Positions 1 to 64,000 of a stretch of DNA of 64,000 bases are shown one piece after another. The stretch comes from Deltaproteobacteria bacterium (GTDB lineage: Bacteria > Lernaellota > Lernaellaia > JACKCT01). Position numbers and translations under genes: made by a program. The notes beneath the pieces are model-generated. The model ran no database searches, had not been told where the DNA came from, and was given only the letters and a program-made list of their open reading frames with translations. The stretch is taken from contig JADLEX010000078.1 of NCBI GenBank assembly GCA_020845895.1, forward strand, positions 801-64,800. The letters run 5' to 3'. Positions within the stretch are counted from its first letter, which is position 1; each line of letters opens with the position of its first letter.

Positions 1-24
1 TGGCTTTGGACCGGTTGGGACGCC

Positions 25-303
25 TTGAGCTTAGCATTGCCCGGATTGCCTGCGCTCGGACTAATAGGCAAACCTGGACGATTTGATGACGTTATGGATG
101 CTCTAGATAAATGGCTGGGCCCTGGGGCACGAACGCGCTTTAACAAAGCAAACGACTGGTTCAGGCAGTCGGAGGACGAATTAAAGCAGGTTCGGTTTGA
201 CAAGAATAATCCATCGCCCCATGATAAACCTCATTTACATGTTACAGAGTGGTCCCCAGATGGCGAGGAGATTCTAAACAGACGTTACTTCATCGATGAG
301 TGA
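25..303 (+). CDS. C-terminal end of a larger protein running off the left window edge; putative polymorphic-toxin C-terminal (CT) domain with a His-rich motif (HDKPHLHV), function unknown
   Basis: Frame is open to position 1, so the gene begins upstream of the window. GC drops to ~45-48% here against ~67% for the rest. The stop overlaps the start of the next ORF (ATGA-type overlap at 296-303), a typical toxin-CT/immunity layout. The H-x3-H-x-H motif could belong to a metal-dependent nuclease or peptidase fold. Confidence 0.35.
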   Translation: MSLALPGLPALGLIGKPGRFDDVMDALDKWLGPGARTRFNKANDWFRQSEDELKQVRFDKNNPSPHDKPHLHVTEWSPDGEEILNRRYFIDE

Positions 304-925
304 GGAGGACACAGTGACGACTGTACGAGGAGAGAGATACTTGGTGATCGATGAACTCGGAAGTTCATATCGTTATATTCATGACAAAGAAAATGACGTT
401 CATCGAATTGTATTAGAAGGTCAGCAAATTGAAATGGGTTTATGTCTGAGCAAGATCGGAAGCATAGAAATACCATTATGTGAAGGCCCGGCGACCTCTG
501 AGGAGAATTTCTATTATTTGAAAAACCTTGGACGAAAGTCTTTGAGATTTCTTGATATGATCGAACATCTACGTGTTGCAAACGGGAATCGCAAAGTGAT
601 TATTGATTGCATCTTGGTTAATAAGTACGCTAAACTATTTCTAAGAGAGTTGCAATTACTGAGCTTTGACGACTATGAACTTGCGATGTGGGGTTCGCGA
701 GCAAAAAGCTTAGAAAAAAAGGGAATTATCAACCAGCTCTCCGGGGATGATCATATGTTAAACATGGCGAGCGTTGCCGATGAGGTTCTCATCGACGCGT
801 ATGATAAGAAAGAAGTCGCTATAAAAATAAAACTTAATACAAGTTGTGGCAATGAAAGAGTTCGCGATGTTGACCGGTTTGTTCAAATATTACTTCAGGG
901 AATTTCTCGTTCGGACAATCCGTGA
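296..925 (+). CDS. Putative cognate immunity protein (209 aa, cytoplasmic, no TM) encoded in a very AT-rich segment
   Basis: GC is about 38-40%, far below the genome background. It is translationally coupled to the preceding CT fragment. It has no signal peptide or TM segment and no similarity to a family I recognise. Confidence 0.35.
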   Translation: MSEEDTVTTVRGERYLVIDELGSSYRYIHDKENDVHRIVLEGQQIEMGLCLSKIGSIEIPLCEGPATSEENFYYLKNLGRKSLRFLDMIEHLRVANGNRKVIIDCILVNKYAKLFLRELQLLSFDDYELAMWGSRAKSLEKKGIINQLSGDDHMLNMASVADEVLIDAYDKKEVAIKIKLNTSCGNERVRDVDRFVQILLQGISRSDNP

Positions 926-1008
926 CTTAGATGAATAGATTATAGCTTGGAAATTCTTAAGCGGTTAGCAAGAGGCCACCTGCGGCCACGTAATTCGAGG
1001 AGAAATCG

Positions 1009-1509
1009 ATGCGCGACGGACTGAAATCGATAGATCTGGGTGTTCTGGCGGCGTTGATCGTTCTTGCGCTGCTCGCGGCCTCCTGCGGCGGCGGGGGCGG
1101 GGACGACCCTTCGACACGCTCAGGGCCTAGCGGCGACGTGGATGACGACGACGGAGATGACGACGGCGGTTCCGGCGACGACGACGGGTCGGGCGACGAT
1201 GACGGCGGCGGGGACGACGACGGCGATGATGATGACGACGATGACGGCGCCGACGACGACACGGAGATTGCGTGGGTGCCGATTCCCGCGGGCGAGTTCG
1301 TCATGGGCTGCTCGCCGGGCGACACGGACTGCGAGGACCACGAGAAGCCGCCGCGCACGGTCATTCTCACGCAGTCGTTCCAGATGGCGGCGACCGAGAC
1401 GACGCAGGCCCAGTACGCCGCGGTGATGGGCTCGAACCCGAGCCACTTTGCCTCGTGCGGCGGCGACTGCCCGGTGGAGATGGTGTCGTGGGTCGATGCG
1501 AAGACATAG
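1009..1509 (+). pseudogene. Truncated FGE-sulfatase (SUMF1/DUF323) domain lipoprotein; only the N-terminal ~80 aa of the ~250-aa domain is present before the stop
   Basis: RBS GAGGAG lies upstream. A signal peptide with lipobox LLAASC is followed by a poly-Asp/Gly tether (DDDDGDDDGGSGDDDG...). Then come the FGE-domain motifs 'WVPIPAGEFVMGC' and 'PVEMVSWVDA'. The ORF ends abruptly at 1509, and the ~260 bp before the next gene carry no continuation in any frame. Confidence 0.5.
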
Positions 1510-1772
1510 GCCGTGAGTCGGAACTTGTCAGAGAGGGAATTCTCGACTCGGTCGGAAGGCTACGCTCGAAACGACGGTTTCAGCTTCGATATTCGCACGT
1601 CTTTCGCTGCCGCGTGACGTTGCCTGAATCCATCCGTGTCCGTATCGACGTCGTGAGCCGATGCCGCGTCCTTCAGCCGCCACTCGTCTTCGATCACGAC
1701 CGCGTCCGCGAGGCCACGAAAACGGCGAATTGCGTTGGAGATCGCGCGCTCCTCGTGTAGGATTCTTCGCCC

Positions 1773-3218
1773 ATGCACGCCGTCGCATCCGATTTCCGCG
1801 TCCTCCTACTGCACGCGCCGTCGTACGAGGTGCTCGGAAACGTCGCGGGCCGCCCGTGGCGCGGGCGCAGCACGGCGCACATTCTCGGTCTCGGCTACCT
1901 TCGCGGCGCGATTTCGGATATCGCCCAGTGCGTGGTCCTCGACGTTTCGACGCGGCCGGATCCCGCGCGCGCCGTGGAAGAGCATCTCAGCGAAAACCGC
2001 TACGACCTGATCGGCCTGTCCGCCATCGTCTTCAGCCTGGGTTGGGCGCAAGTGTTCGCGCAGATCGCCCGGCGGACGCACCCACGCGCCCTCGTGGTGC
2101 TCGGCGGCGCGTCCACGACGTTTCCGATTTCGCTGCTGTGGGAACGCGTGCCCGACGCGCATGGGATCGTCGTCGGGGAAGGCGAACTCGCCCTGCGTGG
2201 GCTCGTCGAGGCGATGCGGGCGGGAAACCCTCTCGACGGACTCCCGGGGATTGTCTGGTCGGGGTCGGGGCACGAACGCCCGGCGACGCCATCGCCGCAG
2301 CCGGAAATGGACGCACTGGAATTTCCGCGGCCGGCGCTCGGGCGGACGGGCATCGATCTGCATCCGCCGTACGGACTCTACGCGCCGATCGCGCCCTACG
2401 AGACCTCGCGCGGGTGCCCCTGGCCGTGCTCGTTTTGCACGATTCGCCGGGGGTATCGCAAACGGTCGGTCGAGCGATGCGCCGGCGAACTGGCGACGCT
2501 GTACGAATCGCGCGATATTCGCGAGATCTACTTCGTCGATCCCACGTTCACGCTCGACGCCGGGCGCACACGCCAATTGTGCGAGGCGATGATCGCGCGC
2601 AAAACGAAACTGCGGTGGAGCTGCAAAACACGCGTGGACTGCGTGGACGACGAAACGCTCGCCCTCATGAAGCGGGCGGGCTGCTACCAGATCGCGCTCG
2701 GCGTGGAATCGGGCGACGAGGAAATCCTGCGCGCGACGGAAAAGGGCTCGACGCCGGGGGAGGTCGTCGAGGCGATTCGGAAGACGAATCGGCACGGCAT
2801 CAAGTCAATTGCCTACATGATCGTCGGCCATCCGCTGGAAAGCGAGGCGACGCTGGCGCGCTCGCAGGCCATGCTGCGCGAGGCGAAACCCACGTATGCG
2901 AGCGTCACGGGCTACGTGCCGATCGGCGTGGACGAGCCGACGTTTGCCGAGTACTGGCGCGGGGTGTTTGACGGCACGCTCTGCGATTGGCCGCGTTATC
3001 GCGTCGTCGCCAGGTGGGTGCGAAATTTCTATCTCACGTTCTATCTGCGCCCGCGCACCGTGTGGACGATCCTGATGTTCCTCGCCGCGCCGCGAGGGAT
3101 GGAGCAGATCGTGCGCGCGGCTTTCGATTTCGCCCGAAAGGCCGTCTTTTCCAGTCGAAAGCCAAAACCGGTCGCCATGTCGTCCGCGGACACGGCACCC
3201 GCCGCGACCGGCGCCTGA
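1773..3218 (+). CDS. Cobalamin (B12)-binding radical SAM protein (class B radical SAM)
   Basis: An N-terminal B12-binding-like domain is followed by the CxxxCxxC cluster 'CPWPCSFC', then a radical SAM core (GGE-like, 'YQIALGVESGDEEIL'). Confidence 0.8.
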   Translation: MHAVASDFRVLLLHAPSYEVLGNVAGRPWRGRSTAHILGLGYLRGAISDIAQCVVLDVSTRPDPARAVEEHLSENRYDLIGLSAIVFSLGWAQVFAQIARRTHPRALVVLGGASTTFPISLLWERVPDAHGIVVGEGELALRGLVEAMRAGNPLDGLPGIVWSGSGHERPATPSPQPEMDALEFPRPALGRTGIDLHPPYGLYAPIAPYETSRGCPWPCSFCTIRRGYRKRSVERCAGELATLYESRDIREIYFVDPTFTLDAGRTRQLCEAMIARKTKLRWSCKTRVDCVDDETLALMKRAGCYQIALGVESGDEEILRATEKGSTPGEVVEAIRKTNRHGIKSIAYMIVGHPLESEATLARSQAMLREAKPTYASVTGYVPIGVDEPTFAEYWRGVFDGTLCDWPRYRVVARWVRNFYLTFYLRPRTVWTILMFLAAPRGMEQIVRAAFDFARKAVFSSRKPKPVAMSSADTAPAATGA

Positions 3219-3232
3219 CGGTAGCAGTCCAT

Positions 3233-4930
3233 TCAAGGAGTGGCTCCAGACGGGCACTTGGCCGGATCCACCGGCGGACCCACAATGGTTTTCACATCGA
3301 CGCCAAACCCCGGCAGAAATTTCCAGAAAGACCACCGCCCTTTTCGCCAGGCATCGGCGGAAAGACACGTCATTCGACCCGCCGGCGCGTCCAGCCAGCG
3401 CACAACGTGCCGCTCCCCCGGAAAATCGGGGCCGGTCACGAACCAGGAGTTTTTCAGGTCCGCGTATGGAATCAAGGATGGTCCAACACTTGTCGCCCAA
3501 ATTTCCGGACCCGCCGTCCACCAGGGCGAAATATCGTTAGTGAACGGAATGTCTTTGCGATGCACGGGCATGAGTTCATTCACCACAGCCCATGACCGAC
3601 CGGATTCCGCGCCGTGCGGCGGACAGGGCGCGGTAGTCATGTTTCCGAATAGCAGCGCGAGATAATCGGGGGACTTCGACCACAGATAGACGGGACGATC
3701 GCCCCACTGCGTCCGATATTGTCTCACCAAGGACACCGCGTAGAGATCGGGCAACAGGTACCCCTCGATGCGGATGTCCTCACTTCGCAACCGGGCCGCG
3801 TCACGCCGGATGTCGAACGCGGCGATATCCTTGGCCGGACGCTGGTGATACCGGACGATTCCAACCGCGCCGAATACAATCCACGCCACGACAATAACCC
3901 AAGTCAAGGAGGTTCCGAGGGGTCGGTGCCGGTATAGGGTTGCCAGTCCGCATGCGAGCAGGAGAAACAAATAGGGTTGAATCGGCACCCAGAATCGAAT
4001 GGAAAATTTCGTCGTTCCAAAGATCCGATAAGCCAGGATCGACGCCACGAAAACGAGCGATGTCACCACGACCACCGGGCCGCGTCCCTGCCGGATCCAG
4101 GCCATCATTCCAAACGCGGTGATTCCCGCGCCAACTACTCCCAAGATCGGAGTGCCGAAAAGAAAGCCCAGAAGAAATGCGATCATCATGACGGGTGAGA
4201 CGCCGGTATACGAGTCGATATTCAACAAGTGTTCACGGCAAGTGACGGCGTAGACGATAAATCCGGCCAAAGAAATTCCGCTGAGCGCCGCGCCAAACAC
4301 AACCTGGCCAAAAAGGCGCAGACGATGGCCCCGAATCTCGGTCTCGACCGAACACACCCGGATGAGGATCCAACAAACATGGATGCCGAGAAAAATCAGA
4401 TAGCCTTGCGTGAAGGCACCGACTGTCGAAACGATCAACCACCCGGCGATCGCAGCACGATTCCCGCGCGCCAACGCCGAATCAAGAAATAAATGAGCCG
4501 CCAACGCGTATGCGGCCACGGTGGAATAGGGGCGAACCTCTTGGGCATACACCACCTGCAGTGGCGACCACGCGACCAGGAGTCCGGCCAACAACGACTC
4601 AGGAACTCCCGCACGGTGACGTCTCGCCATCATGACGGCCAAAGGGACGCAGGCCAGGCTCATGATCGCCGGAAATATGCGCAAAACGGTATCCGAAGCG
4701 CCCCACATCGCAAGCCATCGAACGCCCTCGCTAAAGGACAGATTCGGCAGATAATAAATCATGCGATCCGGCAGGCATTTGAACGAGGCGATCAAGACCT
4801 CCATCGCCTCATCGTTCCATAGTGGTTTACGGCCGATGTTCCAGAACCGCGTAACGGTCGCGATCATGGAAAGCAGCGCGACGGACAGCCACAATCGCCG
4901 CGTCGGGTGAGACAAAAATGATTGCGCCAT
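3233..4930 (-). CDS. GT-C fold membrane glycosyltransferase, ArnT/PMT-like (GT39/GT83 family)
   Basis: A ~565-aa polytopic membrane protein. It has the N-terminal 'LWNDEA' (DE motif in the first periplasmic loop) typical of ArnT/PMT glycosyltransferases. There are more than 10 predicted TM helices. Confidence 0.65.
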   Translation of the reverse strand: MAQSFLSHPTRRLWLSVALLSMIATVTRFWNIGRKPLWNDEAMEVLIASFKCLPDRMIYYLPNLSFSEGVRWLAMWGASDTVLRIFPAIMSLACVPLAVMMARRHRAGVPESLLAGLLVAWSPLQVVYAQEVRPYSTVAAYALAAHLFLDSALARGNRAAIAGWLIVSTVGAFTQGYLIFLGIHVCWILIRVCSVETEIRGHRLRLFGQVVFGAALSGISLAGFIVYAVTCREHLLNIDSYTGVSPVMMIAFLLGFLFGTPILGVVGAGITAFGMMAWIRQGRGPVVVVTSLVFVASILAYRIFGTTKFSIRFWVPIQPYLFLLLACGLATLYRHRPLGTSLTWVIVVAWIVFGAVGIVRYHQRPAKDIAAFDIRRDAARLRSEDIRIEGYLLPDLYAVSLVRQYRTQWGDRPVYLWSKSPDYLALLFGNMTTAPCPPHGAESGRSWAVVNELMPVHRKDIPFTNDISPWWTAGPEIWATSVGPSLIPYADLKNSWFVTGPDFPGERHVVRWLDAPAGRMTCLSADAWRKGRWSFWKFLPGFGVDVKTIVGPPVDPAKCPSGATP

Positions 4931-5021
4931 GATGAGCGTATCTATTTTCGGTGCGTTTGCGCCACTGGGCGAAAGGCATCCCAGGACCGTTGTTGCCGGT
5001 CAAAATGTCGAACGAAAGCCC

Positions 5022-6479
5022 TCAAACCGTTGCCGCCTGAGCGACCGCGTCCGTGTCCATTCGACGACGGAACAGTAATCGACGGTAGTATTCGCCGGCC
5101 GTGATTCTCGCGCTCAAACGCGTGAATGATGCAAAGAGCAGGAATGGTCTCGTGCTGGCTGTGACGAGACGAAGAAGCCTTCGTGGCGAAAAAAATCGGC
5201 GGTAGGCGCGTTTCTGCGTGACCGACAGATCACGCCCGGTCGCCAAGGCATAGAACGAATGTTTGGGGTAGTAATCGTAGTCCAGGTCTTTAATTCGCTC
5301 GCCAAGTTCCGCCGCCGCAAGATCGTAAAGCGGCGTCTTGGGAAATGGAGTGAATGTGAAAAAACTCGCAAGGTTGAGTTTGGACTCCACGGCCAATTGC
5401 ACGGTCTTCTCGATTTCCTCCGCGGTTTCTGTCGGAAAACCGATGATGAAATATCCCTTCGTCAAGATTCCGATACTCGATGCGTAGCGAATGCTCTCCA
5501 TCAACCGTTCCGGTTTGAGCGCTTTTTTCAGAAGTTTCTGCACGCGATCGGAGCCCGATTCCACCGCGAAAGTCAGGTTGTAGCAACCGGCCCGCTTGAG
5601 CGCGTCGATCTGTTCCTTGTCGAGCAGGTCCCCCCGCACGCCGTTGGGGAACGCGATGTGGATTTTGTACGGTCGGGCTGCGATTTTTTCGCAAAACTCC
5701 AAAACGCGCCGCCGGTCGTAATTCCAGATGTCGTCCACGAACTGAATCTCATCTACGCGATGGTCGCGGACGAGAATATCGATCTCTTCCAGAACATGGT
5801 CCGTGGACCTCGCTCGCATTCTTCGACCCATCAGATTGTGACAATAAGTGCAATGGTACGGGCAACCTCTCGACGTCATGACCGGAGCGACGCGACGGCC
5901 GGCCTGAACCATCCCGTTCATGGAATTGACCGCGAGATAGTCTTTGAACCGAATGGATGACCAATCAGGAAATCCCAGGGCGTCCAAGTCCTGTGGGGCT
6001 TCCGAAACGGTTTCCGGTTGATCCAGATCGCCACGGGTGGCTACGCCGGGAATGGCGTCAGCATGTCGTTTCGAAAACAGGTTTCGCAAATACCGCGGGA
6101 ACGAATACTCGGCCTCGCCCAGGATGGCCGCATCGACCGCGGGACTGTCAAACGCGCATGCCCGATCGACCGTGGCCAACGGCCCCCCGGCCACGACGTG
6201 CGTCGCGGAATGAGCCCCTCGGACCACGTCGGCCGAGAGCGCAACGCCTTTTTGCTCGCCGAACAGCGCGCTGAGCCCGACCACATCGGGACGATAATCG
6301 GCGACCAATCTGGACAACGCGTCCAGCGGCTTTTTCTCGTTACGCGAGTCGTGAATACGAACGTCGACGTCTCCGCCAAAGTCCCTTTTGATGGCGGTGG
6401 ATAGCCAGAGTGGGCCGAGCGGCGGCGATGACGTCTTGACGGGAATAGGCTGACTGACGCGCACCATCAACACTCGCAT
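5022..6479 (-). CDS. Cobalamin-binding radical SAM protein
   Basis: Contains 'SRGCPYHCTYCHN' (Cx3Cx2C). The N-terminus 'MRVLMVRV...' is a Rossmann-like B12-binding domain. Start refined to the internal Met at 6479, because the upstream part of the longer ORF is Arg-rich nonsense overlapping the neighbouring gene. It sits ~7 bp downstream of the next radical SAM gene (operon). Confidence 0.8.
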   Translation of the reverse strand: MRVLMVRVSQPIPVKTSSPPLGPLWLSTAIKRDFGGDVDVRIHDSRNEKKPLDALSRLVADYRPDVVGLSALFGEQKGVALSADVVRGAHSATHVVAGGPLATVDRACAFDSPAVDAAILGEAEYSFPRYLRNLFSKRHADAIPGVATRGDLDQPETVSEAPQDLDALGFPDWSSIRFKDYLAVNSMNGMVQAGRRVAPVMTSRGCPYHCTYCHNLMGRRMRARSTDHVLEEIDILVRDHRVDEIQFVDDIWNYDRRRVLEFCEKIAARPYKIHIAFPNGVRGDLLDKEQIDALKRAGCYNLTFAVESGSDRVQKLLKKALKPERLMESIRYASSIGILTKGYFIIGFPTETAEEIEKTVQLAVESKLNLASFFTFTPFPKTPLYDLAAAELGERIKDLDYDYYPKHSFYALATGRDLSVTQKRAYRRFFSPRRLLRLVTASTRPFLLFASFTRLSARITAGEYYRRLLFRRRMDTDAVAQAATV

Positions 6480-8113
6480 GACGGACTCCCCTCGGTGGCA
6501 GGGTGTAAGGACTGCTCTCGAACCGCACCCGCGGATTGTGGGCGCACCCGACCAAAAGACTTTCGGAAACGACGGACGGTATCGCCGAGCGACCGGCCAA
6601 TACGTCCGCCCCCTTTTCCTCGGATTTCCGGCGTCGTCGCGACGGGTGCTCTGGGGAAACGCGGCATGAGCAAATCGGCGACGGCCTTTTCGATCATCAT
6701 GCCGAAATAGAAACGGCGCATACGCGCGCGCGCAATCGGTCGATAAAGCGTGCTCGCGAGCCGCAGCGGCCACGACCGGCTATAGTCGTTGATTTTGCGA
6801 TCAATGAATATCGACGCGAAATGCAGGCGTTCGAATTTTTCTTTTTTGTCGCCGTCATCCCACGAATACCGGTTCCATTCGCCCACGCGCGCCCAGCCTG
6901 CGAGCGAATCCGGCGCGCGAAATCCCGCCGCGACGGCATCCTGATAAACCTCGGTCCCTGGAAACGGCGTGAACAGATACAGAGGGCTGGTGCGAAATCG
7001 GGAATTGAGTTCGAGCAGATCCACCATCAGTTTCGCGGTCTGCCGCGTGTCGTCCTCGGTTTCGGAAGGGAGGCCGGTCATGAAGCTCGCGAAGAGGTTC
7101 AACTGAAAGTTTGCGAGTCGCCGAACCTGCTCGACCACCTGCGGCACGTCGCCCTGCTTCTTGATGTACGTGCGGATGCGTTCCGAGCCGCTCTCGATGC
7201 CGATCGTAACCCTCTTGCAACCGCTTTTTTCCACGAGTCGCAGGTCGTCATCCGTCAGCCGGGCGAGGCTGTAGATGTCCACGCCCTGCACCTCGTAAGT
7301 CAGATCCGTGGTGAGAAACAGTTCCGCCAGACGCAGCGCGCGTTTCTTGTTGATGAAGAAATTGTCGTCGACAAAATAGACCGAACCGAAATCGTGTTTT
7401 CTGCGCAGCGCGAGGATGTGCTCGAAGAGCCGCTCGGGCTCGATCGCGCGCCAGCGCGTGTCGTTCATGACGGTGTTGTAGCAATAGGTGCAGTCGTACG
7501 GGCAACCGCGGCTGCCCTGCGTGTAAAGCGTCGGCACGCCCTGATACGTGGGAAGATACGGACGCAGATCGGCGTCGATGGTGGGCAGCAGCGGGATGCG
7601 TTCGCCGCGCATCAGCGGGCGTTTCGCCGTGACCGAGACACGGCCGTTCTCGGAAAACGCGATTCCGGGGATCTCGCCGAGCGGGCGGCGCTCGATCAGA
7701 TACGAAACGATTTCGCCGAAGGTCTCCTCGCCCTCGCCGATGACCACGGCGTCCACGAGTTCGTGCGCGGCGGTCTGCTGGGCCGTGAGACTCGCGTGCA
7801 CGCCGCCCCAGATCACCGGCGTCGGCCCCGATTCGCGCACGATGCGCGCGGCGTCCATGGCGTTGACGAGCATGTCGGAGGTGTAAGACGTCAGGCCGAC
7901 GGCGACCGTCGGTGCTTCGCGAAGCCAAGCTGCGAGCGTCGATCGCCAACCGGAGTCGAGCCGCGCGTCGAGAAGACGTACGCGCACTCCCTCGGGAACG
8001 CCGGTCGAAACGGCCATCAGGCCGAGCGGAGGGGAGGGCGCCGAGCGGAGAAAATCCATGTAGCCGATCGCCGGCTGGATCAGGATGACCTGCGGATTCG
8101 CGGATGTCGGCAT
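6467..8113 (-). CDS. Cobalamin-binding radical SAM protein
   Basis: Contains 'GSRGCPYDCTYCYNT' (Cx3Cx2C). The N-terminus 'MPTSANPQVILIQPAIGYMDFLRSAPSPPLGLMAV' is a B12-binding domain. Start refined to Met at 8113. It is co-directional with the 5022..6479 and 3233..4930 genes. Confidence 0.8.
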   Translation of the reverse strand: MPTSANPQVILIQPAIGYMDFLRSAPSPPLGLMAVSTGVPEGVRVRLLDARLDSGWRSTLAAWLREAPTVAVGLTSYTSDMLVNAMDAARIVRESGPTPVIWGGVHASLTAQQTAAHELVDAVVIGEGEETFGEIVSYLIERRPLGEIPGIAFSENGRVSVTAKRPLMRGERIPLLPTIDADLRPYLPTYQGVPTLYTQGSRGCPYDCTYCYNTVMNDTRWRAIEPERLFEHILALRRKHDFGSVYFVDDNFFINKKRALRLAELFLTTDLTYEVQGVDIYSLARLTDDDLRLVEKSGCKRVTIGIESGSERIRTYIKKQGDVPQVVEQVRRLANFQLNLFASFMTGLPSETEDDTRQTAKLMVDLLELNSRFRTSPLYLFTPFPGTEVYQDAVAAGFRAPDSLAGWARVGEWNRYSWDDGDKKEKFERLHFASIFIDRKINDYSRSWPLRLASTLYRPIARARMRRFYFGMMIEKAVADLLMPRFPRAPVATTPEIRGKGGGRIGRSLGDTVRRFRKSFGRVRPQSAGAVREQSLHPATEGSPSCEC

Positions 8114-8248
8114 GCATTCTCCGCGGATTCGGCCCCGCAAACGCATCGCGGTCCGCATGGATTCACGGAATGCTCGCAGTCTATCGCCGAATCCGTGGCC
8201 GCGTAAGCTGTATGGATTACAAATCCTTCGTGCGCCCGGTGCCAAACG

Positions 8249-9718
8249 TTATCGGCGCGACTCTTCCAGGCGCTTGACGCGGTTCTCATCCACGCGCACG
8301 AACACGGTTTTCGTTTGCTCCACCACCACGCGGCCCGGCGGCGCGCCTTTGGGTTTGCGGACGTATTTGCGCTGCGTGTAACGCACCTCGCCCGCGCCCT
8401 GTTTGACGAGTCGCGACCCGCGCAGCGCCAGCGTCGCGGCGTCCAGCAAGGTTTCCGACGACAACTCCTGCCCCGGCGGGACCTTGACGACGACGTGGCT
8501 TCCCGACTCGCCCGAGACGTGGAACCACCAGTCGTTTCCCACGCCGATGCGAAACGTGACCTCGTCGTTTTCGCGGGCGTCGCGGCCGACCACGATGAGC
8601 GATCCGTCCTTCGCGACGTATCGCCTCGGTCCCGATAGCTGCGGCGTTGATTTCCGTGTCGTCGCCGCTGTGACGCCTATTGGATTGCGCGGTTTCGGGA
8701 TGAAATTTTCGGCCTCGGCGCGCGCGCGCAGAACGCCCAATGCGTCATCGGGCGCGCGCTCGATCTCCTGCGCCAACGCCGCGGCCAGATCCGCGCGGCG
8801 CTTCGCCTCGGGGATCTGCTCGGCGAGCGCCGCGAGCTTGCGTTCGCCGCGACGGGCTCGGGTAAACAACCGATCGACCTGCCCGGCGGCGCCCAATTTG
8901 GGATCGAGCACGATCACGCGCGCGGGACCGCCGTACCAATCCTCGATTTCGATACGATCCAGTCCCTTTTTGACGAGATGCATCGACGCGGCGAGATGCT
9001 CGGCGTCGGCTCGAAGGCGCACGGGGTCGCCGGCGTCCTCGGCTTCGCGCGTGAGTTTCGCCAGATGCTCTCGCGCCCGCTTCGCCGACTTGCGAACCGC
9101 GGCGAGCAATTCCGCCCGTGCGCGGTCACGCCGCGACCGATCGCGTTCCCGCGCGTAGAACCTTCCGATCGCGAACGCGATATCGCCCTCGCCGAAGTCG
9201 CGGACAGTGCGCTGCGCGGCCGGACCCTGGGCCGGCGGCGCGACCGCGTGCGGCGGCTGATAAACGTCGCCGGGCACGCAGGGGCGTGGCCCCGATCCCG
9301 CGCGCGCCGCGTCGAGCACGCGCCCTTCTCCGTCGATGACGATCAGGTTGCCGTGCCGGCCGAAGAGTTCGGCGACGAGCGTGCGAACGCCGTCCGCGCG
9401 CTCCACGGTCAGCGTCGCGACACGGTCGCCGGGCACGACGGCGAGTTCGACCACGCGACCGCCCTCGAGGTGTTTGCGCGCCGTGGCGCAGAACCGCGGC
9501 GGCGTGGGGTCATGCGCGACGCGCTCGTCGGCCAGCGCGATGTGCGCGAGGCCCGGCTCGCACGTCACGATGAGCCACGCATCCAGGTCGCTCCCGTGAA
9601 GCTGGATACTGAGCGTGTGGTCGGCCGTCTGGTAGATCTTCTGGACGCGCGCGCCCTCGACTTGGCCGCGCATCGCGTCGACGACGAAGGTCAACTCCCG
9701 CGATGTGAGCGTCACGCG
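8249..9718 (-). CDS. rqcH: NFACT-family protein (FbpA/RqcH-like ribosome quality control factor) with a C-terminal NFACT-R (DUF814) domain
   Basis: The C-terminal motif 'GRDARENDEVTFRIGVGNDWWFHVSGESGSHVVVK' matches DUF814/NFACT-R. GTG start at 9718 overlaps the stop of the upstream gene (GTGA). The longer N-terminal extension in the ORF track is Arg-rich junk overlapping the neighbouring gene. Confidence 0.65.
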   Translation of the reverse strand, partial: RVTLTSRELTFVVDAMRGQVEGARVQKIYQTADHTLSIQLHGSDLDAWLIVTCEPGLAHIALADERVAHDPTPPRFCATARKHLEGGRVVELAVVPGDRVATLTVERADGVRTLVAELFGRHGNLIVIDGEGRVLDAARAGSGPRPCVPGDVYQPPHAVAPPAQGPAAQRTVRDFGEGDIAFAIGRFYARERDRSRRDRARAELLAAVRKSAKRAREHLAKLTREAEDAGDPVRLRADAEHLAASMHLVKKGLDRIEIEDWYGGPARVIVLDPKLGAAGQVDRLFTRARRGERKLAALAEQIPEAKRRADLAAALAQEIERAPDDALGVLRARAEAENFIPKPRNPIGVTAATTRKSTPQLSGPRRYVAKDGSLIVVGRDARENDEVTFRIGVGNDWWFHVSGESGSHVVVKVPPGQELSSETLLDAATLALRGSRLVKQGAGEVRYTQRKYVRKPKGAPPGRVVVEQTKTVFVRVDENRVKRLEESRR

Positions 9719-10498
9719 GCGTCGTCCGGGAGTTCGAGAATCGTCAGCCGTTTTTCGTCGCGAAAAGGTCCGCAGTTGATGAATCGCGTGCGGTCGTAGT
9801 CCATCTCGCGTCGCCGGGGTTCGTGGACATGGCCGTAGTGGACCGTCCTCGGCGCGTGCGCGTCCACGTAACGCAGAAGTGCCTCGCTGCCGCCCTCGTC
9901 GCGATTCGCGATGCGGTCGAAACACAGGTCCTCGATCGCGGGCGGGCAGTGCACGAAGAGGTGATCGACCGGGCCGAGCGCGACGAGCCGGCGCTCGAAT
10001 TCCTCGGGCGAAATCTCGCCGGGCATGCCGAAGCTGTAGTTCATCTTCGGGCTGCCGTTCACGAATCCCAGCCGCGCGCCGTTCAGATCCAGTACGTGCG
10101 TCTCTTCGATGTACCGGATGTTGGGACGCAGATTGGCGCGCAGTTGCGGCGGAAAATCGACGTTGCCGTTGATGAGATAAACCTCGCAGGGAATCTTCGA
10201 AAACAGTTCGCGGTAGCACTCGCCGGTGCGCTCGGCGATTTTTCCGAACAGATCCTCGATTCCCGCCGCGGTTTTCACCATCACCTTCTTGGCTTCGGCG
10301 AGGCGGTTTTGCGCGGTGAGCTCGATGACCTGCTCGATGGTTTCGCGATCGACGAATTCGGCGAGCAGTCCCGACCGATCGGAGTAGTCGATGATGTTGA
10401 TGAAATCGCCGAGCAAAAAGCACAGGTCTTCGCCGTCCAACTGCGCGACGAGGTCGTCGTACGCGCCGTGGATATCGCTGGCGATCTTGATGCGCACG
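9712..10498 (-). CDS. Calcineurin-like metallophosphoesterase
   Basis: Motifs 'DIHG', 'GDF', 'GNVD' and 'GHVH' are in canonical order. GTG start at 10498 is preceded by GGAAG. The upstream portion of the ORF-track entry is antisense junk. Confidence 0.7.
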
Positions 10499-10508
10499 AT
10501 CGCTTCCG

Positions 10509-12437
10509 TTATCGGGCGGCGCGGATGCCGTCGAGGGCGTCCAGATTCGCGCACGACGCGGTATCGCCCGGGTCCTGACCCAGATACACCTTCTTGATGG
10601 TGCCGCGCAGAATCTTGGCCGAGCGCGTCTTGGGCAGATCGCTCACGAAGACGAGCACGCCGGGGCGCAGCGTCTTGCCCAGATGCCGGACGACTTGATC
10701 CTTGAGTTCGGCGCGAAGTTCCTCGCTCGGCTCGTGACCCGGCGCGAGCACGACGAAGCAGCCGACCGTCTCGCCCTTCAGATCGTCGGGCAGACCCACC
10801 GCCGCGGATTCCATAACGGACGGGTGCTCCATGAGCGCCGACTCGATCTCGGCGGGCCCGGTGCGTTTGCCCGCGACCTTGATCGTGTCGTCCGACCGGC
10901 CGCGCAGATACCAGAAGCCCTGCTCGTCCACCTCGGCCCAGTCGCCGTGAAACCAGATGTTCGGGAACTTCGAGAAATACGTGTCGAGGTATCGCTGCCG
11001 GTCGCCCAGGAATCCCTTGGTCATCGACGGCGCGGGCTGCTTGCAGACCAGGTGCCCGATGCCGGTCTTGATCGGATGCCCGTCCTCGTCGAACACGTCC
11101 ACGTCCATGCCGAGCGCGGGGCCGGCCAGCGTGCAGGGGGTCAGCTCGGTCACGGGGTTCGGGCTCAGGTGACAGCCGACGATCTCGGTGCCGCCGCTGA
11201 TGTTGATGATCGGCACGCGCGACTCGCCGACGTTTTCGAACAGCCACATATACGACTCGGGATCCCACGGCTCGCCCGTCGAACCGAAATAGCGCAGCGA
11301 CGTGCGGTCATACTTTTTTACGTACGACAGATCGGATTGCTGAAGCAGCCGGATCGCCGTGGGCGAAACGCCCAGGTGCGTGACGCGAAATCGCTCGACC
11401 ATCTCCCACAGCCGCCCGGCGTCGGGGTAGTTCGGCACGCCCTCGAAGATGACGAAGCTCGCGCCGAAGTGCGCGACGCCGATCATCTCCCACGGCCCCA
11501 TCATCCAGCCGATGTCGGTCACCCAGAAGAATCGCGAGTCGGGCTTCACGTCGAAGGCGTACCCGAGTTCTTTCGCCATTTGCGCGATGCAGCCCGCGTG
11601 CGTGTGGACGGTGCCCTTGGGCCGCCCCGTCGTGCCCGACGTGTAGATGATGAGCGCGGTGTCCTCGGCCTCGCAGATCTCGGTCGGCGCGTCGTCGCCG
11701 TGGTCCGCGACGAAGTCGGCGTAGCGCACATCGCGGCCGTCCGTCATCGGCACCGCTTGTCCGGTTCGGGCGACCACCACCACGGTCGTCACGGTCTTCG
11801 CGAGGTCCACGGCCTTGTCGGCCTCATTCTTCAGCGGCACGGGCTTGCCGCGCCGGAACGAGCCGTCCGCCGTGAACAGCAGTTTCGCGCCGGCGTCCTC
11901 CAGGCGCACCGCCAGCGCCGATGGCCCGAAGCCCGAGAAGACGGGAATCGCCACCGCGCCGATCTTGAGGATCGCGAAAAACACCACGACGATCTCGGGT
12001 GCCATCGGCATATAGATGCCGACCGCGTCGCCCTTTTTCACGCCGTGCGCGCGCATGGCGTTCGCGAGCCGGCAGACCTCGCGGTTCAGCCGGTCGTAGG
12101 TGTAGGTCGTGGGCTCGCGGTCGTCGCACTCGTGCGTGAAGCAGATGTGATCGCCGCGGCCGTCGCGGATGTGCCGGTCGACCGTGTTGAGCACGACGTT
12201 GGTCTTGCCGCCGACGAACCAGCGCGCAAAGGGGAAACCGTCGGCCTGCGTCTGCGTGTACGGCGCGTACCACTCGACGCCGAGGTCGCGGAGCGCCGTG
12301 TCCCAGAAGCGCGAGGTGTCGGCGACGGACCAGGCGTGCAGCTCGCGATAATTCGCCGCGCCGACCTGGCGCATCAGCCGCGCGATGTTGGAGTTTTCCA
12401 AATATTCGCCGGTGGGTTTCCAGATCACCTCGACCAT
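10509..12437 (-). CDS. AMP-forming acetyl/acyl-CoA synthetase (Acs family)
   Basis: Contains 'YTSGTTGRPKG' (AMP-binding P-loop), 'LPKTRSAKILR' at the C-terminus, and 'WxTDIGW' in the Acs-type N-terminal domain. Length is ~642 aa. Start refined to MVEVIWKPT at 12437. Confidence 0.75.
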   Translation of the reverse strand: MVEVIWKPTGEYLENSNIARLMRQVGAANYRELHAWSVADTSRFWDTALRDLGVEWYAPYTQTQADGFPFARWFVGGKTNVVLNTVDRHIRDGRGDHICFTHECDDREPTTYTYDRLNREVCRLANAMRAHGVKKGDAVGIYMPMAPEIVVVFFAILKIGAVAIPVFSGFGPSALAVRLEDAGAKLLFTADGSFRRGKPVPLKNEADKAVDLAKTVTTVVVVARTGQAVPMTDGRDVRYADFVADHGDDAPTEICEAEDTALIIYTSGTTGRPKGTVHTHAGCIAQMAKELGYAFDVKPDSRFFWVTDIGWMMGPWEMIGVAHFGASFVIFEGVPNYPDAGRLWEMVERFRVTHLGVSPTAIRLLQQSDLSYVKKYDRTSLRYFGSTGEPWDPESYMWLFENVGESRVPIINISGGTEIVGCHLSPNPVTELTPCTLAGPALGMDVDVFDEDGHPIKTGIGHLVCKQPAPSMTKGFLGDRQRYLDTYFSKFPNIWFHGDWAEVDEQGFWYLRGRSDDTIKVAGKRTGPAEIESALMEHPSVMESAAVGLPDDLKGETVGCFVVLAPGHEPSEELRAELKDQVVRHLGKTLRPGVLVFVSDLPKTRSAKILRGTIKKVYLGQDPGDTASCANLDALDGIRAAR

Positions 12438-12468
12438 GGCAGGACCCTTTCGTCGCGCATCGCGCGCA

Positions 12469-12507
12469 TGTGCATTCGGCAGCAGTCGCTCATGTGCATT
12501 CGGCCCC
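12469..12507. promoter_or_regulatory. Two copies of CATGTGCATTCGGC spaced 25 bp apart in the divergent acs-like/icd intergenic region
   Basis: Direct repeat seen in the sequence; candidate regulator binding site. Confidence 0.35.
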
Positions 12508-12646
12508 AGTCGGACCCGGGCGGGTGGTTGCGAAAAGAGCCTCAATATTGTACACGGTTCGCGTTCAATTGACCACGTTTTGAGCCCCCGCACAAAATGG
12601 CGGATTCGTGCATTGACGGGGCCGGTGTTCCCGAAGGAGGTGCTTC

Positions 12647-13861
12647 ATGTCAGGCGAGAAGATCACGGTAAAGGACGGCCGGCTCCAGATCCCGGATCGG
12701 CCCATCATTCCCTTCCTCGAGGGCGACGGAATCGGCCCGGACATCTGGCGTGCGTCGCAGATGGTGTTCGACGAGGCGGTCCGCAAGACCTTCGGCGGCA
12801 AGCGTCAGATCGTCTGGAAAGAGATCCTGGCGGGCGAGAAGGCGTTCAAGGAAACCGGCAACTGGCTGCCGGTCGAAACCACCGACGCCATCAAGGAATA
12901 TCTCGTTTCCATCAAAGGTCCGCTGACGACACCCGTGGGCGGCGGTTTCCGCAGCCTCAACGTCGCGCTGCGCCAGATCCTCGACCTGTTCGCGTGCGTG
13001 CGGCCGGTGCGCTATTTCGACGGCGTGCCCTCGCCGGTGAAGGCGCCTCACAAGCTCAACGTCGTCATCTACCGCGAAAACACCGAAGATGTGTACGCGG
13101 GCATCGAATACGAACAGGGCAGCGACCAGGCGCTGAAGCTGATCGAGTTCCTGAACACGACCTACGGCACCAACATCCGCGTCGATTCGGGCGTGGGCAT
13201 CAAGCCGATCTCGGTGTTCGGCAGCCGCCGCCTCGTGCGCAAGGCGATCCGCCATGCGATCGACAAGAAACGCGGCAGCGTGACGCTCGTGCACAAGGGC
13301 AACATCATGAAGTTCACCGAAGGCGCGTTCCGTAGCTGGGGCTACGACGAGGCCCGCGAGAACTTCGGCGAATTCACGGTGACCGAGGATCAGGTGTGGA
13401 GCGACTTCGGCGGCAAGACGCCGGCGGGCAAGGTCATGATGAAGGACCGCATCGCCGACGCCATGTTTCAGCAGGTGCTGCTGCGCCCCGACGAATACGA
13501 GGTCCTCGCCACGCCCAACCTGAACGGCGATTACCTGTCCGACGCGTGCGCCGCGCAGGTCGGCGGCCTCGGCATGGCCCCGGGCGCGAACATGAGCGAC
13601 GACGTGGCGCTCTTCGAAGCGACGCACGGCACCGCACCCAAGTACGCGGGACAGGATAAGGTGAACCCCGGCAGCGTGATCCTCTCGGGCTGCATGATGT
13701 TCGAGTACATGGGCTGGGACGAGGTTTCCGTGGCCATCCAGCGCGGCATCGAGGGCGCAATCGCGAAAAAGACCGTGACCTACGACTTGGCGCGCCAGAT
13801 GCCCGGCGCAACCGAGGTGTCGTGCTCCGGCTTCGGCGAGGCCATCTGCAAGAACCTCTGA
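12647..13861 (+). CDS. icd: NADP-dependent isocitrate dehydrogenase (prokaryotic homodimeric type)
   Basis: Strong RBS GGAGG. The N-terminus '[29 protein letters not shown]' and overall length (404 aa) match Icd. Confidence 0.9.
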
Positions 13862-13883
13862 TTCCGACCCGAAAGACCGATGC

Positions 13884-13907
13884 GGCCGGTGGGATTTTCC
13901 ACCGGCT
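13884..13907 (+). terminator. GC-rich hairpin (CCGGTGG-gatttt-CCACCGG) followed by a T-containing tail; likely icd terminator
   Basis: Inverted repeat immediately after the icd stop; seen directly in the sequence. Confidence 0.4.
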
Positions 13908-14038
13908 GTTCTCATGCGGCGTCGCGCGGAAGATGGCCCCCGTCATGGCGCTCACGAACGATCGTTTCTACGCTTCGTGCGAACTCTGAGAACGACACGG
14001 CGGTTTCGCGGGGCGCATCGCCCCGTTCGGAGGATGAC

Positions 14039-14926
14039 GTGGATAGACTCATCATCGACCCGATCGGCGCGACCGGCGTCCGATTCGACGAGGGCTTCGT
14101 CGAGGTCGAGCCGGGCGTGCGGCTTCGTGTCATGTCGTGGACGCCGGACGCGCCAACGGACACGGCGCCGGTCGTCTTCGTCGCGGGCTGGGTTTCTTCT
14201 GTGCTCGGGTGGGCGGAAATGATCCGCGAGTTGGCGGCGCATCGCCCGGTCGTCTATATCGAGACGCGCGAAAAGTCGTCGGCGCACGTCGCAAAATCGG
14301 GGCTGGGTCCGTCGGACTTCTCGATCGAGCGGATGGCGCGCGATCTGGTCGCCGCGTTCGCGGCGCTTCGCATCGACCACGAGCGCGCGGTGGTGGCGGC
14401 GAGTTCGCTGGGCGCGACCGCCGTGCTCGAGGCCCTCAAGCAGGGCCGTCTGCGCGCCCGGGCCGCGTTTCTCATCGGTCCCAACGCCGAGTTCAGCGCG
14501 CCGCGTTCGCTGCGGCCGATCCTCTATCTGCCCGCGGGGCTCTATCACGTCGTCAAGTACTTCGTGCTCTGGTACGTGCGCACCTTCCGCGTGGACACGA
14601 AGCGTGAGCCCGAGCAGTGGGCCCGCTACAACCGCACGCTGCGCGACGCGAATCCGCATCGCCTCAAGTACTCGGCCCGTGCCGTCATGGATTACACGGT
14701 GTGGAGCGACCTCGAGACCGTGGAGATCCCCGTGGCGGTTGCGTACGCGCCCACGGACAAGCTGCACGGCGCGGACAATATCCACCGAATTGTCGGGGCC
14801 ATGCCGAACGCGGTGGCGGTGGAGTGCGCGTCGAACAAGGCGATGCACGACGCGCGCGTGGCGCGGCGGATCGAGGACTTCATTTCGCGGTTGGAGGCCC
14901 TCGGCGGACGGCGCCGGGCCGTGTGA
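14039..14926 (+). CDS. Alpha/beta-hydrolase fold protein
   Basis: GTG start at 14039 sits 5 nt after GGAGG. The upstream part of the ORF-track entry overlaps the icd terminator hairpins. Contains 'VVFVAGW' and an alpha/beta hydrolase-like core. Confidence 0.55.
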   Translation: MDRLIIDPIGATGVRFDEGFVEVEPGVRLRVMSWTPDAPTDTAPVVFVAGWVSSVLGWAEMIRELAAHRPVVYIETREKSSAHVAKSGLGPSDFSIERMARDLVAAFAALRIDHERAVVAASSLGATAVLEALKQGRLRARAAFLIGPNAEFSAPRSLRPILYLPAGLYHVVKYFVLWYVRTFRVDTKREPEQWARYNRTLRDANPHRLKYSARAVMDYTVWSDLETVEIPVAVAYAPTDKLHGADNIHRIVGAMPNAVAVECASNKAMHDARVARRIEDFISRLEALGGRRRAV

Positions 14927-14971
14927 GAAAACGCGCTCGCGGGGCGGGCGAACCGGCCCCGTCGGCGGAAT

Positions 14972-15394
14972 CTAGTGAACCGTGCCGCCTTTTTTGAGCG
15001 CCTGACGGTGCAGCGCGCGCATCAGCGCGGCCTGCGCCCGGTTAATGTCGATCTCGGGATCGGCGTGCGACTTCGCGAGGCGCTCCTCGGCGCGCTTCTG
15101 GGCGGCCGCGGCGCGATCGGGGTCGATCTCGTCGGGCCGCTCGCACACCTCGGCGAGCACAATGACCTGATCGGAATCGATCTCCGCGTAGCCCTTGGCG
15201 ACGAACATCGACGTCGTCTGCGCATTGTTGGTCAGACGCAGCGTGCCGGTTCCCAGCAACACCATGTACATGTCGTGCCCGGGCAGCACGCCCATTTCGC
15301 CCTCGGAGGCGGGAAGCACCACCATGTCGGCCTCGCCCGCCGCGACCTTGCGCGTCGGCGTGACGATGTTCACGGTCAATTTGTCGGCCATCAC
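14972..15394 (-). CDS. atpC: F1 ATP synthase epsilon subunit
   Basis: The N-terminus 'ADKLTVNIVTPTRKVAAGEADMVVLPASEGEMGVLPGH' is a classic epsilon subunit sequence. Confidence 0.9.
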   Translation of the reverse strand: MMADKLTVNIVTPTRKVAAGEADMVVLPASEGEMGVLPGHDMYMVLLGTGTLRLTNNAQTTSMFVAKGYAEIDSDQVIVLAEVCERPDEIDPDRAAAAQKRAEERLAKSHADPEIDINRAQAALMRALHRQALKKGGTVH

Positions 15395-15404
15395 TTGCTC
15401 CCGA

Positions 15405-16919
<1,515 letters not shown>

Positions 16920-17795
16920 TCAGCCCTTCAGGGCCTCGGCGCCGTTCACGATTTCCGTCAGTTCCACCGTGATCGCCGCCTGGCGGCTGCGGTTGTAAAG
17001 CAGCGTCAGCCGGTCGATCATCTCGCCCGCGTTGCGGGTCGCGTTTTCCATGGCGTTCATGCGCGCGCCCATTTCGGCGGCGAAGCTCTCGAGGAACGCG
17101 CGGTAAAGCTGATAGTTCACCTCGCGCGGGAGCAGATCCTTCAGGATCGCCTCCATGCCCGGCTCGTACTTGTAGTCGAGCAGTCGCTCGCGGTCGTCGT
17201 CGATCGGATCGTCGGGAATCTCCACGGGAATCAGACGTCGCGTCACGATGCGCTGGCTGATCGCCGAGACGAACTCGTTATAGACGATGTAGATCTCGTC
17301 CGCGCCGCCCGAGTGAAAGTGCTCGATCAGCTCCTCGCCCACGCGCTGGGCGAGCGAAAAGTCGAAATCGCGCAGCAGGTTGAGGTAGCTTTTGCGGATC
17401 GGTTTTTCGCGCCGGTTGAAAAACTCGTACGCCTTGCGGCCCACGAACGACATCTCGACCTGGCGCTTCGATTCGAGGTCCGGCAGTTCGCGCTGGACGT
17501 GCCGGATGATCGACGAGTTGAATCCGCCGCACAGACCGCGGTCGGATGTGATGACGACCAGCTCGACCTTTTCGACGTGCTCGCGCCCGTGCACCAGGTC
17601 GTATCCGTCCAGCGGCGCGTGGTGCAGCAGGTTGTTGATCACGTTGTCGAGCATGATCGCGTAGGGCCGGGCCGCCTTCAGGCGTTCCTCGGCGCCGCGC
17701 AGCTTCGCCGCGGCGACCATTTTCATCGCCTTGGTGATCTGCTGCGTGCTCTTGGTGCTCTTGATCCGTTTGCGGATCGCTGAGAGATTCGACAT
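16920..17795 (-). CDS. atpG: F1 ATP synthase gamma subunit
   Basis: The N-terminus is 'MSNLSAIRKRIKSTKSTQQITKAMKMVAAAKLRGAEE'. Start refined to 17795, with GAGGAAG upstream. Confidence 0.9.
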   Translation of the reverse strand: MSNLSAIRKRIKSTKSTQQITKAMKMVAAAKLRGAEERLKAARPYAIMLDNVINNLLHHAPLDGYDLVHGREHVEKVELVVITSDRGLCGGFNSSIIRHVQRELPDLESKRQVEMSFVGRKAYEFFNRREKPIRKSYLNLLRDFDFSLAQRVGEELIEHFHSGGADEIYIVYNEFVSAISQRIVTRRLIPVEIPDDPIDDDRERLLDYKYEPGMEAILKDLLPREVNYQLYRAFLESFAAEMGARMNAMENATRNAGEMIDRLTLLYNRSRQAAITVELTEIVNGAEALKG

Positions 17796-17802
17796 GACTT
17801 CC

Positions 17803-19879
<2,077 letters not shown>

Positions 19880-19880
19880 G

Positions 19881-20588
19881 TCAGGCCTCCTCGACGCGTT
19901 GGATGTAATCGTTCACGAGGCGGCGCTGCACCGAGGCGTCGGCCTCGGTGGCGAGCCGCGCCTTGGCGGCCTCGACGACGCGGAACGACATCATGTCGCG
20001 CACATCGGCCATGAGTTTCGCGGTCTCGGCATCGATCGTGGCCTGCGCGTCGGCGAGCATGCGCTCGGATTTCGTCTTGGCCGCGACGATGATGTCGTGG
20101 CCCTGACGTCCGGCGGCGTCCTTGGCGTTCTGGACGATGCGGTCGGCCTCTTCCTGCGCGTGCGCGAGGCGGGCGGCCGCTTCCTGATGCAGACGGTCGG
20201 CCTCGGTGAGCGTGGCCTTGGCCTTGGTCACCGCTTCGTTCAGTTCCTCGGTGCGCTTGCGATAGAAGTTGGTGACGGCCTTTTTCGCGAGCCACACCAG
20301 CAGAGCCACGTAGAGCACGAAGTTGACGACCGACGCGACGACCTGACCGAGTGGGAATCCGCCGTGCGCGCCATGAGCCTCGCCGTGTGCGCCTTCCTGG
20401 CCCGCGGCTTCGTGCGTTGCGGCTTCGTGTCCCGCCGCCGCGTGCGGATCGGCGACCGGATGTTCCTCGGCGGGCGCGTCTCCTTCCGGATGCGACGGCG
20501 CGACCTCGCCCTGGGCGACCGCCCACGACGCCGACATCAGGATCGCCGCGATGCCCACTCCCAAAATCCAACGATGAATTGACGTCAT
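19881..20588 (-). CDS. atpF: F0 ATP synthase subunit b with an unusual N-terminal signal-like segment and a His-rich periplasmic extension
   Basis: The C-terminal two-thirds is a canonical b-subunit coiled coil ('VVNFVLYVALLVWLAKKAVTNFYRKRTEELNEAV...'). The N-terminus carries an extra hydrophobic helix plus 'HPEGDAPAEEHPVADPHAAAGHEAATHEAAGQEGAHGEAHGAHGG'. Confidence 0.8.
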   Translation of the reverse strand: MTSIHRWILGVGIAAILMSASWAVAQGEVAPSHPEGDAPAEEHPVADPHAAAGHEAATHEAAGQEGAHGEAHGAHGGFPLGQVVASVVNFVLYVALLVWLAKKAVTNFYRKRTEELNEAVTKAKATLTEADRLHQEAAARLAHAQEEADRIVQNAKDAAGRQGHDIIVAAKTKSERMLADAQATIDAETAKLMADVRDMMSFRVVEAAKARLATEADASVQRRLVNDYIQRVEEA

Positions 20589-20625
20589 TTCCCTACCCAA
20601 CCGGCGTCCCGAGGGTCGCCGCAAT

Positions 20626-21051
20626 TCAAGCCGATCGACCGATCAGACGATCCGCGAGTCGTGCCGCGAGCTTCATGGCGTGGGCGTCCACTTCGGCGAC
20701 GAGTTGCGCGCTCGCGGCCGCGAGTTTCTCCCGCGCTTCACCGACGAGCCGCGTCGCATCCGCCGTGGCCGCCGTCAGGATTTTGTGCTCCTGCTCGTGC
20801 GCGTCCTTGATGAGTTCCTCGCGAATGCGGTCGCAGTCGCTCTTCGTCTCCGACATGATGCCCGCGTACTCGGCGCTCTCGGCGTTCGCCTTGGCGATCA
20901 GTTCCTCGGCCATCCGCGCCGGCTCCACGTGCGCGCGCTCGCGGGCGTCGAGCACCGCGAGAATCGGCCGAAACAGCACGCGGTTCAGGAACCACATGAG
21001 GAACAGGAAGAGCCCGAGCTGATAGAAGAAGGTCAGGTCCAAACTGATCAT
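20626..21051 (-). CDS. F0 ATP synthase subunit b' (second b-type subunit)
   Basis: The N-terminal TM 'FFYQLGLFLFLMWFLNRVLFRPILAVLDAR' is followed by a coiled coil; position immediately upstream of b. Confidence 0.75.
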   Translation of the reverse strand: MISLDLTFFYQLGLFLFLMWFLNRVLFRPILAVLDARERAHVEPARMAEELIAKANAESAEYAGIMSETKSDCDRIREELIKDAHEQEHKILTAATADATRLVGEAREKLAAASAQLVAEVDAHAMKLAARLADRLIGRSA

Positions 21052-21054
21052 GGC

Positions 21055-21657
21055 TCACTCCGCGCCGCGAAGCCGGTCTCGTCCCAGGACGATGCCGATC
21101 TCGCTCAGTTCGAGCAACGGTTCGTCCTCGGCCATCCGATGGATCGCAACCAGCGATTCCACGGGGCCGACGAAACGACCCGAACCGGTGTAGACGTAGT
21201 CGTGCGAGGCCGTGTAACGGCCCGTCAGGTCTTTTTCGTGCGGTTGATCCGAAACAGCGCTCTCGAAGTTCTCAAGACGCACGCCCGTGGCGTCGGTCTG
21301 CACAATCCGCCGGATCCGCTCGCCGTGCTCGCGACTGGAGGTCGTGAAGCGGAACGAGAATCCTGTCTCCACCACGTCGTGGGCGGCGACGATCGGCGTG
21401 TCGGCCTTCGCGAACGTGTCGCGCGCGACTTCGAGCGCGGGCCATGTCTCGCCGGGCACGAGCACGTGTGTCTCGTTGCCGGCGAGGTGCAGCTTTTCGA
21501 GCACGCGATGCACGCGGCTTTCTCCCTGAATCCCGAGTTTTTCCGAGAAAACGACGCGCTCCGCCGCTTCGCCGAGCTTCGCACGCAGGGTCCCGAGCGC
21601 CTGCTCGCAGCGCGGCAGGTCGCATTCAAAGACCACTTCGACGTATGGCGTCGCCAA
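21055..21657 (-). CDS. Hypothetical cytoplasmic protein (200 aa), first gene of the atp transcription unit by position
   Basis: Its stop is 3 nt from the atpF' start and it is co-directional. I recognise no family. Confidence 0.45.
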   Translation of the reverse strand: MATPYVEVVFECDLPRCEQALGTLRAKLGEAAERVVFSEKLGIQGESRVHRVLEKLHLAGNETHVLVPGETWPALEVARDTFAKADTPIVAAHDVVETGFSFRFTTSSREHGERIRRIVQTDATGVRLENFESAVSDQPHEKDLTGRYTASHDYVYTGSGRFVGPVESLVAIHRMAEDEPLLELSEIGIVLGRDRLRGAE

Positions 21658-21666
21658 GAACGGCCC

Positions 21667-23133
21667 CTAGAAGAAAAACACCGGAGTTGACAGCAGGAAG
21701 ACGACGATCAGCACGGGGATCGAGTACTTCAGCATATAGCCGAAAAAGCTCGGCATCGGCACCCCGGCCTCCTCGGCGATGGCTTTTACCATGAAGTTCG
21801 GCGCGTTTCCAATATAGGTGTTCGCGCCCATGAAAACGGCCCCGGCGCTGATGGCGGCCAGGTAGTGCGCGCCGTTGGGGAAGGTTGTTCCCGCCACCTC
21901 GCCCATCAGGTAGCGCACCGCCTCGGGCTCGGGGATGCCCGGGTAGATCTGGCCGAGCGCCGCGTTGAAGAAGGTCAGATAGGTCGGCGCGTTGTCGAGG
22001 AAACTGGACAGTCCGCCCGTGGCCCAGAAATAGCGGGCGGGCGTGTTGACCGCATTCACGAGGAAGGCGAGGTGCCCTTGCGAGCCGGCCTTGAGAATCG
22101 CCAACGCCGGAATGATCGTGATGAAAATGCCCGCGAAAAGAATCGCGACCTCGCGAATGGGTCCCCACGTGTATTCGTTGGCCTTTCGAAGCGCTTGCGA
22201 CGTGGTGAACCACGACGCCGCGCCCATGCCGAGAATGAGCAGATCGCGCACGAGGTTTTGAACCGACTCGTACAGGCCGAGGCCGACGGGGACCTCGCCC
22301 CATTCGATAAGGCCGCTCATCAACACCGCCGCGAGAATCCCCCCGAGGAACACGAAATTGAGCTTTCCGTCGAGGCCGAACGGCTCGGGTGCACCGTCGT
22401 CGGGCGGCGGCGATTCTTTTTTGAAATAGAAAGAGTCGAGGGCGAAGAAGATGGCGAGGACAAGCACCGCGGTAAAAAGCGTATCCGGCAAAATGTGGAT
22501 GGCGGTCCAGAAGAAGTGAACGCCGTGGAGGAATCCGAGGAAGAGGGGCGGGTCACCCAACGGTGTGAGCGAACCGCCGATGTTGGAGACGAGAAAAATG
22601 AAGAAGACGACGACGTGCACCTTGTGACGCCGCCACGCGTTGGCGCGCAGCATGGGACGGATCAGGATCATCGACGCGCCGGTGGTGCCGACGAGCGAGG
22701 CGATGGCCGTTCCGATGAGCAGTAGGATGAGGTTGACCTTCGGCGATCCGCGAAGCGAACCGCGCACCACGATGCCGCCCGCGACCGTGAAAAGGCCGAA
22801 GAGCAGGATGATGAACGGGATGAAGTCGACGACGACGATGTGCCAGATCTCGTGCAGCGCGTGGCCGCGATACGCCATCAGGAACGGAACGGCGAAGACG
22901 ACGGCCCAGGCCGCCGCAATCTTCGGATAATGGTGATGCCAGAAGTGCGGAGCGACGAGCGGGAATACGGCGATGGACAGGAGGATGCCCACGAAGGGGA
23001 TGACGCTCCACAGCGGGAGCTCAGCCCCCAGGTTCACGCCATCGCTTTCGGCCGCGTCACCCGCCCACGCAAAACCCGCGCCCAAAAGAAGGACGAGGGT
23101 GCAGATCGCGGAGAAAAAAGACACGTACCTCAA
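21667..23133 (-). CDS. ArsB/NhaD-superfamily ion transporter (putative Na+/H+ antiporter or anion permease)
   Basis: A 488-aa polytopic membrane protein. The motif 'GGSLTPLGDPPLFLGF' is characteristic of the NhaD/ArsB/CitMHS permease fold. Confidence 0.6.
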   Translation of the reverse strand: MRYVSFFSAICTLVLLLGAGFAWAGDAAESDGVNLGAELPLWSVIPFVGILLSIAVFPLVAPHFWHHHYPKIAAAWAVVFAVPFLMAYRGHALHEIWHIVVVDFIPFIILLFGLFTVAGGIVVRGSLRGSPKVNLILLLIGTAIASLVGTTGASMILIRPMLRANAWRRHKVHVVVFFIFLVSNIGGSLTPLGDPPLFLGFLHGVHFFWTAIHILPDTLFTAVLVLAIFFALDSFYFKKESPPPDDGAPEPFGLDGKLNFVFLGGILAAVLMSGLIEWGEVPVGLGLYESVQNLVRDLLILGMGAASWFTTSQALRKANEYTWGPIREVAILFAGIFITIIPALAILKAGSQGHLAFLVNAVNTPARYFWATGGLSSFLDNAPTYLTFFNAALGQIYPGIPEPEAVRYLMGEVAGTTFPNGAHYLAAISAGAVFMGANTYIGNAPNFMVKAIAEEAGVPMPSFFGYMLKYSIPVLIVVFLLSTPVFFF

Positions 23134-23201
23134 TGCGGCACCTTCCGCACGGCCGACCGACCGGAAAATTCCGAAGGATAAAGATCGGGCGGGGTCCGGA
23201 C

Positions 23202-23642
23202 CTAGACGGTCTTCTCGGTCCCCTTGAGAGCCTGCTGGGGCGGGGCGGCCGCCGGACGGCTCTCGGGCCGGACGGGTCCGTCACCCAGGATCGCCTCGAT
23301 GTTTTCCATCTTGCACGCGCCTTCGAAGATGACGCCCTGCTCGACGACCAGCGACGGGGTCGCGATGTTGCCGTAGAGCTTGCCGGGGGCGCGCAGTTCG
23401 ACGCGCTTGCGCGCGGCGACGTCGCCGTGCACGTTGCCGGAGATGATCACGACATCGACGTTGATCTTGGCCTGGATATCGGCGCCGGGGCCGATGATGA
23501 GCGTGCCCTTGGAGAAAATCTCGCCCTCGATCTTGCCGTCGATGCGCACGGTCCCGTCGAAGGTGAGCTTGCCGACGAACTCGCTATTCTTCCCGATGAA
23601 GGCGTTGACGTCCTTCGGGAATCCCCCCATCTCCTCAACCAT
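23202..23642 (-). CDS. Bactofilin (DUF583 cytoskeletal polymer-forming protein)
   Basis: A repetitive beta-helical sequence: 'IDGKIEGEIFSKGTLIIGPGADIQAKINVDVVIISGNVHGDVAARKRVELRAPGKLYGNI'. Confidence 0.8.
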   Translation of the reverse strand: MVEEMGGFPKDVNAFIGKNSEFVGKLTFDGTVRIDGKIEGEIFSKGTLIIGPGADIQAKINVDVVIISGNVHGDVAARKRVELRAPGKLYGNIATPSLVVEQGVIFEGACKMENIEAILGDGPVRPESRPAAAPPQQALKGTEKTV

Positions 23643-23754
23643 GCCCCATCTCCTCCTTTAGGCCGAACCTCCCCGGTTCGACCCGACGTGTGTTTTTAAC
23701 CCCTGCCCGGTTTCGCCGCAAGTCCATGCGCTTCGATTCCGGGCCGATTCTCCG

Positions 23755-24741
23755 TTATTCGAGTGTCCGCGCGAGCAAATCGAGCACGTGGTCGCGCTCG
23801 TCTTTCGAAAAGTAATGGATTTCGATCCGTCCTTTCGCCTCATTTCCCGACATCTGCAACCGCGTCGCGAATCGCTCACGCAGTCGGCGAAGCAGATCTT
23901 CCATGTTCGGGTCGGACTTTTCGTCGCTTTGCGGTGATGGCCGGGGCCGCGCACGCAGTTTTTTCGCGGCCTCGAGCAGGCGCTTGACGTGGCGCTCCGT
24001 CTCACGCACCGACATGCCCGCGCCGACGACATCGCCGAATGCCGACAGGATCTCGTCGGCTTCGCCCAACGGCAGAAGCGCCCGGGCGTGACCCGCCGTG
24101 ATTTCGCCCGCCGCCAGTGCGTTCTTCACCAGTTCGGGAAGACCCAACAGACGCAGGGCGTTCGCCACCGCGCTGCGGCTCTTGCCCACGCGATCGGCGA
24201 TGATCTCCTGCGTAAACGCGAAGTGATCGACGAGCGCTTGTAGTCCCTCGGCCTCGTCGATGGGATTCAGGTTCTCGCGCTGGAGGTTCTCGACGAGCGA
24301 GAGCACCGACAGATCCTGATCGTCGGCGTCGAAGACCAGCACCGGCACCTGCGCGAGCCCGGCGACCGCCGCCGCGCGAAAGCGTCGCTCGCCCGCGATG
24401 AGTTCGTATTTTTCCGAGTCGTCGGGCAGGCGGCGCACCGCGAGCGGTTGGAGAATGCCGTTTTCGCGGATCGACGCCGCGAGCTCGGCGATCGACGCGT
24501 TGTCGAAGGACTTTCGCGCCTGAAATCGGTTGGGAACGATCTTCGCGAGCGGCAGTTCGAGGACGCGCCGCCCGGCGGGTTCGTCGTTCTTCGCGCTCTC
24601 CCTGGCCGGGGGAGGATCGACCGCAGGGGGGGTTCGAGCTTCGCCCTTGGATGCCCCAGGGCCGATGAGCGCGTCGAGCCCCTTGCCGAGCCTGCTATGT
24701 TTCGCGGTTTTCGTCGCGGTCGTCGTCGCGGTTTTGGTCAT
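23755..24741 (-). CDS. parB: Chromosome partitioning protein ParB/Spo0J
   Basis: Contains 'GKGLDALI' and the ParB box 'GERRFRAA'. It overlaps the parA stop by 4 bp. Confidence 0.9.
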   Translation of the reverse strand: MTKTATTTATKTAKHSRLGKGLDALIGPGASKGEARTPPAVDPPPARESAKNDEPAGRRVLELPLAKIVPNRFQARKSFDNASIAELAASIRENGILQPLAVRRLPDDSEKYELIAGERRFRAAAVAGLAQVPVLVFDADDQDLSVLSLVENLQRENLNPIDEAEGLQALVDHFAFTQEIIADRVGKSRSAVANALRLLGLPELVKNALAAGEITAGHARALLPLGEADEILSAFGDVVGAGMSVRETERHVKRLLEAAKKLRARPRPSPQSDEKSDPNMEDLLRRLRERFATRLQMSGNEAKGRIEIHYFSKDERDHVLDLLARTLE

Positions 24742-25517
24742 GGCGTATCCGTCGCCTTCTCTCGCTTCAGAAACTCACGCGCGAGCGCGAGATAAGCCTC
24801 CGCGCCGGAGGACTTGATGTCGTAACGAAAAATCGTCTGGCCGAAACTCGGCGCTTCGGAAAGACGCACGTTGCGCGGAATCACCGTGGAAAACACGCGG
24901 TCGCCAAAGTGCGTGCGCACCTCGGCCTCGACCTGATTCGCGAGATTCGTGCGCCGGTCCATCATCGTGAGCAGGATGCCGCCGATGATGAGTCGCGGAT
25001 TGTACGCCTCGCGGATCGCGTCAACCGTCCGCGTGAGCGCCGACAGCCCTTCGAGCGCGTAATATTCGGCTTGAAGCGTGACGACGAGTTCATCCGCGGC
25101 GCACATCGCGTTGACGGTGAGCAGGCCGAGCGAGGGCGGGCAGTCGATCACGATGTAATCGAATCGATCCTTCACCGATTTCAGCGCCCGGTGCAGCAGG
25201 TCGTTGCGGTCCGGCAGATCGACGAGTTCCACCTCGGCGCCGATGAGTCCGGGACCCGACGGCGCGACGTGCAGCTTTCCGGTCGATGTCTCGCGAATCA
25301 CCTCGGACATCGGGACGTGGGCGATGAGGGCTTCGTAGATGCCGGGGGTGCGTTCGTCGGGTCCGAGGCCGATGCCGCTGGTGGAATTGCCCTGCGGGTC
25401 CATGTCCACGAGCAGCACCCGGCGGCGCGAGAGGGCGAGCCCGGCGGCGAAATTCACGGACGTCGTGGTCTTGCCCACGCCGCCCTTTTGATTTGCCACC
25501 GCCAGAACCTTGGTCAT
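24738..25517 (-). CDS. parA: Chromosome partitioning ATPase ParA/Soj
   Basis: Deviant Walker A 'KGGVGKTT'; 259 aa. Confidence 0.9.
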   Translation of the reverse strand: MTKVLAVANQKGGVGKTTTSVNFAAGLALSRRRVLLVDMDPQGNSTSGIGLGPDERTPGIYEALIAHVPMSEVIRETSTGKLHVAPSGPGLIGAEVELVDLPDRNDLLHRALKSVKDRFDYIVIDCPPSLGLLTVNAMCAADELVVTLQAEYYALEGLSALTRTVDAIREAYNPRLIIGGILLTMMDRRTNLANQVEAEVRTHFGDRVFSTVIPRNVRLSEAPSFGQTIFRYDIKSSGAEAYLALAREFLKREKATDTP

Positions 25518-25685
25518 CGCTCATTCCCGTCGCGGGCTCGGATCGAATTCGGCGCGATCGGTTTCGCCCGCACGCGCACTCAGGTCATACATTTTCGGCA
25601 ATTCCCGGCGCCCCAATCGCCGGGGGACGAAACCCATAGCACGATCGCCGTGTGTCGCCAAGCGCCGGGCGACCCGAAATGCGAA

Positions 25686-25715
25686 ACGCCCCTTTCGGCG
25701 AACCGGAAGGGGCGT
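25686..25715 (-). terminator. Hairpin ACGCCCCTT-(12 nt)-AAGGGGCGT downstream of the 25738..26487 gene
   Basis: Perfect 9-bp inverted repeat with T-rich flanks on both strands. Confidence 0.4.
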
Positions 25716-25737
25716 CGCGTCGGATTTTCGCGTCAGA

Positions 25738-26487
25738 TCAGGGCAGGCAGCTCACGTAGCTCGCGAACACGCCCGCCAGGTCGTCGGTCGTTTCGATCAG
25801 CGAGAATTCGGCGCCGAGTCCGGCGAAGCAGCTCACGGTATTCGCGACCTCGGAGAGCGACTCGCAAGCGGGGTGAGCCGATTCGCAGGCCGCCTCGTCG
25901 TCGCCGAACGCGCGGTCCATGGCGCAGTCGAGGTAGCCGGCGCAGTTCGCGCCCTCGGCCTCGGCGCGCGCCGCGAAGTCGGTTTCGGCCGCGATCACGC
26001 AGTCGAAGACCTGCTCGCCGCACGCGGCCATGCACGCGGCGGAATCGCACTCGAACGCGCAGTTCGCGCCGGCGTCGGCGCAAGCCACCGCGTCGGTGCG
26101 GATCTGGTCGAAGCTGACGAGATCGGCCATCGGCACGTCGCCGTGGATCGCCATCTCGATGTCCGAACCCCACTCATCGGCGCCGAAATCGACGTTCAGC
26201 CCGGCGAAGTCGTCGAGCAACCCGGTGCCGTCGAGCGCGTCCATCTTGCTCGCGCAGCCGCCGCATCCGTCGCAGCCGCACGCGCCGGTCGCGGGATCCT
26301 CGGAATAATCCGGGTCCTCGGTCGTGTCGTCGTCGGCCGACGTGTCATCATCGTCCATGTTTTCGAAGTCGTTCTCCTTGTTTTCGTCGTCGTCATCGTC
26401 GTCGTCGGAACAACCCCCGAGACCGATGGTGAGAGCGCCAAGAAGAGACAGGACCACCAACAGCGTCGACCACGGCCACAAGCGCAT
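25738..26487 (-). CDS. Acidic Cys-rich lipoprotein of unknown function
   Basis: Signal peptide with lipobox 'LGGC'. A poly-Asp tether (DDDDDDDENKEND...DDDD) follows, then a C-rich domain with about 20 Cys residues. Start refined to MRLWPW at 26487. Confidence 0.5.
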   Translation of the reverse strand: MRLWPWSTLLVVLSLLGALTIGLGGCSDDDDDDDENKENDFENMDDDDTSADDDTTEDPDYSEDPATGACGCDGCGGCASKMDALDGTGLLDDFAGLNVDFGADEWGSDIEMAIHGDVPMADLVSFDQIRTDAVACADAGANCAFECDSAACMAACGEQVFDCVIAAETDFAARAEAEGANCAGYLDCAMDRAFGDDEAACESAHPACESLSEVANTVSCFAGLGAEFSLIETTDDLAGVFASYVSCLP

Positions 26488-26722
26488 TCGGTTCCCCCTC
26501 GTCGATGACGCCGCGAACGGGTCGCGGCCGCAAATGTGCGGAAATTCCAGCAATTTCAAGAACTATACACAAACGCGTCGAGCGAGGGAATACGCGCGAA
26601 TGGGTCATCAAGCCGCGGACCGCTTCTTCCGATAGATGCTGAGAGGGGAACGGAATTCCCCGTCGCGGGTTATTGGGGAGCCGCGCGACGTACCGGCGGC
26701 GACGCCAGGGACGGTGCCGAAA

Positions 26723-28735
26723 ATGAAACTCAAAAGAACTTTCACAGCCCTGGCGGCGATTCTGATCCTTTCGACGACCGTTTTTCCGTCGATCGCACTC
26801 GCGCAGGACGACATCGACATCGCGGCCATCCGCGCCGCCATCCGCCGGTCGGGCGCGAACTGGAGCGCCGCCGAGAACGTGGTCACGCGCCGTGGTATGA
26901 ACTTCATGTCGGCCCTCGCGGCCGCACCGGTGCCGGTCGTTCATTCCACCGATCGCTTCTTCGAACCCAACATGAGTCTCGCCCTGCCGACCGCCATCGA
27001 CTGGCGCGCCAACGGCGGGAACTACGTGACGCCGGTGCGCGATCAGGGCTCTTGCGGAAGCTGCTGGGCGTTCGCGGCGGTGGCGGCGGTCGAAGCGCGC
27101 GACGCGGTCTTCAACGGCATCGCGAGTCCCACGACCGACCTGTCCGAGCAACAAGTGCTTTCGTGCTCCGACGCGGGGGACTGCGTCGCGGGCGGATATC
27201 TCTCCGGGGCGCTCGACTACATCCAGGAAACCGGAACGCCCGACGAGTCGTGCTTCGCGTATGCGGGCTACAAGAAGAGCTGCGCGAGCACGTGCGGCGA
27301 CTGGGCGTCGCGCACGGTCACGATCGACGACTGGTCGTGGATCACGACCACCAACTACACCGACACCACGCTCATCAAGACCGCGCTCATGGATGGCCCC
27401 GTGCCCGTCTGGTACAAGATTTACATGGATTTCTACGCCTACACGGGCGGCGTGTATCAGCACGTGTGGGGCAACTACGTCGGCAACCACTTCGTTCTGA
27501 TCGTCGGCTACAACGACGCCGAACAGGCGTGGATCGTGAAAAACAGTTGGGGCGACGACTGGGGCATGAGCGGCTACTTCAAAATCAAGTACGCCGACTC
27601 CGAGTTCGGCTCCTGGGCCGCCGCCGTGACGCCGCAGGTCGATAGCTGCGCGCTGCCCGACCTCGACTTCGTCGCGAATCCCACCTCGGGACCTCCCGGC
27701 ACGGTCGTGTATTTCACCGAAACCGGCAACAAGCCGCAGTGTACGGTGACCGCGCGCAAGTGGACGTTCGGCGACGGCACCTACACCAGCCACCACAATC
27801 CGCTGCATGTCTACAACGCGGCGGGAAATTTCACCGTGAAGTATGAAGTGACGAATTCGGCGGGAACCTTCCGCGTGGAAAAACCCGCGCTCGTCGTCAT
27901 CGAGGACGACGCCGAGTGCCATGTGAACGCCGACTGCGAAGACGGCATCGGCTGCACCGTGAACACCTGCAATTCCCAGACGCTGACCTGCGAAATCGTG
28001 AACAACTGCGGCGACCGCACGCTCTCGGCCGACTGCGCGAACAGCGCGGGGAGCGGAGAATACACGCTGCCGATCGGGATCTCCGACGGCTCGAACGTCG
28101 ATGCCTACAACTTCAATCTCGATTTCGACAACGTGAATCTCCAGTTCAAGCAGATGACGACGAACGGCACGCTGCTGGAAGGCCGGGGCGTGTTTCTCTC
28201 GTGCGGCATGGAGGGCAACGGCGACATCGGGTGCAGCGGAAATCCGTACCCCGCGCTCGAGCCGGGATCGAGCGGCGTGCTGATGAACCTCGTCTTTACG
28301 GTGCTGGCCGACGCGGGCGCGGCCGAGTTTCGCCCCTACAACATGGGCGGCGATTTCGGCGGCATGACGGGCGAATCGTGCACGGCGTCGATCCTGCTCA
28401 TCGCGGGCGATGACGACGGTGATGATGATGCGGACGATGATTTGGCTGACGATGATGTCGACGATGACGCATCGGACGACGACGCGGATGACGACACCTG
28501 GTATCCCGACGACGATGCCGATGACGACAGTACCGATGACGATGCGGCGGATGACGACGCCGAGGATGATGACGCGGCGGATGACGACGCCGGCGACGAC
28601 GACGGCCTGTGGTGGGATGACGACGACGAGCCCGACGATGACGACATGTCGCCCGACACGAACTCGGGCGGTGAAGACGACAGCGCCGTGGACGTGGACT
28701 CCGACGAACAGCAGCAGGTCGCCTGCGGCTGCTGA
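26723..28735 (+). CDS. Secreted papain-family (C1A) cysteine peptidase with a PKD domain, a beta-rich module, an acidic Asp-rich C-terminal region and a terminal ACGC
   Basis: Catalytic 'QGSCGSCWAFA' and 'NSWG...GYF'. PKD-like 'WTFGDGTYTSHHNPLHVYNAAGNFTVKYEVTN'. The C-terminus reads 'DDDGDDDADDDLADDD...DTWYPDDDADDD...QQQVACGC*'. A type I signal peptide is present. Confidence 0.8.
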   Translation: MKLKRTFTALAAILILSTTVFPSIALAQDDIDIAAIRAAIRRSGANWSAAENVVTRRGMNFMSALAAAPVPVVHSTDRFFEPNMSLALPTAIDWRANGGNYVTPVRDQGSCGSCWAFAAVAAVEARDAVFNGIASPTTDLSEQQVLSCSDAGDCVAGGYLSGALDYIQETGTPDESCFAYAGYKKSCASTCGDWASRTVTIDDWSWITTTNYTDTTLIKTALMDGPVPVWYKIYMDFYAYTGGVYQHVWGNYVGNHFVLIVGYNDAEQAWIVKNSWGDDWGMSGYFKIKYADSEFGSWAAAVTPQVDSCALPDLDFVANPTSGPPGTVVYFTETGNKPQCTVTARKWTFGDGTYTSHHNPLHVYNAAGNFTVKYEVTNSAGTFRVEKPALVVIEDDAECHVNADCEDGIGCTVNTCNSQTLTCEIVNNCGDRTLSADCANSAGSGEYTLPIGISDGSNVDAYNFNLDFDNVNLQFKQMTTNGTLLEGRGVFLSCGMEGNGDIGCSGNPYPALEPGSSGVLMNLVFTVLADAGAAEFRPYNMGGDFGGMTGESCTASILLIAGDDDGDDDADDDLADDDVDDDASDDDADDDTWYPDDDADDDSTDDDAADDDAEDDDAADDDAGDDDGLWWDDDDEPDDDDMSPDTNSGGEDDSAVDVDSDEQQQVACGC

Positions 28736-28757
28736 TTCGCGCTTAGTGCGCGAAACG

Positions 28758-28791
28758 AAAAAAGCCCGGCTCGTCGCCGGGCTTTTCGTTT
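28758..28791 (+). terminator. Rho-independent terminator (AAAAAAGCCCGGC-tcgtc-GCCGGGCTTTTCGTTT)
   Basis: GC hairpin with A- and T-tracts on both sides, immediately after the peptidase gene stop. Confidence 0.7.
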
Positions 28792-28824
28792 GACCTGATC
28801 GATCCGTGAACGTACAACCGCGTC

Positions 28825-30567
28825 ATGCCGAAATTCGGAATTGCAGATCGAGGCGGGCCATCGCCGTCCAATCCCTCGATGTTCGACACGTCTGTCGTGA
28901 CGGGGATGATCGTCGCGGCGTATGCATTCGCCGTGCTGGCCCTCGGCACGCGGCCGGTCTTCGACAACGACATCGGCATCCACATCGGCGTGGGCCGCAC
29001 GATCTGGGAAAATCGGGCGGTCACCGGCCATGATTTTCATTCCCACACCGCGCCCGGCGCCGATTTTCTGGACCACGAATGGCTCGCGCGGCTTCTGTTC
29101 TTCGCCATCGACGGGGCGGGCGGCAACGCGGGGCTTGTCGCGTTTCAGGCGCTGACGGTGCTGATCGTTTTTGTTCTGCTGGCACGGAGCAATCGCGAGC
29201 ACGGCCTCGCGACGGCTCTCGTCCTTCTCGCCGCGGGCGTGGTGCTTTCCACACGCGTGCAGGTCCGCCCGCACGTGATCGCCTGGGTGTTGATCGCTCT
29301 TCAAATTGTTTTTCAAAAAAAAGGCAACCGCACGGCGATCGCGGCCTTGCTGGCGCTGTGGGCCAACATCCACGGCAGTTTTCTGCTCGGTGTCGCAATG
29401 GCGCTCGTCTGGTCGGCCGAGCGCTGGTGGACCTACCGCGACCGAAAATGGTTCGCATGGGCCGCGGCATTCGCGCTCGCGCCGATGGCGAATCCCTTCG
29501 GTTGGCGGATCTACGGCTTTGCCAGGCAAATCAAGGACATCAACTTTTTCGTTTCCGAGTGGCAGCCCTATTCACTCGCATCGGTTTACCCCTGGGTGAT
29601 CGCCGCGGTATTCGGGGCCATCGTCATCGACTTGATTCGACGGCGTGAGAATCTCCTGTTCGACGGCGCGAGGATCGCACTGCTCGCGGGACTGTCCTGG
29701 TCGGCCATGCGCCATGGGTCCGAAGCGATGTTGTACGCCGCGCCGATCTTTGCCGCGCGCTACGGTCCGGCGCTCGCGCGGATGCCGCGACGCGCGGGCA
29801 TCGCGAGCGCGTCGATGGTCGCTGTCGCCGCCGTGGCCGGAGGCGTCTATTTAGCCGCCGAGCGGCAGTCGTTTCGCTTCACCATCGATTCGCACGCGCT
29901 CCCAATTCGGGCGATAGATTTCATCAACCGTGAAGAGCCGACCGGTGAGATTTTCAACGATTACGATTTCGGCGGCTACCTGCTCTGGAAACTCGACCCA
30001 CGCCGAAAGGTTTTTGTCGACGGTCGGCTCGAGGTCTATGGCCCCGGCGGCCACCTTGACGAATATCTGCGCGTGTCCAATGGCGTGCCCGGTTGGCAAT
30101 CCATCCTGGACAAGTATGGCGTGAACATGTGCGTCGTTCGCGCTGACCGCCCGATTGCCAAGCAGCTTGACGAGAGAGGCGCGTGGGAGATGGTCTACTT
30201 CGATTACAACGCGGCGATTTTCCTGCGTCGCGGAGCGTCGCCCCAAATTCGTCGCATCACGAACTTCCGCCCGTGGGGCCACCGCGACAGGGACAATTTC
30301 CCGGTTCTGATCGACGAGGCGAAGTATTTGCTTGGCCAAAACCCCGAATTTTTCGGCGGCTTCAAGATGCTGGGATTCGTCCAGTATCGCTCCGGCGACT
30401 ATGCCGGCGCGCGCGACAGCATGCGCGAATACCTGCGCCTTTTTCCCGGCGGCGTGCGTTCGGAGCAAACCATGGAAATGCTCGGGAACCTTTCGGTGCG
30501 AGGGTTCGGACTCGACACCACGCACGGCAATACGGGGGGCATCATGCCCCAGTTCGACGAGCCGTGA
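28825..30567 (+). CDS. Large polytopic membrane protein with a periplasmic C-terminal domain; possible GT-C-like glycosyltransferase. Start may be the internal Met at 28879.
   Basis: About 8-10 TM helices in the N-terminal ~330 aa, then a soluble ~250-aa domain. Its stop is 2 nt from the start of the YfhO-like gene (operon). I cannot place the family with confidence. Confidence 0.45.
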   Translation: MPKFGIADRGGPSPSNPSMFDTSVVTGMIVAAYAFAVLALGTRPVFDNDIGIHIGVGRTIWENRAVTGHDFHSHTAPGADFLDHEWLARLLFFAIDGAGGNAGLVAFQALTVLIVFVLLARSNREHGLATALVLLAAGVVLSTRVQVRPHVIAWVLIALQIVFQKKGNRTAIAALLALWANIHGSFLLGVAMALVWSAERWWTYRDRKWFAWAAAFALAPMANPFGWRIYGFARQIKDINFFVSEWQPYSLASVYPWVIAAVFGAIVIDLIRRRENLLFDGARIALLAGLSWSAMRHGSEAMLYAAPIFAARYGPALARMPRRAGIASASMVAVAAVAGGVYLAAERQSFRFTIDSHALPIRAIDFINREEPTGEIFNDYDFGGYLLWKLDPRRKVFVDGRLEVYGPGGHLDEYLRVSNGVPGWQSILDKYGVNMCVVRADRPIAKQLDERGAWEMVYFDYNAAIFLRRGASPQIRRITNFRPWGHRDRDNFPVLIDEAKYLLGQNPEFFGGFKMLGFVQYRSGDYAGARDSMREYLRLFPGGVRSEQTMEMLGNLSVRGFGLDTTHGNTGGIMPQFDEP

Positions 30568-30569
30568 GA

Positions 30570-32738
30570 GTGCCGCGTCTCGGCCACGGGTTACTCGCCG
30601 CCTTGGTCATCGCAACCGCGCTGGGGGCATATGGTCAGCTTCTGACTCCGGGCCGCGTGTTGTACTCGCAGCACAGCGACCTGATGGCGCAGCACTTGGC
30701 GACCAAAACGATCCTCCATGAGTCGATCCGCTCCGGGCACGGCATCCCGGAATGGCGCGACGACCAGTTCGCGGGAAACACCGCCGCGGGCAATCCGCAG
30801 GCGATGGGTCTCTACCCCTTTCACTCGCTTTTTCTGGTGCTCGATCCCGTTCATGCCGTCGGGCTGACGTTTTTCCTCAATGTTCTTGCGTCGGCCGCGT
30901 CGTTCTTCTTGTTGGGCTGCGCTCTCGGTCTGGGGCGGGAAGCGCGTTGGTTCATGGCGGCGGCGGGACTGGTTTGGTTCAAATTGATGGCGGCGATTTA
31001 CGCGGGTTGGTTGTCCAACACGATGGTGATCGCCCTGCTGCCGGCTTTTTTCGCGGCGGTCGTTCACATGTCGCGCAGTCCGTCCATTGGGGCGGCGGTC
31101 GCGTTGGCTATTTCCGCGGCTCTTTGCGCCACCGGTGGGCACTTCCAGTATTTTTACTACGCGGTTCTGTTCGCCGCGGGATTTTTTGTCTGGAATCTGA
31201 TCCGGCCTCTGCGCTCCGGCGATCGTGCGGGACTCGCTTCGATGGTTCGCTTTTTGGCGGTCGCCCTGGTTCTTGGGTTGGGACTTTCCGCGTACGTGCT
31301 GCTTCCTTTGGCCCTCGACGCGCCGCTCCTCTCGCGCACGACGCCTTCGTACGAGTTTTTTCTCGCCGACCACGCGTTCACGCCTCGCTCGCTCCTGAGT
31401 TTTCTCACTCCCGCGGCTCTGCGGAACGCTGTCGGCGCGCGGGGCGTGGAGTTCTGGGAAGACGTCGGCTATTTCGGCGTCGTTCCTTTGCTGCTCGCCG
31501 CGTTCGCGATCATTCGTGGACGTCGAAACCCGCAAGTCGTCGCGTTTGCCCTGGCGCTGGCGATGACGATCCTGCTGACCGTTGATTCGCCGCTGCTGCG
31601 TTTCTGCTTCGATTACGTTCCGGGCTACGCACTGTTTCGCTCGCCCAACCGAATGTTGTTTCTCACGAGCGTTTTCGGAATCGGCCTTGCGGGGATCGGC
31701 CTGCAGGCCCTGCTGGAAATCGTCGAGAGCCACGGCTTGCAAAAGACCGTGTCGGCCATCGCCATTGCGTTGATCATCATCGTCGGAGGCGAAGGCGTCT
31801 ATCGCGCGCGGAATCTCCTGACGACGGCGCCGATCGACGAGGTCTGGCCCGCGCCGTCCGCGAACGAGTTTCCGGCCCCCGGCAACGCGCGTGAGCGAGT
31901 GCTCATCGCCGGAAGATCGACGATGAACTATGGACGGCTCGCGGCACTGGGACTGCCCTCGGTGAACGGCTACGACCCGTACAACTACACGCACATTTGG
32001 CGTTACCTCGATCTCATGACGCGAGGCCACGTGTCGGACGTCGGCGTCCGCGTATGGGGCGACACCCGCGGCATTGTTCGATGGGATCTGGCCGACGCCC
32101 TGGGAGTCGGGTGGATCGTCACGCCGGAGCCGATCGGGGATCTTCCGCCGTGGCTGGAACTCGTTTCGGAAATTCCCGACGCACCCAACTTTGTTTTTTA
32201 CAAAGGCATGGAGCGCGCGAGGCGATACGTTTATCGCAATACGAACGCGCGACCTCGCGCGTTTTGGGCGCGGCGCGCGATCAGCGCCGATCCCGAACAC
32301 CCCGCCCATCACCTTGCGGAACAGGCCGACTTGAGATCCACCGCCATCGTCGAAGGGTGGGGGTTTTCCGCCGTCAATTTCCAGGGGGCGGACGACGTGG
32401 TGACCGTTGTCGAATCGCGCACCGGCGTGCTGGCCCTCGAAACGATCAGCGCGCAAAAAAGCTTCCTGGTGATGAGCGAGATCTGGCATCCCGGTTGGCG
32501 GCTGACCGTGGACGGCGCTCCCGCGGAACTTTTTCGCACCGATATCGCGCTCATGGGAGCGTGGATCGATCCGGGCCACCACCGCATGGAGTTGCGCTTC
32601 CATCAACCGCTTCGGCAAGCGGGGATCGGGCTGAGCCTGATCAGCGCGGCGGCCATTTTCTGTAATTTCCTCTGGAGATTTCGTCGTCATCGGTGGACGG
32701 AATGTTCGCATGACCGCAGGTATTTGCCGAATACGTGA
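30570..32738 (+). CDS. YfhO-family membrane protein (GT-C-like, ~720 aa)
   Basis: Multi-TM N-terminal region followed by a C-terminal beta domain containing 'SEIWHPGWRLTVDGAPAELFRTDIALMGAWIDPGHHRMELRFH'. This resembles the conserved 'yy-PGW-ka-vDG' C-terminus of YfhO proteins. GTG start at 30570. Confidence 0.6.
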   Translation: MPRLGHGLLAALVIATALGAYGQLLTPGRVLYSQHSDLMAQHLATKTILHESIRSGHGIPEWRDDQFAGNTAAGNPQAMGLYPFHSLFLVLDPVHAVGLTFFLNVLASAASFFLLGCALGLGREARWFMAAAGLVWFKLMAAIYAGWLSNTMVIALLPAFFAAVVHMSRSPSIGAAVALAISAALCATGGHFQYFYYAVLFAAGFFVWNLIRPLRSGDRAGLASMVRFLAVALVLGLGLSAYVLLPLALDAPLLSRTTPSYEFFLADHAFTPRSLLSFLTPAALRNAVGARGVEFWEDVGYFGVVPLLLAAFAIIRGRRNPQVVAFALALAMTILLTVDSPLLRFCFDYVPGYALFRSPNRMLFLTSVFGIGLAGIGLQALLEIVESHGLQKTVSAIAIALIIIVGGEGVYRARNLLTTAPIDEVWPAPSANEFPAPGNARERVLIAGRSTMNYGRLAALGLPSVNGYDPYNYTHIWRYLDLMTRGHVSDVGVRVWGDTRGIVRWDLADALGVGWIVTPEPIGDLPPWLELVSEIPDAPNFVFYKGMERARRYVYRNTNARPRAFWARRAISADPEHPAHHLAEQADLRSTAIVEGWGFSAVNFQGADDVVTVVESRTGVLALETISAQKSFLVMSEIWHPGWRLTVDGAPAELFRTDIALMGAWIDPGHHRMELRFHQPLRQAGIGLSLISAAAIFCNFLWRFRRHRWTECSHDRRYLPNT

Positions 32739-32912
32739 GTCCCCTTACGAGTGTTTTCTCGTACCACTGGTTACAAATACAACACTGGGATTTTTCGATG
32801 CTCGCTCACGACGATGCTCCCGTCGCGTCCGCGCCCTGCAGGCGCCGGAAGCCGGGAGATCGACCGGATCGTGGCGGACAAATGGATGGACCGTCTTCCG
32901 TTGAGGGATCAA

Positions 32913-35162
32913 ATGCGTTCATGGCTTTTTTGCGTTGTGGTGTCGGCGTTTCTCGCATCCCTGATCGCCTGCGGCGAGCCGGGAGATGAAACGGCTTCGG
33001 AGCCGGTTTCCGAAACGTCTGATCTCGCGACCGGCCATTGGGCATCCGAGGTACAGTCCCGCATCCGCGTCGAGGACTACCGGCTTCAACCGGGTGACGG
33101 CGCGTTCACGGGACGTAATCCCGCCCAGCGCTTTACCATCGAAATGGATGCCGGCGGCGTCATGCTCTCCGTGACCGCGCATGACACCGACCAGGACTGG
33201 GCGTGGTCCACCGTGGGCTTTGGCCGCGAGGGATTGGTCCTCGACGCGGCACCCGCCTCTCCCGCCTTGGGGGAGTGCGCGTTGCCTCCCGAATACGGCT
33301 TCGGCGACGTTTGCCTGTCGTTGATCGAGTACGACCGCGGAGAATTGGTGGAGTGGTACGCGAACCGCGTGGGCGGCCTGGAGCAGGGCTTCGAGGTCTT
33401 CGGCGAGCCGACCGGGAATGGACTTCTCGTCATCGAGGGTCGGGTTTCAACGGCGCTTACGGGTCGAGGAAACGCGGATCTCTCCGAGATTCTTTTCGCG
33501 GATGAAACAGGCGACGTGCTGCGTTACGCGGGCCTGGCGGTGTGGGACGCCAACGGCGTTCCGCTCGATTCCTGGATGGAATGGACGGATCCGGACACGA
33601 TCCGCCTGATCGTGGATGATGCGGGCGCACTCTACCCGATCACGGTCGATCCCGGCCTGTCCGCCGCACCGGACTGGCTTTATGAAGGCAACCCAGACTA
33701 CGCCTACTTCGGTCATTCCGTCTCCGGCGCGGGGGATGTGAACAACGACGGCTACGACGACGTGATCGTCGGAGCGTACAGGTACGACAATGGTCAGAAC
33801 GGTGAGGGCCGAGCCTACACATTCCTCGGATCGGTCTCGGGGTTGCAGTCGTCTCCGGTCTGGACCTATGAGAGCGACCAGGCCTACGCTTCTTTTGGCT
33901 GGTCCGTTTCCGGCGCGGGGGACGTGAACAACGACGGCTACGATGACGTCATGGTCGGAGCACCTGACTACGACAACGGCCAGGTCGGAGAGGGACGTGC
34001 CTACGCCTTCTTGGGGTCGGGTTCGGGCTTGCAGTCCTCGCCGGTCTGGACCTATCAGAGCGGCCAGTCTGAGGCCCGATTCGGCTTTTCTGTTTCCGGC
34101 GCGGGGGACGTGAACGGCGACGGAAGTGCCGACGTGATCGTCGGAGCAGATAGACATAGCAATGACCAACTCGGGGAGGGCAGTGCCTTCGTCTTCCTGG
34201 GATCGGGCTCGGGAATTCAGTCGTCGCCTGCTTGGACCTACGAGAGCAATCAGGCCTATGCCTATTTTGGCGGTTCCGTTTCCGGCGCGGGGGATATCAA
34301 TGCGGACGGCTACGACGACGTGATTGTGGGTGCGTATTCGTATGAAAACGGCCAAGGCGCTGAGGGCCGTGCCTACGCCTTTTTAGGGTCGGGGTCGGGG
34401 TTGCAGTCGTCTCCGGTCTGGACTCATGAGAGCAATCAGGCCTACGCCCATTTCGGCTTTTCCGTTTCCGGCGCGGGCGACGTGAACAACGACGGCTACG
34501 ACGACGTGATCGTCGGAGCGCATTGGTATGACAACGGCCAGGACAACGAGGGCCGTGCCTACGCCTTCTTGGGGTCGGGCTCGGGTTTGCAGTCCCCGCC
34601 AGTCTGGACTTATGAGAGCGATCAGACCAACGCCGATTTCGGCTGGTCCGTTTCCGGCGCGGGAGATGTGAACAACGATGGCTATGACGACGTGATCCTC
34701 GATGCCCAAGCTTACGGAAACGGCCAGAATGGAGAGGGCCGCGCCTATGTCTTCTTGGGTTCGGACTCTGGGGTAGAATCGTCGCCAGTCTGGACGGCCG
34801 AGAGCGATCAGGCGAACGCCCGGTTTGGCAGTTCCGTTTCCGGCGCGGGGGACGTGAACGGCGACGGAAGTGCCGACGTGATCGTCGGCGCATATCGGTT
34901 CTCCATTGGCCAAAGCAATGAAGGCCGTGCTTACGTGTTTCACGGCGAAGCGCCAACCACCACAACCACGACCACAACGACCACAACTACCACGACGACG
35001 GAAACGACGACATCCACGACAACCACCACATCGACGACCTCAACGACGGCTTCGTCGACCACCACAACAGTTCCGACGACGACAGGGTCCTCGACCACGA
35101 CGACGACGTCCGGCGGCGGTGGCGGAGATGACGATGACGACGGTGGCTGCTGCGGCTGCTGA
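32913..35162 (+). CDS. FG-GAP (integrin-alpha-like beta-propeller) repeat lipoprotein with a ~45-residue poly-Thr/Ser tract and a terminal 'GGCCGC'
   Basis: Lipobox 'LIACG'. There are 8 or more FG-GAP repeats ('SVSGAGDVNNDGYDDVIVGA...GEGRAY'). The C-terminus reads 'TTTTTTTTTTTTTTETTTSTTTTTSTTSTTASSTTTTVPTTTGSSTTTTTSGGGGGDDDDDGGCCGC*'. Confidence 0.75.
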   Translation: MRSWLFCVVVSAFLASLIACGEPGDETASEPVSETSDLATGHWASEVQSRIRVEDYRLQPGDGAFTGRNPAQRFTIEMDAGGVMLSVTAHDTDQDWAWSTVGFGREGLVLDAAPASPALGECALPPEYGFGDVCLSLIEYDRGELVEWYANRVGGLEQGFEVFGEPTGNGLLVIEGRVSTALTGRGNADLSEILFADETGDVLRYAGLAVWDANGVPLDSWMEWTDPDTIRLIVDDAGALYPITVDPGLSAAPDWLYEGNPDYAYFGHSVSGAGDVNNDGYDDVIVGAYRYDNGQNGEGRAYTFLGSVSGLQSSPVWTYESDQAYASFGWSVSGAGDVNNDGYDDVMVGAPDYDNGQVGEGRAYAFLGSGSGLQSSPVWTYQSGQSEARFGFSVSGAGDVNGDGSADVIVGADRHSNDQLGEGSAFVFLGSGSGIQSSPAWTYESNQAYAYFGGSVSGAGDINADGYDDVIVGAYSYENGQGAEGRAYAFLGSGSGLQSSPVWTHESNQAYAHFGFSVSGAGDVNNDGYDDVIVGAHWYDNGQDNEGRAYAFLGSGSGLQSPPVWTYESDQTNADFGWSVSGAGDVNNDGYDDVILDAQAYGNGQNGEGRAYVFLGSDSGVESSPVWTAESDQANARFGSSVSGAGDVNGDGSADVIVGAYRFSIGQSNEGRAYVFHGEAPTTTTTTTTTTTTTTTETTTSTTTTTSTTSTTASSTTTTVPTTTGSSTTTTTSGGGGGDDDDDGGCCGC

Positions 35163-35189
35163 AGAAGATTCCCGATTCCGAACAAAAAA

Positions 35190-35208
35190 GCCCGGCTCGC
35201 CGCCGGGG
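35190..35208 (+). terminator. GC hairpin GCCCGGC-tcgcc-GCCGGGG after the first FG-GAP gene (weak; no T-tract)
   Basis: The same hairpin core as the terminators at 28764 and 40201, but it lacks the U-tail. Confidence 0.25.
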
Positions 35209-35493
35209 CCGGTCGTCGCGCTGCTGCTCGGTAACCGACGGACCTTCCTCCTCGGGGAGAGGGCCGGAGAGCGTCTTGAACCGTTCCAAGGTGCCTGCGC
35301 TCTCAAAAGGCGCATTTTCGTGAAATCCATTACGGGACATATTACGTAACCGTTAGTACAGTGTGTTCACGCAAAATGTAATCCCGTTGCGACTCGGCCG
35401 CGAAAAACGGGTCTGCCCCCGCGAATCGCAAGAGCGCCGACTGGTGGCGCCAGTGTGGGTTTCGGTCCTGGAATCGGATCTTTGGAGGGAAAC

Positions 35494-37887
35494 ATGCGCC
35501 TTGGGACGATCGTATTGGTGATTCTTGCGGCTCTCGGCTCGTTGCTCTCCTGCGTTGGGTCCGATGGTGAGACGCGTTCGGAGCCGGCTTCCAATACGTC
35601 GGAACTCGCGGGCGGACATTGGTCCTCCGAGGTGCAATCCCGCATCCGCGTCGAGGAATACCGGCTTCAACCGGATGATGGCGCGTTCGCGGGACGCAAT
35701 CCCGCCCAGCGTTTCTCAATCGAGATGGATGCTGACGGTGTTTCCCTCGCGTTGACCGTGCATGACACCGACCACGACTGGACCTGGTCCACCGTGGGAT
35801 TCGGTCGCGAGGGATCGGTCCTCGACGCGGCGTCGGCTTCTCCCGCCCCGGGGGACTGCGCGTTGCCGCCCGAATACGGCTTCGGCGACGTTTGCCTGTC
35901 GCAGATCGAGTACGACCGCGGCGAATTGGTGGAGTGGTACGCGAACCGGATGGGCGGGCTGGAGCAGGGCTTCGAGGTCTTCGGCGAGCCGACCGGGAAT
36001 GGACTTCTCGTGATCGAGGGTCGGGTTTCCACGACGCTCGCCGGTCGGGGGAACGCCGATCTCTCCGAGATCCTTTTCGCGGATGAAACAGGCGATGTGC
36101 TGCGTTACTCGGGTCTTTCCGTTCGGGACGCCAACGGCGTTCCGCTGGATAGCTGGATGGAGTGGGTCGAGCCCGACACGATCCGCCTGATCGTGGATGA
36201 CGCGGGCGCCCTGTACCCCATTACGGTGGACCCTGGCCTGTCCGACGCACCGGACTGGATCTTCGAAAGCAACCAGGAGGGCGCCTTTTTCGGCTTGTCC
36301 GTTTCCGGCGCGGGGGACGTGAACGACGACGGCTACGACGACGTGATCGTGGGAGCACATTGGTATACCAACGGACAAATTGGAGAGGGCCGCGCCTATG
36401 TCTTCTTGGGATCGGACTCGGGAGTACAGTCCTCGCCGGTCTGGACCTACGAGAGCGACCTGCCTGAAGCTAGATTTGGCAGTTCGGTTTCCGGCGCGGG
36501 GGATGTTAACAACGATGGCTACGACGACGTGATAGTTGGTGCTCATGGATTCAACAACGTCGATGAGTTCGAAGGACGGGCTTACGCTTTTTTGGGTTCT
36601 GGATCCGGCCCACAAAACTCTCCGGTGTGGATTGAAGAACCTCATGCGCAGACTTGGTTCGGTGTTAGTGTTTCTGGTGCGGGAGATGTCAACGGAGACG
36701 GAAATGACGATGTTATTGTCGGAGCATCTCATGCATCCAATGGACATAACCGAGAAGGCAGAGCCTACGTTTATTTAGGCACAGATTCCGGAATTCAATA
36801 TTCACCCGTATGGACAGCTGAAGGCAGTCAAACGAAAGGCTATTTTGGCAATCCTGTGTCAGGCGCGGGCGATGTGAATAACGACGGCTACGATGACGTG
36901 CTCGTGGGACAGCCTTACTTTTCCAATGGACAGAACTATGAGGGACGAGCCTACGTATACTTGGGAACCAGTTCTGGATTGCAGTCGTCTCCGATATGGA
37001 TATACGAAGGACAACAAGATAATGCCATCTTGGGAGGGTCGGTTTCAGATGCCGGTGACATTAATGGCGACGGATATGACGACGTGGTCATCGGAGCGCA
37101 AGTGTATGACAACGGCCAGAACAATGAGGGCCGTGCCTTCGTCTTCTTGGGATCGATCTCGGGAGGTCAGTCCTCTCCGGTCTGGACCCAGGAGAGTAAC
37201 CAGGTCCGTGCCTACTTCGGCGATTCCGTTTCCGGCGCTGGAGACGTGAACAACGACGGCTACGACGACGTGGTTATCGGAGCTTATGGTTATGCGAACG
37301 GCCAGAACCATGAAGGTCGTGCTTACGTCTTTTTGGGAACGGATTCGGGGTTGCAGTCGTCGCCGGTCTGGACCCATGAGAGCAACTGGGCCGAGTCCTA
37401 TTTCAGCAGTTCGCTTTCCGGCGCGGGAGACGTGAACAACGACGGCTACGACGACGTGATCGTCGGAGCGTACAAGTATGACAACGACCAGAACAACGAA
37501 GGCCGTGCCTGCGTGTTTCATGGGGAGATGCCGACCACCACCACTACCACCACCACCAGCTCCTCCACGACAACAACAACGACGACGACAACGACGACGA
37601 CGACGACAACGACAACAACAACGACCGCGACTTCATCTTCGACGACCTCCTCGACGGCATCCTCGTCGACCACCACAACCGTTACGACGACGACAGGTTC
37701 ATCGACGACTACGACGACAGCCGGTAGCGACGACGACACCGGCGACGACGATGCGGGCGATGACGACACGGGTGATGACGACCCCCCCGATGAAGACCCG
37801 AGAGGCGACCCCATTGACCCGATAGACAGGGAAAAAGGGGGGGATTCGGACGACGACGACGACCGTGGAAGCGGATGTAGCGTTTAG
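35494..37887 (+). CDS. FG-GAP repeat lipoprotein, tandem paralog of 32913..35162, with poly-Thr/Ser and Asp-rich tail ending 'RGSGCSV'
   Basis: Lipobox 'LLSCVG'. The first ~700 nt are ~90% identical to the preceding gene. There are multiple FG-GAP repeats. The tail 'TTTTTTTTSSSTTTTTTTTTTTTTTTTTTTTATSSS...DDDTGDDDAGDDDTGDDDPPDED' follows. Confidence 0.75.
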   Translation: MRLGTIVLVILAALGSLLSCVGSDGETRSEPASNTSELAGGHWSSEVQSRIRVEEYRLQPDDGAFAGRNPAQRFSIEMDADGVSLALTVHDTDHDWTWSTVGFGREGSVLDAASASPAPGDCALPPEYGFGDVCLSQIEYDRGELVEWYANRMGGLEQGFEVFGEPTGNGLLVIEGRVSTTLAGRGNADLSEILFADETGDVLRYSGLSVRDANGVPLDSWMEWVEPDTIRLIVDDAGALYPITVDPGLSDAPDWIFESNQEGAFFGLSVSGAGDVNDDGYDDVIVGAHWYTNGQIGEGRAYVFLGSDSGVQSSPVWTYESDLPEARFGSSVSGAGDVNNDGYDDVIVGAHGFNNVDEFEGRAYAFLGSGSGPQNSPVWIEEPHAQTWFGVSVSGAGDVNGDGNDDVIVGASHASNGHNREGRAYVYLGTDSGIQYSPVWTAEGSQTKGYFGNPVSGAGDVNNDGYDDVLVGQPYFSNGQNYEGRAYVYLGTSSGLQSSPIWIYEGQQDNAILGGSVSDAGDINGDGYDDVVIGAQVYDNGQNNEGRAFVFLGSISGGQSSPVWTQESNQVRAYFGDSVSGAGDVNNDGYDDVVIGAYGYANGQNHEGRAYVFLGTDSGLQSSPVWTHESNWAESYFSSSLSGAGDVNNDGYDDVIVGAYKYDNDQNNEGRACVFHGEMPTTTTTTTTSSSTTTTTTTTTTTTTTTTTTTTATSSSTTSSTASSSTTTTVTTTTGSSTTTTTAGSDDDTGDDDAGDDDTGDDDPPDEDPRGDPIDPIDREKGGDSDDDDDRGSGCSV

Positions 37888-37931
37888 GAACAACGCCCGT
37901 CGGCACACTTTCCTCAATAAGGGAGAACGTC

Positions 37932-40169
37932 ATGGTGAGCCGAATGATGCAGGGTTTGCGATCACTGATCTTCTTTGCTTTGTTGGGCTTTTACGGAGCG
38001 TTCGCTCTCGCGCAAGGCGGCAAAAGCGTCTTGGCATCGGAAGAATCGAAAGGAGGGGGTTTGGTCGCCGTGCTGCCCCACGGGCGTCCCGGCACTCCTT
38101 GTGCCGTGGATGGACAATGCAACGACGGCGTGGCATGCACGACGGACAATTGCGCCGGTGCAACCAACGCCACGGACACGGTGGGCGGAATGGTTTTCGA
38201 CTTCTCCGGCCAAGAGCTTCTTCGCGGCAACATCTATGAATGCTCTTCCAACGCCGTGCTCCAAGATGTCCAAATGTATCTGAGCCTATCGGCGGCAGCG
38301 GAAGTCATGGCCGTGGTCTACGAGGCCGATGCGGCGACCGGGCCGTTCACCCTGATCGATCAGGCAGCGGCAACCCTGCCGAACAGCGGCGTCAGTTGGT
38401 ACACGATTCCCGGCCTGGAAACCCACCTGACCGCAGGCAAGTATTACGCCATCGCGTTCACTTGGGACGTGCCGACGGTCGGCTATTACCGAAGTTCACT
38501 GCCCGACGCATCGGTGTATTTCGGCACAACGGCAGGCTACGTTGCGGATGAATATTTGCCGGATGATCCCGGCGATTACCATAGCGGGTATATCTATTAC
38601 CAGCGCGTGGTCGGCACGTTGGTCGACGGCCAGTGCGAAAACACGGCGGATGCGGGATATTGCAACGATGGCGTTGAATGCACCGACGACGTGTGCACCG
38701 ACGACAGCAATGTGGTCGGCAACTCGGGCTATGAATTTAGTGGGACAACACGCGCTCGCGGTAACCTCTACCTGGCCGACACGGCGGAACACCTGCTGGG
38801 TGTGCGAGCCTACTTGGGTATGACGTCGAACTCTCAAGTGACTGCGGTCGTTTATTCGGCGGACGTCATCGGGGGGCCCTACACGCTGTTGGATTCCCAT
38901 ACGACCACTCTCACAGCGGGGGGAACGAAGTGGTACAGCGTGTTCGGCTTGGATGTCACCTTTACTCCCGGCACCTACTATGCGATCGGGCTGACTTGGA
39001 ACACCCCCGACTTGCTTTACTCTTTCGGCGACTACTGCTTGACTTCCGTGCCCGTTTCCTTCGGTGACGCCGTTGGCAACTTTTCGCCGAACTTGTATCT
39101 ACCGTCTCCACTGAACTCCTCACTCGCGCCGAACGATTGCCACTACTTCCAGGAGGCCGTGACCGAAGAACTGACCACCGGATGCGCGCACGAGCTGAAC
39201 GACGTTTGTGACGACTCCGTCGGCTGCACCGAAGACACCTGTGACGATGTGGTCGAGGATACGTTGGGAGGGACAGCAATTGCAGAGAGCGGTTCTCCGA
39301 GAATGCGAGGAAATGTTTTTGAGGCCACGTCCAACGCGGTCCTGGAATCGATCTCGATGCAGCTGGATTTCTCGATGCACTTGGCGATCAACGACTCCCA
39401 TGCCGTGACGGCCGTGGTTTACGAGGCTGCGGCGATCACCGGACCCTATACGTTGATCGATTCGCAGACGGCGGTCTTGGCTGGGCCGGGAATAGAGGAT
39501 TATACGGTGGATGGGCTGGTCACTCCATTGACCGACGGGAAGTTTTACGCCATCGGGTTCACTTGGGATGGCCCATCATTGACATGGTATGCTGAAAATA
39601 CCGGGAGCCAAACGGTTTCTTTCGGCGTCTCTAATGCCCATGTCGAGTGGACGGGTTATCTTCCCGACGATCCGTCCGGCGGAATAGTTCAAGACAGCCT
39701 GCGTTACCAGATGAGTCTGGTGACCGCGGGCGACGGATGCTCCAACACTCCTGACGACAATCTCTGCGACGACGGCCTCTGGTGCAACGGTGCGGAGACC
39801 TGTGATACGGTGAACGACTGCGAAACGGGCGCCGATGCCTGCGCCGACAACGGTCTGTACTGCGATGGGACGGAAAGCTGTAACGAGACCGACGACATCT
39901 GCGAAGCTTCGGGCGATCCCTGCGATACCGGCACGGAAGAATGCAACGAAACCGACGACCAGTGTGATCCCTTGTCCGACGACGACGCGACTGACGACGA
40001 TGCGACCGACGACGATGCGACCGACGACGATGCCTCGGATGACGATGCGACCGACGACGATGCCTCGGATGACGACGCGACTGACGACGACACGACCACC
40101 GATGACGATGACGTTTCCGGCGGCAGCGGCGGTGACGATGACGACGGAGGCGGTTGCGGCTGCGGCTGA
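37932..40169 (+). CDS. Secreted protein with three ~150-aa internal repeats separated by Cys-rich modules, plus a C-terminal Cys-rich region, a (DDDA[T/S])n tail and a terminal 'GGGCGCG'
   Basis: Signal peptide 'LRSLIFFALLGFYGAFALAQG'. The repeat core is 'G-N-x-Y-E-x-SNAVL...VTAVVYEA...TGPYTLID...GKYYAIGFTWD'. Cys-rich modules 'CNDGVxCTxDxC' and 'DGLWCNGAETCD/DGLYCDGTESCN' resemble Myxococcus cysteine-rich repeats. Confidence 0.6.
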   Translation: MVSRMMQGLRSLIFFALLGFYGAFALAQGGKSVLASEESKGGGLVAVLPHGRPGTPCAVDGQCNDGVACTTDNCAGATNATDTVGGMVFDFSGQELLRGNIYECSSNAVLQDVQMYLSLSAAAEVMAVVYEADAATGPFTLIDQAAATLPNSGVSWYTIPGLETHLTAGKYYAIAFTWDVPTVGYYRSSLPDASVYFGTTAGYVADEYLPDDPGDYHSGYIYYQRVVGTLVDGQCENTADAGYCNDGVECTDDVCTDDSNVVGNSGYEFSGTTRARGNLYLADTAEHLLGVRAYLGMTSNSQVTAVVYSADVIGGPYTLLDSHTTTLTAGGTKWYSVFGLDVTFTPGTYYAIGLTWNTPDLLYSFGDYCLTSVPVSFGDAVGNFSPNLYLPSPLNSSLAPNDCHYFQEAVTEELTTGCAHELNDVCDDSVGCTEDTCDDVVEDTLGGTAIAESGSPRMRGNVFEATSNAVLESISMQLDFSMHLAINDSHAVTAVVYEAAAITGPYTLIDSQTAVLAGPGIEDYTVDGLVTPLTDGKFYAIGFTWDGPSLTWYAENTGSQTVSFGVSNAHVEWTGYLPDDPSGGIVQDSLRYQMSLVTAGDGCSNTPDDNLCDDGLWCNGAETCDTVNDCETGADACADNGLYCDGTESCNETDDICEASGDPCDTGTEECNETDDQCDPLSDDDATDDDATDDDATDDDASDDDATDDDASDDDATDDDTTTDDDDVSGGSGGDDDDGGGCGCG
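39978..40110 (+). repeat. Tandem 12-nt coding repeat (GACGACGATGCGACC-like) encoding (DDDA[T/S])x~10
   Basis: Near-perfect 12-nt periodicity seen directly in the sequence, at the 3' end of the 37932..40169 gene. Confidence 0.7.
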
Positions 40170-40190
40170 AACGCCGCGAAGTCCAATTTG

Positions 40191-40227
40191 ACAAACAAAA
40201 GCCCGGCGTCGCCGCCGGGCTTTTTTC
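40191..40227. terminator. Bidirectional rho-independent terminator (AAACAAAA-GCCCGGC-gtcgcc-GCCGGGC-TTTTTT) between convergent genes
   Basis: Hairpin flanked by an A-tract and a T-tract; lies between the stops at 40169 (+) and 40244 (-). Confidence 0.75.
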
Positions 40228-40243
40228 CGTCAATGCGTTCGCA

Positions 40244-41818
40244 TTACTGGTCCTTCGTCACGTATCCGTAGGCCGAAGCGAGCCAGTAGGCGACGAGATA
40301 GTCGACGCCCGGGTTGACGTCGCGGATGTTCTCGACCGCGCCGCACTCGATCGCCCACGGATTGCGCTGCCACAGAAAGTCCGTGGCGCACTGATAGAAC
40401 ACCGGGTAGGCATCGAGCGCCTGATAGTCGACGCCGCCGAAGACCTCTTCCAGGAACGGATACTGCACCTGCAGGTCGTGCAGGATCACGGAAATCGGAT
40501 CGAGCGGCGCGTCGGGCGGATCGACGGCATAGCGGTAGTTCGGTGCGGGGCGGAAGTCCTCCAGATCCTCGGTCATCTGCGCGAGCTGGTCGTCCCAGTA
40601 GTCGGACGTATCATCGAGCTGCGACTGGGCCATGTGGATCTGCGTGTAGAACGCGTTGTGCGACAGGTCGATGTGGTAGTGCACCTGCGTGGTGAAGACC
40701 TCGCGGATGAACTCGTTGATGTCGCAATCGGGGCGCGAGAGACGCAGCAGGTTGAACGCGTTCTGGTGCGCGAGGTTCAGCCCGTAGTGCTGCGCGTAGC
40801 GGTTCATGATCGAGATGTTCATGAGCCGGTAGAAGAGCTGATTTTCGGGCAGCGCCCACTTCTCGTAGATCTCGCGATACGTCGCGTCGCCCGTGATGTT
40901 CCAGCCGATGAGCGACCACGCCTGTTGCTGCGTGGGCAGCACGTTGGGCCCCGCGGTGGTGGGGATGTCGTCCACGTCGGTAATCCACCAGTCGGTGTCG
41001 ATGAGTTCGTCGAGTACCTCGGCCACGTCGGATTCGATCTGCGCGCGCATCGTCTCGTCGTCAACGAGATCGTACGCCAGCGACATGCCGAAGAACCAGC
41101 CGGTGTACTGGTCGCGGCTGGTGTTGCCGATCCAAAAATCGCCGTCGAATTCTCCCGAATCGACGCAGTGCCAGTTCTCGTCATTCACGCAGTTCGCCGC
41201 TACATCGCCGTAAGTGGGGTCTGACTGCGGGCCGACGTAGCGCGCGATGAATCCCGGCCGCCCCGTCACGTGCAGATGGCGCGAAAGCGACGACGCGGCC
41301 TTGATGGCGTTCGCCTTGGCCTGCGCGTCGCCGGTGACGTGGTAACGCAGCGCCTGCGACGCGAGATAGGTCCCCGTCCAGATGCACGAATCGCCGAGGT
41401 CAAAATACCACTCAGCCTCGTCGCGGTCGTCCGACGTAAACACGACGCCGACGGTCGATCCGTAGTTGGGCTGATGCCACGCCTCGTGCCACGAATCGTA
41501 TGCCTCGGCTTTTTCGCGCAGCGGCCCGCCCGTGGGCGACTCGTCGTAGGTCGAGCCGATCAGCACATCCTCGTCGCAAATCTCGGTGTCGTCGTCTCCA
41601 GTGTCGTCGTCCGCCGAATCGTCGTCGGGCAGCGGCGGCCATGTGTCGTCGTCGCCCGCGTCGTCGTCCGTCGCGTCATCATCCGTCGCGTCGTCGTCGG
41701 CCGTGTCGTCATCGACCGGAGCGCCACTGTCGTTGTCATCGTCGTCGCCCCCGCAGCCGGCGAGGAAGAGCATCGCGACAAGAATCAAAGTCCACCATGT
41801 CCCACGCATCATCTTCAC
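40244..41818 (-). CDS. Lipoprotein of unknown function with an N-terminal poly-Asp tether containing the 'DDDTWPPLPDDD' cassette
   Basis: Lipobox 'LAGCG' is followed immediately by 'GDDDDNDSGAPVDDDTADDDATDDDATDDDAGDDDTWPPLPDDDSADDDTGDDD'. The globular domain is ~430 aa and I recognise no family. Confidence 0.55.
   Translation of the reverse strand: MKMMRGTWWTLILVAMLFLAGCGGDDDDNDSGAPVDDDTADDDATDDDATDDDAGDDDTWPPLPDDDSADDDTGDDDTEICDEDVLIGSTYDESPTGGPLREKAEAYDSWHEAWHQPNYGSTVGVVFTSDDRDEAEWYFDLGDSCIWTGTYLASQALRYHVTGDAQAKANAIKAASSLSRHLHVTGRPGFIARYVGPQSDPTYGDVAANCVNDENWHCVDSGEFDGDFWIGNTSRDQYTGWFFGMSLAYDLVDDETMRAQIESDVAEVLDELIDTDWWITDVDDIPTTAGPNVLPTQQQAWSLIGWNITGDATYREIYEKWALPENQLFYRLMNISIMNRYAQHYGLNLAHQNAFNLLRLSRPDCDINEFIREVFTTQVHYHIDLSHNAFYTQIHMAQSQLDDTSDYWDDQLAQMTEDLEDFRPAPNYRYAVDPPDAPLDPISVILHDLQVQYPFLEEVFGGVDYQALDAYPVFYQCATDFLWQRNPWAIECGAVENIRDVNPGVDYLVAYWLASAYGYVTKDQ
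41620..41668. repeat. Dispersed ~49-bp near-identical coding cassette (encodes DDDAGDDDTWPPLPDDD), copy 1 of 3
   Basis: CGTCGTCGGGCA[GC/GA/AC]GGCGGCCA[T/C]GTGTCGTCGTCGCCCGCGTCGTCGTC recurs at ~41620, ~44044 and ~46566. Confidence 0.7.
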
Positions 41819-41821
41819 TCC

Positions 41822-44245
41822 TTAATCCTCAAACATCGCGCCCTGTCCCCAGGACGAGGGTTCGGGACCCATGACAAATTCGAGTGTGCCGCCGCCCGCG
41901 ATGTCGTCGTGCGTGAACCACGGTACGTCGAGCGCCTCGCCATTGAGTGCCGCCGATTGCACATAGATGTTTTCGAACGACGCGTTTTCGGCGGTGATGA
42001 CGAGCTCGTTTTCGCCGACGCCCACCTTGGCCCACGGGAACACCGGGCTGCCGATCTGGTAATATGGCGAGCACGGCGCGACGGGGTAGAAACCGAGCAT
42101 CGTGAACACGGCCCACGCCGAGAGCGTGCCGCCGTCGTCATTGCCGAACACTCCCGCCGGGGCATCGCGGTGGCGATTGTGCAGCACCCAGCGCACCCAC
42201 TTGGCCGTCAGGTCGGGCCGCCCCGCGTAGTTGAACAGATACGGCGTGTGAATGTCGGGCTCGTTGCCGTGGTAGTAGAACAGATCGGGCAGCACGCCGT
42301 AGGGCTTGGGCTGAGGCCGCGTGCCGGCGAAAAACGCTTCGAGCTCGGCGACGAATTCCTCCTCGCCGCCGAAGAGGTCGATCAGACCCGGAACGTCGTG
42401 GGGCACGAACCAGCGCCAGTGCCGCGCGTTGCCCTCGACGTATTCGTCGTACCAAAGCCACGCTTCGAGAAAGCCGGCGAGAAAGTCGCCCGATTCGTCG
42501 CGCGCGCGGAAAAACTTCGTGTCCTCATCCCACAGGTTCGCGTAATTGCCCGCGCGCTCGGCGAACATCTCGGCGTCCGCCGTTTCGCCCAGCGCGTCGG
42601 CGAGCACCGACAGGCAGTAGTCGTTGTACGCATACTCCTGCGTTTTTGAGACCGATCCGCTCGCCTCGTCGGCGGACAGCCACCCGCGCCCGGTCCAACT
42701 GTCCACATGGTCGCGGTTGCCGTAGGGCACCGGGCCGACGGCGTGCGCGCGCAGCCCCTCATACGCGGTGTCAATGTCGAAATCCGTCACGCCCTTGATG
42801 TACGCGTCGGCAATCACCGAGTCGGAGTGCGTGCCGATCATGCTGCCCGTGTCGCCAAGCCCCTGCGCCCACTTGGGAAACGCGCCGCCCTCCTCGTACA
42901 TCTTCACGAGCGAGATCGCCATGTCGCGCGCGTAATCGGGATGCAGCAGCACCACGAGCGGATGGAAGGTGCGGAACGTGTCCCACAACGACAGGTCCGT
43001 GTAGTACGTGAAGCCGTCGGCGTCGTGCGCCGCGCGGTCGAAGCCCACGTATTTGCCGTTTTCCTCGGTGTACGACGTGACGAGCTGGTCGAGGTGATAG
43101 AGCGCCGAGTAGAAGATCCGCTTGTCGTATTCGCGCCCGCCCGCCACCTGCACGCTCATCAGGCGCTCGTTCCACACCGCGCCCGACGCCGCGCGCACCG
43201 CGTCGAAATCCCAATCGGCGATTTGCGCATCGAGGTTCGCGCGCGCCTGCTCGACGCTCTGGATCGACAGGCCGACCTTGGCGAACACCGTGCCTTTTGC
43301 GGCCGCGAAGCCCACGTACGCGCCGACCGTCGGGCCGCTCGCGCTCGTTCCGCCCGGAGTGCGCACCCCCGCGTCGAAGGTGCCGAAATCCTCGAAGGGT
43401 TCCGAAAAACGCGCGACGAAGTGGATCGGCAATCCTCCCGAGCGTCCCGTGAAGCCGCCGCGCTGGTCGATCATGCCGGTGACCTCCCGCGCGGAATCGT
43501 CGACCGTCACCTCGGCGTCGAAAACCTGCCCGGGTACGTTGGCGTATCCCGCGTCGATGACGACATACGGCTCGGCGCCCGCCGCAAAGGTGTAGCGGTG
43601 AAAGCCCGCGTTCATGGTCGAGGTGAGTTCCACGTCCACGTCGTAGCGGTCGAGATGCACGCGGTAGTAGCCCGGCTCGCCCGATTCGTTGTCGTGCGAA
43701 AACGGTGAGCGGTAGCCCGCGTTCGTGACTTTTTCGTCCGAGATGCCGTCCACCGGCATGAGGTTGACGTTGCAAAGATCCGTCGCGCCGATGCCCGGCA
43801 GGTGCATGTGTGAGATGCCGCGGATCGTGTTGTCCGGGTAGTAATAGCCGCCCGCGTGCATCTTTTCGTGCGCGAATCCGCCGATCGACGTATCGGGTGT
43901 GAGCTTCACCATCGAACCCGGCAGGTTGGGCCCGGGAATCAGCGCGCCCATGCCGTAGCCGATGCCGCCCGTGCCGATGAAGACGTTGACGAAATCGACC
44001 GGGTTGTCGACGGGTTCGAGATCGTCGTCGTCATCTGCCGTGTCGTCGTCGGGCAGAGGCGGCCACGTGTCGTCGTCGCCCGCGTCGTCGTCGGTGTCGT
44101 CATCGGCGGAATCGTCATCCGACGAGTCGTCGTCGACCGGCGAAGGGCTGGAGTTGTTGTCGTCGTCGTCATCGCCGCAACCCGCGATAAGCAGGGCCGA
44201 TAGCGAGCACGCCAAAATCCAAACGGTGAATTTCGTCATCGTCAT
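41822..44245 (-). CDS. Glycoside hydrolase family 92 (alpha-mannosidase) lipoprotein with an N-terminal poly-Asp tether
   Basis: Lipobox 'LIAGCG' and tether '...DDDAGDDDTWPPLPDDDTADDDDD'. GH92 N-terminal motif 'FVNVFIGTGG...GPNLPGSMVKLTPDTS'. Conserved 'YHGNEPDIHTPYLFNYAGRPD'. Start at MTMTKF (44245). Confidence 0.7.
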   Translation of the reverse strand: MTMTKFTVWILACSLSALLIAGCGDDDDDNNSSPSPVDDDSSDDDSADDDTDDDAGDDDTWPPLPDDDTADDDDDLEPVDNPVDFVNVFIGTGGIGYGMGALIPGPNLPGSMVKLTPDTSIGGFAHEKMHAGGYYYPDNTIRGISHMHLPGIGATDLCNVNLMPVDGISDEKVTNAGYRSPFSHDNESGEPGYYRVHLDRYDVDVELTSTMNAGFHRYTFAAGAEPYVVIDAGYANVPGQVFDAEVTVDDSAREVTGMIDQRGGFTGRSGGLPIHFVARFSEPFEDFGTFDAGVRTPGGTSASGPTVGAYVGFAAAKGTVFAKVGLSIQSVEQARANLDAQIADWDFDAVRAASGAVWNERLMSVQVAGGREYDKRIFYSALYHLDQLVTSYTEENGKYVGFDRAAHDADGFTYYTDLSLWDTFRTFHPLVVLLHPDYARDMAISLVKMYEEGGAFPKWAQGLGDTGSMIGTHSDSVIADAYIKGVTDFDIDTAYEGLRAHAVGPVPYGNRDHVDSWTGRGWLSADEASGSVSKTQEYAYNDYCLSVLADALGETADAEMFAERAGNYANLWDEDTKFFRARDESGDFLAGFLEAWLWYDEYVEGNARHWRWFVPHDVPGLIDLFGGEEEFVAELEAFFAGTRPQPKPYGVLPDLFYYHGNEPDIHTPYLFNYAGRPDLTAKWVRWVLHNRHRDAPAGVFGNDDGGTLSAWAVFTMLGFYPVAPCSPYYQIGSPVFPWAKVGVGENELVITAENASFENIYVQSAALNGEALDVPWFTHDDIAGGGTLEFVMGPEPSSWGQGAMFED
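44044..44092. repeat. Dispersed ~49-bp coding cassette, copy 2 of 3
   Basis: See copy 1. Confidence 0.7.
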
Positions 44246-44249
44246 CCCG

Positions 44250-46778
44250 TCATGGGAACGCCACGGGCCCGAGCCCCTGCGCGTTGGTATTGCCATATTC
44301 GTCGCTCACGCCGCCCGGCGCAATCGAGACCGCGTGCGCCACGGCGTGTGCGCGCGTGAAAACGCCCTCGTAGTTGCCGCCGCCCACCGGTTCGAGCATG
44401 ACCGGCTCGTCGCCGAATCCCGACACGTGAATTGTCGCCGCAATCGACCCGCCTTCCGCGGAGGACCACGCCCCCGCCGAGGCGGTCATCGAACGCAGCC
44501 GGAACCCGCCGGGATTCGGCGGCATGAGCGCGCGGCACGAGACGCGAAACTCGTCGCCTCCCATCGCCGTGACCGCAAGATCGGTGACGGCGAGCCCGGT
44601 CGAAACGTCCACCGTGAACGTGCGTGAATAGATGGTGTACGGCGCCGTGCGATCGCCGTCCGAGCCGTCGCCCAGGGCTTTGAGTCGGTACATGCCCGAT
44701 GGCGTGCCCGCCGTGAGTTCCCAGTCGATGCGCCAGCGGTGGCGTCGCTGATAGGGAAACCCGCGCGTCTCATAGTCGGGTTCGGGCGCGTATTGCATCA
44801 GGGTGTCGATCGTCGCGTCGGTGACCGTTCGGCCGTCCGGACGCAGGAGCGGCGCGAAGCCCGCGCCGTCGTCGCGCTCCACGGTCACGCGCGGCGAGCC
44901 CAGAGCGGTGTAGCCGCCCGACCACTCGAAGGTGACCGTATCGAATCGCTCGTAGGTCGCGTGCGCCTGTGTGATGATCTCGCCCGCGAGCACGCCGGGT
45001 TCGATTTCGGCGGGCACATACGAATACGGCCACGGGTGACGCTGGCGGGCGGGCGCGCCGATTTCGTTGTTTTCCTTCTCCGGCGTCAGGAGCTGCGTGG
45101 CGAGGTCCACATTCTGCCCCGCGAGCCACTCGCCGAACTTCGGCCCCCAGAAGTTCATCGACGTTTCGTAACCGCCCTGCATCCAGTCCCAATCCATCAG
45201 CAAATACATCTGCGTGTCGTTGGCGTAGCCGAACGCGGCGATTTTGTCGGCGGGCCATACGAGTTCGGTTTCAACGCTCTCGCGCAGGTGCTTGGCGAGC
45301 CACGACGTGAGTTCGCCGGGCATCAACGGCATGATGTAATCGCCGAGACGCACGACGCCGATCTCCGCGGTGTCGAGCACCCACGACCACGGTTCGACCC
45401 AGTGAATGGGCACGTAACAGCCGTAGTAGCCGTCGAGCATCTTCGTTTCCTGATCGTTGCAGTCGACGATCGAACCTTCCGCCTCGAAAAACGACCGCTC
45501 CCCGCACCCCCACGCGCCGTGTTTGTATTCGTAGAATCGTCCGGTAATGAGGCCGTGGTAGCCGAACTCGCCGTCCTCATATCCGATCGCGTCGCGCGTG
45601 ATCGTCACGCGCTTCGACACCATCTCGAAGGTCCAGTCATCGGTCGGCGTGAGATCGTCGTAGGTGTCGCGGATCATGTCCGCCGCGCGCTGCCCCAAGT
45701 GCTCCAGATTCTGCCACTCGGGCAGATCGTAGCCCGAGCCGACCGGCGTCGAATCGCCACCCGCCGCTTGAATGAACAGCACCGGCACCGGCGTGTCGAA
45801 GGTCGATTCCATGCCGTGTTCCACCGCGCCGGGTGCGTCGGACGTCATCAGAGTGGAATGGGCCATGGTGCCGTGCATCCCCCAGCCGACCAACACCGCG
45901 AGCGGCGATCCGTCCTCGCGGTCGATGCGCGCGAGGAACATCCGGTCTTCCTTGTATTCCGGCGGGTTGTTCTGGCACCGGCGGTCGCGGAAGAGGCGAT
46001 TCGTCGGGTCGAACGGCGCTTGCAGCGTCACCGCCATTTTCGCGGGGACGAGATTCGCCATGCTGTCCGCGATGACGCGCGCGATCGACACGGCCATGCG
46101 GTCCTCGATGCGCTGGTCGTAGGTGTCCATGCCGGAAATGCCGAGCACCACCGGCAGTCCGTAGAAATGGTCGGGACCCGAGTGCGAGTGCGTGGACGAG
46201 AGCCAGAGTTTTTCGGAAAGGTTCAGTCCGGTGAGGCGGCAGACCTCGTCGAGCACGCGCGTGTACAGCGTGGCCGAGATGAGCGCGACGGGAATGCGCG
46301 CGATCACCAGCCGGTCCGCGCCGTTGTCGATGGTGACGGCCTTCACGTCCGGCCGGTCATGATACCCGGTCGACGCACCCATCATGATCGCGAAGGGATG
46401 CCGGGGCCCCGACCGCGCGCCATAGCCGCCCATGCTGATGCCGACCGGCGCATAGAGTTCGCCCACGGCGACGCCCGCGTGAAGCGACGCGAGGGTCTCG
46501 CCCCCGGGCGCTTCGTCGCACACGGGCGGCGCGGTGTCGTCATCGCCGGTGTCGTCGTCCTCGGCGTCGTCGTCGGGCAACGGCGGCCACGTGTCGTCGT
46601 CGCCCGCGTCGTCGTCGGCATCGTCGTCCGGCAAGACGCCGGTATCGTCGTCGGACGCATCGTCGTCGAGCACCGCGGAATCGTCGTCCGTCGCCGAATC
46701 CGCCGAAGGGTCGTCATCCCCGTTTCCGCACGCGACGCACGCGAAAGCCACGACCGCCAAAATGAAAAGCGATTTCAT
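44250..46778 (-). CDS. Neutral/alkaline ceramidase-like lipoprotein with an N-terminal poly-Asp tether
   Basis: Lipobox 'VACG' and tether '...DDDAGDDDTWPPLPDDDAEDDDTGDDD'. The N-terminal domain is ceramidase-like: 'GISMGGYGARSGP...' and 'LSSTHSHSGPDHFYG' (cf. the THTHSGP motif of neutral ceramidases). Start refined to MKSLFIL at 46778. The upstream part of the ORF-track entry is the back-translation of the tRNA gene. Confidence 0.55.
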   Translation of the reverse strand: MKSLFILAVVAFACVACGNGDDDPSADSATDDDSAVLDDDASDDDTGVLPDDDADDDAGDDDTWPPLPDDDAEDDDTGDDDTAPPVCDEAPGGETLASLHAGVAVGELYAPVGISMGGYGARSGPRHPFAIMMGASTGYHDRPDVKAVTIDNGADRLVIARIPVALISATLYTRVLDEVCRLTGLNLSEKLWLSSTHSHSGPDHFYGLPVVLGISGMDTYDQRIEDRMAVSIARVIADSMANLVPAKMAVTLQAPFDPTNRLFRDRRCQNNPPEYKEDRMFLARIDREDGSPLAVLVGWGMHGTMAHSTLMTSDAPGAVEHGMESTFDTPVPVLFIQAAGGDSTPVGSGYDLPEWQNLEHLGQRAADMIRDTYDDLTPTDDWTFEMVSKRVTITRDAIGYEDGEFGYHGLITGRFYEYKHGAWGCGERSFFEAEGSIVDCNDQETKMLDGYYGCYVPIHWVEPWSWVLDTAEIGVVRLGDYIMPLMPGELTSWLAKHLRESVETELVWPADKIAAFGYANDTQMYLLMDWDWMQGGYETSMNFWGPKFGEWLAGQNVDLATQLLTPEKENNEIGAPARQRHPWPYSYVPAEIEPGVLAGEIITQAHATYERFDTVTFEWSGGYTALGSPRVTVERDDGAGFAPLLRPDGRTVTDATIDTLMQYAPEPDYETRGFPYQRRHRWRIDWELTAGTPSGMYRLKALGDGSDGDRTAPYTIYSRTFTVDVSTGLAVTDLAVTAMGGDEFRVSCRALMPPNPGGFRLRSMTASAGAWSSAEGGSIAATIHVSGFGDEPVMLEPVGGGNYEGVFTRAHAVAHAVSIAPGGVSDEYGNTNAQGLGPVAFP
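46566..46614. repeat. Dispersed ~49-bp coding cassette, copy 3 of 3
   Basis: See copy 1. Confidence 0.7.
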
Positions 46779-46966
46779 GCGGGGGAATCTAGCACAAGCG
46801 AGCGCGGCGCTCACCCCCGTCCGCGCGGTCGAAGCCGAGAGAGGGGACCGCAACCGGGAACCAACAACCAACAACCTCCGCACGCGTTTGACGCGCGGGG
46901 CATGGGGCGCTAATAAGGCGGCTCGCGCCGGTCGCCCGGTTTGTCGGATGATTGTGCGACTCGTTT

Positions 46967-47040
46967 GGGGTTGTAGCTCAGCCGGATAGAGCACCAGGCT
47001 TCGAACCTGGGTGTCGGGGGTTCGAATCCCTCCAGCCCCG
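46967..47040 (+). tRNA. tRNA-Arg, anticodon TCG (UCG); no encoded CCA
   Basis: Cloverleaf by eye: acceptor GGGGTTG/CAGCCCC, D-arm GCTC..GAGC, anticodon stem CCAGG/CCTGG with loop CTTCGAA, T-arm GGGGG-TTCGAAT-CCCTC, discriminator G. Confidence 0.85.
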
Positions 47041-47044
47041 TTCC

Positions 47045-47782
47045 TCACCGCGCCTTACGCGCCGCCGACGAATCCGGGCGGTCTTTCGCCCCCTCCCAAG
47101 CCATCGCGGCGCTAAACAGGCGGCGGCATTCGGCGAGCACGGCGTCGATGGACGGCGGCGACGCCGCGTAAACGCTTTCCATCATCAGTTCATGGACTGA
47201 TCCCGCGAGCGCCAGAGCGCCGAGCGAAAAATCGCGCGGGAGCAGTTCGCCGCGTTCGGCGAGCATCGTGGCGTTCGTCTCGATCACCGATGCGAACTCG
47301 TGCATGTACGCCCGGCGACGCAACGTCATCTCGCGGCTCACCCCCGACGTCTCGACCAGCACGATGCGCGCGCGTCGCGGATCGTCGAGATAGGCGTGGA
47401 CGAACGCGGCGAGGCCGCTTTCCATCATGCGGACCGGATCGCCCGCGGCGTCGGCCAACGCCTCCATCACCGCCGCGCGCGTCTCGCCCATCACGCGCGC
47501 CAACACGGCTTCGAGCAGGGTGTCACGCGTGGGGAATGCCGCGTAGAAGTCCCGCGTGGCCACGCGAGCCCGCGCGCAGAGTATGCCGATGGTGGTTTTA
47601 CGGTATCCGCGTGTCGCGAACAGTTCGAACCCGGCGTCGATGAGGCGGTCACGCCGCTCGTCGACGCGCTCGGCGGCGGAGCGCCCGGCGTAGAGCCGTT
47701 CAGGCCGCTTCGCGGTCGGTTTCGCGGGCGGCTTCACGGGCGACTTCGCTTCCGCGGCGGCGCGCTTTTTCGGTGTCGTCAT
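47045..47782 (-). CDS. TetR/AcrR-family transcriptional regulator
   Basis: N-terminal HTH 'LFATRGYRKTTIGILCARARVATRDFYAAFPTRDTLL'. It overlaps the upstream hydrolase stop by 4 bp. Confidence 0.8.
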   Translation of the reverse strand: MTTPKKRAAAEAKSPVKPPAKPTAKRPERLYAGRSAAERVDERRDRLIDAGFELFATRGYRKTTIGILCARARVATRDFYAAFPTRDTLLEAVLARVMGETRAAVMEALADAAGDPVRMMESGLAAFVHAYLDDPRRARIVLVETSGVSREMTLRRRAYMHEFASVIETNATMLAERGELLPRDFSLGALALAGSVHELMMESVYAASPPSIDAVLAECRRLFSAAMAWEGAKDRPDSSAARKAR

Positions 47783-48693
47783 GTCGGGCCGTTCTCGCCC
47801 GGCCCGGCCCGGTGCGCGAGGGCGCGCAGCAGGAACTCCACCTGATCCGCGACGGACCGCTCGAATCCCTCGCCGATATAGAGGTCGAAGTGGTCCGCGT
47901 CGTATCGGCGGATCTCGGCGCGGGGCACCCGGCGTGCAGCCTCCAGCGCGGGCTCCGGCGGTGCGACGCGGTCGCGATCGGCCACGCAGAACAGCACCGG
48001 GCAGCGGATCCGCCGGACGACGCCGATGGGGCGGTAAGTCGGAATCGACAGGAACACGCGCGCCGCGACCTCGTCGGTCGACTCGCCGTCCTCGGGCACG
48101 ATGGTGCGATAGCCGAATTCCAGGCCCGGCGCGGTCATCGCGGCGAGCGACCCCGGCGGCCCGGCGACCTTGATGCGAAACGGCTCGCGGTTCGTCGCCG
48201 CGCGCGCCACGTCGCGCATCGCCGAAAAGCTCAGGCGCGCGGTGTGGGCAAACCCCGCCTGGCGCACCGACGCGAGACCGTCAACGAAGGGCGCCTGCGC
48301 GATCACCGCGGCGAGGGCGTCGTCTTCCGCCGCGACGGTCAGCACGTGTCCGCCGCTGAACGACGTGCCCCACAGCGCGAGAAACGACGCATCGAGCACG
48401 GGCATCGACCGCGCGAGTCGCACCGCGGCGCGCCAGTCGTCGAGTTGCCGGTCGATGTCGAGCACGAGGCGCGGCTCGCCGCCGCTGTCGCCGAAGTGGC
48501 GATAGTCGAAGACCAGCACGGCAAAGCCGTGTTCGGCGAAGCGCTCGGCGTACGCGTCGAGCCGCGCGCGCCGCGTCGCGCCGAAGCCGTTGGCCATGAC
48601 GACGGAGGGACAGGGCAGCGCGCGCTCGGGAAGAAAGAGCCACGCCGCGAGGGTTACGCCGTCGACCGCGAATGCGATCTCTTTGCGTCGCAT
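47779..48693 (-). CDS. Alpha/beta hydrolase
   Basis: 'VVMANGFGATR...' and 'GTSFSGGHVL' (nucleophile elbow G-x-S-x-G); 304 aa. Confidence 0.7.
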   Translation of the reverse strand: MRRKEIAFAVDGVTLAAWLFLPERALPCPSVVMANGFGATRRARLDAYAERFAEHGFAVLVFDYRHFGDSGGEPRLVLDIDRQLDDWRAAVRLARSMPVLDASFLALWGTSFSGGHVLTVAAEDDALAAVIAQAPFVDGLASVRQAGFAHTARLSFSAMRDVARAATNREPFRIKVAGPPGSLAAMTAPGLEFGYRTIVPEDGESTDEVAARVFLSIPTYRPIGVVRRIRCPVLFCVADRDRVAPPEPALEAARRVPRAEIRRYDADHFDLYIGEGFERSVADQVEFLLRALAHRAGPGENGPT

Positions 48694-48807
48694 GGGCCGA
48701 TCTTACCGCGCGGCGCGAAAATGAAAAGCGATATTTTCAGTTTTGAATCGAAAGGCGCGTGCCCGGAAACTGAGAGGACCCGCCGAATGTCTTTTCGCGC
48801 AGGAAGG

Positions 48808-49065
48808 TTACGGCCTGTACGCCGCGCCTCGAGCGCGAACGTCGAATACGACCAAGGCGCGAGGTTCGTGTTGCCATGAGAATCGAATTCGCCAGGTCCC
48901 GACGCGCAGACGCCACTCGTCGTCGACGCCCTTCAACATCTTCACATCGCCGTGCCCGGATTCGGCAAACCGCGTCAACGCATCAAAAACACGTCGCCTC
49001 GTGGCGGCATCCAGACGATCCAGCGCCTTGACGGCAGGCTTCGTCCAAATGATTCCGACGTTCAT
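48808..49065 (-). CDS. Type II toxin, RelE/ParE family
   Basis: 85 aa; 'AVKALDRL...RRRVFDALTRF...WRLRVGTWRIRF...VVFDVRARG' fits the RelE/ParE fold pattern. It overlaps the upstream antitoxin-like gene by 4 bp. Confidence 0.7.
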   Translation of the reverse strand: MNVGIIWTKPAVKALDRLDAATRRRVFDALTRFAESGHGDVKMLKGVDDEWRLRVGTWRIRFSWQHEPRALVVFDVRARGAAYRP

Positions 49066-49352
49066 TTCGCGTACCGACCGATCACCTCTTCGTGCGAGAT
49101 CACCTCGCCGCGATCGCGCGCGCGCCTCGCGCGTTTCGCCGCGAGCGTCTCGTCCGCGGTTTCTTCTTCGTCATCCAAGGGAGCTGACGCAAGCCGGCGA
49201 TAAAACGGATCTTCGAGGATGGCGTTCAGCCGCGGCCGTATGACCGCGAAGAGTGCCGAGGGAACGAGAACAAACTCTTCGCGTCCCTTTGAGTCTCGGA
49301 TGGTTCGAAATGCCGGTTCGGACTCGGCGGCTCTCCTACGGCGCTGCGTCAT
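49062..49352 (-). CDS. Putative antitoxin partner of the RelE/ParE toxin
   Basis: 96 aa, located upstream of the toxin with a 4-bp overlap; contains 'FVLVP...' in the N-terminus and an acidic C-terminus. Confidence 0.5.
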   Translation of the reverse strand: MTQRRRRAAESEPAFRTIRDSKGREEFVLVPSALFAVIRPRLNAILEDPFYRRLASAPLDDEEETADETLAAKRARRARDRGEVISHEEVIGRYAK

Positions 49353-49451
49353 GACTCAACTCTCCCGCGTATCGCCGGTCGAAACGCGCGATCGACCGAC
49401 ACGCGCATCATAACCGGGATGGCGAATGAAGACGAGTCGGGACTGAGCCGC

Positions 49452-49772
49452 TCAGTCGATCGGCGGCTTCTTGTCCGACCACAGTGCCACGCGGAACGGG
49501 AACAGCTCGGCGCGCATGACGCCGCGCACGACGGCCGGGTCCGCATTCATCAGCGCGCGCGCGGCGGCCTCGTCGTCGGCCTCGAAGACGCAGATGCCGA
49601 AGGTGCGTTCGGCCGCGCCGTGCGTGCGCCCCGCCGTGAAGACGACGCCCTCGGCGACGAGGTCTTGGAGATAAAGGAAGTGATCCTCAACCGCCTTCGC
49701 CTCCTCGGGCGTCGGCCCTTCGCTCAGCATCGCCGGGCGGGCCAATTCGACGCGGTACAGGAATGTCGCCAT
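49452..49772 (-). CDS. YciI-like (Dabb-fold) protein
   Basis: 106 aa; 'HFLYLQDLVAEGVVFTAGR' and 'FEADDEAAARALMNADP' are typical of the YciI family. Confidence 0.65.
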   Translation of the reverse strand: MATFLYRVELARPAMLSEGPTPEEAKAVEDHFLYLQDLVAEGVVFTAGRTHGAAERTFGICVFEADDEAAARALMNADPAVVRGVMRAELFPFRVALWSDKKPPID

Positions 49773-49860
49773 GTGTTCTCCCGCGAAAAGTCGGGAGCCT
49801 GTTTAGCACGACGTCCGCCGCGCGGGAAACGTGGCTTCTGTCCTCGCATGCGAGGGGCGC

Positions 49861-49936
49861 GATGAATCGCGCCCCTACGGCTTCGACGCGGGCCGGATGA
49901 TGAATCGCGCCCCTATGGCTTCGACGCGGGCCGGAT
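49861..49936. repeat. 38-bp direct tandem duplication (2 copies, 1 mismatch) spanning the maeB stop codon. It is preceded by palindromes CCTCGCATGCGAGG and GGGGCGCGATGAATCGCGCCCC.
   Basis: Seen directly: GATGAATCGCGCCCCTA[C/T]GGCTTCGACGCGGGCCGGAT occurs twice. Confidence 0.8.
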
Positions 49937-52228
49937 GTAGGTGCCGGGCGCAAGCAGGCCCTGTGCGCGGCAGACCGTGAGCGCCGAGAGGTAGAGGATC
50001 TCCTCGGAGTCGGCCTCGCGACGCACCACGTTGAAAGGCTTGCGAAGGCCCATCAGCAGCGGACCGATCGCCTGCGCCTTCGCGAATCCCGCGAGCAGCT
50101 TGTAGGCGATGTTCGCCGATTCGAGGTTCGGGAAGATCAGCACGTTGGCCTCGCGCCCCAGCCGGTTGAACGGATAGAAGCGCTGCATGTACTCCGTGTC
50201 GATCGCCGTGCTCGCCATCATCTCGCCGTCCACCGCCACGTCGGGGCGACGCAGACGCAGCAGCTCCGCGGCCTCGGCCATCTTTTTCGCGGCGGGGTGC
50301 GGGGTCGAGCCGAAATTCGAGAACGACAGCATCGCCACGCGGGGGTTGACGCCCAGGAATTTCGCCAGGTCGGTCGTCATCGACGCGATCTCGGCGAGTT
50401 CCTCCGCGTTCGGGTCGATGTTCACCGTGCAGTCGGCGAACAACACCATGCGATCCTGAAACAGCATGGCGTAAACGCCGCAGATGACGCTCGTGCCTTC
50501 GCGAATGCCGAGCACCTGAATCGCGGGGCGGATCGCGTCGCGGTATTCGGTGGAGACGCCGTTGACCATGCCGTCGGCCTCGCCGCGCAGTACCATCACC
50601 GACGCGACGTAGGTGCGGTCGCGCTGGAGCAGCCGGCACGCCTCCTGTCGCGTCACGCCCTTGCGCGCGCGCAGTTGAAACAGCGTGTCCACATACGGAT
50701 CGTCGGTCATGCACGTGCTGCACTCTCCCTCGCATGTGAAATGCCGGTCGAGGATCGTCGCGCCTTCGAGATCGACGAACAGATCCCGGGCGCGCTCGCG
50801 GATGCGCTCCTCGTCGCCCAGCAGGATGGGATGCGCGATGCCCTCTTCCTTGATGAGGTGCACGGCGCGCAGCACGCTCGGGTGATCGCCCTCAGGGAAC
50901 ACGATGCGCTTGGGCGCCTGCGATGCCTGATTGAGCAGCGTGCGCATCAGGTGGCGTTCGGGGCCGAGCTTCACTTCGAGGCGTTCGACGTATTTGTCAT
51001 GATCGAGCGTCGGGATGCCCGCGACGCCGGTGTCGATCGCCGCCTGCGCGACGGCAGGCGCCACCCACAGGATCACGCGTGGATCGAACGGCGTGGGGAT
51101 CAGGTATTCGCGGCCGAAGTGGAACCGCCGTCCGCTGTAAGCGCGCGACACGGCGTCGGGAACTTCCTCGCGCGCGAGGTCGGCGAGCGCGCGCACGGCG
51201 GCGAGCTTCATCTCCTCGTTGATGTTGCGCGCGCGCACGTCGAGCGCCCCGCGAAAGATATATGGGAACCCGAGCACGTTGTTGACCTGGTTCGGGTAGT
51301 CCGAGCGGCCCGTCGCCACGATGCAATCCTCACGCACGGCGAGGGCTTCGTTCGGCGTGATCTCGGGATCGGGGTTGGCGAGGGCGAAGATCACGGGGTC
51401 TTTCGCCATCCGGCGAATCCACTCGGGGTGCAGCGCGCCCTTGGCCGACAGGCCGAGGAACATGTCCGCGCCCTCGAGGGCTTCTTCCAGCGTGCGCAAT
51501 TTCGTGTCCTGCGCGAACTCGGCCTTGTAGGCGTTCATGCCCTCGGTGCGTCCGGCGTAGATCATGCCCTTGGTGTCGAGCATGAAGATGTTCTCGCGAC
51601 GCACGCCGAGCGCGAGATAGAGCCGCGCGCACGAGATGCCCGACGCGCCCGCGCCGTTGACGACCACGCGAAAGTTCTCGATGCGCTTGCCGACGATTTC
51701 GACTGCGTTGAGCAGCGCGGCGCTGGTGATGATGGCCGTGCCGTGCTGATCGTCGTGGAAAACCGGAATGTTCATCAGCTCCTTGCACTTCGCCTCGATG
51801 TAGAAGCACTCGGGAGCCTTGATGTCTTCCAGATTGACGCCGCCGAAGGTCGGCTCGAGCAGGCACACGGCTTTGACGATTTCGTCGGGGTCCTCGGTGC
51901 CGAGTTCCAGGTCGAACACGTCGATGTCGGCGAATCGCTTGAAGAGGATGCCCTTGCCTTCCATGACGGGCTTGCCTGCGAGCGCGCCGATGTTGCCGAG
52001 GCCCAGCACAGCCGTGCCGTTGCTGATGCAGGCGACCAGATTGCCCTTGGCCGTGTATTCGTAAACATCGGCCGGATTCTTCTGGATCGCGAGGCACGGC
52101 GCGGCGACGCCCGGCGAGTAGGCGAGGGTCAGGTCGCGCTGCGTGCGGCAGGCTTTCGTGGGGATGACTTCGATCTTGCCGGGACGCTTGTTGCGATGGT
52201 ACGCGAGCGCGCGTTCCACGTCATACAT
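49913..52228 (-). CDS. maeB: NADP-dependent malic enzyme with a C-terminal phosphotransacetylase-like domain
   Basis: 771 aa; the N-terminus '[36 protein letters not shown]' is a malic enzyme signature; the C-terminal half is a PTA-like domain. Confidence 0.9.
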
Positions 52229-52352
52229 GACAAATCTCCTTGCCGGGATTCAAATCGGGAAGATCCAAAAAGCCGGGGATCCAAATGGATCACGTCGCGC
52301 GGGGAGCGCGGCACGAACCAGATCCTGCGCCCACCCCGACGTCTTTTCAAGC

Positions 52353-52381
52353 TTGTTTTTTCGATATCAATGTCGTATTAT
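52353..52381 (+). promoter_or_regulatory. Sigma70-like promoter TTGTTT-17 nt-TATTAT in an AT-rich patch
   Basis: Seen directly; unusual AT-rich hexamers in a high-GC intergenic region, oriented toward the hairpin and small ORF downstream. Confidence 0.35.
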
Positions 52382-52505
52382 ACCCCGTTTGGACAATCCG
52401 CGACCAAGGAGCCGATCGCGCTTCGCGACCGGCTGTTGGGGTTTTGGTGGAGACTCGGCGGATCACGCGGCGCGGTCGCCCGCAATCTGGTGAACGGCGA
52501 AGGTC

Positions 52506-52582
52506 ATGTGGCACAGCCGCCCTCGGCTGTGCGAGACTTCTCCCGGGCCCAACTTGCACAGCCGAGGGCGGCTGTGCCACAT
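52506..52582 (+). repeat. Perfect 27-bp inverted repeat (ATGTGGCACAGCCGCCCTCGGCTGTGC...GCACAGCCGAGGGCGGCTGTGCCACAT) with a 23-nt spacer
   Basis: Seen directly; a very stable predicted stem-loop in the 5' region of a small ORF and the GGDEF gene. Confidence 0.8.
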
Positions 52583-52633
52583 TCATCTTACGCGAATCTG
52601 GGCCCCATTCGGTCCACCCACAGGAGCCGCGGA

Positions 52634-52780
52634 ATGGCCGCCAAATCCCGCCGCCGCAAGTCTCGTGGATTCTTCAGCCGCAAGGACGACGTGGTGCTTT
52701 CGTATCGCTCCGCGGCCATCATCGGCGCCGTGCTCGTCGTCGCCGCCATCGCGGTCTGGCTGTATCTGGCGTTCACGTGA
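52634..52780 (+). CDS. Small 48-aa membrane protein (Lys/Arg-rich N-terminus plus a single C-terminal TM helix)
   Basis: AGGAG lies 7 nt upstream of the ATG. 'MAAKSRRRKSRGFFSRKDD' is followed by the TM segment 'AAIIGAVLVVAAIAVWLYLAF'. It sits immediately downstream of the 27-bp hairpin. Confidence 0.35.
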   Translation: MAAKSRRRKSRGFFSRKDDVVLSYRSAAIIGAVLVVAAIAVWLYLAFT

Positions 52781-52842
52781 CCAGCGGAAATTGACACCGC
52801 CGCGCGCGCCCGATAGACAGGGATATTCCATGGATTCGGGCG

Positions 52843-54528
52843 GTGCCGATGCGTGACGAGTCGGGGACCAAGGCGCAACTGATCGAGGATCTGAAGGCCG
52901 CGCGCGATCGCATCGCCGCGCTCGAAAGCCCTGCGGGCCGTGTCGAGGACATCGCGCGAGTCTTCGACGCGATGCCGGAACCGGCGTACGCGATCGACCC
53001 GTCGGGGCGCGTGATCGCGTGGAATCACGAGATGGAGCGCCTCACCGGCGTCAATTCGCGCGACATGCTCGGCCGCGATCAATACGAATACGCCGCGCCG
53101 TTTTACGGCGTTCGTCGCCCGATGGCCGCCGACATGGTCGCGTATGACGATGCGGCGCTGCGCGACAACTTCCCTTCGGTCCGGCGTACCGGCGACATTC
53201 TGGAACACGAGTTCTACGCACCCGCGCGCGGACGCGGCGGATCGACCTTCTGGTCGCTGGCCCAGCCGCTGCGCGATGGGGTGGGAACGGTGATCGGCGC
53301 GGTGGAGTGCCTGCGCGACGTGACGCGCCAGAAGCTGCTCGAAAGCGCGCTATCGAGCGCCAAGGGCGAGCTCGAAGCCATGCTCACCGAACTTCAGGCG
53401 GCGCTCGAGAAGTCCCGCGAACAATATAAAAACGAGGCGATCCGGCGCGGCGACCTCGAAGGCGAACTCGCCCGCACGCGCGACGAATTCGTCGACTGGG
53501 TCGATCAGCTCGAACGCAGTCAGAAAGAAACCAAGATCCTCGGCAACATGATCGACCACCTGCAGGCCTGCCGCACCATGGGCGAGGCCTACGGCGTCGT
53601 GGCGCACTCGGCCGATCAGTTGTTCCCGCCCGATTCGGGTTTTCTGGCCATGTTCGGAGAAAACCGCAACAACATGGAGATCGTCGCGACGTGGGGAACG
53701 GACCCCGGCGCGGCCAGCGTGGTCTTCGAGCCGGATCAATGCTGGGCGCTGCGCCGCGGAAAGATCCATCACGTGGACGATCCCAAACATCACCAGATCT
53801 GCCAGCATGTCGCGGGCACGCCCGAAAACGGCTACCTGTGCATGCCCATGAACGCGCACGGCGAAGTGCTCGGCATGCTGCACGTGCGTTTCGGGCACTC
53901 GCTGCGGCAGAACCGCGAAGCCGACATCCTCGCCAAACAGCGGATCTCGACGACGCTCGCCGAGCAGTTCGCGTTGTCGCTCTCCAACCTCAAACTGCGC
54001 GAAATCCTGCACGAACAGTCCGTGCGCGACCAGCTCACGGGACTGTTCAACCGGCGCTATATGGAAGAAACGCTCGACCGCGAGTTGCGCCGCGCCAAAC
54101 GACAGGAAACGCCGCTCGGCATCATCATGCTCGACGTCGATCACTTCAAGCGGTTCAACGACAACTTCGGGCACGAAACGGGCGACATCCTGCTGCGCGA
54201 ACTCGGCGCATTCCTGGCCCGCAGCATCCGCGGCGACGACATCGCGTGCCGTTACGGCGGCGAGGAGTTCATCCTCATCATGCCCGGCGCGCCGATGGAG
54301 ATTCTGGCGCGTCGCGGCGAGCAGATCCGCGCCGGAGTCGAAACCAAACTCAAGGTCAGGCCGCCCGGCCACGACTTGCAGAACGTCACGATTTCGCTGG
54401 GCGCGGCGATGTTTCCCGCGCACGGCGAAACGCCCGAATCGATCGTCGGCGCGGCCGACAAAGCGCTCTACAGTTCGAAGGAAGGCGGGCGCAATCGCAT
54501 CACGCTCGCCGAAACGCGCAAGACCTGA
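52843..54528 (+). CDS. PAS-GAF-GGDEF diguanylate cyclase
   Basis: 'RDQLTGLFNRRY' and the 'RYGGEEF' active-site motif; an N-terminal PAS domain ('VIAWNHEMERLTG'); 561 aa. Confidence 0.85.
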   Translation: MPMRDESGTKAQLIEDLKAARDRIAALESPAGRVEDIARVFDAMPEPAYAIDPSGRVIAWNHEMERLTGVNSRDMLGRDQYEYAAPFYGVRRPMAADMVAYDDAALRDNFPSVRRTGDILEHEFYAPARGRGGSTFWSLAQPLRDGVGTVIGAVECLRDVTRQKLLESALSSAKGELEAMLTELQAALEKSREQYKNEAIRRGDLEGELARTRDEFVDWVDQLERSQKETKILGNMIDHLQACRTMGEAYGVVAHSADQLFPPDSGFLAMFGENRNNMEIVATWGTDPGAASVVFEPDQCWALRRGKIHHVDDPKHHQICQHVAGTPENGYLCMPMNAHGEVLGMLHVRFGHSLRQNREADILAKQRISTTLAEQFALSLSNLKLREILHEQSVRDQLTGLFNRRYMEETLDRELRRAKRQETPLGIIMLDVDHFKRFNDNFGHETGDILLRELGAFLARSIRGDDIACRYGGEEFILIMPGAPMEILARRGEQIRAGVETKLKVRPPGHDLQNVTISLGAAMFPAHGETPESIVGAADKALYSSKEGGRNRITLAETRKT

Positions 54529-54537
54529 CGCGCCCGG

Positions 54538-55413
54538 TTACGACGTGAATCCATCGATCAGCGAGTGGACTTTCTCGGACAGGTTCTTCGAGATGAGTTC
54601 GATGTCGGCGGGGCCGATGCCCATCTCGCGCAGGGCCGGCTCCTGGGCGAGCGCGATCTCTTCCTCGGTCTCGTAGGACCGGAATCCCACCGCGTGCGCG
54701 AAGAGATTCGACGCGTGCAGCAGGCGCGCGACGGAACGGCCCGACGGGGCGTCGTCGTATTTGTGGTGCCAGCGGATCGCGTCGTGCAACTCCTCGGGAA
54801 ACTTCCACGAACGCGCCACGAGTCCGCCGACCTCGGCGTGAAACTCGCGCACGATGTCGTCGGCGAGCAGCGACCCCAGGACGCCCCACTCCGCCCGCCG
54901 GCGCAGCACGCCCTCGAGCGCGAGAAACAGCACAGGCTTGCCGCAATCGTGCAACAAGCCGCCCAGGAACGCGAACCCGGTATCCCACTTTTTCACGTCG
55001 GCGATCCGCTTGGCGATGAAGGCCGTCGCGATCGAGTGCTGCCAGACGCGCTGCATCGGCACGTGGAAGAGCTTCGAGCGAAACACGCGCTCACCCATCG
55101 AAACGGCGAGGCCCAGATCGCGCAACGTGCGTACGCCGACCGTGACGATGGCCTGCTTCAGGTTCGTGATGCCGCCCCGCGCCGAATAGACCGGACTGTT
55201 GGCGATTCGCAGAACACGCGCCGCGAGCTGCTGGTCGAGGCGAATCACCTCGGCGAATTCGCGGGCCGACGCATCGGGATCAGACGACAACGCGAGCAAT
55301 CGCTGGGCGATGGCGGGCATCAACGGGACTTCGAGATCACCGGACCCCACGCGCCGCGCCACCGTGCGACGCACCTCATCGCGAACGGACGATTCCAGAA
55401 CGACGGTCGACAA
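54538..55413 (-). CDS. HDOD domain protein (signalling, HD-related output domain)
   Basis: 'LPLMPAIAQRLLAL...' and 'GLLHDCGK' are typical of HDOD. Confidence 0.75.
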   Translation of the reverse strand: MSTVVLESSVRDEVRRTVARRVGSGDLEVPLMPAIAQRLLALSSDPDASAREFAEVIRLDQQLAARVLRIANSPVYSARGGITNLKQAIVTVGVRTLRDLGLAVSMGERVFRSKLFHVPMQRVWQHSIATAFIAKRIADVKKWDTGFAFLGGLLHDCGKPVLFLALEGVLRRRAEWGVLGSLLADDIVREFHAEVGGLVARSWKFPEELHDAIRWHHKYDDAPSGRSVARLLHASNLFAHAVGFRSYETEEEIALAQEPALREMGIGPADIELISKNLSEKVHSLIDGFTS

Positions 55414-55550
55414 GGCACAACCCCTCGGGAAAAGCTAATCGACCTGATCGGTCGAATCGAACTTATTCTAGAGATATCTCGAAAAAGTTCGACCCCGCCG
55501 TTCTACGGAACGCGCGGGGTCGAATTCGGCCGAATCACCGTAGGAAAGGG

Positions 55551-57515
55551 CTAGTGCCCGCCGCCGTTGCCTCCCAGGCCGAGGGCGCTCATGAGCGCGA
55601 TGGCGATGCCCATGATGCTCTCGCCCGCGATCAAGCCCGACGCCACCGGTACCGTGTAGGTTTCGGCGAATTCCTTCTTCGCCTTGGCGAGCGTCCATGC
55701 GATCAGCGCGCCGATGAACATCGAGAGCGTGTTGAAGAATGGAATCACGAACGCGAGGCCGAGGCCCATGGCCGAGGGAATGAACGGCCGCGCCTTCGCG
55801 GGCAGCAGCTTTTCGAGGATCGGAATCGCGAGGCCGACAAGGCCGCCGATGGCCAGCGCCCACCGCGCGGTGATGTGCAGGCTGGTCAGTCCGTTGGCAA
55901 GCAGCTCGGCGACGCCCTTCCACACCTGGGCGGCCGGGGCGGGGAACTGGTCGGTTCCCAGCACGCTCGCGGTCGGCACGAGAATGTAGAATGCGGGGAC
56001 GATCACCGCCGCACCCGCGAAGATGCCGAGAAACTGCGCGATGAACTGCTTGCGCGGATTCGCGCCGAGCAGATAGCCGGACTTGAGGTCGGTGAGCAGG
56101 TCGGCGGACGAGCTCGCCGCGCCGGCGGTCACGCACGCCGTCATCAGGTTCGTCGTCATGTTCGCCGGGGCGAGCACGCCGTAGGTGAGCTGCGTGATCT
56201 TGCCCATCGCGCCGATCGGCGTGATATCCGTCTCGCCCGTCGCGCGGCAGGCGACGACCGCGAGGAAGAAGCTCATGAACACGGAGATCAGGCCCATCCA
56301 CCACGAGATGGAGAAGCTGATGATCTGAATCGCGACGACGCCGATCGTTGCCACCGCCACGCCCGCGACGAACCACGAGCCCGGCACTTCGATCTCGTCC
56401 ATTTTCGCGACCCGCGGATCCTTTTTCTTGGCCGATCCCGGACGCAACATGCCGGTCATTCCCGAAAACGCGCGGCCGATGGTGCGCCACTGAAATGCGA
56501 ATGCGAGCAAGCCCGACGTCACCATCAGCGCGGTTCCGCCCCACAGGCTCCACGACACGATGGGACGATAGCCGAGCTGCGTGATGACGCCCTGCTCGTA
56601 CATCTTCGGAGCGAGATAGAAGTAGTTGAGCACCGCACCGGCGAGCATGCTCCACGCCACGCGGATGCCGATGATCGCCCCGGCGGCCACCATGATGAGG
56701 CTCATTTCGATGCCGATGGTCCACTTCATCATCGGCGCGCCCTTCATCATACCGGGGAGTTCGAGCATGCCGGGAATCTTGAACTTCCACCACGCGAGCG
56801 GGTTGTCGCGAAACCACGCAATGACGAGACCGAGCCCGCCCGCCATGAACAGGCTGCGCGCCTTTTTCACCGCCGCCTCGCCGGACGCATACAGCGAACG
56901 CAGCGTCTCGGCCGCGGCGAGACCGCTGGGGAAACGGAGCTGCTCGACGTTGACCATCTGCCGCTTCATGGGCACGGCCATCATGACGCCAAGGACCGCG
57001 AGGAAGAACGTCCAGAGCATGAGCGTCCAGAACGGGAGGTGCTCGCCGCGAATCAGCAGCAGCGCCGCGATGGCGCTGACCATCGTGCCGCCGGTGGAAT
57101 ACCCCGCGCTGCTCGCCGTGGATTGCATGCAGTTGTTTTCGAGGATCGTCAGGTTGGATTTGAGCACGCCGATCTTGCGCAAGCCCGCGCCGATGGAAAA
57201 CGACAGGATGCACGCGGTGATCGCAACGCCGAGGCCCCAGCCGGTCTTGAGGCCGACGTAGAGGTTCGACAGGCTCATCACGCCGCCCAGTACGGCGCCC
57301 ATCAGCACCGCGCGCACCGTGAGCTGCGGGATCTCGCCGTGGTAGTGGTTTTCGAACCACTCCAGCTCGATCTCCTCCGCCGTCTTGCCCGTGGTGTCGA
57401 TGCCGAGAAACTCCTTCTCCTCGGCGGGCGGCGCTTCGGCCGGCTGCGCCGTCTTGAACGCCATGGTCATGGAATCCGGTTTGCCCGCACCGCCCTGATC
57501 GCCCGGTTTCGCCAT
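55551..57515 (-). CDS. OPT-family oligopeptide transporter
   Basis: A 654-aa polytopic membrane protein. The N-terminus 'REFTVRAVLMGAVLGGVMSLSNLYVGLKTGW' is characteristic of the OPT superfamily. Confidence 0.8.
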   Translation of the reverse strand: MAKPGDQGGAGKPDSMTMAFKTAQPAEAPPAEEKEFLGIDTTGKTAEEIELEWFENHYHGEIPQLTVRAVLMGAVLGGVMSLSNLYVGLKTGWGLGVAITACILSFSIGAGLRKIGVLKSNLTILENNCMQSTASSAGYSTGGTMVSAIAALLLIRGEHLPFWTLMLWTFFLAVLGVMMAVPMKRQMVNVEQLRFPSGLAAAETLRSLYASGEAAVKKARSLFMAGGLGLVIAWFRDNPLAWWKFKIPGMLELPGMMKGAPMMKWTIGIEMSLIMVAAGAIIGIRVAWSMLAGAVLNYFYLAPKMYEQGVITQLGYRPIVSWSLWGGTALMVTSGLLAFAFQWRTIGRAFSGMTGMLRPGSAKKKDPRVAKMDEIEVPGSWFVAGVAVATIGVVAIQIISFSISWWMGLISVFMSFFLAVVACRATGETDITPIGAMGKITQLTYGVLAPANMTTNLMTACVTAGAASSSADLLTDLKSGYLLGANPRKQFIAQFLGIFAGAAVIVPAFYILVPTASVLGTDQFPAPAAQVWKGVAELLANGLTSLHITARWALAIGGLVGLAIPILEKLLPAKARPFIPSAMGLGLAFVIPFFNTLSMFIGALIAWTLAKAKKEFAETYTVPVASGLIAGESIMGIAIALMSALGLGGNGGGH

Positions 57516-57712
57516 TGCGAACCTCCCCCAAAAAAGACGAACGCCAAAAAAGTAAACGACGGCGACAACGCCGGGCGCCGAGAGGCGACCGGTGCGGTCA
57601 GATCGTCATATCCAATGGAAAACCCACACGAATGCCTGCTGATTCCGGCGAGTCCGGGCGATCTTAGTGGAGATCGGCATCCGGTTCAATCGAAAAAACG
57701 CATCGGAGGGCG

Positions 57713-57779
57713 CCCTCACCCCTTCCCCTCTCCCATCAGATGGGAGAGGGGTGGCGAGCGAAGCGAGTCGGGGTGAGGG
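57713..57779. terminator. Compound palindrome: outer CCCTCACCCC...GGGGTGAGGG around an inner perfect 13-bp inverted repeat CCCCTCTCCCATC-A-GATGGGAGAGGGG
   Basis: Seen directly; located 3' of ltaE and 5' of the OPT transporter gene. Confidence 0.4.
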
Positions 57780-57797
57780 GCACCCCGTTCGACCTCG

Positions 57798-58898
57798 CTA
57801 AAAGTCCTTGCGCTCCGGCTCCGTAGGGGCGGCGTCGGCCAGGACCCGTTGGAACACCTCGATTGCCCGGTCGATCATCCGCGCGTCCACGTTCAGGTTC
57901 GTGACGATGCGGATCGTCTCGTCGTTGATCGTGCCCACGCGCACGCCGTATTCGCCGAGCACCGTCGCGAGGTGCGGCGCGGTCCACGGTTCCATCACCT
58001 TCAAAATGATGATGTTCGTCTCGACCTCGGCGGCGTTCAGTTCGACGCCTGGCAGCTTCGCGATCTCGCCGGCGAGGCGTTTGGCGTGCAGGTGATCGGC
58101 CGCGAGCATGGGCAGGTTATGGTCGAGCGCGTAGTGCCCCGCCGCCGCCAGCACGCCCGCCTGACGCATCGCGCCGCCCAGCATCTTGCGCACGCGCAGC
58201 GCCGCCTTGATGAGCGGCGCGGGGCCGCTCAGCACCGAGCCCGCCGGCGCGCCCAGGCCCTTCGACAGGCACACGCTCACCGTGTCGCCGTATTTCGCGA
58301 GGTCGCGCACCGGCTCGCCCAGCGCCACCGCCGCGTTCCACAGCCGCGCGCCGTCGAGATGCACGGCGATGCCGATCCCGCGCGTCCACTCGAACAGCGC
58401 CTTCATCGACGCGACGGGGATGACGCGCCCGCCGTGGCGGTTGTGCGTGTTTTCGATGGTCACGAGCCGGGTGGGCGGCGTGTGCACATTGTCCGGCCGC
58501 ACCCGCAGCTTGAGCTGCTCGGGCGAAAGCGCTCCGTGGTGGCCGCGCACGGGATGGAGCTGCACGCCGCTGATCGCCGCCGCGTGGCCCGATTCGTAGT
58601 TGAAGATGTGGCACGCCTCGTCGCACAGCACCTCGTCGCCTGGGCGCGTGTGGATTTTCAGCGCGGCGCTGTTGCTCATCGTGCCCGTGGGGAAAAACAG
58701 CGCGGCCTCCTTGCCGAGCATCGTCGCGACGCGCTCCTCGAGCGAAAGCACCGTGGGGTCGTCGCGGAAGACATCGTCGCCCACCACGGCGCGCGCCATC
58801 GCCTCGCGCATCCCTGCGTCGGGCTGCGTCACCGTGTCGGAACGAAGATCGACGACCGACTCGCGGTCGGACGGTTCAATGTCGGGAAGTGTGCTCAT
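57798..58898 (-). CDS. ltaE: Low-specificity L-threonine aldolase
   Basis: '[12 protein letters not shown]' is the LtaE N-terminal signature; PLP-fold; start refined to MSTLPD at 58898. The upstream ORF-track extension is Arg-rich junk. Confidence 0.85.
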
Positions 58899-59524
58899 GG
58901 CGATTCCTTTACTTCGGGCTCGGATTCGGCGGCGCTTTGCAGCCGCCGGTCGATTTTTCGCACGTAGTCGCGGCACAGTTCGAACATTGCGTGGTGCAGC
59001 GCGCGACCGAAGGGCGGGTTGTCGGGCACCACGCCGACGAGGCCGATGCGCGCGCCGTCGCGCTCCCACGTTTCCACGGGACGCACCCCCGCTCCGCCCG
59101 ATCCTTCGGCGAGCAGCCCCCACTCCTTGCCGTCGCGCGCGCGGCGAAGCGTCACGTCCATGCTGAAGGTCACGTGGCCCTTATCCCAATCGCCGCGAAC
59201 GTTGGCCACGGTCACGACCGCGTCGAACCCCGGCGCGTCGGCGCGGTCGGTGATGGCGACGTCGCGCGCGACGATGCGCGTCGCCGTGGCGAGCCCGCGC
59301 GTGATGGCGTCGGTCAGGCGTTTGTTGAGCGTGGTGTCGTCCGTGCGCCAGTTGGCGGTCAGCGTCTGGGGACGCACGATGGCCACGCGTAGCGGCCACG
59401 GCTCGGATCGTCCCGATTCCGCCGCGACGGTGAACGAGTTTTCGACGTGAATCAGCTCGGCGCAACCGGCGACGAAGACGACCGCGAGGACCATCCATAA
59501 CCGTGCGGGAAGCGCGTGCCGCAT
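58895..59524 (-). CDS. Lipoprotein of unknown function
   Basis: Signal peptide with lipobox 'FVAGC'; overlaps the ltaE start by 4 bp. Start refined to MRHALP at 59524. Confidence 0.5.
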
Positions 59525-59531
59525 GGCCAGA

Positions 59532-60323
59532 TCACACCAGCCGGGGGAAGACGCGCCGCGCGGTGGCGAGCGCCGAGCGCGCGACATCGCCCACGGGAAC
59601 GCCGAACAGTTCCGCGAATTTTTCGGCCACGCGCACCACGTGCGCGGGCTCGCAGCGCTTGCCGCGGTCGGGCTTGGGCGCCATGTAGGGCGCGTCGGTT
59701 TCGGTCATCACGTGGCCCAGTCCCGCGCGGCGGATCACCGCGTGCGACGGCATCTCGGGTTTGAACGTCACCGTTCCCGTGAAGCTGAGGGCGAAGCCCA
59801 TCTCCATCACGCGCTCGGCCATCGCCACGTCGCCCGCGAAGCAATGAAACACGCCGCGATAGGGACCGTCGGCCTCGTCGGCAAGGATCGCGAGCGTGTC
59901 GTCGTCCGCCTCCCGCGAATGAATGACGATCGGCAGATCGTGTTTACGTGCGAGATGGATCTGATCGACGAATACGCGGCGCTGCACGTCGCGCGGGCTG
60001 AAATCGTAATGATAGTCGAGACCGATCTCGCCCCACGCCACGACCTTGGGTCCATCGGCCATGCGCTCGAAATCGGCCATCATGTCGGGCGTCGCCGATT
60101 TCGCGTCGTGCGGATGCAGGCCGAGCGCCATGAAGACCTCGGGCCGCCGCGCGGCGAGATCCGAAACGGCGCGCGCGTCACGGGCGTTCGTCGCCACGCA
60201 GATCATGCGCGTCACCCCGGACGCGAGGGCGCGGTCGATCACGGCGTCGCGGTCGGCGTCGAATTTCTCGGATTCGAGATGGCAGTGCGTGTCGATGAAT
60301 GCGATGGCGGGCGAGGATTCCAT
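59532..60323 (-). CDS. tatD: TatD-family metal-dependent hydrolase
   Basis: 'FIDTHCHL' (the first His cluster) and 'GEIGLDYHY'; 264 aa from the refined start. Confidence 0.85.
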   Translation of the reverse strand: MESSPAIAFIDTHCHLESEKFDADRDAVIDRALASGVTRMICVATNARDARAVSDLAARRPEVFMALGLHPHDAKSATPDMMADFERMADGPKVVAWGEIGLDYHYDFSPRDVQRRVFVDQIHLARKHDLPIVIHSREADDDTLAILADEADGPYRGVFHCFAGDVAMAERVMEMGFALSFTGTVTFKPEMPSHAVIRRAGLGHVMTETDAPYMAPKPDRGKRCEPAHVVRVAEKFAELFGVPVGDVARSALATARRVFPRLV

Positions 60324-60327
60324 GGGC

Positions 60328-60732
60328 TCATTCGGTAGCTTCGGCGGCATCCGACTCGGCGGCCTTGTCCGGGCTCTTGCGCCGCTTGCGCGGCCAGACG
60401 ACGTGCACGCCCTCGGCGCTGGAGGACGCCCGCCCGCGCGGGGCGTCGGCCCACACGCCTTCGAGATCGTAATGGGTGCGGATCGGCTCGTGGAAGATGT
60501 GCATGACCACGTCGCCGTAGTCGATGACCACCCACTGGCCTTCGCGCTCGCCTTCGCGGCCGAGCGGATAGACGTTTTCCTTCTTCATCCGCTCGATCAC
60601 GTGCTCGGCCACGGTCGCGGCCTGGCGCGTGCTGGTGCCGTGGCAGACGATGATGGCGTCGGTGTACGAACACAGCCCGCCGACGTCGAGGATGACGACG
60701 TCGTAAGCGAGCTTGGCCAGCGCGTGCGTCAC
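60328..60732 (-). CDS. rsfS: Ribosomal silencing factor RsfS (Iojap)
   Basis: 'DVVILDVGGLCSYTDAIIVCHGTSTRQAATVAEHV...GQWVVIDYGDVVMHIFH'. The true start is probably a non-ATG codon a few codons upstream, because the frame remains open to the stop of the XRE gene. Confidence 0.75.
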   Translation of the reverse strand: MTHALAKLAYDVVILDVGGLCSYTDAIIVCHGTSTRQAATVAEHVIERMKKENVYPLGREGEREGQWVVIDYGDVVMHIFHEPIRTHYDLEGVWADAPRGRASSSAEGVHVVWPRKRRKSPDKAAESDAAEATE

Positions 60733-60825
60733 GATGGACTCAACGCGCGCTTTCGTCGATTTGGGTAGAGCCAGGGCGGCCTCCTGAGGGTTTGGCGGGA
60801 ACTTGTCAGATCGTACGGGCGGGTG

Positions 60826-61290
60826 TCAACCGACGATAGGCGGTCCCCCGAGCGTCGGTTGCGGCGCGAGCGGCTGCTCGAACAGACCCCGCATGCGAAC
60901 GCCGAGTACGTCGAGAATACGGCTTGCGCGGGCCACCGTGATGTTGTGGTACTCGTTGCGCTCGTCGCGGGAGACCTGCGATTCATGCACGCCGAGCCGC
61001 GATGCAAGCTCTCGCTGCGTGAGTCCCCGGGCGATGCGCAAAGCCACGAGTGCTTGCCCAAGCCCATGCAGATTCATCGTCTCGGCGATGTCGCCGCGCC
61101 TCAAACGCTCGTAACTCTCGACCTCTTCGGCGAGTTGCTCGTGAAACGACTGTAGCGGGTCGATCGCCCGTTTCACCTCGTCGGGGCCGAGGCCCATGGC
61201 TTCCAGATGCACCTTGTGGTTGCAGAGACGCGCGCGCTCGTCCTGAAGCCGACGCACGGCCTCCTGATATTCGGTTTCGTTTCGGATCAT
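60826..61290 (-). CDS. XRE-family helix-turn-helix DNA-binding protein (HTH in the C-terminal half)
   Basis: 'RGLTQRELASRLGVHESQVSRDERNEYHNITVARASRILDVLGV' is a classic HTH_XRE; the N-terminal ~70 aa form a predicted helical region. Confidence 0.6.
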   Translation of the reverse strand: MIRNETEYQEAVRRLQDERARLCNHKVHLEAMGLGPDEVKRAIDPLQSFHEQLAEEVESYERLRRGDIAETMNLHGLGQALVALRIARGLTQRELASRLGVHESQVSRDERNEYHNITVARASRILDVLGVRMRGLFEQPLAPQPTLGGPPIVG

Positions 61291-61368
61291 GGCAGGTCTT
61301 CCTTTCGGATCTTCACGATCCCTCTCGGTCTCCCGTCGCGCCGAGAAAGCCGAAATGCCGATGGGAAC

Positions 61369-61863
61369 TCAAGTTCGTTGCCGAATGCGTCGCGGATTCC
61401 AGTGGGTTGTCCGTAGTGCGGGTAGAGTTTCGATCCGATATTGGTGCCACATCGGCAGTTGCTTCTTCGGATAGCCCCGATACGACCTGCGCGATGCGGG
61501 GTCCCACTTCCAGATCTTGTGCGGATCAAGCAGATTGAGGGCAGTCTGCAGCCGACCGCTCGCCAATTCCCGCATATCGCACACGAAATACCCATCGATG
61601 TCGTTCGGGTGTTCCTTGTCCTCCACGAAGGAGCCGTCGACGAAGATCTCGATGATTCCAACCTGCCACAGCTGCCGTGTCAGGATCTCCAGGTTTTCGA
61701 CGAGCCTGCCGCGCCATTCTCGATCCCAATTTTCGTAATCTTCCTCGGGACCGCGCACGAGAAACGAAGCGTGCAACTCTGTCAGCGTCAATTCGTAGTC
61801 GCCAACCGGAAGACACCCGTTGACGTCGAACTCAGGGAGCAAGACTGACCCCCGTCCGGCCAA
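61369..61863 (-). CDS. Hypothetical protein with a minimal nucleotidyltransferase-like motif (GS-x10-DxD)
   Basis: 'IFVDGSFVEDKEHPNDIDGYF' matches the GS...D.D signature of pol-beta-type nucleotidyltransferases. It is the first gene of a pair with the XRE protein. Confidence 0.4.
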   Translation of the reverse strand: MAGRGSVLLPEFDVNGCLPVGDYELTLTELHASFLVRGPEEDYENWDREWRGRLVENLEILTRQLWQVGIIEIFVDGSFVEDKEHPNDIDGYFVCDMRELASGRLQTALNLLDPHKIWKWDPASRRSYRGYPKKQLPMWHQYRIETLPALRTTHWNPRRIRQRT

Positions 61864-61932
61864 GCCTTTTGCGGCCGATTCGCCGAACCGCGCCCCGACC
61901 TTTCAGCGACATCATCAGCAAGCATAGCTCAT

Positions 61933-61948
61933 TTGTCAAGCTTGACAA
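61933..61948. promoter_or_regulatory. Perfect 16-bp palindrome TTGTCAAGCTTGACAA with adjacent TTGACAA/GTCAAC half-site repeats; candidate operator
   Basis: Seen directly, ~70 bp upstream of the 61863 start codon. Confidence 0.4.
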
Positions 61949-61980
61949 TTGCGTCAACTGCGTTGACAAGTGGCTACCGT

Positions 61981-63351
61981 TCACCCCAGCCCAAACTCAC
62001 CACGCAGTACCCTCACTTGTTCCCGCACGGCGTCCGGCGCGGTGCCGCCAGCCACGCTTCGGCGTTCGATCGACGCACGCGGCGTCCATCGGGAGACGGC
62101 GATGGGAATGCCGAGGCGAGCGGCGATGTCTTCGGGCGGCACATCGGCGAGGCGGCGGCCCGATTCCTCGAGTTCGCGGATGAATCCGGCGACGATCTCG
62201 TGCGCACGGCGAAATGGCGTGCCGCCCTCCACCAGCGCGTCGGCGAAATCCGTCGCGGCGCACTCGGCGGGAATCGACGCGGCGAGACGCTCGACCCGCC
62301 ACACGGCGTCGCGCAGATGCGCGCCCGTCACGTCGAGGCACAGCAGGAGCGTGTCGAAGACCTCGAAGACCGTGGCCTTGTCGTCCTGCAGATCCTTGCC
62401 GTAGGCGTGGGGCAGGCCCTTGAGGATCGCGGCGAATCCGGTCGCGCGTCCGATGATCGTCGCGGCCTTGGCGCGCACGAGTTCGAGCCCGTCGGGATTG
62501 CGTTTCTGGGGCATCATCGAGCTGCCCGTGCTGACCGAATCCCCCGCGCGGTAGTGGCCGAACTCGGCGGACGCGCGGATCACGCCGTCCTCGGCGCGAC
62601 GCGACAGATGCACCGCGCAGGTGGTCGCCGCGTGCAGAAATTCCAGCGCCGCGTCGCGGCTCGACACGCCGTCCTGCGCGTTGATCGTCGGCCGCGCGAA
62701 GCCCAGCGCCTTGGCGAGCGCGTGGCGATCGACCGCGAGACCCGAGCCCGCGAGCGCGCCCGACCCCAGCGGGCACTCGTCGGCTCGTGCGATGGCGTCC
62801 ACAAAGCGGCTGCGGTCGCGCGCGAGTTCCGCCGCGAAGGAACACAGATCGAACCCCAGCGTGATCGGCAACGCGGCTTGAAGGTGCGTGTAGCCGGGCA
62901 TGACGGTTTCCGTGTGCCGCTCGGCGAGATTGAGCACGAGCCCGGCGAGGTCGCGGATGCGCGCTGCGGTTTGCGCGCACGCGTCGCGCAGAAAGAGGCG
63001 GAAGTCGGTCGCCACCTGGTCGTTGCGGCTGCGTCCACTGTGCACGCGCGCGCCGGCGTCGCCCACGCGCTCGGTGAGCAGGCGTTCGATCAGGCTGTGC
63101 ACGTCTTCGTCGGGCATCGTGTCGGGATCGAACGCGAAGGCCTCGAACTCGCGCAGGATGTTCGTCAGCTCGCGGTCGAGCGCCTCGCGCTCCGCCGTGG
63201 TCAGCACGCCCAGGCGTTCGAGTTCGCCGATCCACGCGCGGTTGGTCGCCACGTCCTCGGGCAACAGGCGGATGTCCACGGGCAGGCTGCGATTGAGCGC
63301 CTCCATCGACGCATCGAGACGGCCGCCGATGCGGCCCTTCCACAGGGTCAT
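61981..63351 (-). CDS. argH: Argininosuccinate lyase
   Basis: Fumarate-lyase signature 'GSSMMPQKRNPD'; 456 aa; N-terminus 'MTLWKGRIGGRLDASMEALNRSL'. Confidence 0.9.
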   Translation of the reverse strand: MTLWKGRIGGRLDASMEALNRSLPVDIRLLPEDVATNRAWIGELERLGVLTTAEREALDRELTNILREFEAFAFDPDTMPDEDVHSLIERLLTERVGDAGARVHSGRSRNDQVATDFRLFLRDACAQTAARIRDLAGLVLNLAERHTETVMPGYTHLQAALPITLGFDLCSFAAELARDRSRFVDAIARADECPLGSGALAGSGLAVDRHALAKALGFARPTINAQDGVSSRDAALEFLHAATTCAVHLSRRAEDGVIRASAEFGHYRAGDSVSTGSSMMPQKRNPDGLELVRAKAATIIGRATGFAAILKGLPHAYGKDLQDDKATVFEVFDTLLLCLDVTGAHLRDAVWRVERLAASIPAECAATDFADALVEGGTPFRRAHEIVAGFIRELEESGRRLADVPPEDIAARLGIPIAVSRWTPRASIERRSVAGGTAPDAVREQVRVLRGEFGLG

Positions 63352-63605
63352 GCCGGTCTCTCCGGGCGGTGCGTGGTTGCAGTTGTCGTCAGGGCCGCGT
63401 TTAGCATACGGGGCGCGCGGGCGCTACGGCCTCGCCCGGCGGCGCGGGAGCACTGAACGTGACGTGCGAACGTGACGTGCAAACGTAACGCGCGTGTTGA
63501 CGCTCCGGGGGGCGATGCCTATATTGCGGCGCTCATTGGGGTTTTCTCGCGACACGGCCCGGCGATTCGAGGGCGGCGCGGTCGCGAAAGGGGAGCGGAT
63601 TCGCC

Positions 63606-63941
63606 ATGAACAAGATGGAAATTCTGAAGCTGCCGGTTCCGAAACTGCGGGACGAAGCGCACAAGATCCCGGATCTTTCGGGCATCTCCGGGATGAACAA
63701 GGACCAGCTCACGCGCGCGCTGTTCGAACACTACGGCATCCCGCTGGAAGAATCGGTCGAGATCTACAAGGACCCGGCGGTCAAGACGGGTATCCGCGCG
63801 GCCAAGAAGGCCCGGGCCGAGGCGCTGGCTGCGGGCGATAAGAAAAAAGCCAAGATCCTTCAGGGCAAGGTGCACGGCCTCAAGCGCACCACGCGGCAGT
63901 GGACCAAGGCGAAGGTCCGCGCGAAGGCGAAGAAGGGCTGA
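63606..63941 (+). CDS. Small basic protein with a Rho-termination-factor N-terminal-like domain
   Basis: 'EILKLPVPKLRDEAHKIPDLSGISGMNKDQLTRALFEHYG' resembles the Rho_N helical bundle; the Lys-rich C-terminal tail; GGGGAG RBS. Confidence 0.45.
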   Translation: MNKMEILKLPVPKLRDEAHKIPDLSGISGMNKDQLTRALFEHYGIPLEESVEIYKDPAVKTGIRAAKKARAEALAAGDKKKAKILQGKVHGLKRTTRQWTKAKVRAKAKKG

Positions 63942-64000
63942 CACGCCGACGCGATCGGTGTGGTAGGATTGGCGGCGGGCCGGGGCGGATCGAAGGATCC

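Follow-up and report, generated by a model that had tools for sequence, protein, structure and literature searches.

A translationally coupled pair of GT-C membrane proteins upstream of poly-Thr-tailed lipoproteins, a possible protein O-glycosylation system in a diderm bacterium

Organization of the locus

The window analyzed here is a 64-kb stretch of DNA from a diderm of an uncultured lineage. Within it, two genes for polytopic membrane proteins (ORF1 and ORF2) lie directly upstream of genes for two paralogous FG-GAP lipoproteins (FG1 and FG2). The features discussed below are as follows.

3233-4930, minus strand: gene previously called GT39-like, a probable GT-C protein; B12-radical-SAM genes on its flanks; unlinked to the ORF1-ORF2 module
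26636-28735, plus strand: secreted papain-type (C1) protease with a PKD domain, a long DDDxDDD tail and C-terminal VACGC
28825-30567, plus strand: ORF1, polytopic protein of 580 aa with a C-terminal periplasmic alpha/beta plus TPR-like domain
30564-32738, plus strand: ORF2, YfhO-family GT-C protein of 724 aa with a GTG start
32913-35162, plus strand: FG1, lipoprotein with lipobox LIAC, a seven-repeat FG-GAP propeller, a poly-Thr tail, GGGGGDDDDD and C-terminal GGCCGC
34956-35111, plus strand: Thr/Ser tract of FG1, 52 residues of which 47 are Thr (39) or Ser (8)
35191-35207, no strand assigned: GC-rich hairpin just 3' of the FG1 stop codon
35494-37887, plus strand: FG2, paralogue of FG1 with lipobox LLSC, an FG-GAP propeller, a poly-Thr tail, an Asp-rich tract and C-terminal GSGCSV
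37534-37719, plus strand: Thr/Ser tract of FG2, 62 residues of which 58 are Thr (45) or Ser (13)
37932-40169, plus strand: ORF5, secreted protein with three repeats of an uncharacterised domain, Cys-rich modules, a DDDxDDD tail and C-terminal GGGCGCG
41822-44296, minus strand: GH92 lipoprotein (E 3.6e-156), sharing a convergent operon with the genes at 40244-41818 and 44250-47048

ORF1 and ORF2 form a translationally coupled pair, as a preliminary description of the locus had stated. The GTG start codon of ORF2 at 30564 overlaps the TGA stop codon of ORF1 (30565-30567) to give the sequence GTGA at 30564-30567. The NCBI annotation (P0001) starts ORF1 18 codons later, at 28879, for a protein of 562 aa. 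FG1 sits in an open reading frame spanning 32751-35162, and its likely start is at 32913 (MRSWLF..). With a gap of ~175 nt between ORF2 and FG1, co-transcription of the two is no more than possible, a point against the interpretation preferred below. The hairpin is followed by a 330-nt non-coding gap and then by FG2, which falls outside the interval ending at 35162 that was originally described. ORF5 starts 45 nt past FG2; it has no family match in Pfam or NCBIfam and carries no poly-Thr tract. The GC3 of ORF1 through ORF5 is 0.67-0.77, as against 0.84-0.86 in the flanking genes, and ORF5 (0.70) resembles ORF1 to FG2 in this respect. This common lower GC3 suggests that the five genes are a single compositional unit.

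Fold and family membership of ORF1 and ORF2

No family model in Pfam or NCBIfam matched ORF1. Its AF2 model has a mean pLDDT of 91.4, and the best Foldseek matches to this model in the PDB were GT-C enzymes (STT3/OST, DPY19, AglB, PglB, and AftB) with E values of 6e-6 to 2e-2 and a TM score of about 0.5. With STT3, PglB, AglB, and DPY19 the match extends over both the membrane and the C-terminal domains, and at a TM score of about 0.5 and 9-14% identity it is a likeness at the level of the fold only. Directly behind TM1 the ORF1 family has the consensus DxDxxWHL, which contributes Asp-47 and Asp-49 in ORF1; Asp-49 is conserved in at least 90% of the family, and Trp-179, His-183, Arg-296, Gly-383, and Asp-399 are invariant. 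In its predicted structure ORF1 thus has a GT-C fold, because the model superposes on solved GT-C enzymes and the acidic motif opens the first outer loop. For a family that lacks a Pfam model, the ORF1 family is very large, with 46,944 representative clusters at E ≤ 1e-3.

ORF2 matched the Pfam YfhO family (PF09586) above the cutoff of 28.5 bits, scoring 48.9 bits (E 4.5e-13) in an alignment that spans just positions 187-383 of 835. Its sequence is that of NCBI protein IT350_10575, whose precomputed Pfam entry also gives PF09586. The AF2 model of ORF2 (pLDDT 84.5) has the YfhO architecture of an N-terminal polytopic domain followed by a C-terminal beta domain and a last TM helix, and the acidic residues Asp-39 and Asp-67 of the first outer loop are invariant or nearly so. 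Its best Foldseek matches were AftD, ArnT, STT3, and PglB. ORF2 is a true member of the YfhO family with a GT-C fold, and within that family it falls in a subfamily of diderms. Its C-terminal SEIWHPGW region weakly matches the C terminus of PgfM1, and the match to the PgfM1 model is likewise weak (21 bits versus a cutoff of 1400). The earlier recognition of two GT-C-like membrane proteins, the second from the YfhO family, is therefore borne out by the structural and family searches.

The eukaryotic and actinobacterial PMT (GT39) and TMTC/TMEM260 O-mannosyltransferases share the GT-C fold and have Ser/Thr-rich or domain-specific proteins as acceptors. TMTC and TMEM260 join a GT-C membrane domain to TPR repeats, an arrangement also seen in ORF1 and in the PMT_2+TPR genes that neighbor the pair in related genomes. 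However, neither ORF1 nor ORF2 matched PMT, PMT_2, MIR, or DUF2723, and Pmt structures rank low in Foldseek for both. The Pfam search thus gives no basis for a PMT/GT39 identity of the two proteins.

Thr-rich tails and the conservation of gene order

FG1 matched FG-GAP (PF01839) in seven stretches (E 1.3e-51), and FG2 is 71% identical to FG1. Both proteins have an FG-GAP propeller and N-terminal lipoboxes, LIAC and LLSC respectively, read from the sequence. The poly-Thr/Ser tracts attributed to these lipoproteins are present and, at 52 and 62 residues, exceed the ~45 residues first given. Each is at least 90% Thr/Ser and lies downstream of a lipoprotein signal peptide; that of FG1 includes the conserved motif SSTTTTVPTTTGSSTTTTTSG. 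The tracts use mixed ACC/ACA/ACG codons, and the background Thr+Ser content is 13%, so the tracts are due neither to chance nor to recent slippage. The poly-Thr tails are genuine and lie outside the cytoplasm. Four secreted proteins of the window (FG1, FG2, ORF5, and the C1 protease) have an Asp-rich tract and then a MYXO-CTERM-like Cys motif with no TM helix.

At the closest relative locus (L001) the pair is found at 67 and 63% identity with the same gene overlap, and the GTGA overlap is also kept at L061, L062, and L108. The L001 pair lies directly upstream of a lipoprotein with a passenger domain unrelated to FG-GAP, a long poly-Thr tract, and an Asp-rich tail. The tails of FG1, FG2, and the L001 protein have in common the motif S[SG]STTTT(T)V[PT]TTTG[SG]STTTTT. 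L001 is the only close relative available, and because it is so closely related its synteny is not independent evidence.

Beyond L001 the proposed linkage of GT-C and poly-Thr genes was not seen in other genomes. Within 10 kb of ORF2's YfhO subfamily, none of 113 other loci (about 1.2 Mb, from NC10, Phycisphaerae, Verrucomicrobia, Elusimicrobia, Myxococcota, and other groups) encodes a Ser/Thr-rich or poly-Asp protein, and the linkage of enzyme and putative substrate is present in the window and L001 and absent in these 113 loci. The recurrent neighbors there are ORF1-family, PMT_2+TPR, GT2-methyltransferase, TPR membrane protein, and ABC-2 transporter genes. Since the pair is ancient and widespread and the poly-Thr tails are lineage-specific, the ancestral acceptor was something else or is encoded elsewhere.

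Possible functions of the GT-C pair

In streptococci, membrane-associated proteins, among them a lipoprotein, are O-glycosylated in disordered Ser/Thr-rich regions at their C termini by the YfhO-family enzymes PgtC2 and PgfM1, and the pgf cluster of S. mutans carries its own substrate genes (Cnm, CnaB, and CbpA) (PMC12041528). The present locus resembles the Pgf (PgfS/PgfM1/PgfE/PgfM2) and GtrB/PgtC2 systems in having a YfhO-family GT-C enzyme and, as putative substrates, extracytoplasmic Ser/Thr-rich disordered C-terminal tails, including those of lipoproteins. It differs in belonging to a diderm from an uncultured lineage. Unlike those systems, the pair has no PgfS/GtrB-type GT2 or epimerase gene nearby (GT2 was sought across the 64-kb window), ORF2 is partnered by another GT-C whose family is unrelated and lacks a Pfam model, and the tails consist almost purely of Thr before they pass into Asp-rich and Cys-terminal segments.

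Glycosylation of the poly-Thr tails by the pair is plausible. We tentatively favor the interpretation that ORF1 and ORF2 glycosylate the Thr tails of FG1 and FG2 and are the equivalent, in a diderm, of the Pgf and GtrB/PgtC2 systems of streptococci. In this view both proteins would be inner-membrane GT-C glycosyltransferases, and each, in the manner of other GT-C enzymes, would draw its sugar from a polyprenyl-phosphate carrier and transfer it on the periplasmic face by use of the conserved acidic residues of the first outer loop (Asp-47/Asp-49 in ORF1, Asp-39/Asp-67 in ORF2). The most likely acceptors in this lineage would be the near-pure Thr tails of FG1 and FG2, which would be O-glycosylated following Sec export to give a stiff, protease-resistant stalk. 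The 64-kb window lacks a gene for a GT2 lipid-sugar synthase or for a GtrA-type flippase, and the synthase would have to come from a gene outside it. GT2-methyltransferase fusions adjoin the YfhO subfamily in 14 related loci.

The idea of a protein O-glycosylation module, put forward in the preliminary description, is supported in part, by the folds, the tails, the streptococcal precedent, and L001; linkage beyond L001 does not support it. The poly-Thr lipoprotein behind the same overlapped pair at L001 counts in favor of O-glycosylation, as does the TPR-like C-terminal domain of ORF1. The top structural matches of the ORF1 model, STT3, DPY19, and PglB, are protein-modifying GT-Cs and argue for a protein acceptor. 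In contrast, the top matches of the ORF2 model, AftD and ArnT, modify polysaccharide and lipid, which would argue against one.

It is also quite possible that the pair builds or modifies a non-protein envelope glycoconjugate (a lipid, LPS, an exopolysaccharide, or a periplasmic glycan) and that its adjacency to poly-Thr genes is coincidental. In other phyla the recurrent neighbors of the pair are GT-C, GT2-methyltransferase, TPR, and ABC-2 genes and never one for a Ser/Thr-rich protein, and AftD and ArnT head the structural matches of ORF2. Teichoic acids, as wall polymers of Gram-positive bacteria, would not be expected in this diderm. The three-component CsbB/GtcA/YfhO systems of Bacillus and Listeria have the Pfam family, GT-C fold, and presumed polyprenyl-phosphate sugar donor in common with ORF2, but they glycosylate teichoic acids, of either the lipoteichoic or the wall type; such polymers are the other proven YfhO acceptors (PMC5836110), which also fits a glycoconjugate role. 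No CsbB or GtcA gene occurs in the window. At least nine secreted proteins of the window bear low-complexity acidic (Asp) linkers, so a tailed neighbor of the pair is less surprising and coincidental adjacency likelier. On the other hand, L001 keeps a poly-Thr-tailed gene directly downstream despite its replaced passenger domain, the GC3 signature is common to ORF1 through ORF5, the TPR domains of the partner GT-Cs suit protein acceptors at least equally well, and the window is devoid of polysaccharide-synthesis genes (Wzx, Wzy, polymerases, and sugar-nucleotide enzymes).

Less probably, the poly-Thr/poly-Asp/Gly-Cys tail serves chiefly as a C-terminal module for surface anchoring or sorting (spacer, acidic tract, and terminal cysteines) that is independent of the GT-Cs, in which case the Thr tract may carry no glycan or be glycosylated by other enzymes. 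A possibly comparable order is seen in the haloarchaeal S-layer glycoprotein, an acidic surface protein with a Thr-rich O-glycosylated spacer just before its PGF-CTERM lipid anchor; that anchor has a TM helix cleaved by an archaeosortase, and the archaeal enzymes are unrelated to the pair. In FG-GAP homologues elsewhere this position is taken by one of several interchangeable C-terminal sorting tails, these being MYXO-CTERM (RVGCGC, a TM helix, and RRR; carried by the Myxococcota homologues), PEP-CTERM-like, or FlgD-Ig/T9SS-type. Four window proteins that differ in their passenger domains all finish with an Asp-rich tract and a Cys motif, and the tail motif is common to FG1, FG2, and the L001 protein. 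These ends recall the C-terminal Gly/Cys signature of secreted surface proteins in the MYXO-CTERM (TIGR03901)/myxosortase system, where the generic motif is GCGC and its Cys is proposed to be lipidated (PMC11980579). Unlike in MYXO-CTERM, however, the stop codon directly follows the Cys motif, with no TM helix or Arg cluster past it in any frame; no match was found to TIGR03901 or any other NCBIfam sorting-signal model, and the window has no CPBP protease gene. Two of the four Cys-ended proteins lack poly-Thr, so poly-Thr and the Cys end are separable. A sorting role is in any case compatible with glycosylation and not an exclusive alternative to it.

The original proposal in full, PMT/GT39-like O-mannosylation of the poly-Thr proteins with trimming by the GH92 alpha-mannosidase, is very improbable: a GH92 gene does lie 7 kb away, a probable GT-C with an N-terminal "PLWNDEA" loop is encoded at 3233-4930, and PMT_2+TPR genes adjoin the pair in relatives including L001, but no window gene reaches the PMT or PMT_2 threshold and GH92 is unlinked to the pair. 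The gene at 3233-4930 is likely to encode a GT-C protein, but its assignment to GT39 is not supported, with a sub-threshold PMT_2 score (18.3 bits versus a cutoff of 26.1, E 0.003) and no PMT/GT39 match. The GH92 gene is genuine; we judge it not to be part of the ORF1-ORF2 module, as its operon runs convergently on the other strand and none of the related loci has a homologue of it. Nothing in the evidence points to mannose, so that choice of sugar was without basis, and the YfhO systems known to glycosylate proteins use Glc or GalNAc/HexNAc (PMC12041528).

The coupled GT-C pair and its genomic setting

The proteins ORF1 and ORF2 are encoded in a region carrying the NCBI locus tags IT350_10570 and IT350_10575, on a 69,449-bp contig of a MAG labelled "Deltaproteobacteria bacterium".

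Genes around the pair
25738-26559, minus strand, Asp-rich, Cys-rich lipoprotein
26636-28735, plus strand, secreted papain-type (C1) protease with a PKD domain
28825-30567, plus strand, ORF1
30564-32738, plus strand, ORF2
32913-35162, plus strand, FG1
35494-37887, plus strand, FG2
37932-40169, plus strand, ORF5, a secreted protein
40244-41818, minus strand, unknown lipoprotein, first-listed gene of a convergent operon
41822-44296, minus strand, GH92, same operon
44250-47048, minus strand, ceramidase-like, same operon

Elsewhere the window contains housekeeping genes, among them those for ATP synthase, ParAB, isocitrate dehydrogenase and acetyl-CoA synthetase. The GC content of the window is about 64%, and the GC3 of true genes is 0.75-0.9. 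Over positions 28825-40169 (ORF1, YfhO, FG1, FG2 and ORF5) GC3 is 0.67-0.77, and the flanking genes on either side have values of 0.84-0.86, suggesting that these five genes form a compositionally distinct block. The 932-residue lipoprotein encoded at 44250-47048 has weak matches to neutral/alkaline ceramidase domains (N-terminal domain, E = 6e-12), and its sharing of an operon with GH92 is unusual for a bacterium.

Searches of Pfam and NCBIfam assigned ORF1 to no family. An AlphaFold2 model based on 31 homologues was confident (mean pLDDT 91.4, pTM 0.89). The top Foldseek matches in the PDB were all GT-C proteins, namely yeast and human STT3, the C-mannosyltransferase DPY19, AglB and PglB, followed by AftB, with E-values of 6e-6 to 2e-2 and TM-scores of about 0.45-0.53. 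The family consensus DxDxxWHL lies directly after the first TM helix (D47 and D49 in ORF1), at the position where GT-C enzymes have catalytic acidic residues, and W179, H183, R296, G383 and D399 are invariant. The last 220 residues form an alpha/beta domain with TPR-like helices. In a profile search against clusters at 50% identity, 46,944 of them matched at E ≤ 1e-3 and 23,494 at E ≤ 1e-30; the ORF1 family is a very large GT-C-fold family without a Pfam model. In other genomes its genes are also found amid GT-C genes (PMT_2, GT87). Paralogy of ORF1 with the GT-C candidate at 3233-4930 was ruled out (BLASTP E = 0.25).

ORF2 scored 48.9 bits against the Pfam YfhO model, above the gathering score of 28.5, and its structural model (pLDDT 84.5) matched AftD, ArnT, STT3 and PglB. 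The GTG start of ORF2 at 30564, which is also the start in the NCBI annotation, overlaps the TGA stop of ORF1 in the sequence GTGA. The structural matches, the YfhO score and this overlap bear out the preliminary description of two coupled GT-C-like membrane proteins, and the identification of ORF1 and ORF2 as a coupled GT-C pair is solid.

Poly-Thr tracts and Asp-rich, Cys-terminal tails

The proteins encoded downstream of the pair, FG1 and FG2, are paralogues with 71% identity and are, as originally described, poly-Thr FG-GAP lipoproteins. Both carry a lipobox, seven FG-GAP repeats and a Thr/Ser tract, with 47 Thr or Ser in 52 residues in FG1 and 58 in 62 in FG2. The Thr codons of the tracts are mixed (ACC, ACA and ACG), which argues that the tracts are maintained at the protein level; judged by these codons, the present tracts are old and under selection. 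No poly-Thr or poly-Asp tract was found in the best 120 FG1 homologues, mostly generic FG-GAP proteins, which instead have alternative C-terminal anchors. The repeats (ACG)n for Thr, (GAC)n for Asp and (CGA)n for Arg are one repeat in three frames (34956-35140 and 37534-37790), and the adjacent poly-Thr and poly-Asp tracts could be interconvertible by frameshift.

In four secreted proteins with differing passenger domains, the C-terminal end is an Asp-rich tract that runs straight into a Gly/Cys motif, after which comes the stop codon.

Asp-rich, Cys-containing tails
28670-28735, plus strand, C1 protease tail, ends VACGC
35112-35162, plus strand, FG1 tail, ends GGCCGC
37720-37887, plus strand, FG2 tail, ends GSGCSV
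39960-40169, plus strand, ORF5 tail, ends GGGCGCG

These ends resemble the Cys signature of MYXO-CTERM, for which the generic motif is GCGC (PMC11980579), but the TM helix and Arg cluster that define MYXO-CTERM are absent from the window proteins. FG-GAP homologues elsewhere end in RVGCGC followed by a TM helix and RRR. Read-through or frameshifting past the Cys-terminal stops to a hidden TM helix was rejected, as no TM helix was present beyond the stop codon on read-through of FG1, FG2 and ORF5, or in the other two frames of FG1.

DDDxDDD tracts occur in nine proteins of the window, whose content is 9-15% for Asp and 2-6% for Lys plus Arg. Asp richness is a trait specific to the exoproteome; the cytoplasmic proteins are ordinary in composition, and salt-in halophily was rejected as its cause on this ground. 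The DDDxDDD linkers often lie immediately behind the lipobox Cys in the strongly acidic secreted proteins and lipoproteins (1009-1509; 26636-28735; and, on the minus strand, 25738-26559, 40244-41818, 41822-44296 and 44250-47048). The motif DDDAGDDDTWPPLPDD is common to three minus-strand lipoproteins. In ORF5, which had no match in Pfam or NCBIfam, an unknown domain of about 150-200 residues occurs three times, with Cys-rich CxDGxxCTxDxC modules between the copies.

The pair in related loci

The closest relative is a 7.5-kb Logan contig (L001) with ORF1 and YfhO proteins 67% and 63% identical to those of the window. L001 keeps the overlapped pair, and 140 nt downstream encodes a lipoprotein with a passenger domain that bears no relation to FG-GAP and has no detectable similarity to ORF5. 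This lipoprotein has a poly-Thr tract some 100 residues long that ends in SGSTTTTTVTTTTGGSTTTTTGGGDDDADDD, nearly the same motif as SSTTTTVPTTTGSSTTTTTSGGGGGDDDDD in FG1 and SSSTTTTVTTTTGSSTTTTTAGSDDD in FG2. The shared Thr motif on an unrelated passenger domain indicates that the tail, not the passenger domain, is the conserved element beside the pair. Just upstream of the pair, and divergent from it, L001 encodes a PMT_2+TPR protein of TMTC-like architecture (188-2089, minus strand); the window has the C1 protease gene at this site. ORF1 homologues at 56% and 40% identity have neither YfhO nor a poly-Thr gene among their neighbors.

The wider survey took in this YfhO subfamily at 80 metagenome and 34 genome loci, mostly at 35-44% identity and down to 23% in the weakest matches; the genome scan used a profile from a six-sequence alignment. 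The loci came from NC10/Methylomirabilota, Phycisphaerae, Planctomycetaceae, Verrucomicrobiia, Elusimicrobia, Myxococcota, Acidobacteria and Geobacteraceae. In all 1.29 Mb of related loci, no ORF except the L001 gene had a poly-Thr, poly-Asp or genuine Ser/Thr-rich tract. The linkage of GT-C and poly-Thr genes in other genomes, put forward as a test in the preliminary description, fails across the broad synteny survey and is kept only in L001. Of the 41 loci with at least 2 kb on either side, 13 had an ORF1-family gene immediately next to YfhO and reading in the same direction, and this pairing recurs across NC10, Planctomycetota, Verrucomicrobiota, Elusimicrobiota and Myxococcota. Other recurrent YfhO neighbors were PMT_2/TPR GT-Cs, a GT2-methyltransferase fusion, a TPR membrane protein and an ABC-2 transporter. 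All of these occur with YfhO and the ORF1 family as a conserved cluster, for example in three NC10 loci (L101, L102 and L106).

Candidate acceptors of the pair

Teichoic acids are wall polymers of Gram-positive bacteria. Experimentally known YfhO acceptors are of two kinds, teichoic acids (PMC5836110) and C-terminal regions of membrane-associated proteins that are disordered and Ser/Thr-rich, and the Streptococcus mutans pgf cluster contains its own substrates (PMC12041528). We tentatively favor the poly-Thr tails of FG1 and FG2 as O-glycosylation acceptors of the pair because of these precedents, the retention in L001 of such a tail behind the pair, the GC3 of ORF1 to ORF5 below that of both flanks, and the TPR-like domain of ORF1 and its resemblance to STT3 and DPY19. 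Against tail glycosylation stand the failure of the broad synteny test, the much greater age and wider distribution of the pair compared with the tails, the phylogenetic non-independence of L001, the lack of a lipid-sugar synthase gene nearby, the gap of about 175 nt between ORF2 and FG1, and the generality of acidic low-complexity linkers in the secreted proteins of this organism. A non-protein acceptor, as in the teichoic acid precedent, is nearly as likely.

With the tails as acceptors, the module would work like streptococcal GtrB/PgtC2 and Pgf, yet it belongs to neither. ORF2 scored 21 bits against the PgfM1 model (cutoff 1400), the partner ORF1 is of a different GT-C family, and neither a GT2 transferase nor a GtrA-type flippase is among the genes of the 64-kb window.

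To our knowledge, protein glycosylation by YfhO-type enzymes is known only in streptococci, and we know of no role assigned to the family in diderms. The locus provides a concrete candidate enzyme-substrate pair, testable by heterologous expression, and brings to notice a large GT-C family without a Pfam model (about 47,000 clusters) that pairs with diderm YfhO. The Asp-rich, Cys-terminal tails are also among the main outputs. If the link is true, Firmicutes are not alone in glycosylating Ser/Thr-rich disordered regions, and for a widespread multi-GT-C cluster the class of acceptor becomes testable. If it is false, an ordinary envelope-glycan GT-C pair lies beside lineage-specific low-complexity lipoproteins.

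A more inclusive proposal, which we consider unlikely, is that the poly-Thr stalk, Asp-rich tract and Gly/Cys end without a TM helix form an undescribed C-terminal module for surface display in this lineage. The pair would glycosylate the Thr stalk in the periplasm, and the terminal Cys would be lipidated or cross-linked without sortase-type cleavage. More broadly, the widely conserved cluster of YfhO, ORF1-family, PMT_2-TPR, GT2-methyltransferase and ABC-2 genes would serve uncultured diderm phyla as a protein-glycosylation system, so far uncharacterised.

The mannose-based version first proposed, with a GT39-like gene at 3233-4930 and GH92 trimming, is highly improbable: the 3233-4930 product matches PMT_2 below threshold, the GH92 gene is real but convergently transcribed, and the module failed the domain tests for PMT/GT39 and so is no system of that type. 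The original observation is confirmed and its O-glycosylation interpretation partly supported. The PMT_2-like gene (3233-4930, minus strand) is surrounded by three B12-binding radical-SAM genes (1773-3218, plus strand; 5022-6773 and 6467-8245, minus strand), and GC3 is lower, 0.66-0.67, in genes 3233-4930 and 5022-6773. In another related locus (L002), the 56% identical ORF1 homologue is likewise followed by a MauG-like peroxidase gene and a B12-radical-SAM gene.

Follow-up and report, generated by a model that had tools for sequence, protein, structure and literature searches.

Three closely packed minus-strand genes, referred to here as C (first), B, and A (last), combine known kinds of enzymes with one undescribed family, that of A, and this gene set recurs in related genomes. 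The genes (40244..46778) lie within the window, a stretch of 64,000 nucleotides from a Lernaellota (FEN-1099) genome; the phylum has candidate status, and the bacterium, from sediment or a lake, is uncultured. We give about an even chance to the idea that they form one operon for three lipid-anchored extracytoplasmic enzymes, all acting on a single glycoconjugate with both mannose and an N-acyl (amide-linked lipid) moiety.

Organization and synteny of the gene cluster

The features of the locus are listed in Table 1. The GC3 values of the three genes (0.83–0.86) are like those of other real genes in the window. A gap of 4 nt separates the stop codon of C from the ATG of B, and the gap between B and A is at most 9 nt, with a Shine–Dalgarno sequence (AAGGAG) that overlaps the TAA stop codon of B. 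For A, the ATG at 41812, located 5 nt past AAGGAG, is a likelier start than the GTG. The upstream extension of the C reading frame runs through the plus-strand tRNA-Arg gene. We looked for a sigma-70 consensus in the interval upstream of C (46779..46966) and found none. The hairpin that directly follows A was missed by a simple pattern scan and found by RNA folding; it folds with −31.5 kcal/mol (z = −6.9), and 0 of 200 shuffled sequences fold as well. An A-tract on its opposite side suggests that this hairpin also serves the convergent gene at 37932..40169. The near-zero gaps, the single terminator, and the divergent tRNA gene point to co-transcription of C, B, and A.

Table 1. Coordinates of the gene trio and its flanking and internal elements within the window
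Feature	Position	Strand	Remarks
tRNA-Arg(TCG)	46967..47040	+	Divergent, bounds the 5′ side; Rfam RF00005, 68.8 bits; ARAGORN
Putative promoter region of the three-gene unit	46779..46966	-	Noncoding interval, presumed to hold the promoter
Gene C	44250..46778	-	842 aa from MKSLF; ORF extends to 47048
C signal peptide	46728..46778	-	MKSLFILAVVAFACVAC; noncanonical lipobox CVAC, Cys17
C poly-Asp linker, residues 18–82	46533..46727	-	65 aa, 48% Asp, K/R 0; includes DDDTWPPLPDDD
C body and stop codon	44250..46532	-	Zn amidase domain, Ig-like domain, extra C-terminal β-sandwich
Gene B	41822..44245	-	807 aa from internal ATG; ORF extends to 44296
B signal peptide	44177..44245	-	MTMTKFTVWILACSLSALLIAGC; lipobox IAGC, Cys23
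B poly-Asp linker, residues 24–75	44021..44176	-	52 aa, 54% Asp, K/R 0; begins CGDDDDD
B body and stop codon	41822..44020	-	N-terminal domain 85–327, catalytic domain 333–794
Gene A	40244..41818	-	524 aa
A signal peptide	41753..41818	-	Lipobox LAGC, Cys22 numbered from GTG
A poly-Asp linker, residues 23–78	41585..41752	-	56 aa, 52% Asp, K/R 0
A body and stop codon	40244..41584	-	(α/α)6-toroid domain, unannotated family
97-nt shared segment, copy in C	46532-46628
97-nt shared segment, copy in B	44008-44104
97-nt shared segment, copy in A	41584-41680
Intrinsic-terminator-like hairpin	40186..40232	-	Directly 3′ of the A stop codon; GCCCGGCG-GCGA-CGCCGGGC then UUUUGUUUG

The C-to-B order is found in five independent Lernaellota lineages, with C identities of 45–52%: the window together with L005 and L023, L002 (with L006 on the same contig), L004, L008, and L010. 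Gene A lies downstream in three of these five and adjoins C in L001, which makes four lineages altogether with A nearby. The syntenic copies of A are among its closest listed homologs (58%, versus 46–55% for most others listed). Unrelated insertions occur within the cluster: L005 has a YhcG nuclease gene there, and L010 a GT-C gene. At C identities of at least 40%, C is present without a GH92 gene in six of approximately 11 lineages (L001, L003, L007/L024, L009, L025, and L026), and relatives at 35% or lower, mostly Myxococcota, all have C alone. Because C occurs without GH92 in so many lineages, the C–B pairing is facultative. The functional link between the genes that the original prediction had proposed gains support from the tight spacing, the one terminator, and the synteny of C and B in five lineages.

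Family assignment and catalytic residues

Judged by its sequence, B is clearly a GH92 exo-α-mannosidase, as had been predicted. It matches Glyco_hydro_92 (3.4e-156) and Glyco_hydro_92N (2.5e-64) in Pfam and TIGR01180 (2.3e-172) in NCBIfam, and the nearest solved structure is BT3130 (6f8z; 3.9e-129), the catalytic residues of which are Glu535 and Asp637 (PMC5930347). Alignment of the catalytic motifs with BT3130 indicates that the putative general acid, E604 (YVEGNA), and general base, D704 (GNDD), of B are both conserved. B shares both GH92 domains and the catalytic acid/base pair with the Bacteroides thetaiotaomicron enzymes BT3130, BT3965, and BT3990, but it belongs to another phylum, is tethered as a lipoprotein by a poly-Asp linker, and lies outside any SusC/D polysaccharide-utilization locus. 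Linkage specificity is not readable from the sequence of B and is uncertain for BT3130 itself.

C, which has dozens of homologs, has the neutral-ceramidase fold but is a diverged representative of it, and the homology named in the original prediction holds. The protein matches Pfam Ceramidase_alk (PF04734) with 4.5e-12 (45.8 bits, cut-off 32.1). A single-sequence search reached 4wgk with an E-value of 1e-7, and the family profile matched 4wgk (1.7e-38) and 2zws (9.5e-36) in the PDB over the full length. With the AF2 model (pLDDT 91.6), Foldseek retrieved 4wgk (2.2e-39, TMt 0.72) and 2zxc (TMt 0.75). The predicted catalytic set consists of H197, H199, R266, H302, E489, Y525, and Y537 (842-aa numbering). 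A lack of Zn ligands and of a Ser nucleophile had been named beforehand as what would speak against a ceramidase-like enzyme. The equivalents of the Zn ligands in the human enzyme (H194, H303, E540, and Y579) are present and invariant in all 35 family members, as are those of human H196, R257, and Y591. At the position of human Ser354, C has Thr344, and just 16 of 35 relatives have Ser there; since Ser354 does no more than stabilize Arg257 in the solved human enzyme (PMC6952831), asking for a Ser nucleophile is out of date.

Compared with human ASAH2 (4WGK) and the Pseudomonas aeruginosa CDase (2ZWS/2ZXC), C has the same catalytic plus Ig-like architecture (PF04734/PF17048 family) and identical Zn ligands and His/Arg/Tyr/Tyr catalytic residues, but the identity in the structural alignment is just 15–17%, and the C-terminal Pfam domain of C falls below the cut-off. 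C also differs in having an additional C-terminal β-sandwich of approximately 170 aa, a Cys-rich insertion, Thr in place of the GDVSPN serine, and a lipobox with a poly-Asp linker as its anchor. According to a reference cited in PMC6952831, a mucin-like, O-glycosylated stalk attaches human ASAH2 to the membrane; C resembles this enzyme in having a long low-complexity stalk as tether. Characterization of the neutral-ceramidase family covers only a few enzymes, and the branch that contains C is remote.

The 524-residue protein A had been described as lacking a recognizable family, and we likewise found no significant sequence or profile match for it in Pfam, NCBIfam, or PDB sequences. It has hundreds of homologs; the family is multicopy, with other copies in unrelated contexts, and distant relatives carry fused H-type lectin or SLH domains. 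The confident AF2 model of A is an (α/α)6 toroid (pLDDT 94.3, pTM 0.94), for which Foldseek returned GH146, GH9, GH76, and AGE epimerases at the fold level only (E-values of at least 7e-4, TM < 0.5). The invariant polar residues (D143, S144, W147, R193, T233-S234-R235-D236, Y238, W241, H351, H387-N388, D418, D440, and Q466) lie for the most part at the N termini of helices H62, H156, H310, and H362 of this model. In (α/α)6 enzymes, the N-terminal face of the helices forms the catalytic pocket. A thus shares its fold class with GH146/GH127 β-L-arabinofuranosidases, GH9 endoglucanases, GH76 α-1,6-mannanases, and AGE epimerases/isomerases, but at approximately 10% identity (best Foldseek E-value 7e-4), and we could not map their catalytic residues onto A. 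A could be an isomerase or lyase instead of a hydrolase. Bacteroides yeast-mannan loci pair GH76 with GH92, which is a functional analogy to A and B.

The lipobox and poly-Asp tether

In each of the three proteins, a signal peptide ending in a lipobox with its Cys is followed by a linker of 52 to 65 residues that is approximately 50% Asp and then by an enzyme domain. The nearest homologs of C have canonical lipoboxes (LASC, VVSC, and FAAC) at the place of its noncanonical one. The sequence AGDDDTWPPLPDDD is present in all three linkers; the 97-nt segment that encodes it (family D2) is 78–86% identical among the three genes. The original prediction was right about the common tether but went too far in taking it as a mark that links the trio: the same combination of lipobox and poly-Asp is encoded elsewhere in the window (994..1509 and 25738..26559) and occurs in 71 of the 120 A-family homologs listed and in 12 of 47 C-family homologs. 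The tether is a lineage-wide trait and, therefore, does not by itself tie A, B, and C together.

The linkers are probably disordered. A preprint on outer-membrane lipoproteins of Escherichia coli reports that disordered linkers play a part in Lol sorting (bioRxiv 10.1101/2021.01.05.425367), and the lipoprotein export signal of Bacteroidota reads C-S-D-D-D-D or K-(D/E)2 (PMC5080379). The mature N termini of B (CGDDDDD) and A (CGGDDDD) are like this signal in having an acidic run after the Cys at +1 and a small residue at +2, but the three proteins differ in having a 50- to 65-residue tract of DDDx repeats and in belonging to another phylum. By analogy with the Bacteroidota SDDDD signal, the CGDDDD start suggests that the trio may be surface exposed.

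Possible substrates of the trio

Neither a transporter nor a SusC/D pair nor a sphingolipid gene adjoins the trio, and a Pfam scan of 29 window genes gave no sphingolipid genes. The original prediction held that a surface-located trio degrades mannose glycosphingolipids (fungal MIPC, plant GIPC, or Sphingomonas-type), with the GH92 enzyme removing mannose and C acting as a true ceramidase. Such a substrate is plausible in view of the complete catalytic set and fold of C, the fact that both its solved relatives are ceramidases, the C–GH92 synteny, and the export-signal-like mature start. Neighboring genes fit as well: a β-oxidation cluster divergently adjoins C in L003, and in L004 C comes after a gene of the fatty-acid desaturase family and a second ceramidase-like gene. 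Still, we know of no GH92 enzyme that releases mannose from inositol or ceramide head groups, no paper linking GH92 to neutral ceramidases was found in the literature searched, the Ser354 equivalent is not conserved, and the export-signal resemblance is drawn from a different phylum, so that we consider this specific reading unlikely.

The trio might instead remodel or recycle the cell's own mannosylated envelope (a glycolipid, a lipoglycan, or O-mannosylated proteins with Thr-/Asp-rich linkers) rather than serve foraging. A gene for a TMEM260-like protein O-mannosyltransferase directly follows the GH92 gene in L010 (between B and A) and L004, and this neighbor points equally to turnover of such envelope molecules; it is missing, however, in the window and in three of the five C–B lineages. 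The cluster in L008 has an unclassified membrane protein at its flank, genes for GT87, GT2, and LPG_synthase come after C in L003, and the window itself encodes a YfhO-type membrane glycosyltransferase and neighboring secreted proteins with long poly-Thr and poly-Asp tracts. In addition, the C subfamily is shared with Myxococcota, which are known sphingolipid producers. Set against this, the operon itself has no biosynthetic genes, and exo-hydrolases anchored through long linkers are seen more typically in nutrient acquisition; we consider envelope turnover improbable. It is quite improbable that the proteins share no substrate and are separate members of a large repertoire of secreted hydrolases packed by chance, with linkers made alike by local gene conversion and by a composition found throughout the lineage. 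In favor of this last reading, the tether format is lineage-wide, A has many paralogs in unrelated contexts, C is often alone, and the window encodes unrelated secreted hydrolases, among them a papain-like protease and FG-GAP proteins; against it, the C–B(–A) order is kept at 45–52% C identity despite the YhcG and GT-C insertions, and the stop of one gene is all but coupled to the start of the next.

We return to the reading of one operon directed at one mannose-containing N-acyl glycoconjugate. Against it count the facultative C–B pairing, the multiple copies of A in unrelated contexts, the remoteness of the C branch, the chance that A is no hydrolase, and the lack of an adjacent transporter, SusC/D pair, or sphingolipid gene. 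Gene structure, family or fold assignments, conservation of the catalytic residues, and synteny are shown here, whereas co-transcription, location in the cell, and a common substrate and its identity are inferred. B, as a Ca-dependent GH92 enzyme, would take off terminal α-mannose; A, as an (α/α)6 enzyme, would cleave or isomerize another sugar; and C, as a Zn amidase with a neutral-ceramidase active site, would break the fatty-acyl amide bond, while the strongly acidic linkers would hang each enzyme from the membrane. Lernaellota MAGs are described as abounding in peptidases and glycoside hydrolases (PMC9324843). The substrate would most likely be scavenged from outside the cell, which fits a lineage predicted to degrade polymers.

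Gene order and its conservation

The genes for A (a toroid-fold protein), B (a GH92 mannosidase), and C (an amidase of the neutral ceramidase fold) lie head to tail on the minus strand, just where the original prediction had placed three ORFs. Their third-position GC content (0.83–0.86) is like that of other genes in this window of 62–69% GC. Only 4 nt separate the stop codon of C from the ATG of B. The TAA stop of B lies inside the sequence TAAGGAG, with an ATG 5 nt beyond, so that A most likely starts at 41812. Directly 3′ of the A stop codon, a GC-rich hairpin (−31.5 kcal/mol, z = −6.9 by RNA folding) precedes a U-tract. This terminator hairpin was missed by the pattern scan for promoters and terminators, which gave nothing useful for the region, and was located by reading the sequence and then folding it. 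An A-tract on the far side of the hairpin suggests that the terminator also serves the convergent gene 37932..40169. The layout of A, B, and C is that of one transcription unit, from which we infer cotranscription, with the promoter predicted to lie in the interval upstream of C.

Longer forms of two of the genes were rejected: the 932-aa form of C because its ORF reads across a tRNA-Arg(TCG) gene, and the 824-aa form of B because its ORF overlaps the 3′ end of gene C. The minus-strand ORF that translates across the tRNA gene (GGIRTPD...) is a typical false ORF extension; ARAGORN calls this tRNA on both strands, and Rfam supports the plus strand only.

Coordinates of the features discussed in the text
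Feature	Locus	Position	Strand	Remark
Gene A	Window	40244..41818	-	524 aa
Gene B	Window	41822..44245	-	807 aa, counted from an internal ATG
Gene C	Window	44250..46778	-	842 aa, counted from MKSLF
Shared linker segment of A	Window	41584-41680		97 nt
Shared linker segment of B	Window	44008-44104		97 nt
Shared linker segment of C	Window	46532-46628		97 nt
Predicted promoter interval	Window	46779..46966		
tRNA-Arg(TCG)	Window	46967..47040		
False ORF extension	Window	44250..47048	-	
Small overlapping ORFs	Window	48808..49352	-	85 and 96 aa
B12-binding radical SAM gene	Window	1773..3218	+	
B12-binding radical SAM gene	Window	5022..6773	-	
B12-binding radical SAM gene	Window	6467..8245	-	
Secreted protein	Window	26636..28735	+	C-terminal tract
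Secreted protein	Window	32751..35162	+	C-terminal tract
Secreted protein	Window	35455..37887	+	C-terminal tract
Secreted protein	Window	37932..40169	+	C-terminal tract
Desaturase-family gene and 615-aa protein	L004	4653..7581		MAG GCA_019912885.1
TMEM260-like gene	L004	13491..13771		
TMEM260-like gene	L010	14824..16749		
Split A orthologue	L010	17158..18443		

The window yielded 100% matches at NCBI (IT350_10595 and IT350_10605, labeled "Deltaproteobacteria bacterium"), and closely related sequences are present in Ca. Lernaella stagnicola, Ca. Alcyoniella australis, and MAGs that bear the names FEN-1099 or FEN-2, which places the organism in Ca. Lernaellota. MAG-based descriptions present this group as saccharolytic and proteolytic (PMC9324843). 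The neighbors of the trio are a TetR regulator, an alpha/beta hydrolase, FG-GAP proteins, a repeat protein, and malic enzyme; no TonB-dependent transporter plus SusD pair, as in SusC/SusD-type polysaccharide utilization loci, is adjacent. Scanning 29 window genes with Pfam revealed ATP synthase, isocitrate dehydrogenase, acetyl-CoA synthetase, radical SAM enzymes, malic enzyme, and an OPT transporter among them, and no sphingolipid biosynthesis or lipid genes. Two of the three radical SAM ORFs, as called, overlap by ~300 nt. On visual inspection, the two small overlapping ORFs resemble a RelE/ParE-type toxin and its antitoxin.

To assess synteny, we gathered 36 genomic and metagenomic loci that contain a relative of C or A and searched each for all three proteins, using for C an alignment of 14 closer sequences. 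C is directly followed by an orthologous GH92 gene (61–95% identity to B) in five independent lineages. The order C-B-A is found in the window and in L005, where an inserted YhcG-type nuclease gene separates B from A, and the short contig L023 has C-B (C identity 83–92% in L023 and L005). C-B-A recurs in L008 (HK-STAS-FEN-2; C identity 47%) and in L010 (FR-FEN-1099-1; 50%); in the latter, B and A flank a TMEM260-like GT-C gene. The arrangement is C-B only in L002, on the same contig as L006 (52%), and C-B followed by a TMEM260-like gene in L004 (45%). L001 has A immediately upstream of C and no GH92 gene. C stands alone in L003, L007/L024, L009 (a paralogue from the same MAG as L005), L025, and L026, as do all its relatives at ≤35% identity. 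The copies of A in these clusters are among its closest homologues; other paralogues occur in unrelated or generic glycan-degrading contexts. That the order is kept down to ~45–50% protein identity, and despite insertions, argues that C and B are functionally, though facultatively, linked and that A often joins them as a third partner. Recent insertion of the GH92 gene into an older A–C pair was considered and rejected because C–B is the more widely conserved pair.

Some of these loci show further features. The TMEM260-like genes of L010 and L004, of the protein O-mannosyltransferase family, encode membrane proteins and lie directly downstream of the GH92 gene. In L004, a fatty-acid desaturase-family gene and a 615-aa protein precede the C–GH92 pair; the latter has a faint Ceramidase_alk match (E 0.003) and may be a tandem, more degenerate paralogue of C. 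The A orthologue of L010 is broken across two reading frames (tblastn pieces 98–372 and 369–523), which reflects either a frameshift, making it a possible pseudogene, or an assembly error.

Family assignment of the three proteins

The GH92 identity of B, as originally predicted, is borne out by both Pfam domains, which exceed the curated cut-offs (Glyco_hydro_92, PF07971, 3.4e-156, 521 bits; N-terminal domain, PF17678, 2.5e-64, 218 bits), and by TIGR01180 (575 bits, cut-off 250). The nearest solved structure is BT3130 (6f8z; 3.9e-129), with Glu535 as the general acid and Asp637 as the general base (PMC5930347). With the offset between chain and native numbering inferred, E604 of B (YVEGNA) aligns with FTEGNA of 6f8z at Glu535, and D704 (GNDD) aligns with GNDD at Asp637. 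B is convincing as an ordinary GH92 enzyme, with the catalytic Glu and Asp present. Its linkage specificity is not readable from sequence; that of BT3130 is itself uncertain (PMC5930347).

C exceeds the cut-off for the neutral ceramidase catalytic domain (PF04734, 4.5e-12, 45.8 bits, cut-off 32.1), and its C-terminal Ig-like domain scores below threshold (PF17048, 16.8 bits, cut-off 30.5). We counted the latter domain as present because the profile reaches the end of the human (4wgk) and Pseudomonas aeruginosa (2zws) ceramidase chains and the Foldseek alignment spans 690–730 columns. As a single sequence, C is weakly similar to ceramidases (4wgk at 1.1e-7); a 35-member profile matches the human neutral ceramidase over its full length at 1.7e-38 and the P. 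aeruginosa enzyme at 9.5e-36. In a Foldseek search of the PDB with the AlphaFold model of C (pLDDT 91.6), four human and P. aeruginosa ceramidase chains came out far ahead (E 2e-39 to 1e-37; TM 0.72–0.75 on target length), the remaining matches being Ig-like folds on the extra C-terminal domain. Homology of C to ceramidases was claimed correctly.

The original prediction had named a lack of the catalytic Zn ligands and Ser nucleophile in C as grounds for refuting it. Airola et al. 2015 reportedly identified H194, H303, E540, and Y579 as the Zn ligands of human neutral ceramidase. H197, H302, E489, and Y525 of C align to these positions and are invariant in 35/35 relatives. The human catalytic residues H196, R257, Y579, and Y591 (roles per PMC6952831) align to H199, R266, Y525, and Y537 of C, which are equally invariant (35/35). 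The GDVSPN motif reads GGDSTP in C, with Thr344 at the position of Ser354; this position is Ser in 16 of the 35 relatives, and conservation within the motif is confined to its Asp and Pro. Ser354 of the human enzyme is structural and no nucleophile (PMC6952831), which renders the Ser requirement obsolete; at the metal site, the refuting condition does not apply. C is probably an active Zn amidase of a remote, uncharacterized neutral ceramidase branch common to Lernaellota and Myxococcota, for which ceramide is no more than a reasonable guess as substrate. Within a known family, it forms a new and remote subfamily.

Searches of Pfam, NCBIfam, and PDB sequences with A, alone and as a 50-sequence profile, gave no significant match, so the third lipoprotein, originally described as lacking a recognizable family, keeps that status at the sequence level. 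The few matches that did arise, such as cytochrome bc1 subunit 6 and FAM176, were discarded as low-complexity poly-Asp artifacts. The other 49 members of the alignment have no Pfam match, and the family profile finds none in the PDB outside the poly-Asp region. A word-indexed search returned 338 relatives, all annotated "hypothetical." Against 1.84 billion cluster representatives, the profile gave 2146 matches at E ≤1e-3 and 236 at E ≤1e-30; since it kept the poly-Asp N termini of the homologues, part of the 1155 matches between 1e-10 and 1e-30 may be compositional. The best 150 of the profile matches align to the enzyme domain of A. Ten remote relatives were scanned, and their A-type domain had no Pfam match; among them, one carries an H-type lectin domain, one SLH domains, and one a metallophosphoesterase domain.

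The toroid emerged at the fold level. The AlphaFold model of A, built from the 50-sequence alignment, is all-helical (pLDDT 94.3, pTM 0.94) and matches only (α/α)6 toroids in the PDB by Foldseek. The matches are GH146 β-L-arabinofuranosidase, GH9 cellulases, GH76 α-mannanases, and N-acylglucosamine or cellobiose 2-epimerases (all at E of at least 7e-4, TM <0.5, and ~10% identity), with no sequence or profile membership in GH146/127, GH9, or GH76. These toroid-only matches make the fold class clear, yet place A in no solved family. The invariant polar residues (D143/S144/W147, T233-S234-R235-D236/Y238/W241, H351, H387/N388, D440, and Q466) mostly sit at N-terminal helix ends, as would fit residues that line a single pocket at one mouth of the barrel. 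A is most likely a glycosidase acting outside the cytoplasm, a lyase or isomerase being less likely. It represents an unannotated family with a known fold.

Lipoprotein tethers and envelope anchoring

A, B, and C each begin with a short basic, hydrophobic signal peptide, followed by a Cys. Using [LVI][ASTVI][GAS]C at the end of the signal peptide to define bacterial lipoproteins (Lgt/LspA substrates), A (LAGC) and B (IAGC) have canonical lipoboxes; C has the noncanonical CVAC, in place of which its homologues have LASC or VVSC. The linkers that follow comprise 56, 52, and 65 residues in A, B, and C, with 52%, 54%, and 48% Asp, respectively, and no Lys or Arg. All three contain AGDDDTWPPLPDDD, and the 97-nt segment encoding it is 78–86% identical among the genes. 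The C and B orthologues of L010 likewise have linkers that resemble one another (GCGCGDDDD...AEADDD) and not those of the window. Linker sequences thus seem to evolve in concert inside one genome.

The tether that the original prediction saw on these enzymes is present on all three, but proteins outside the trio have this format too. Lipobox and poly-Asp also occur in two further window genes, in 71/120 A-family homologues among the matches listed, and in Lernaellota-type members of the C family, remoter C relatives being plain lipoproteins. Surface-lipoprotein export signals of Bacteroidota have a small or polar residue at +2 and then at least two acidic residues at +3 to +5, a pattern also found here; SDDDD is that of Bacteroides fragilis (PMC5080379). 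The mature starts CGDDDDD (B), CGGDDDD (A), and CGNGDDD (C) resemble SDDDD, a resemblance only, as the host is not a member of the Bacteroidota. By this analogy, A, B, and C may be exposed on the cell surface. Precedents exist for disordered linkers in lipoproteins and for acidic export signals, and poly-Asp stretches of 50–65 residues are an extreme variant.

Four plus-strand secreted proteins of the window (a papain-like protease with a PKD domain, two FG-GAP proteins, and a three-repeat protein with no Pfam match) carry a C-terminal poly-Thr or poly-Asp tract. They end in the Cys motifs ...QQQVACGC, ...DDDDDGGCCGC, ...DDDDDRGSGCSV, and ...GGDDDDGGGCGCG, with no transmembrane helix after the motif. 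Judged by sequence, tract plus Cys looks like an undescribed signal for anchoring or sorting, a mirror image of the N-terminal format of lipobox plus poly-Asp.

Candidate substrates and significance

The best-supported reading, to which we give about an even chance, is that A, B, and C are cotranscribed, lipid-anchored enzymes that would work outside the cytoplasm on one mannose-bearing, N-acylated glycoconjugate. Such a target would combine α-mannose, at least one further sugar linkage, and an amide-linked acyl chain. Degradation of mannosylated glycosphingolipids, the originally proposed function, fits the fold of C, and there are hints of lipid-metabolism neighbors in L003 and L004; direct support is absent, and we regard this substrate as doubtful. 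About equally likely is that the cell turns over mannosylated envelope molecules of its own, consistent with the TMEM260-like O-mannosyltransferase genes after GH92 in two lineages, the glycosyltransferases after C in L003, and the long poly-Thr and poly-Asp tracts of neighboring secreted proteins in the window. A more far-reaching proposal, improbable in its entirety, is that A founds a new glycoside hydrolase family, that the three genes form a lineage-conserved "glycolipid utilization" module acting at the Lernaellota cell surface to strip an N-acylated glycolipid capped with mannose (a glycosphingolipid or its bacterial analogue), and that the poly-Asp stalk is both surface-export signal and spacer. 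Least likely, and very improbable, is that three unrelated hydrolases came together by pure coincidence.

GH92 enzymes are already known, and the trio as a whole is of value mainly as a well-defined target for biochemistry. A defines a sizeable unannotated enzyme family with a confident model and a clear set of candidate active-site residues and is, as such, ready for biochemical study. The literature searched contains no mention of a pairing of a ceramidase-fold amidase with GH92. Should the three enzymes share one substrate, theirs would be the first bacterial cluster described to couple a neutral ceramidase-type amidase to glycosidases, and it would provide a handle on glycolipid breakdown by environmental bacteria, a segment of the carbon cycle that is poorly charted. 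The poly-Asp lipoprotein stalks and the nearby C-terminal poly-Asp/Cys motifs point to unstudied rules of envelope anchoring in Lernaellota.
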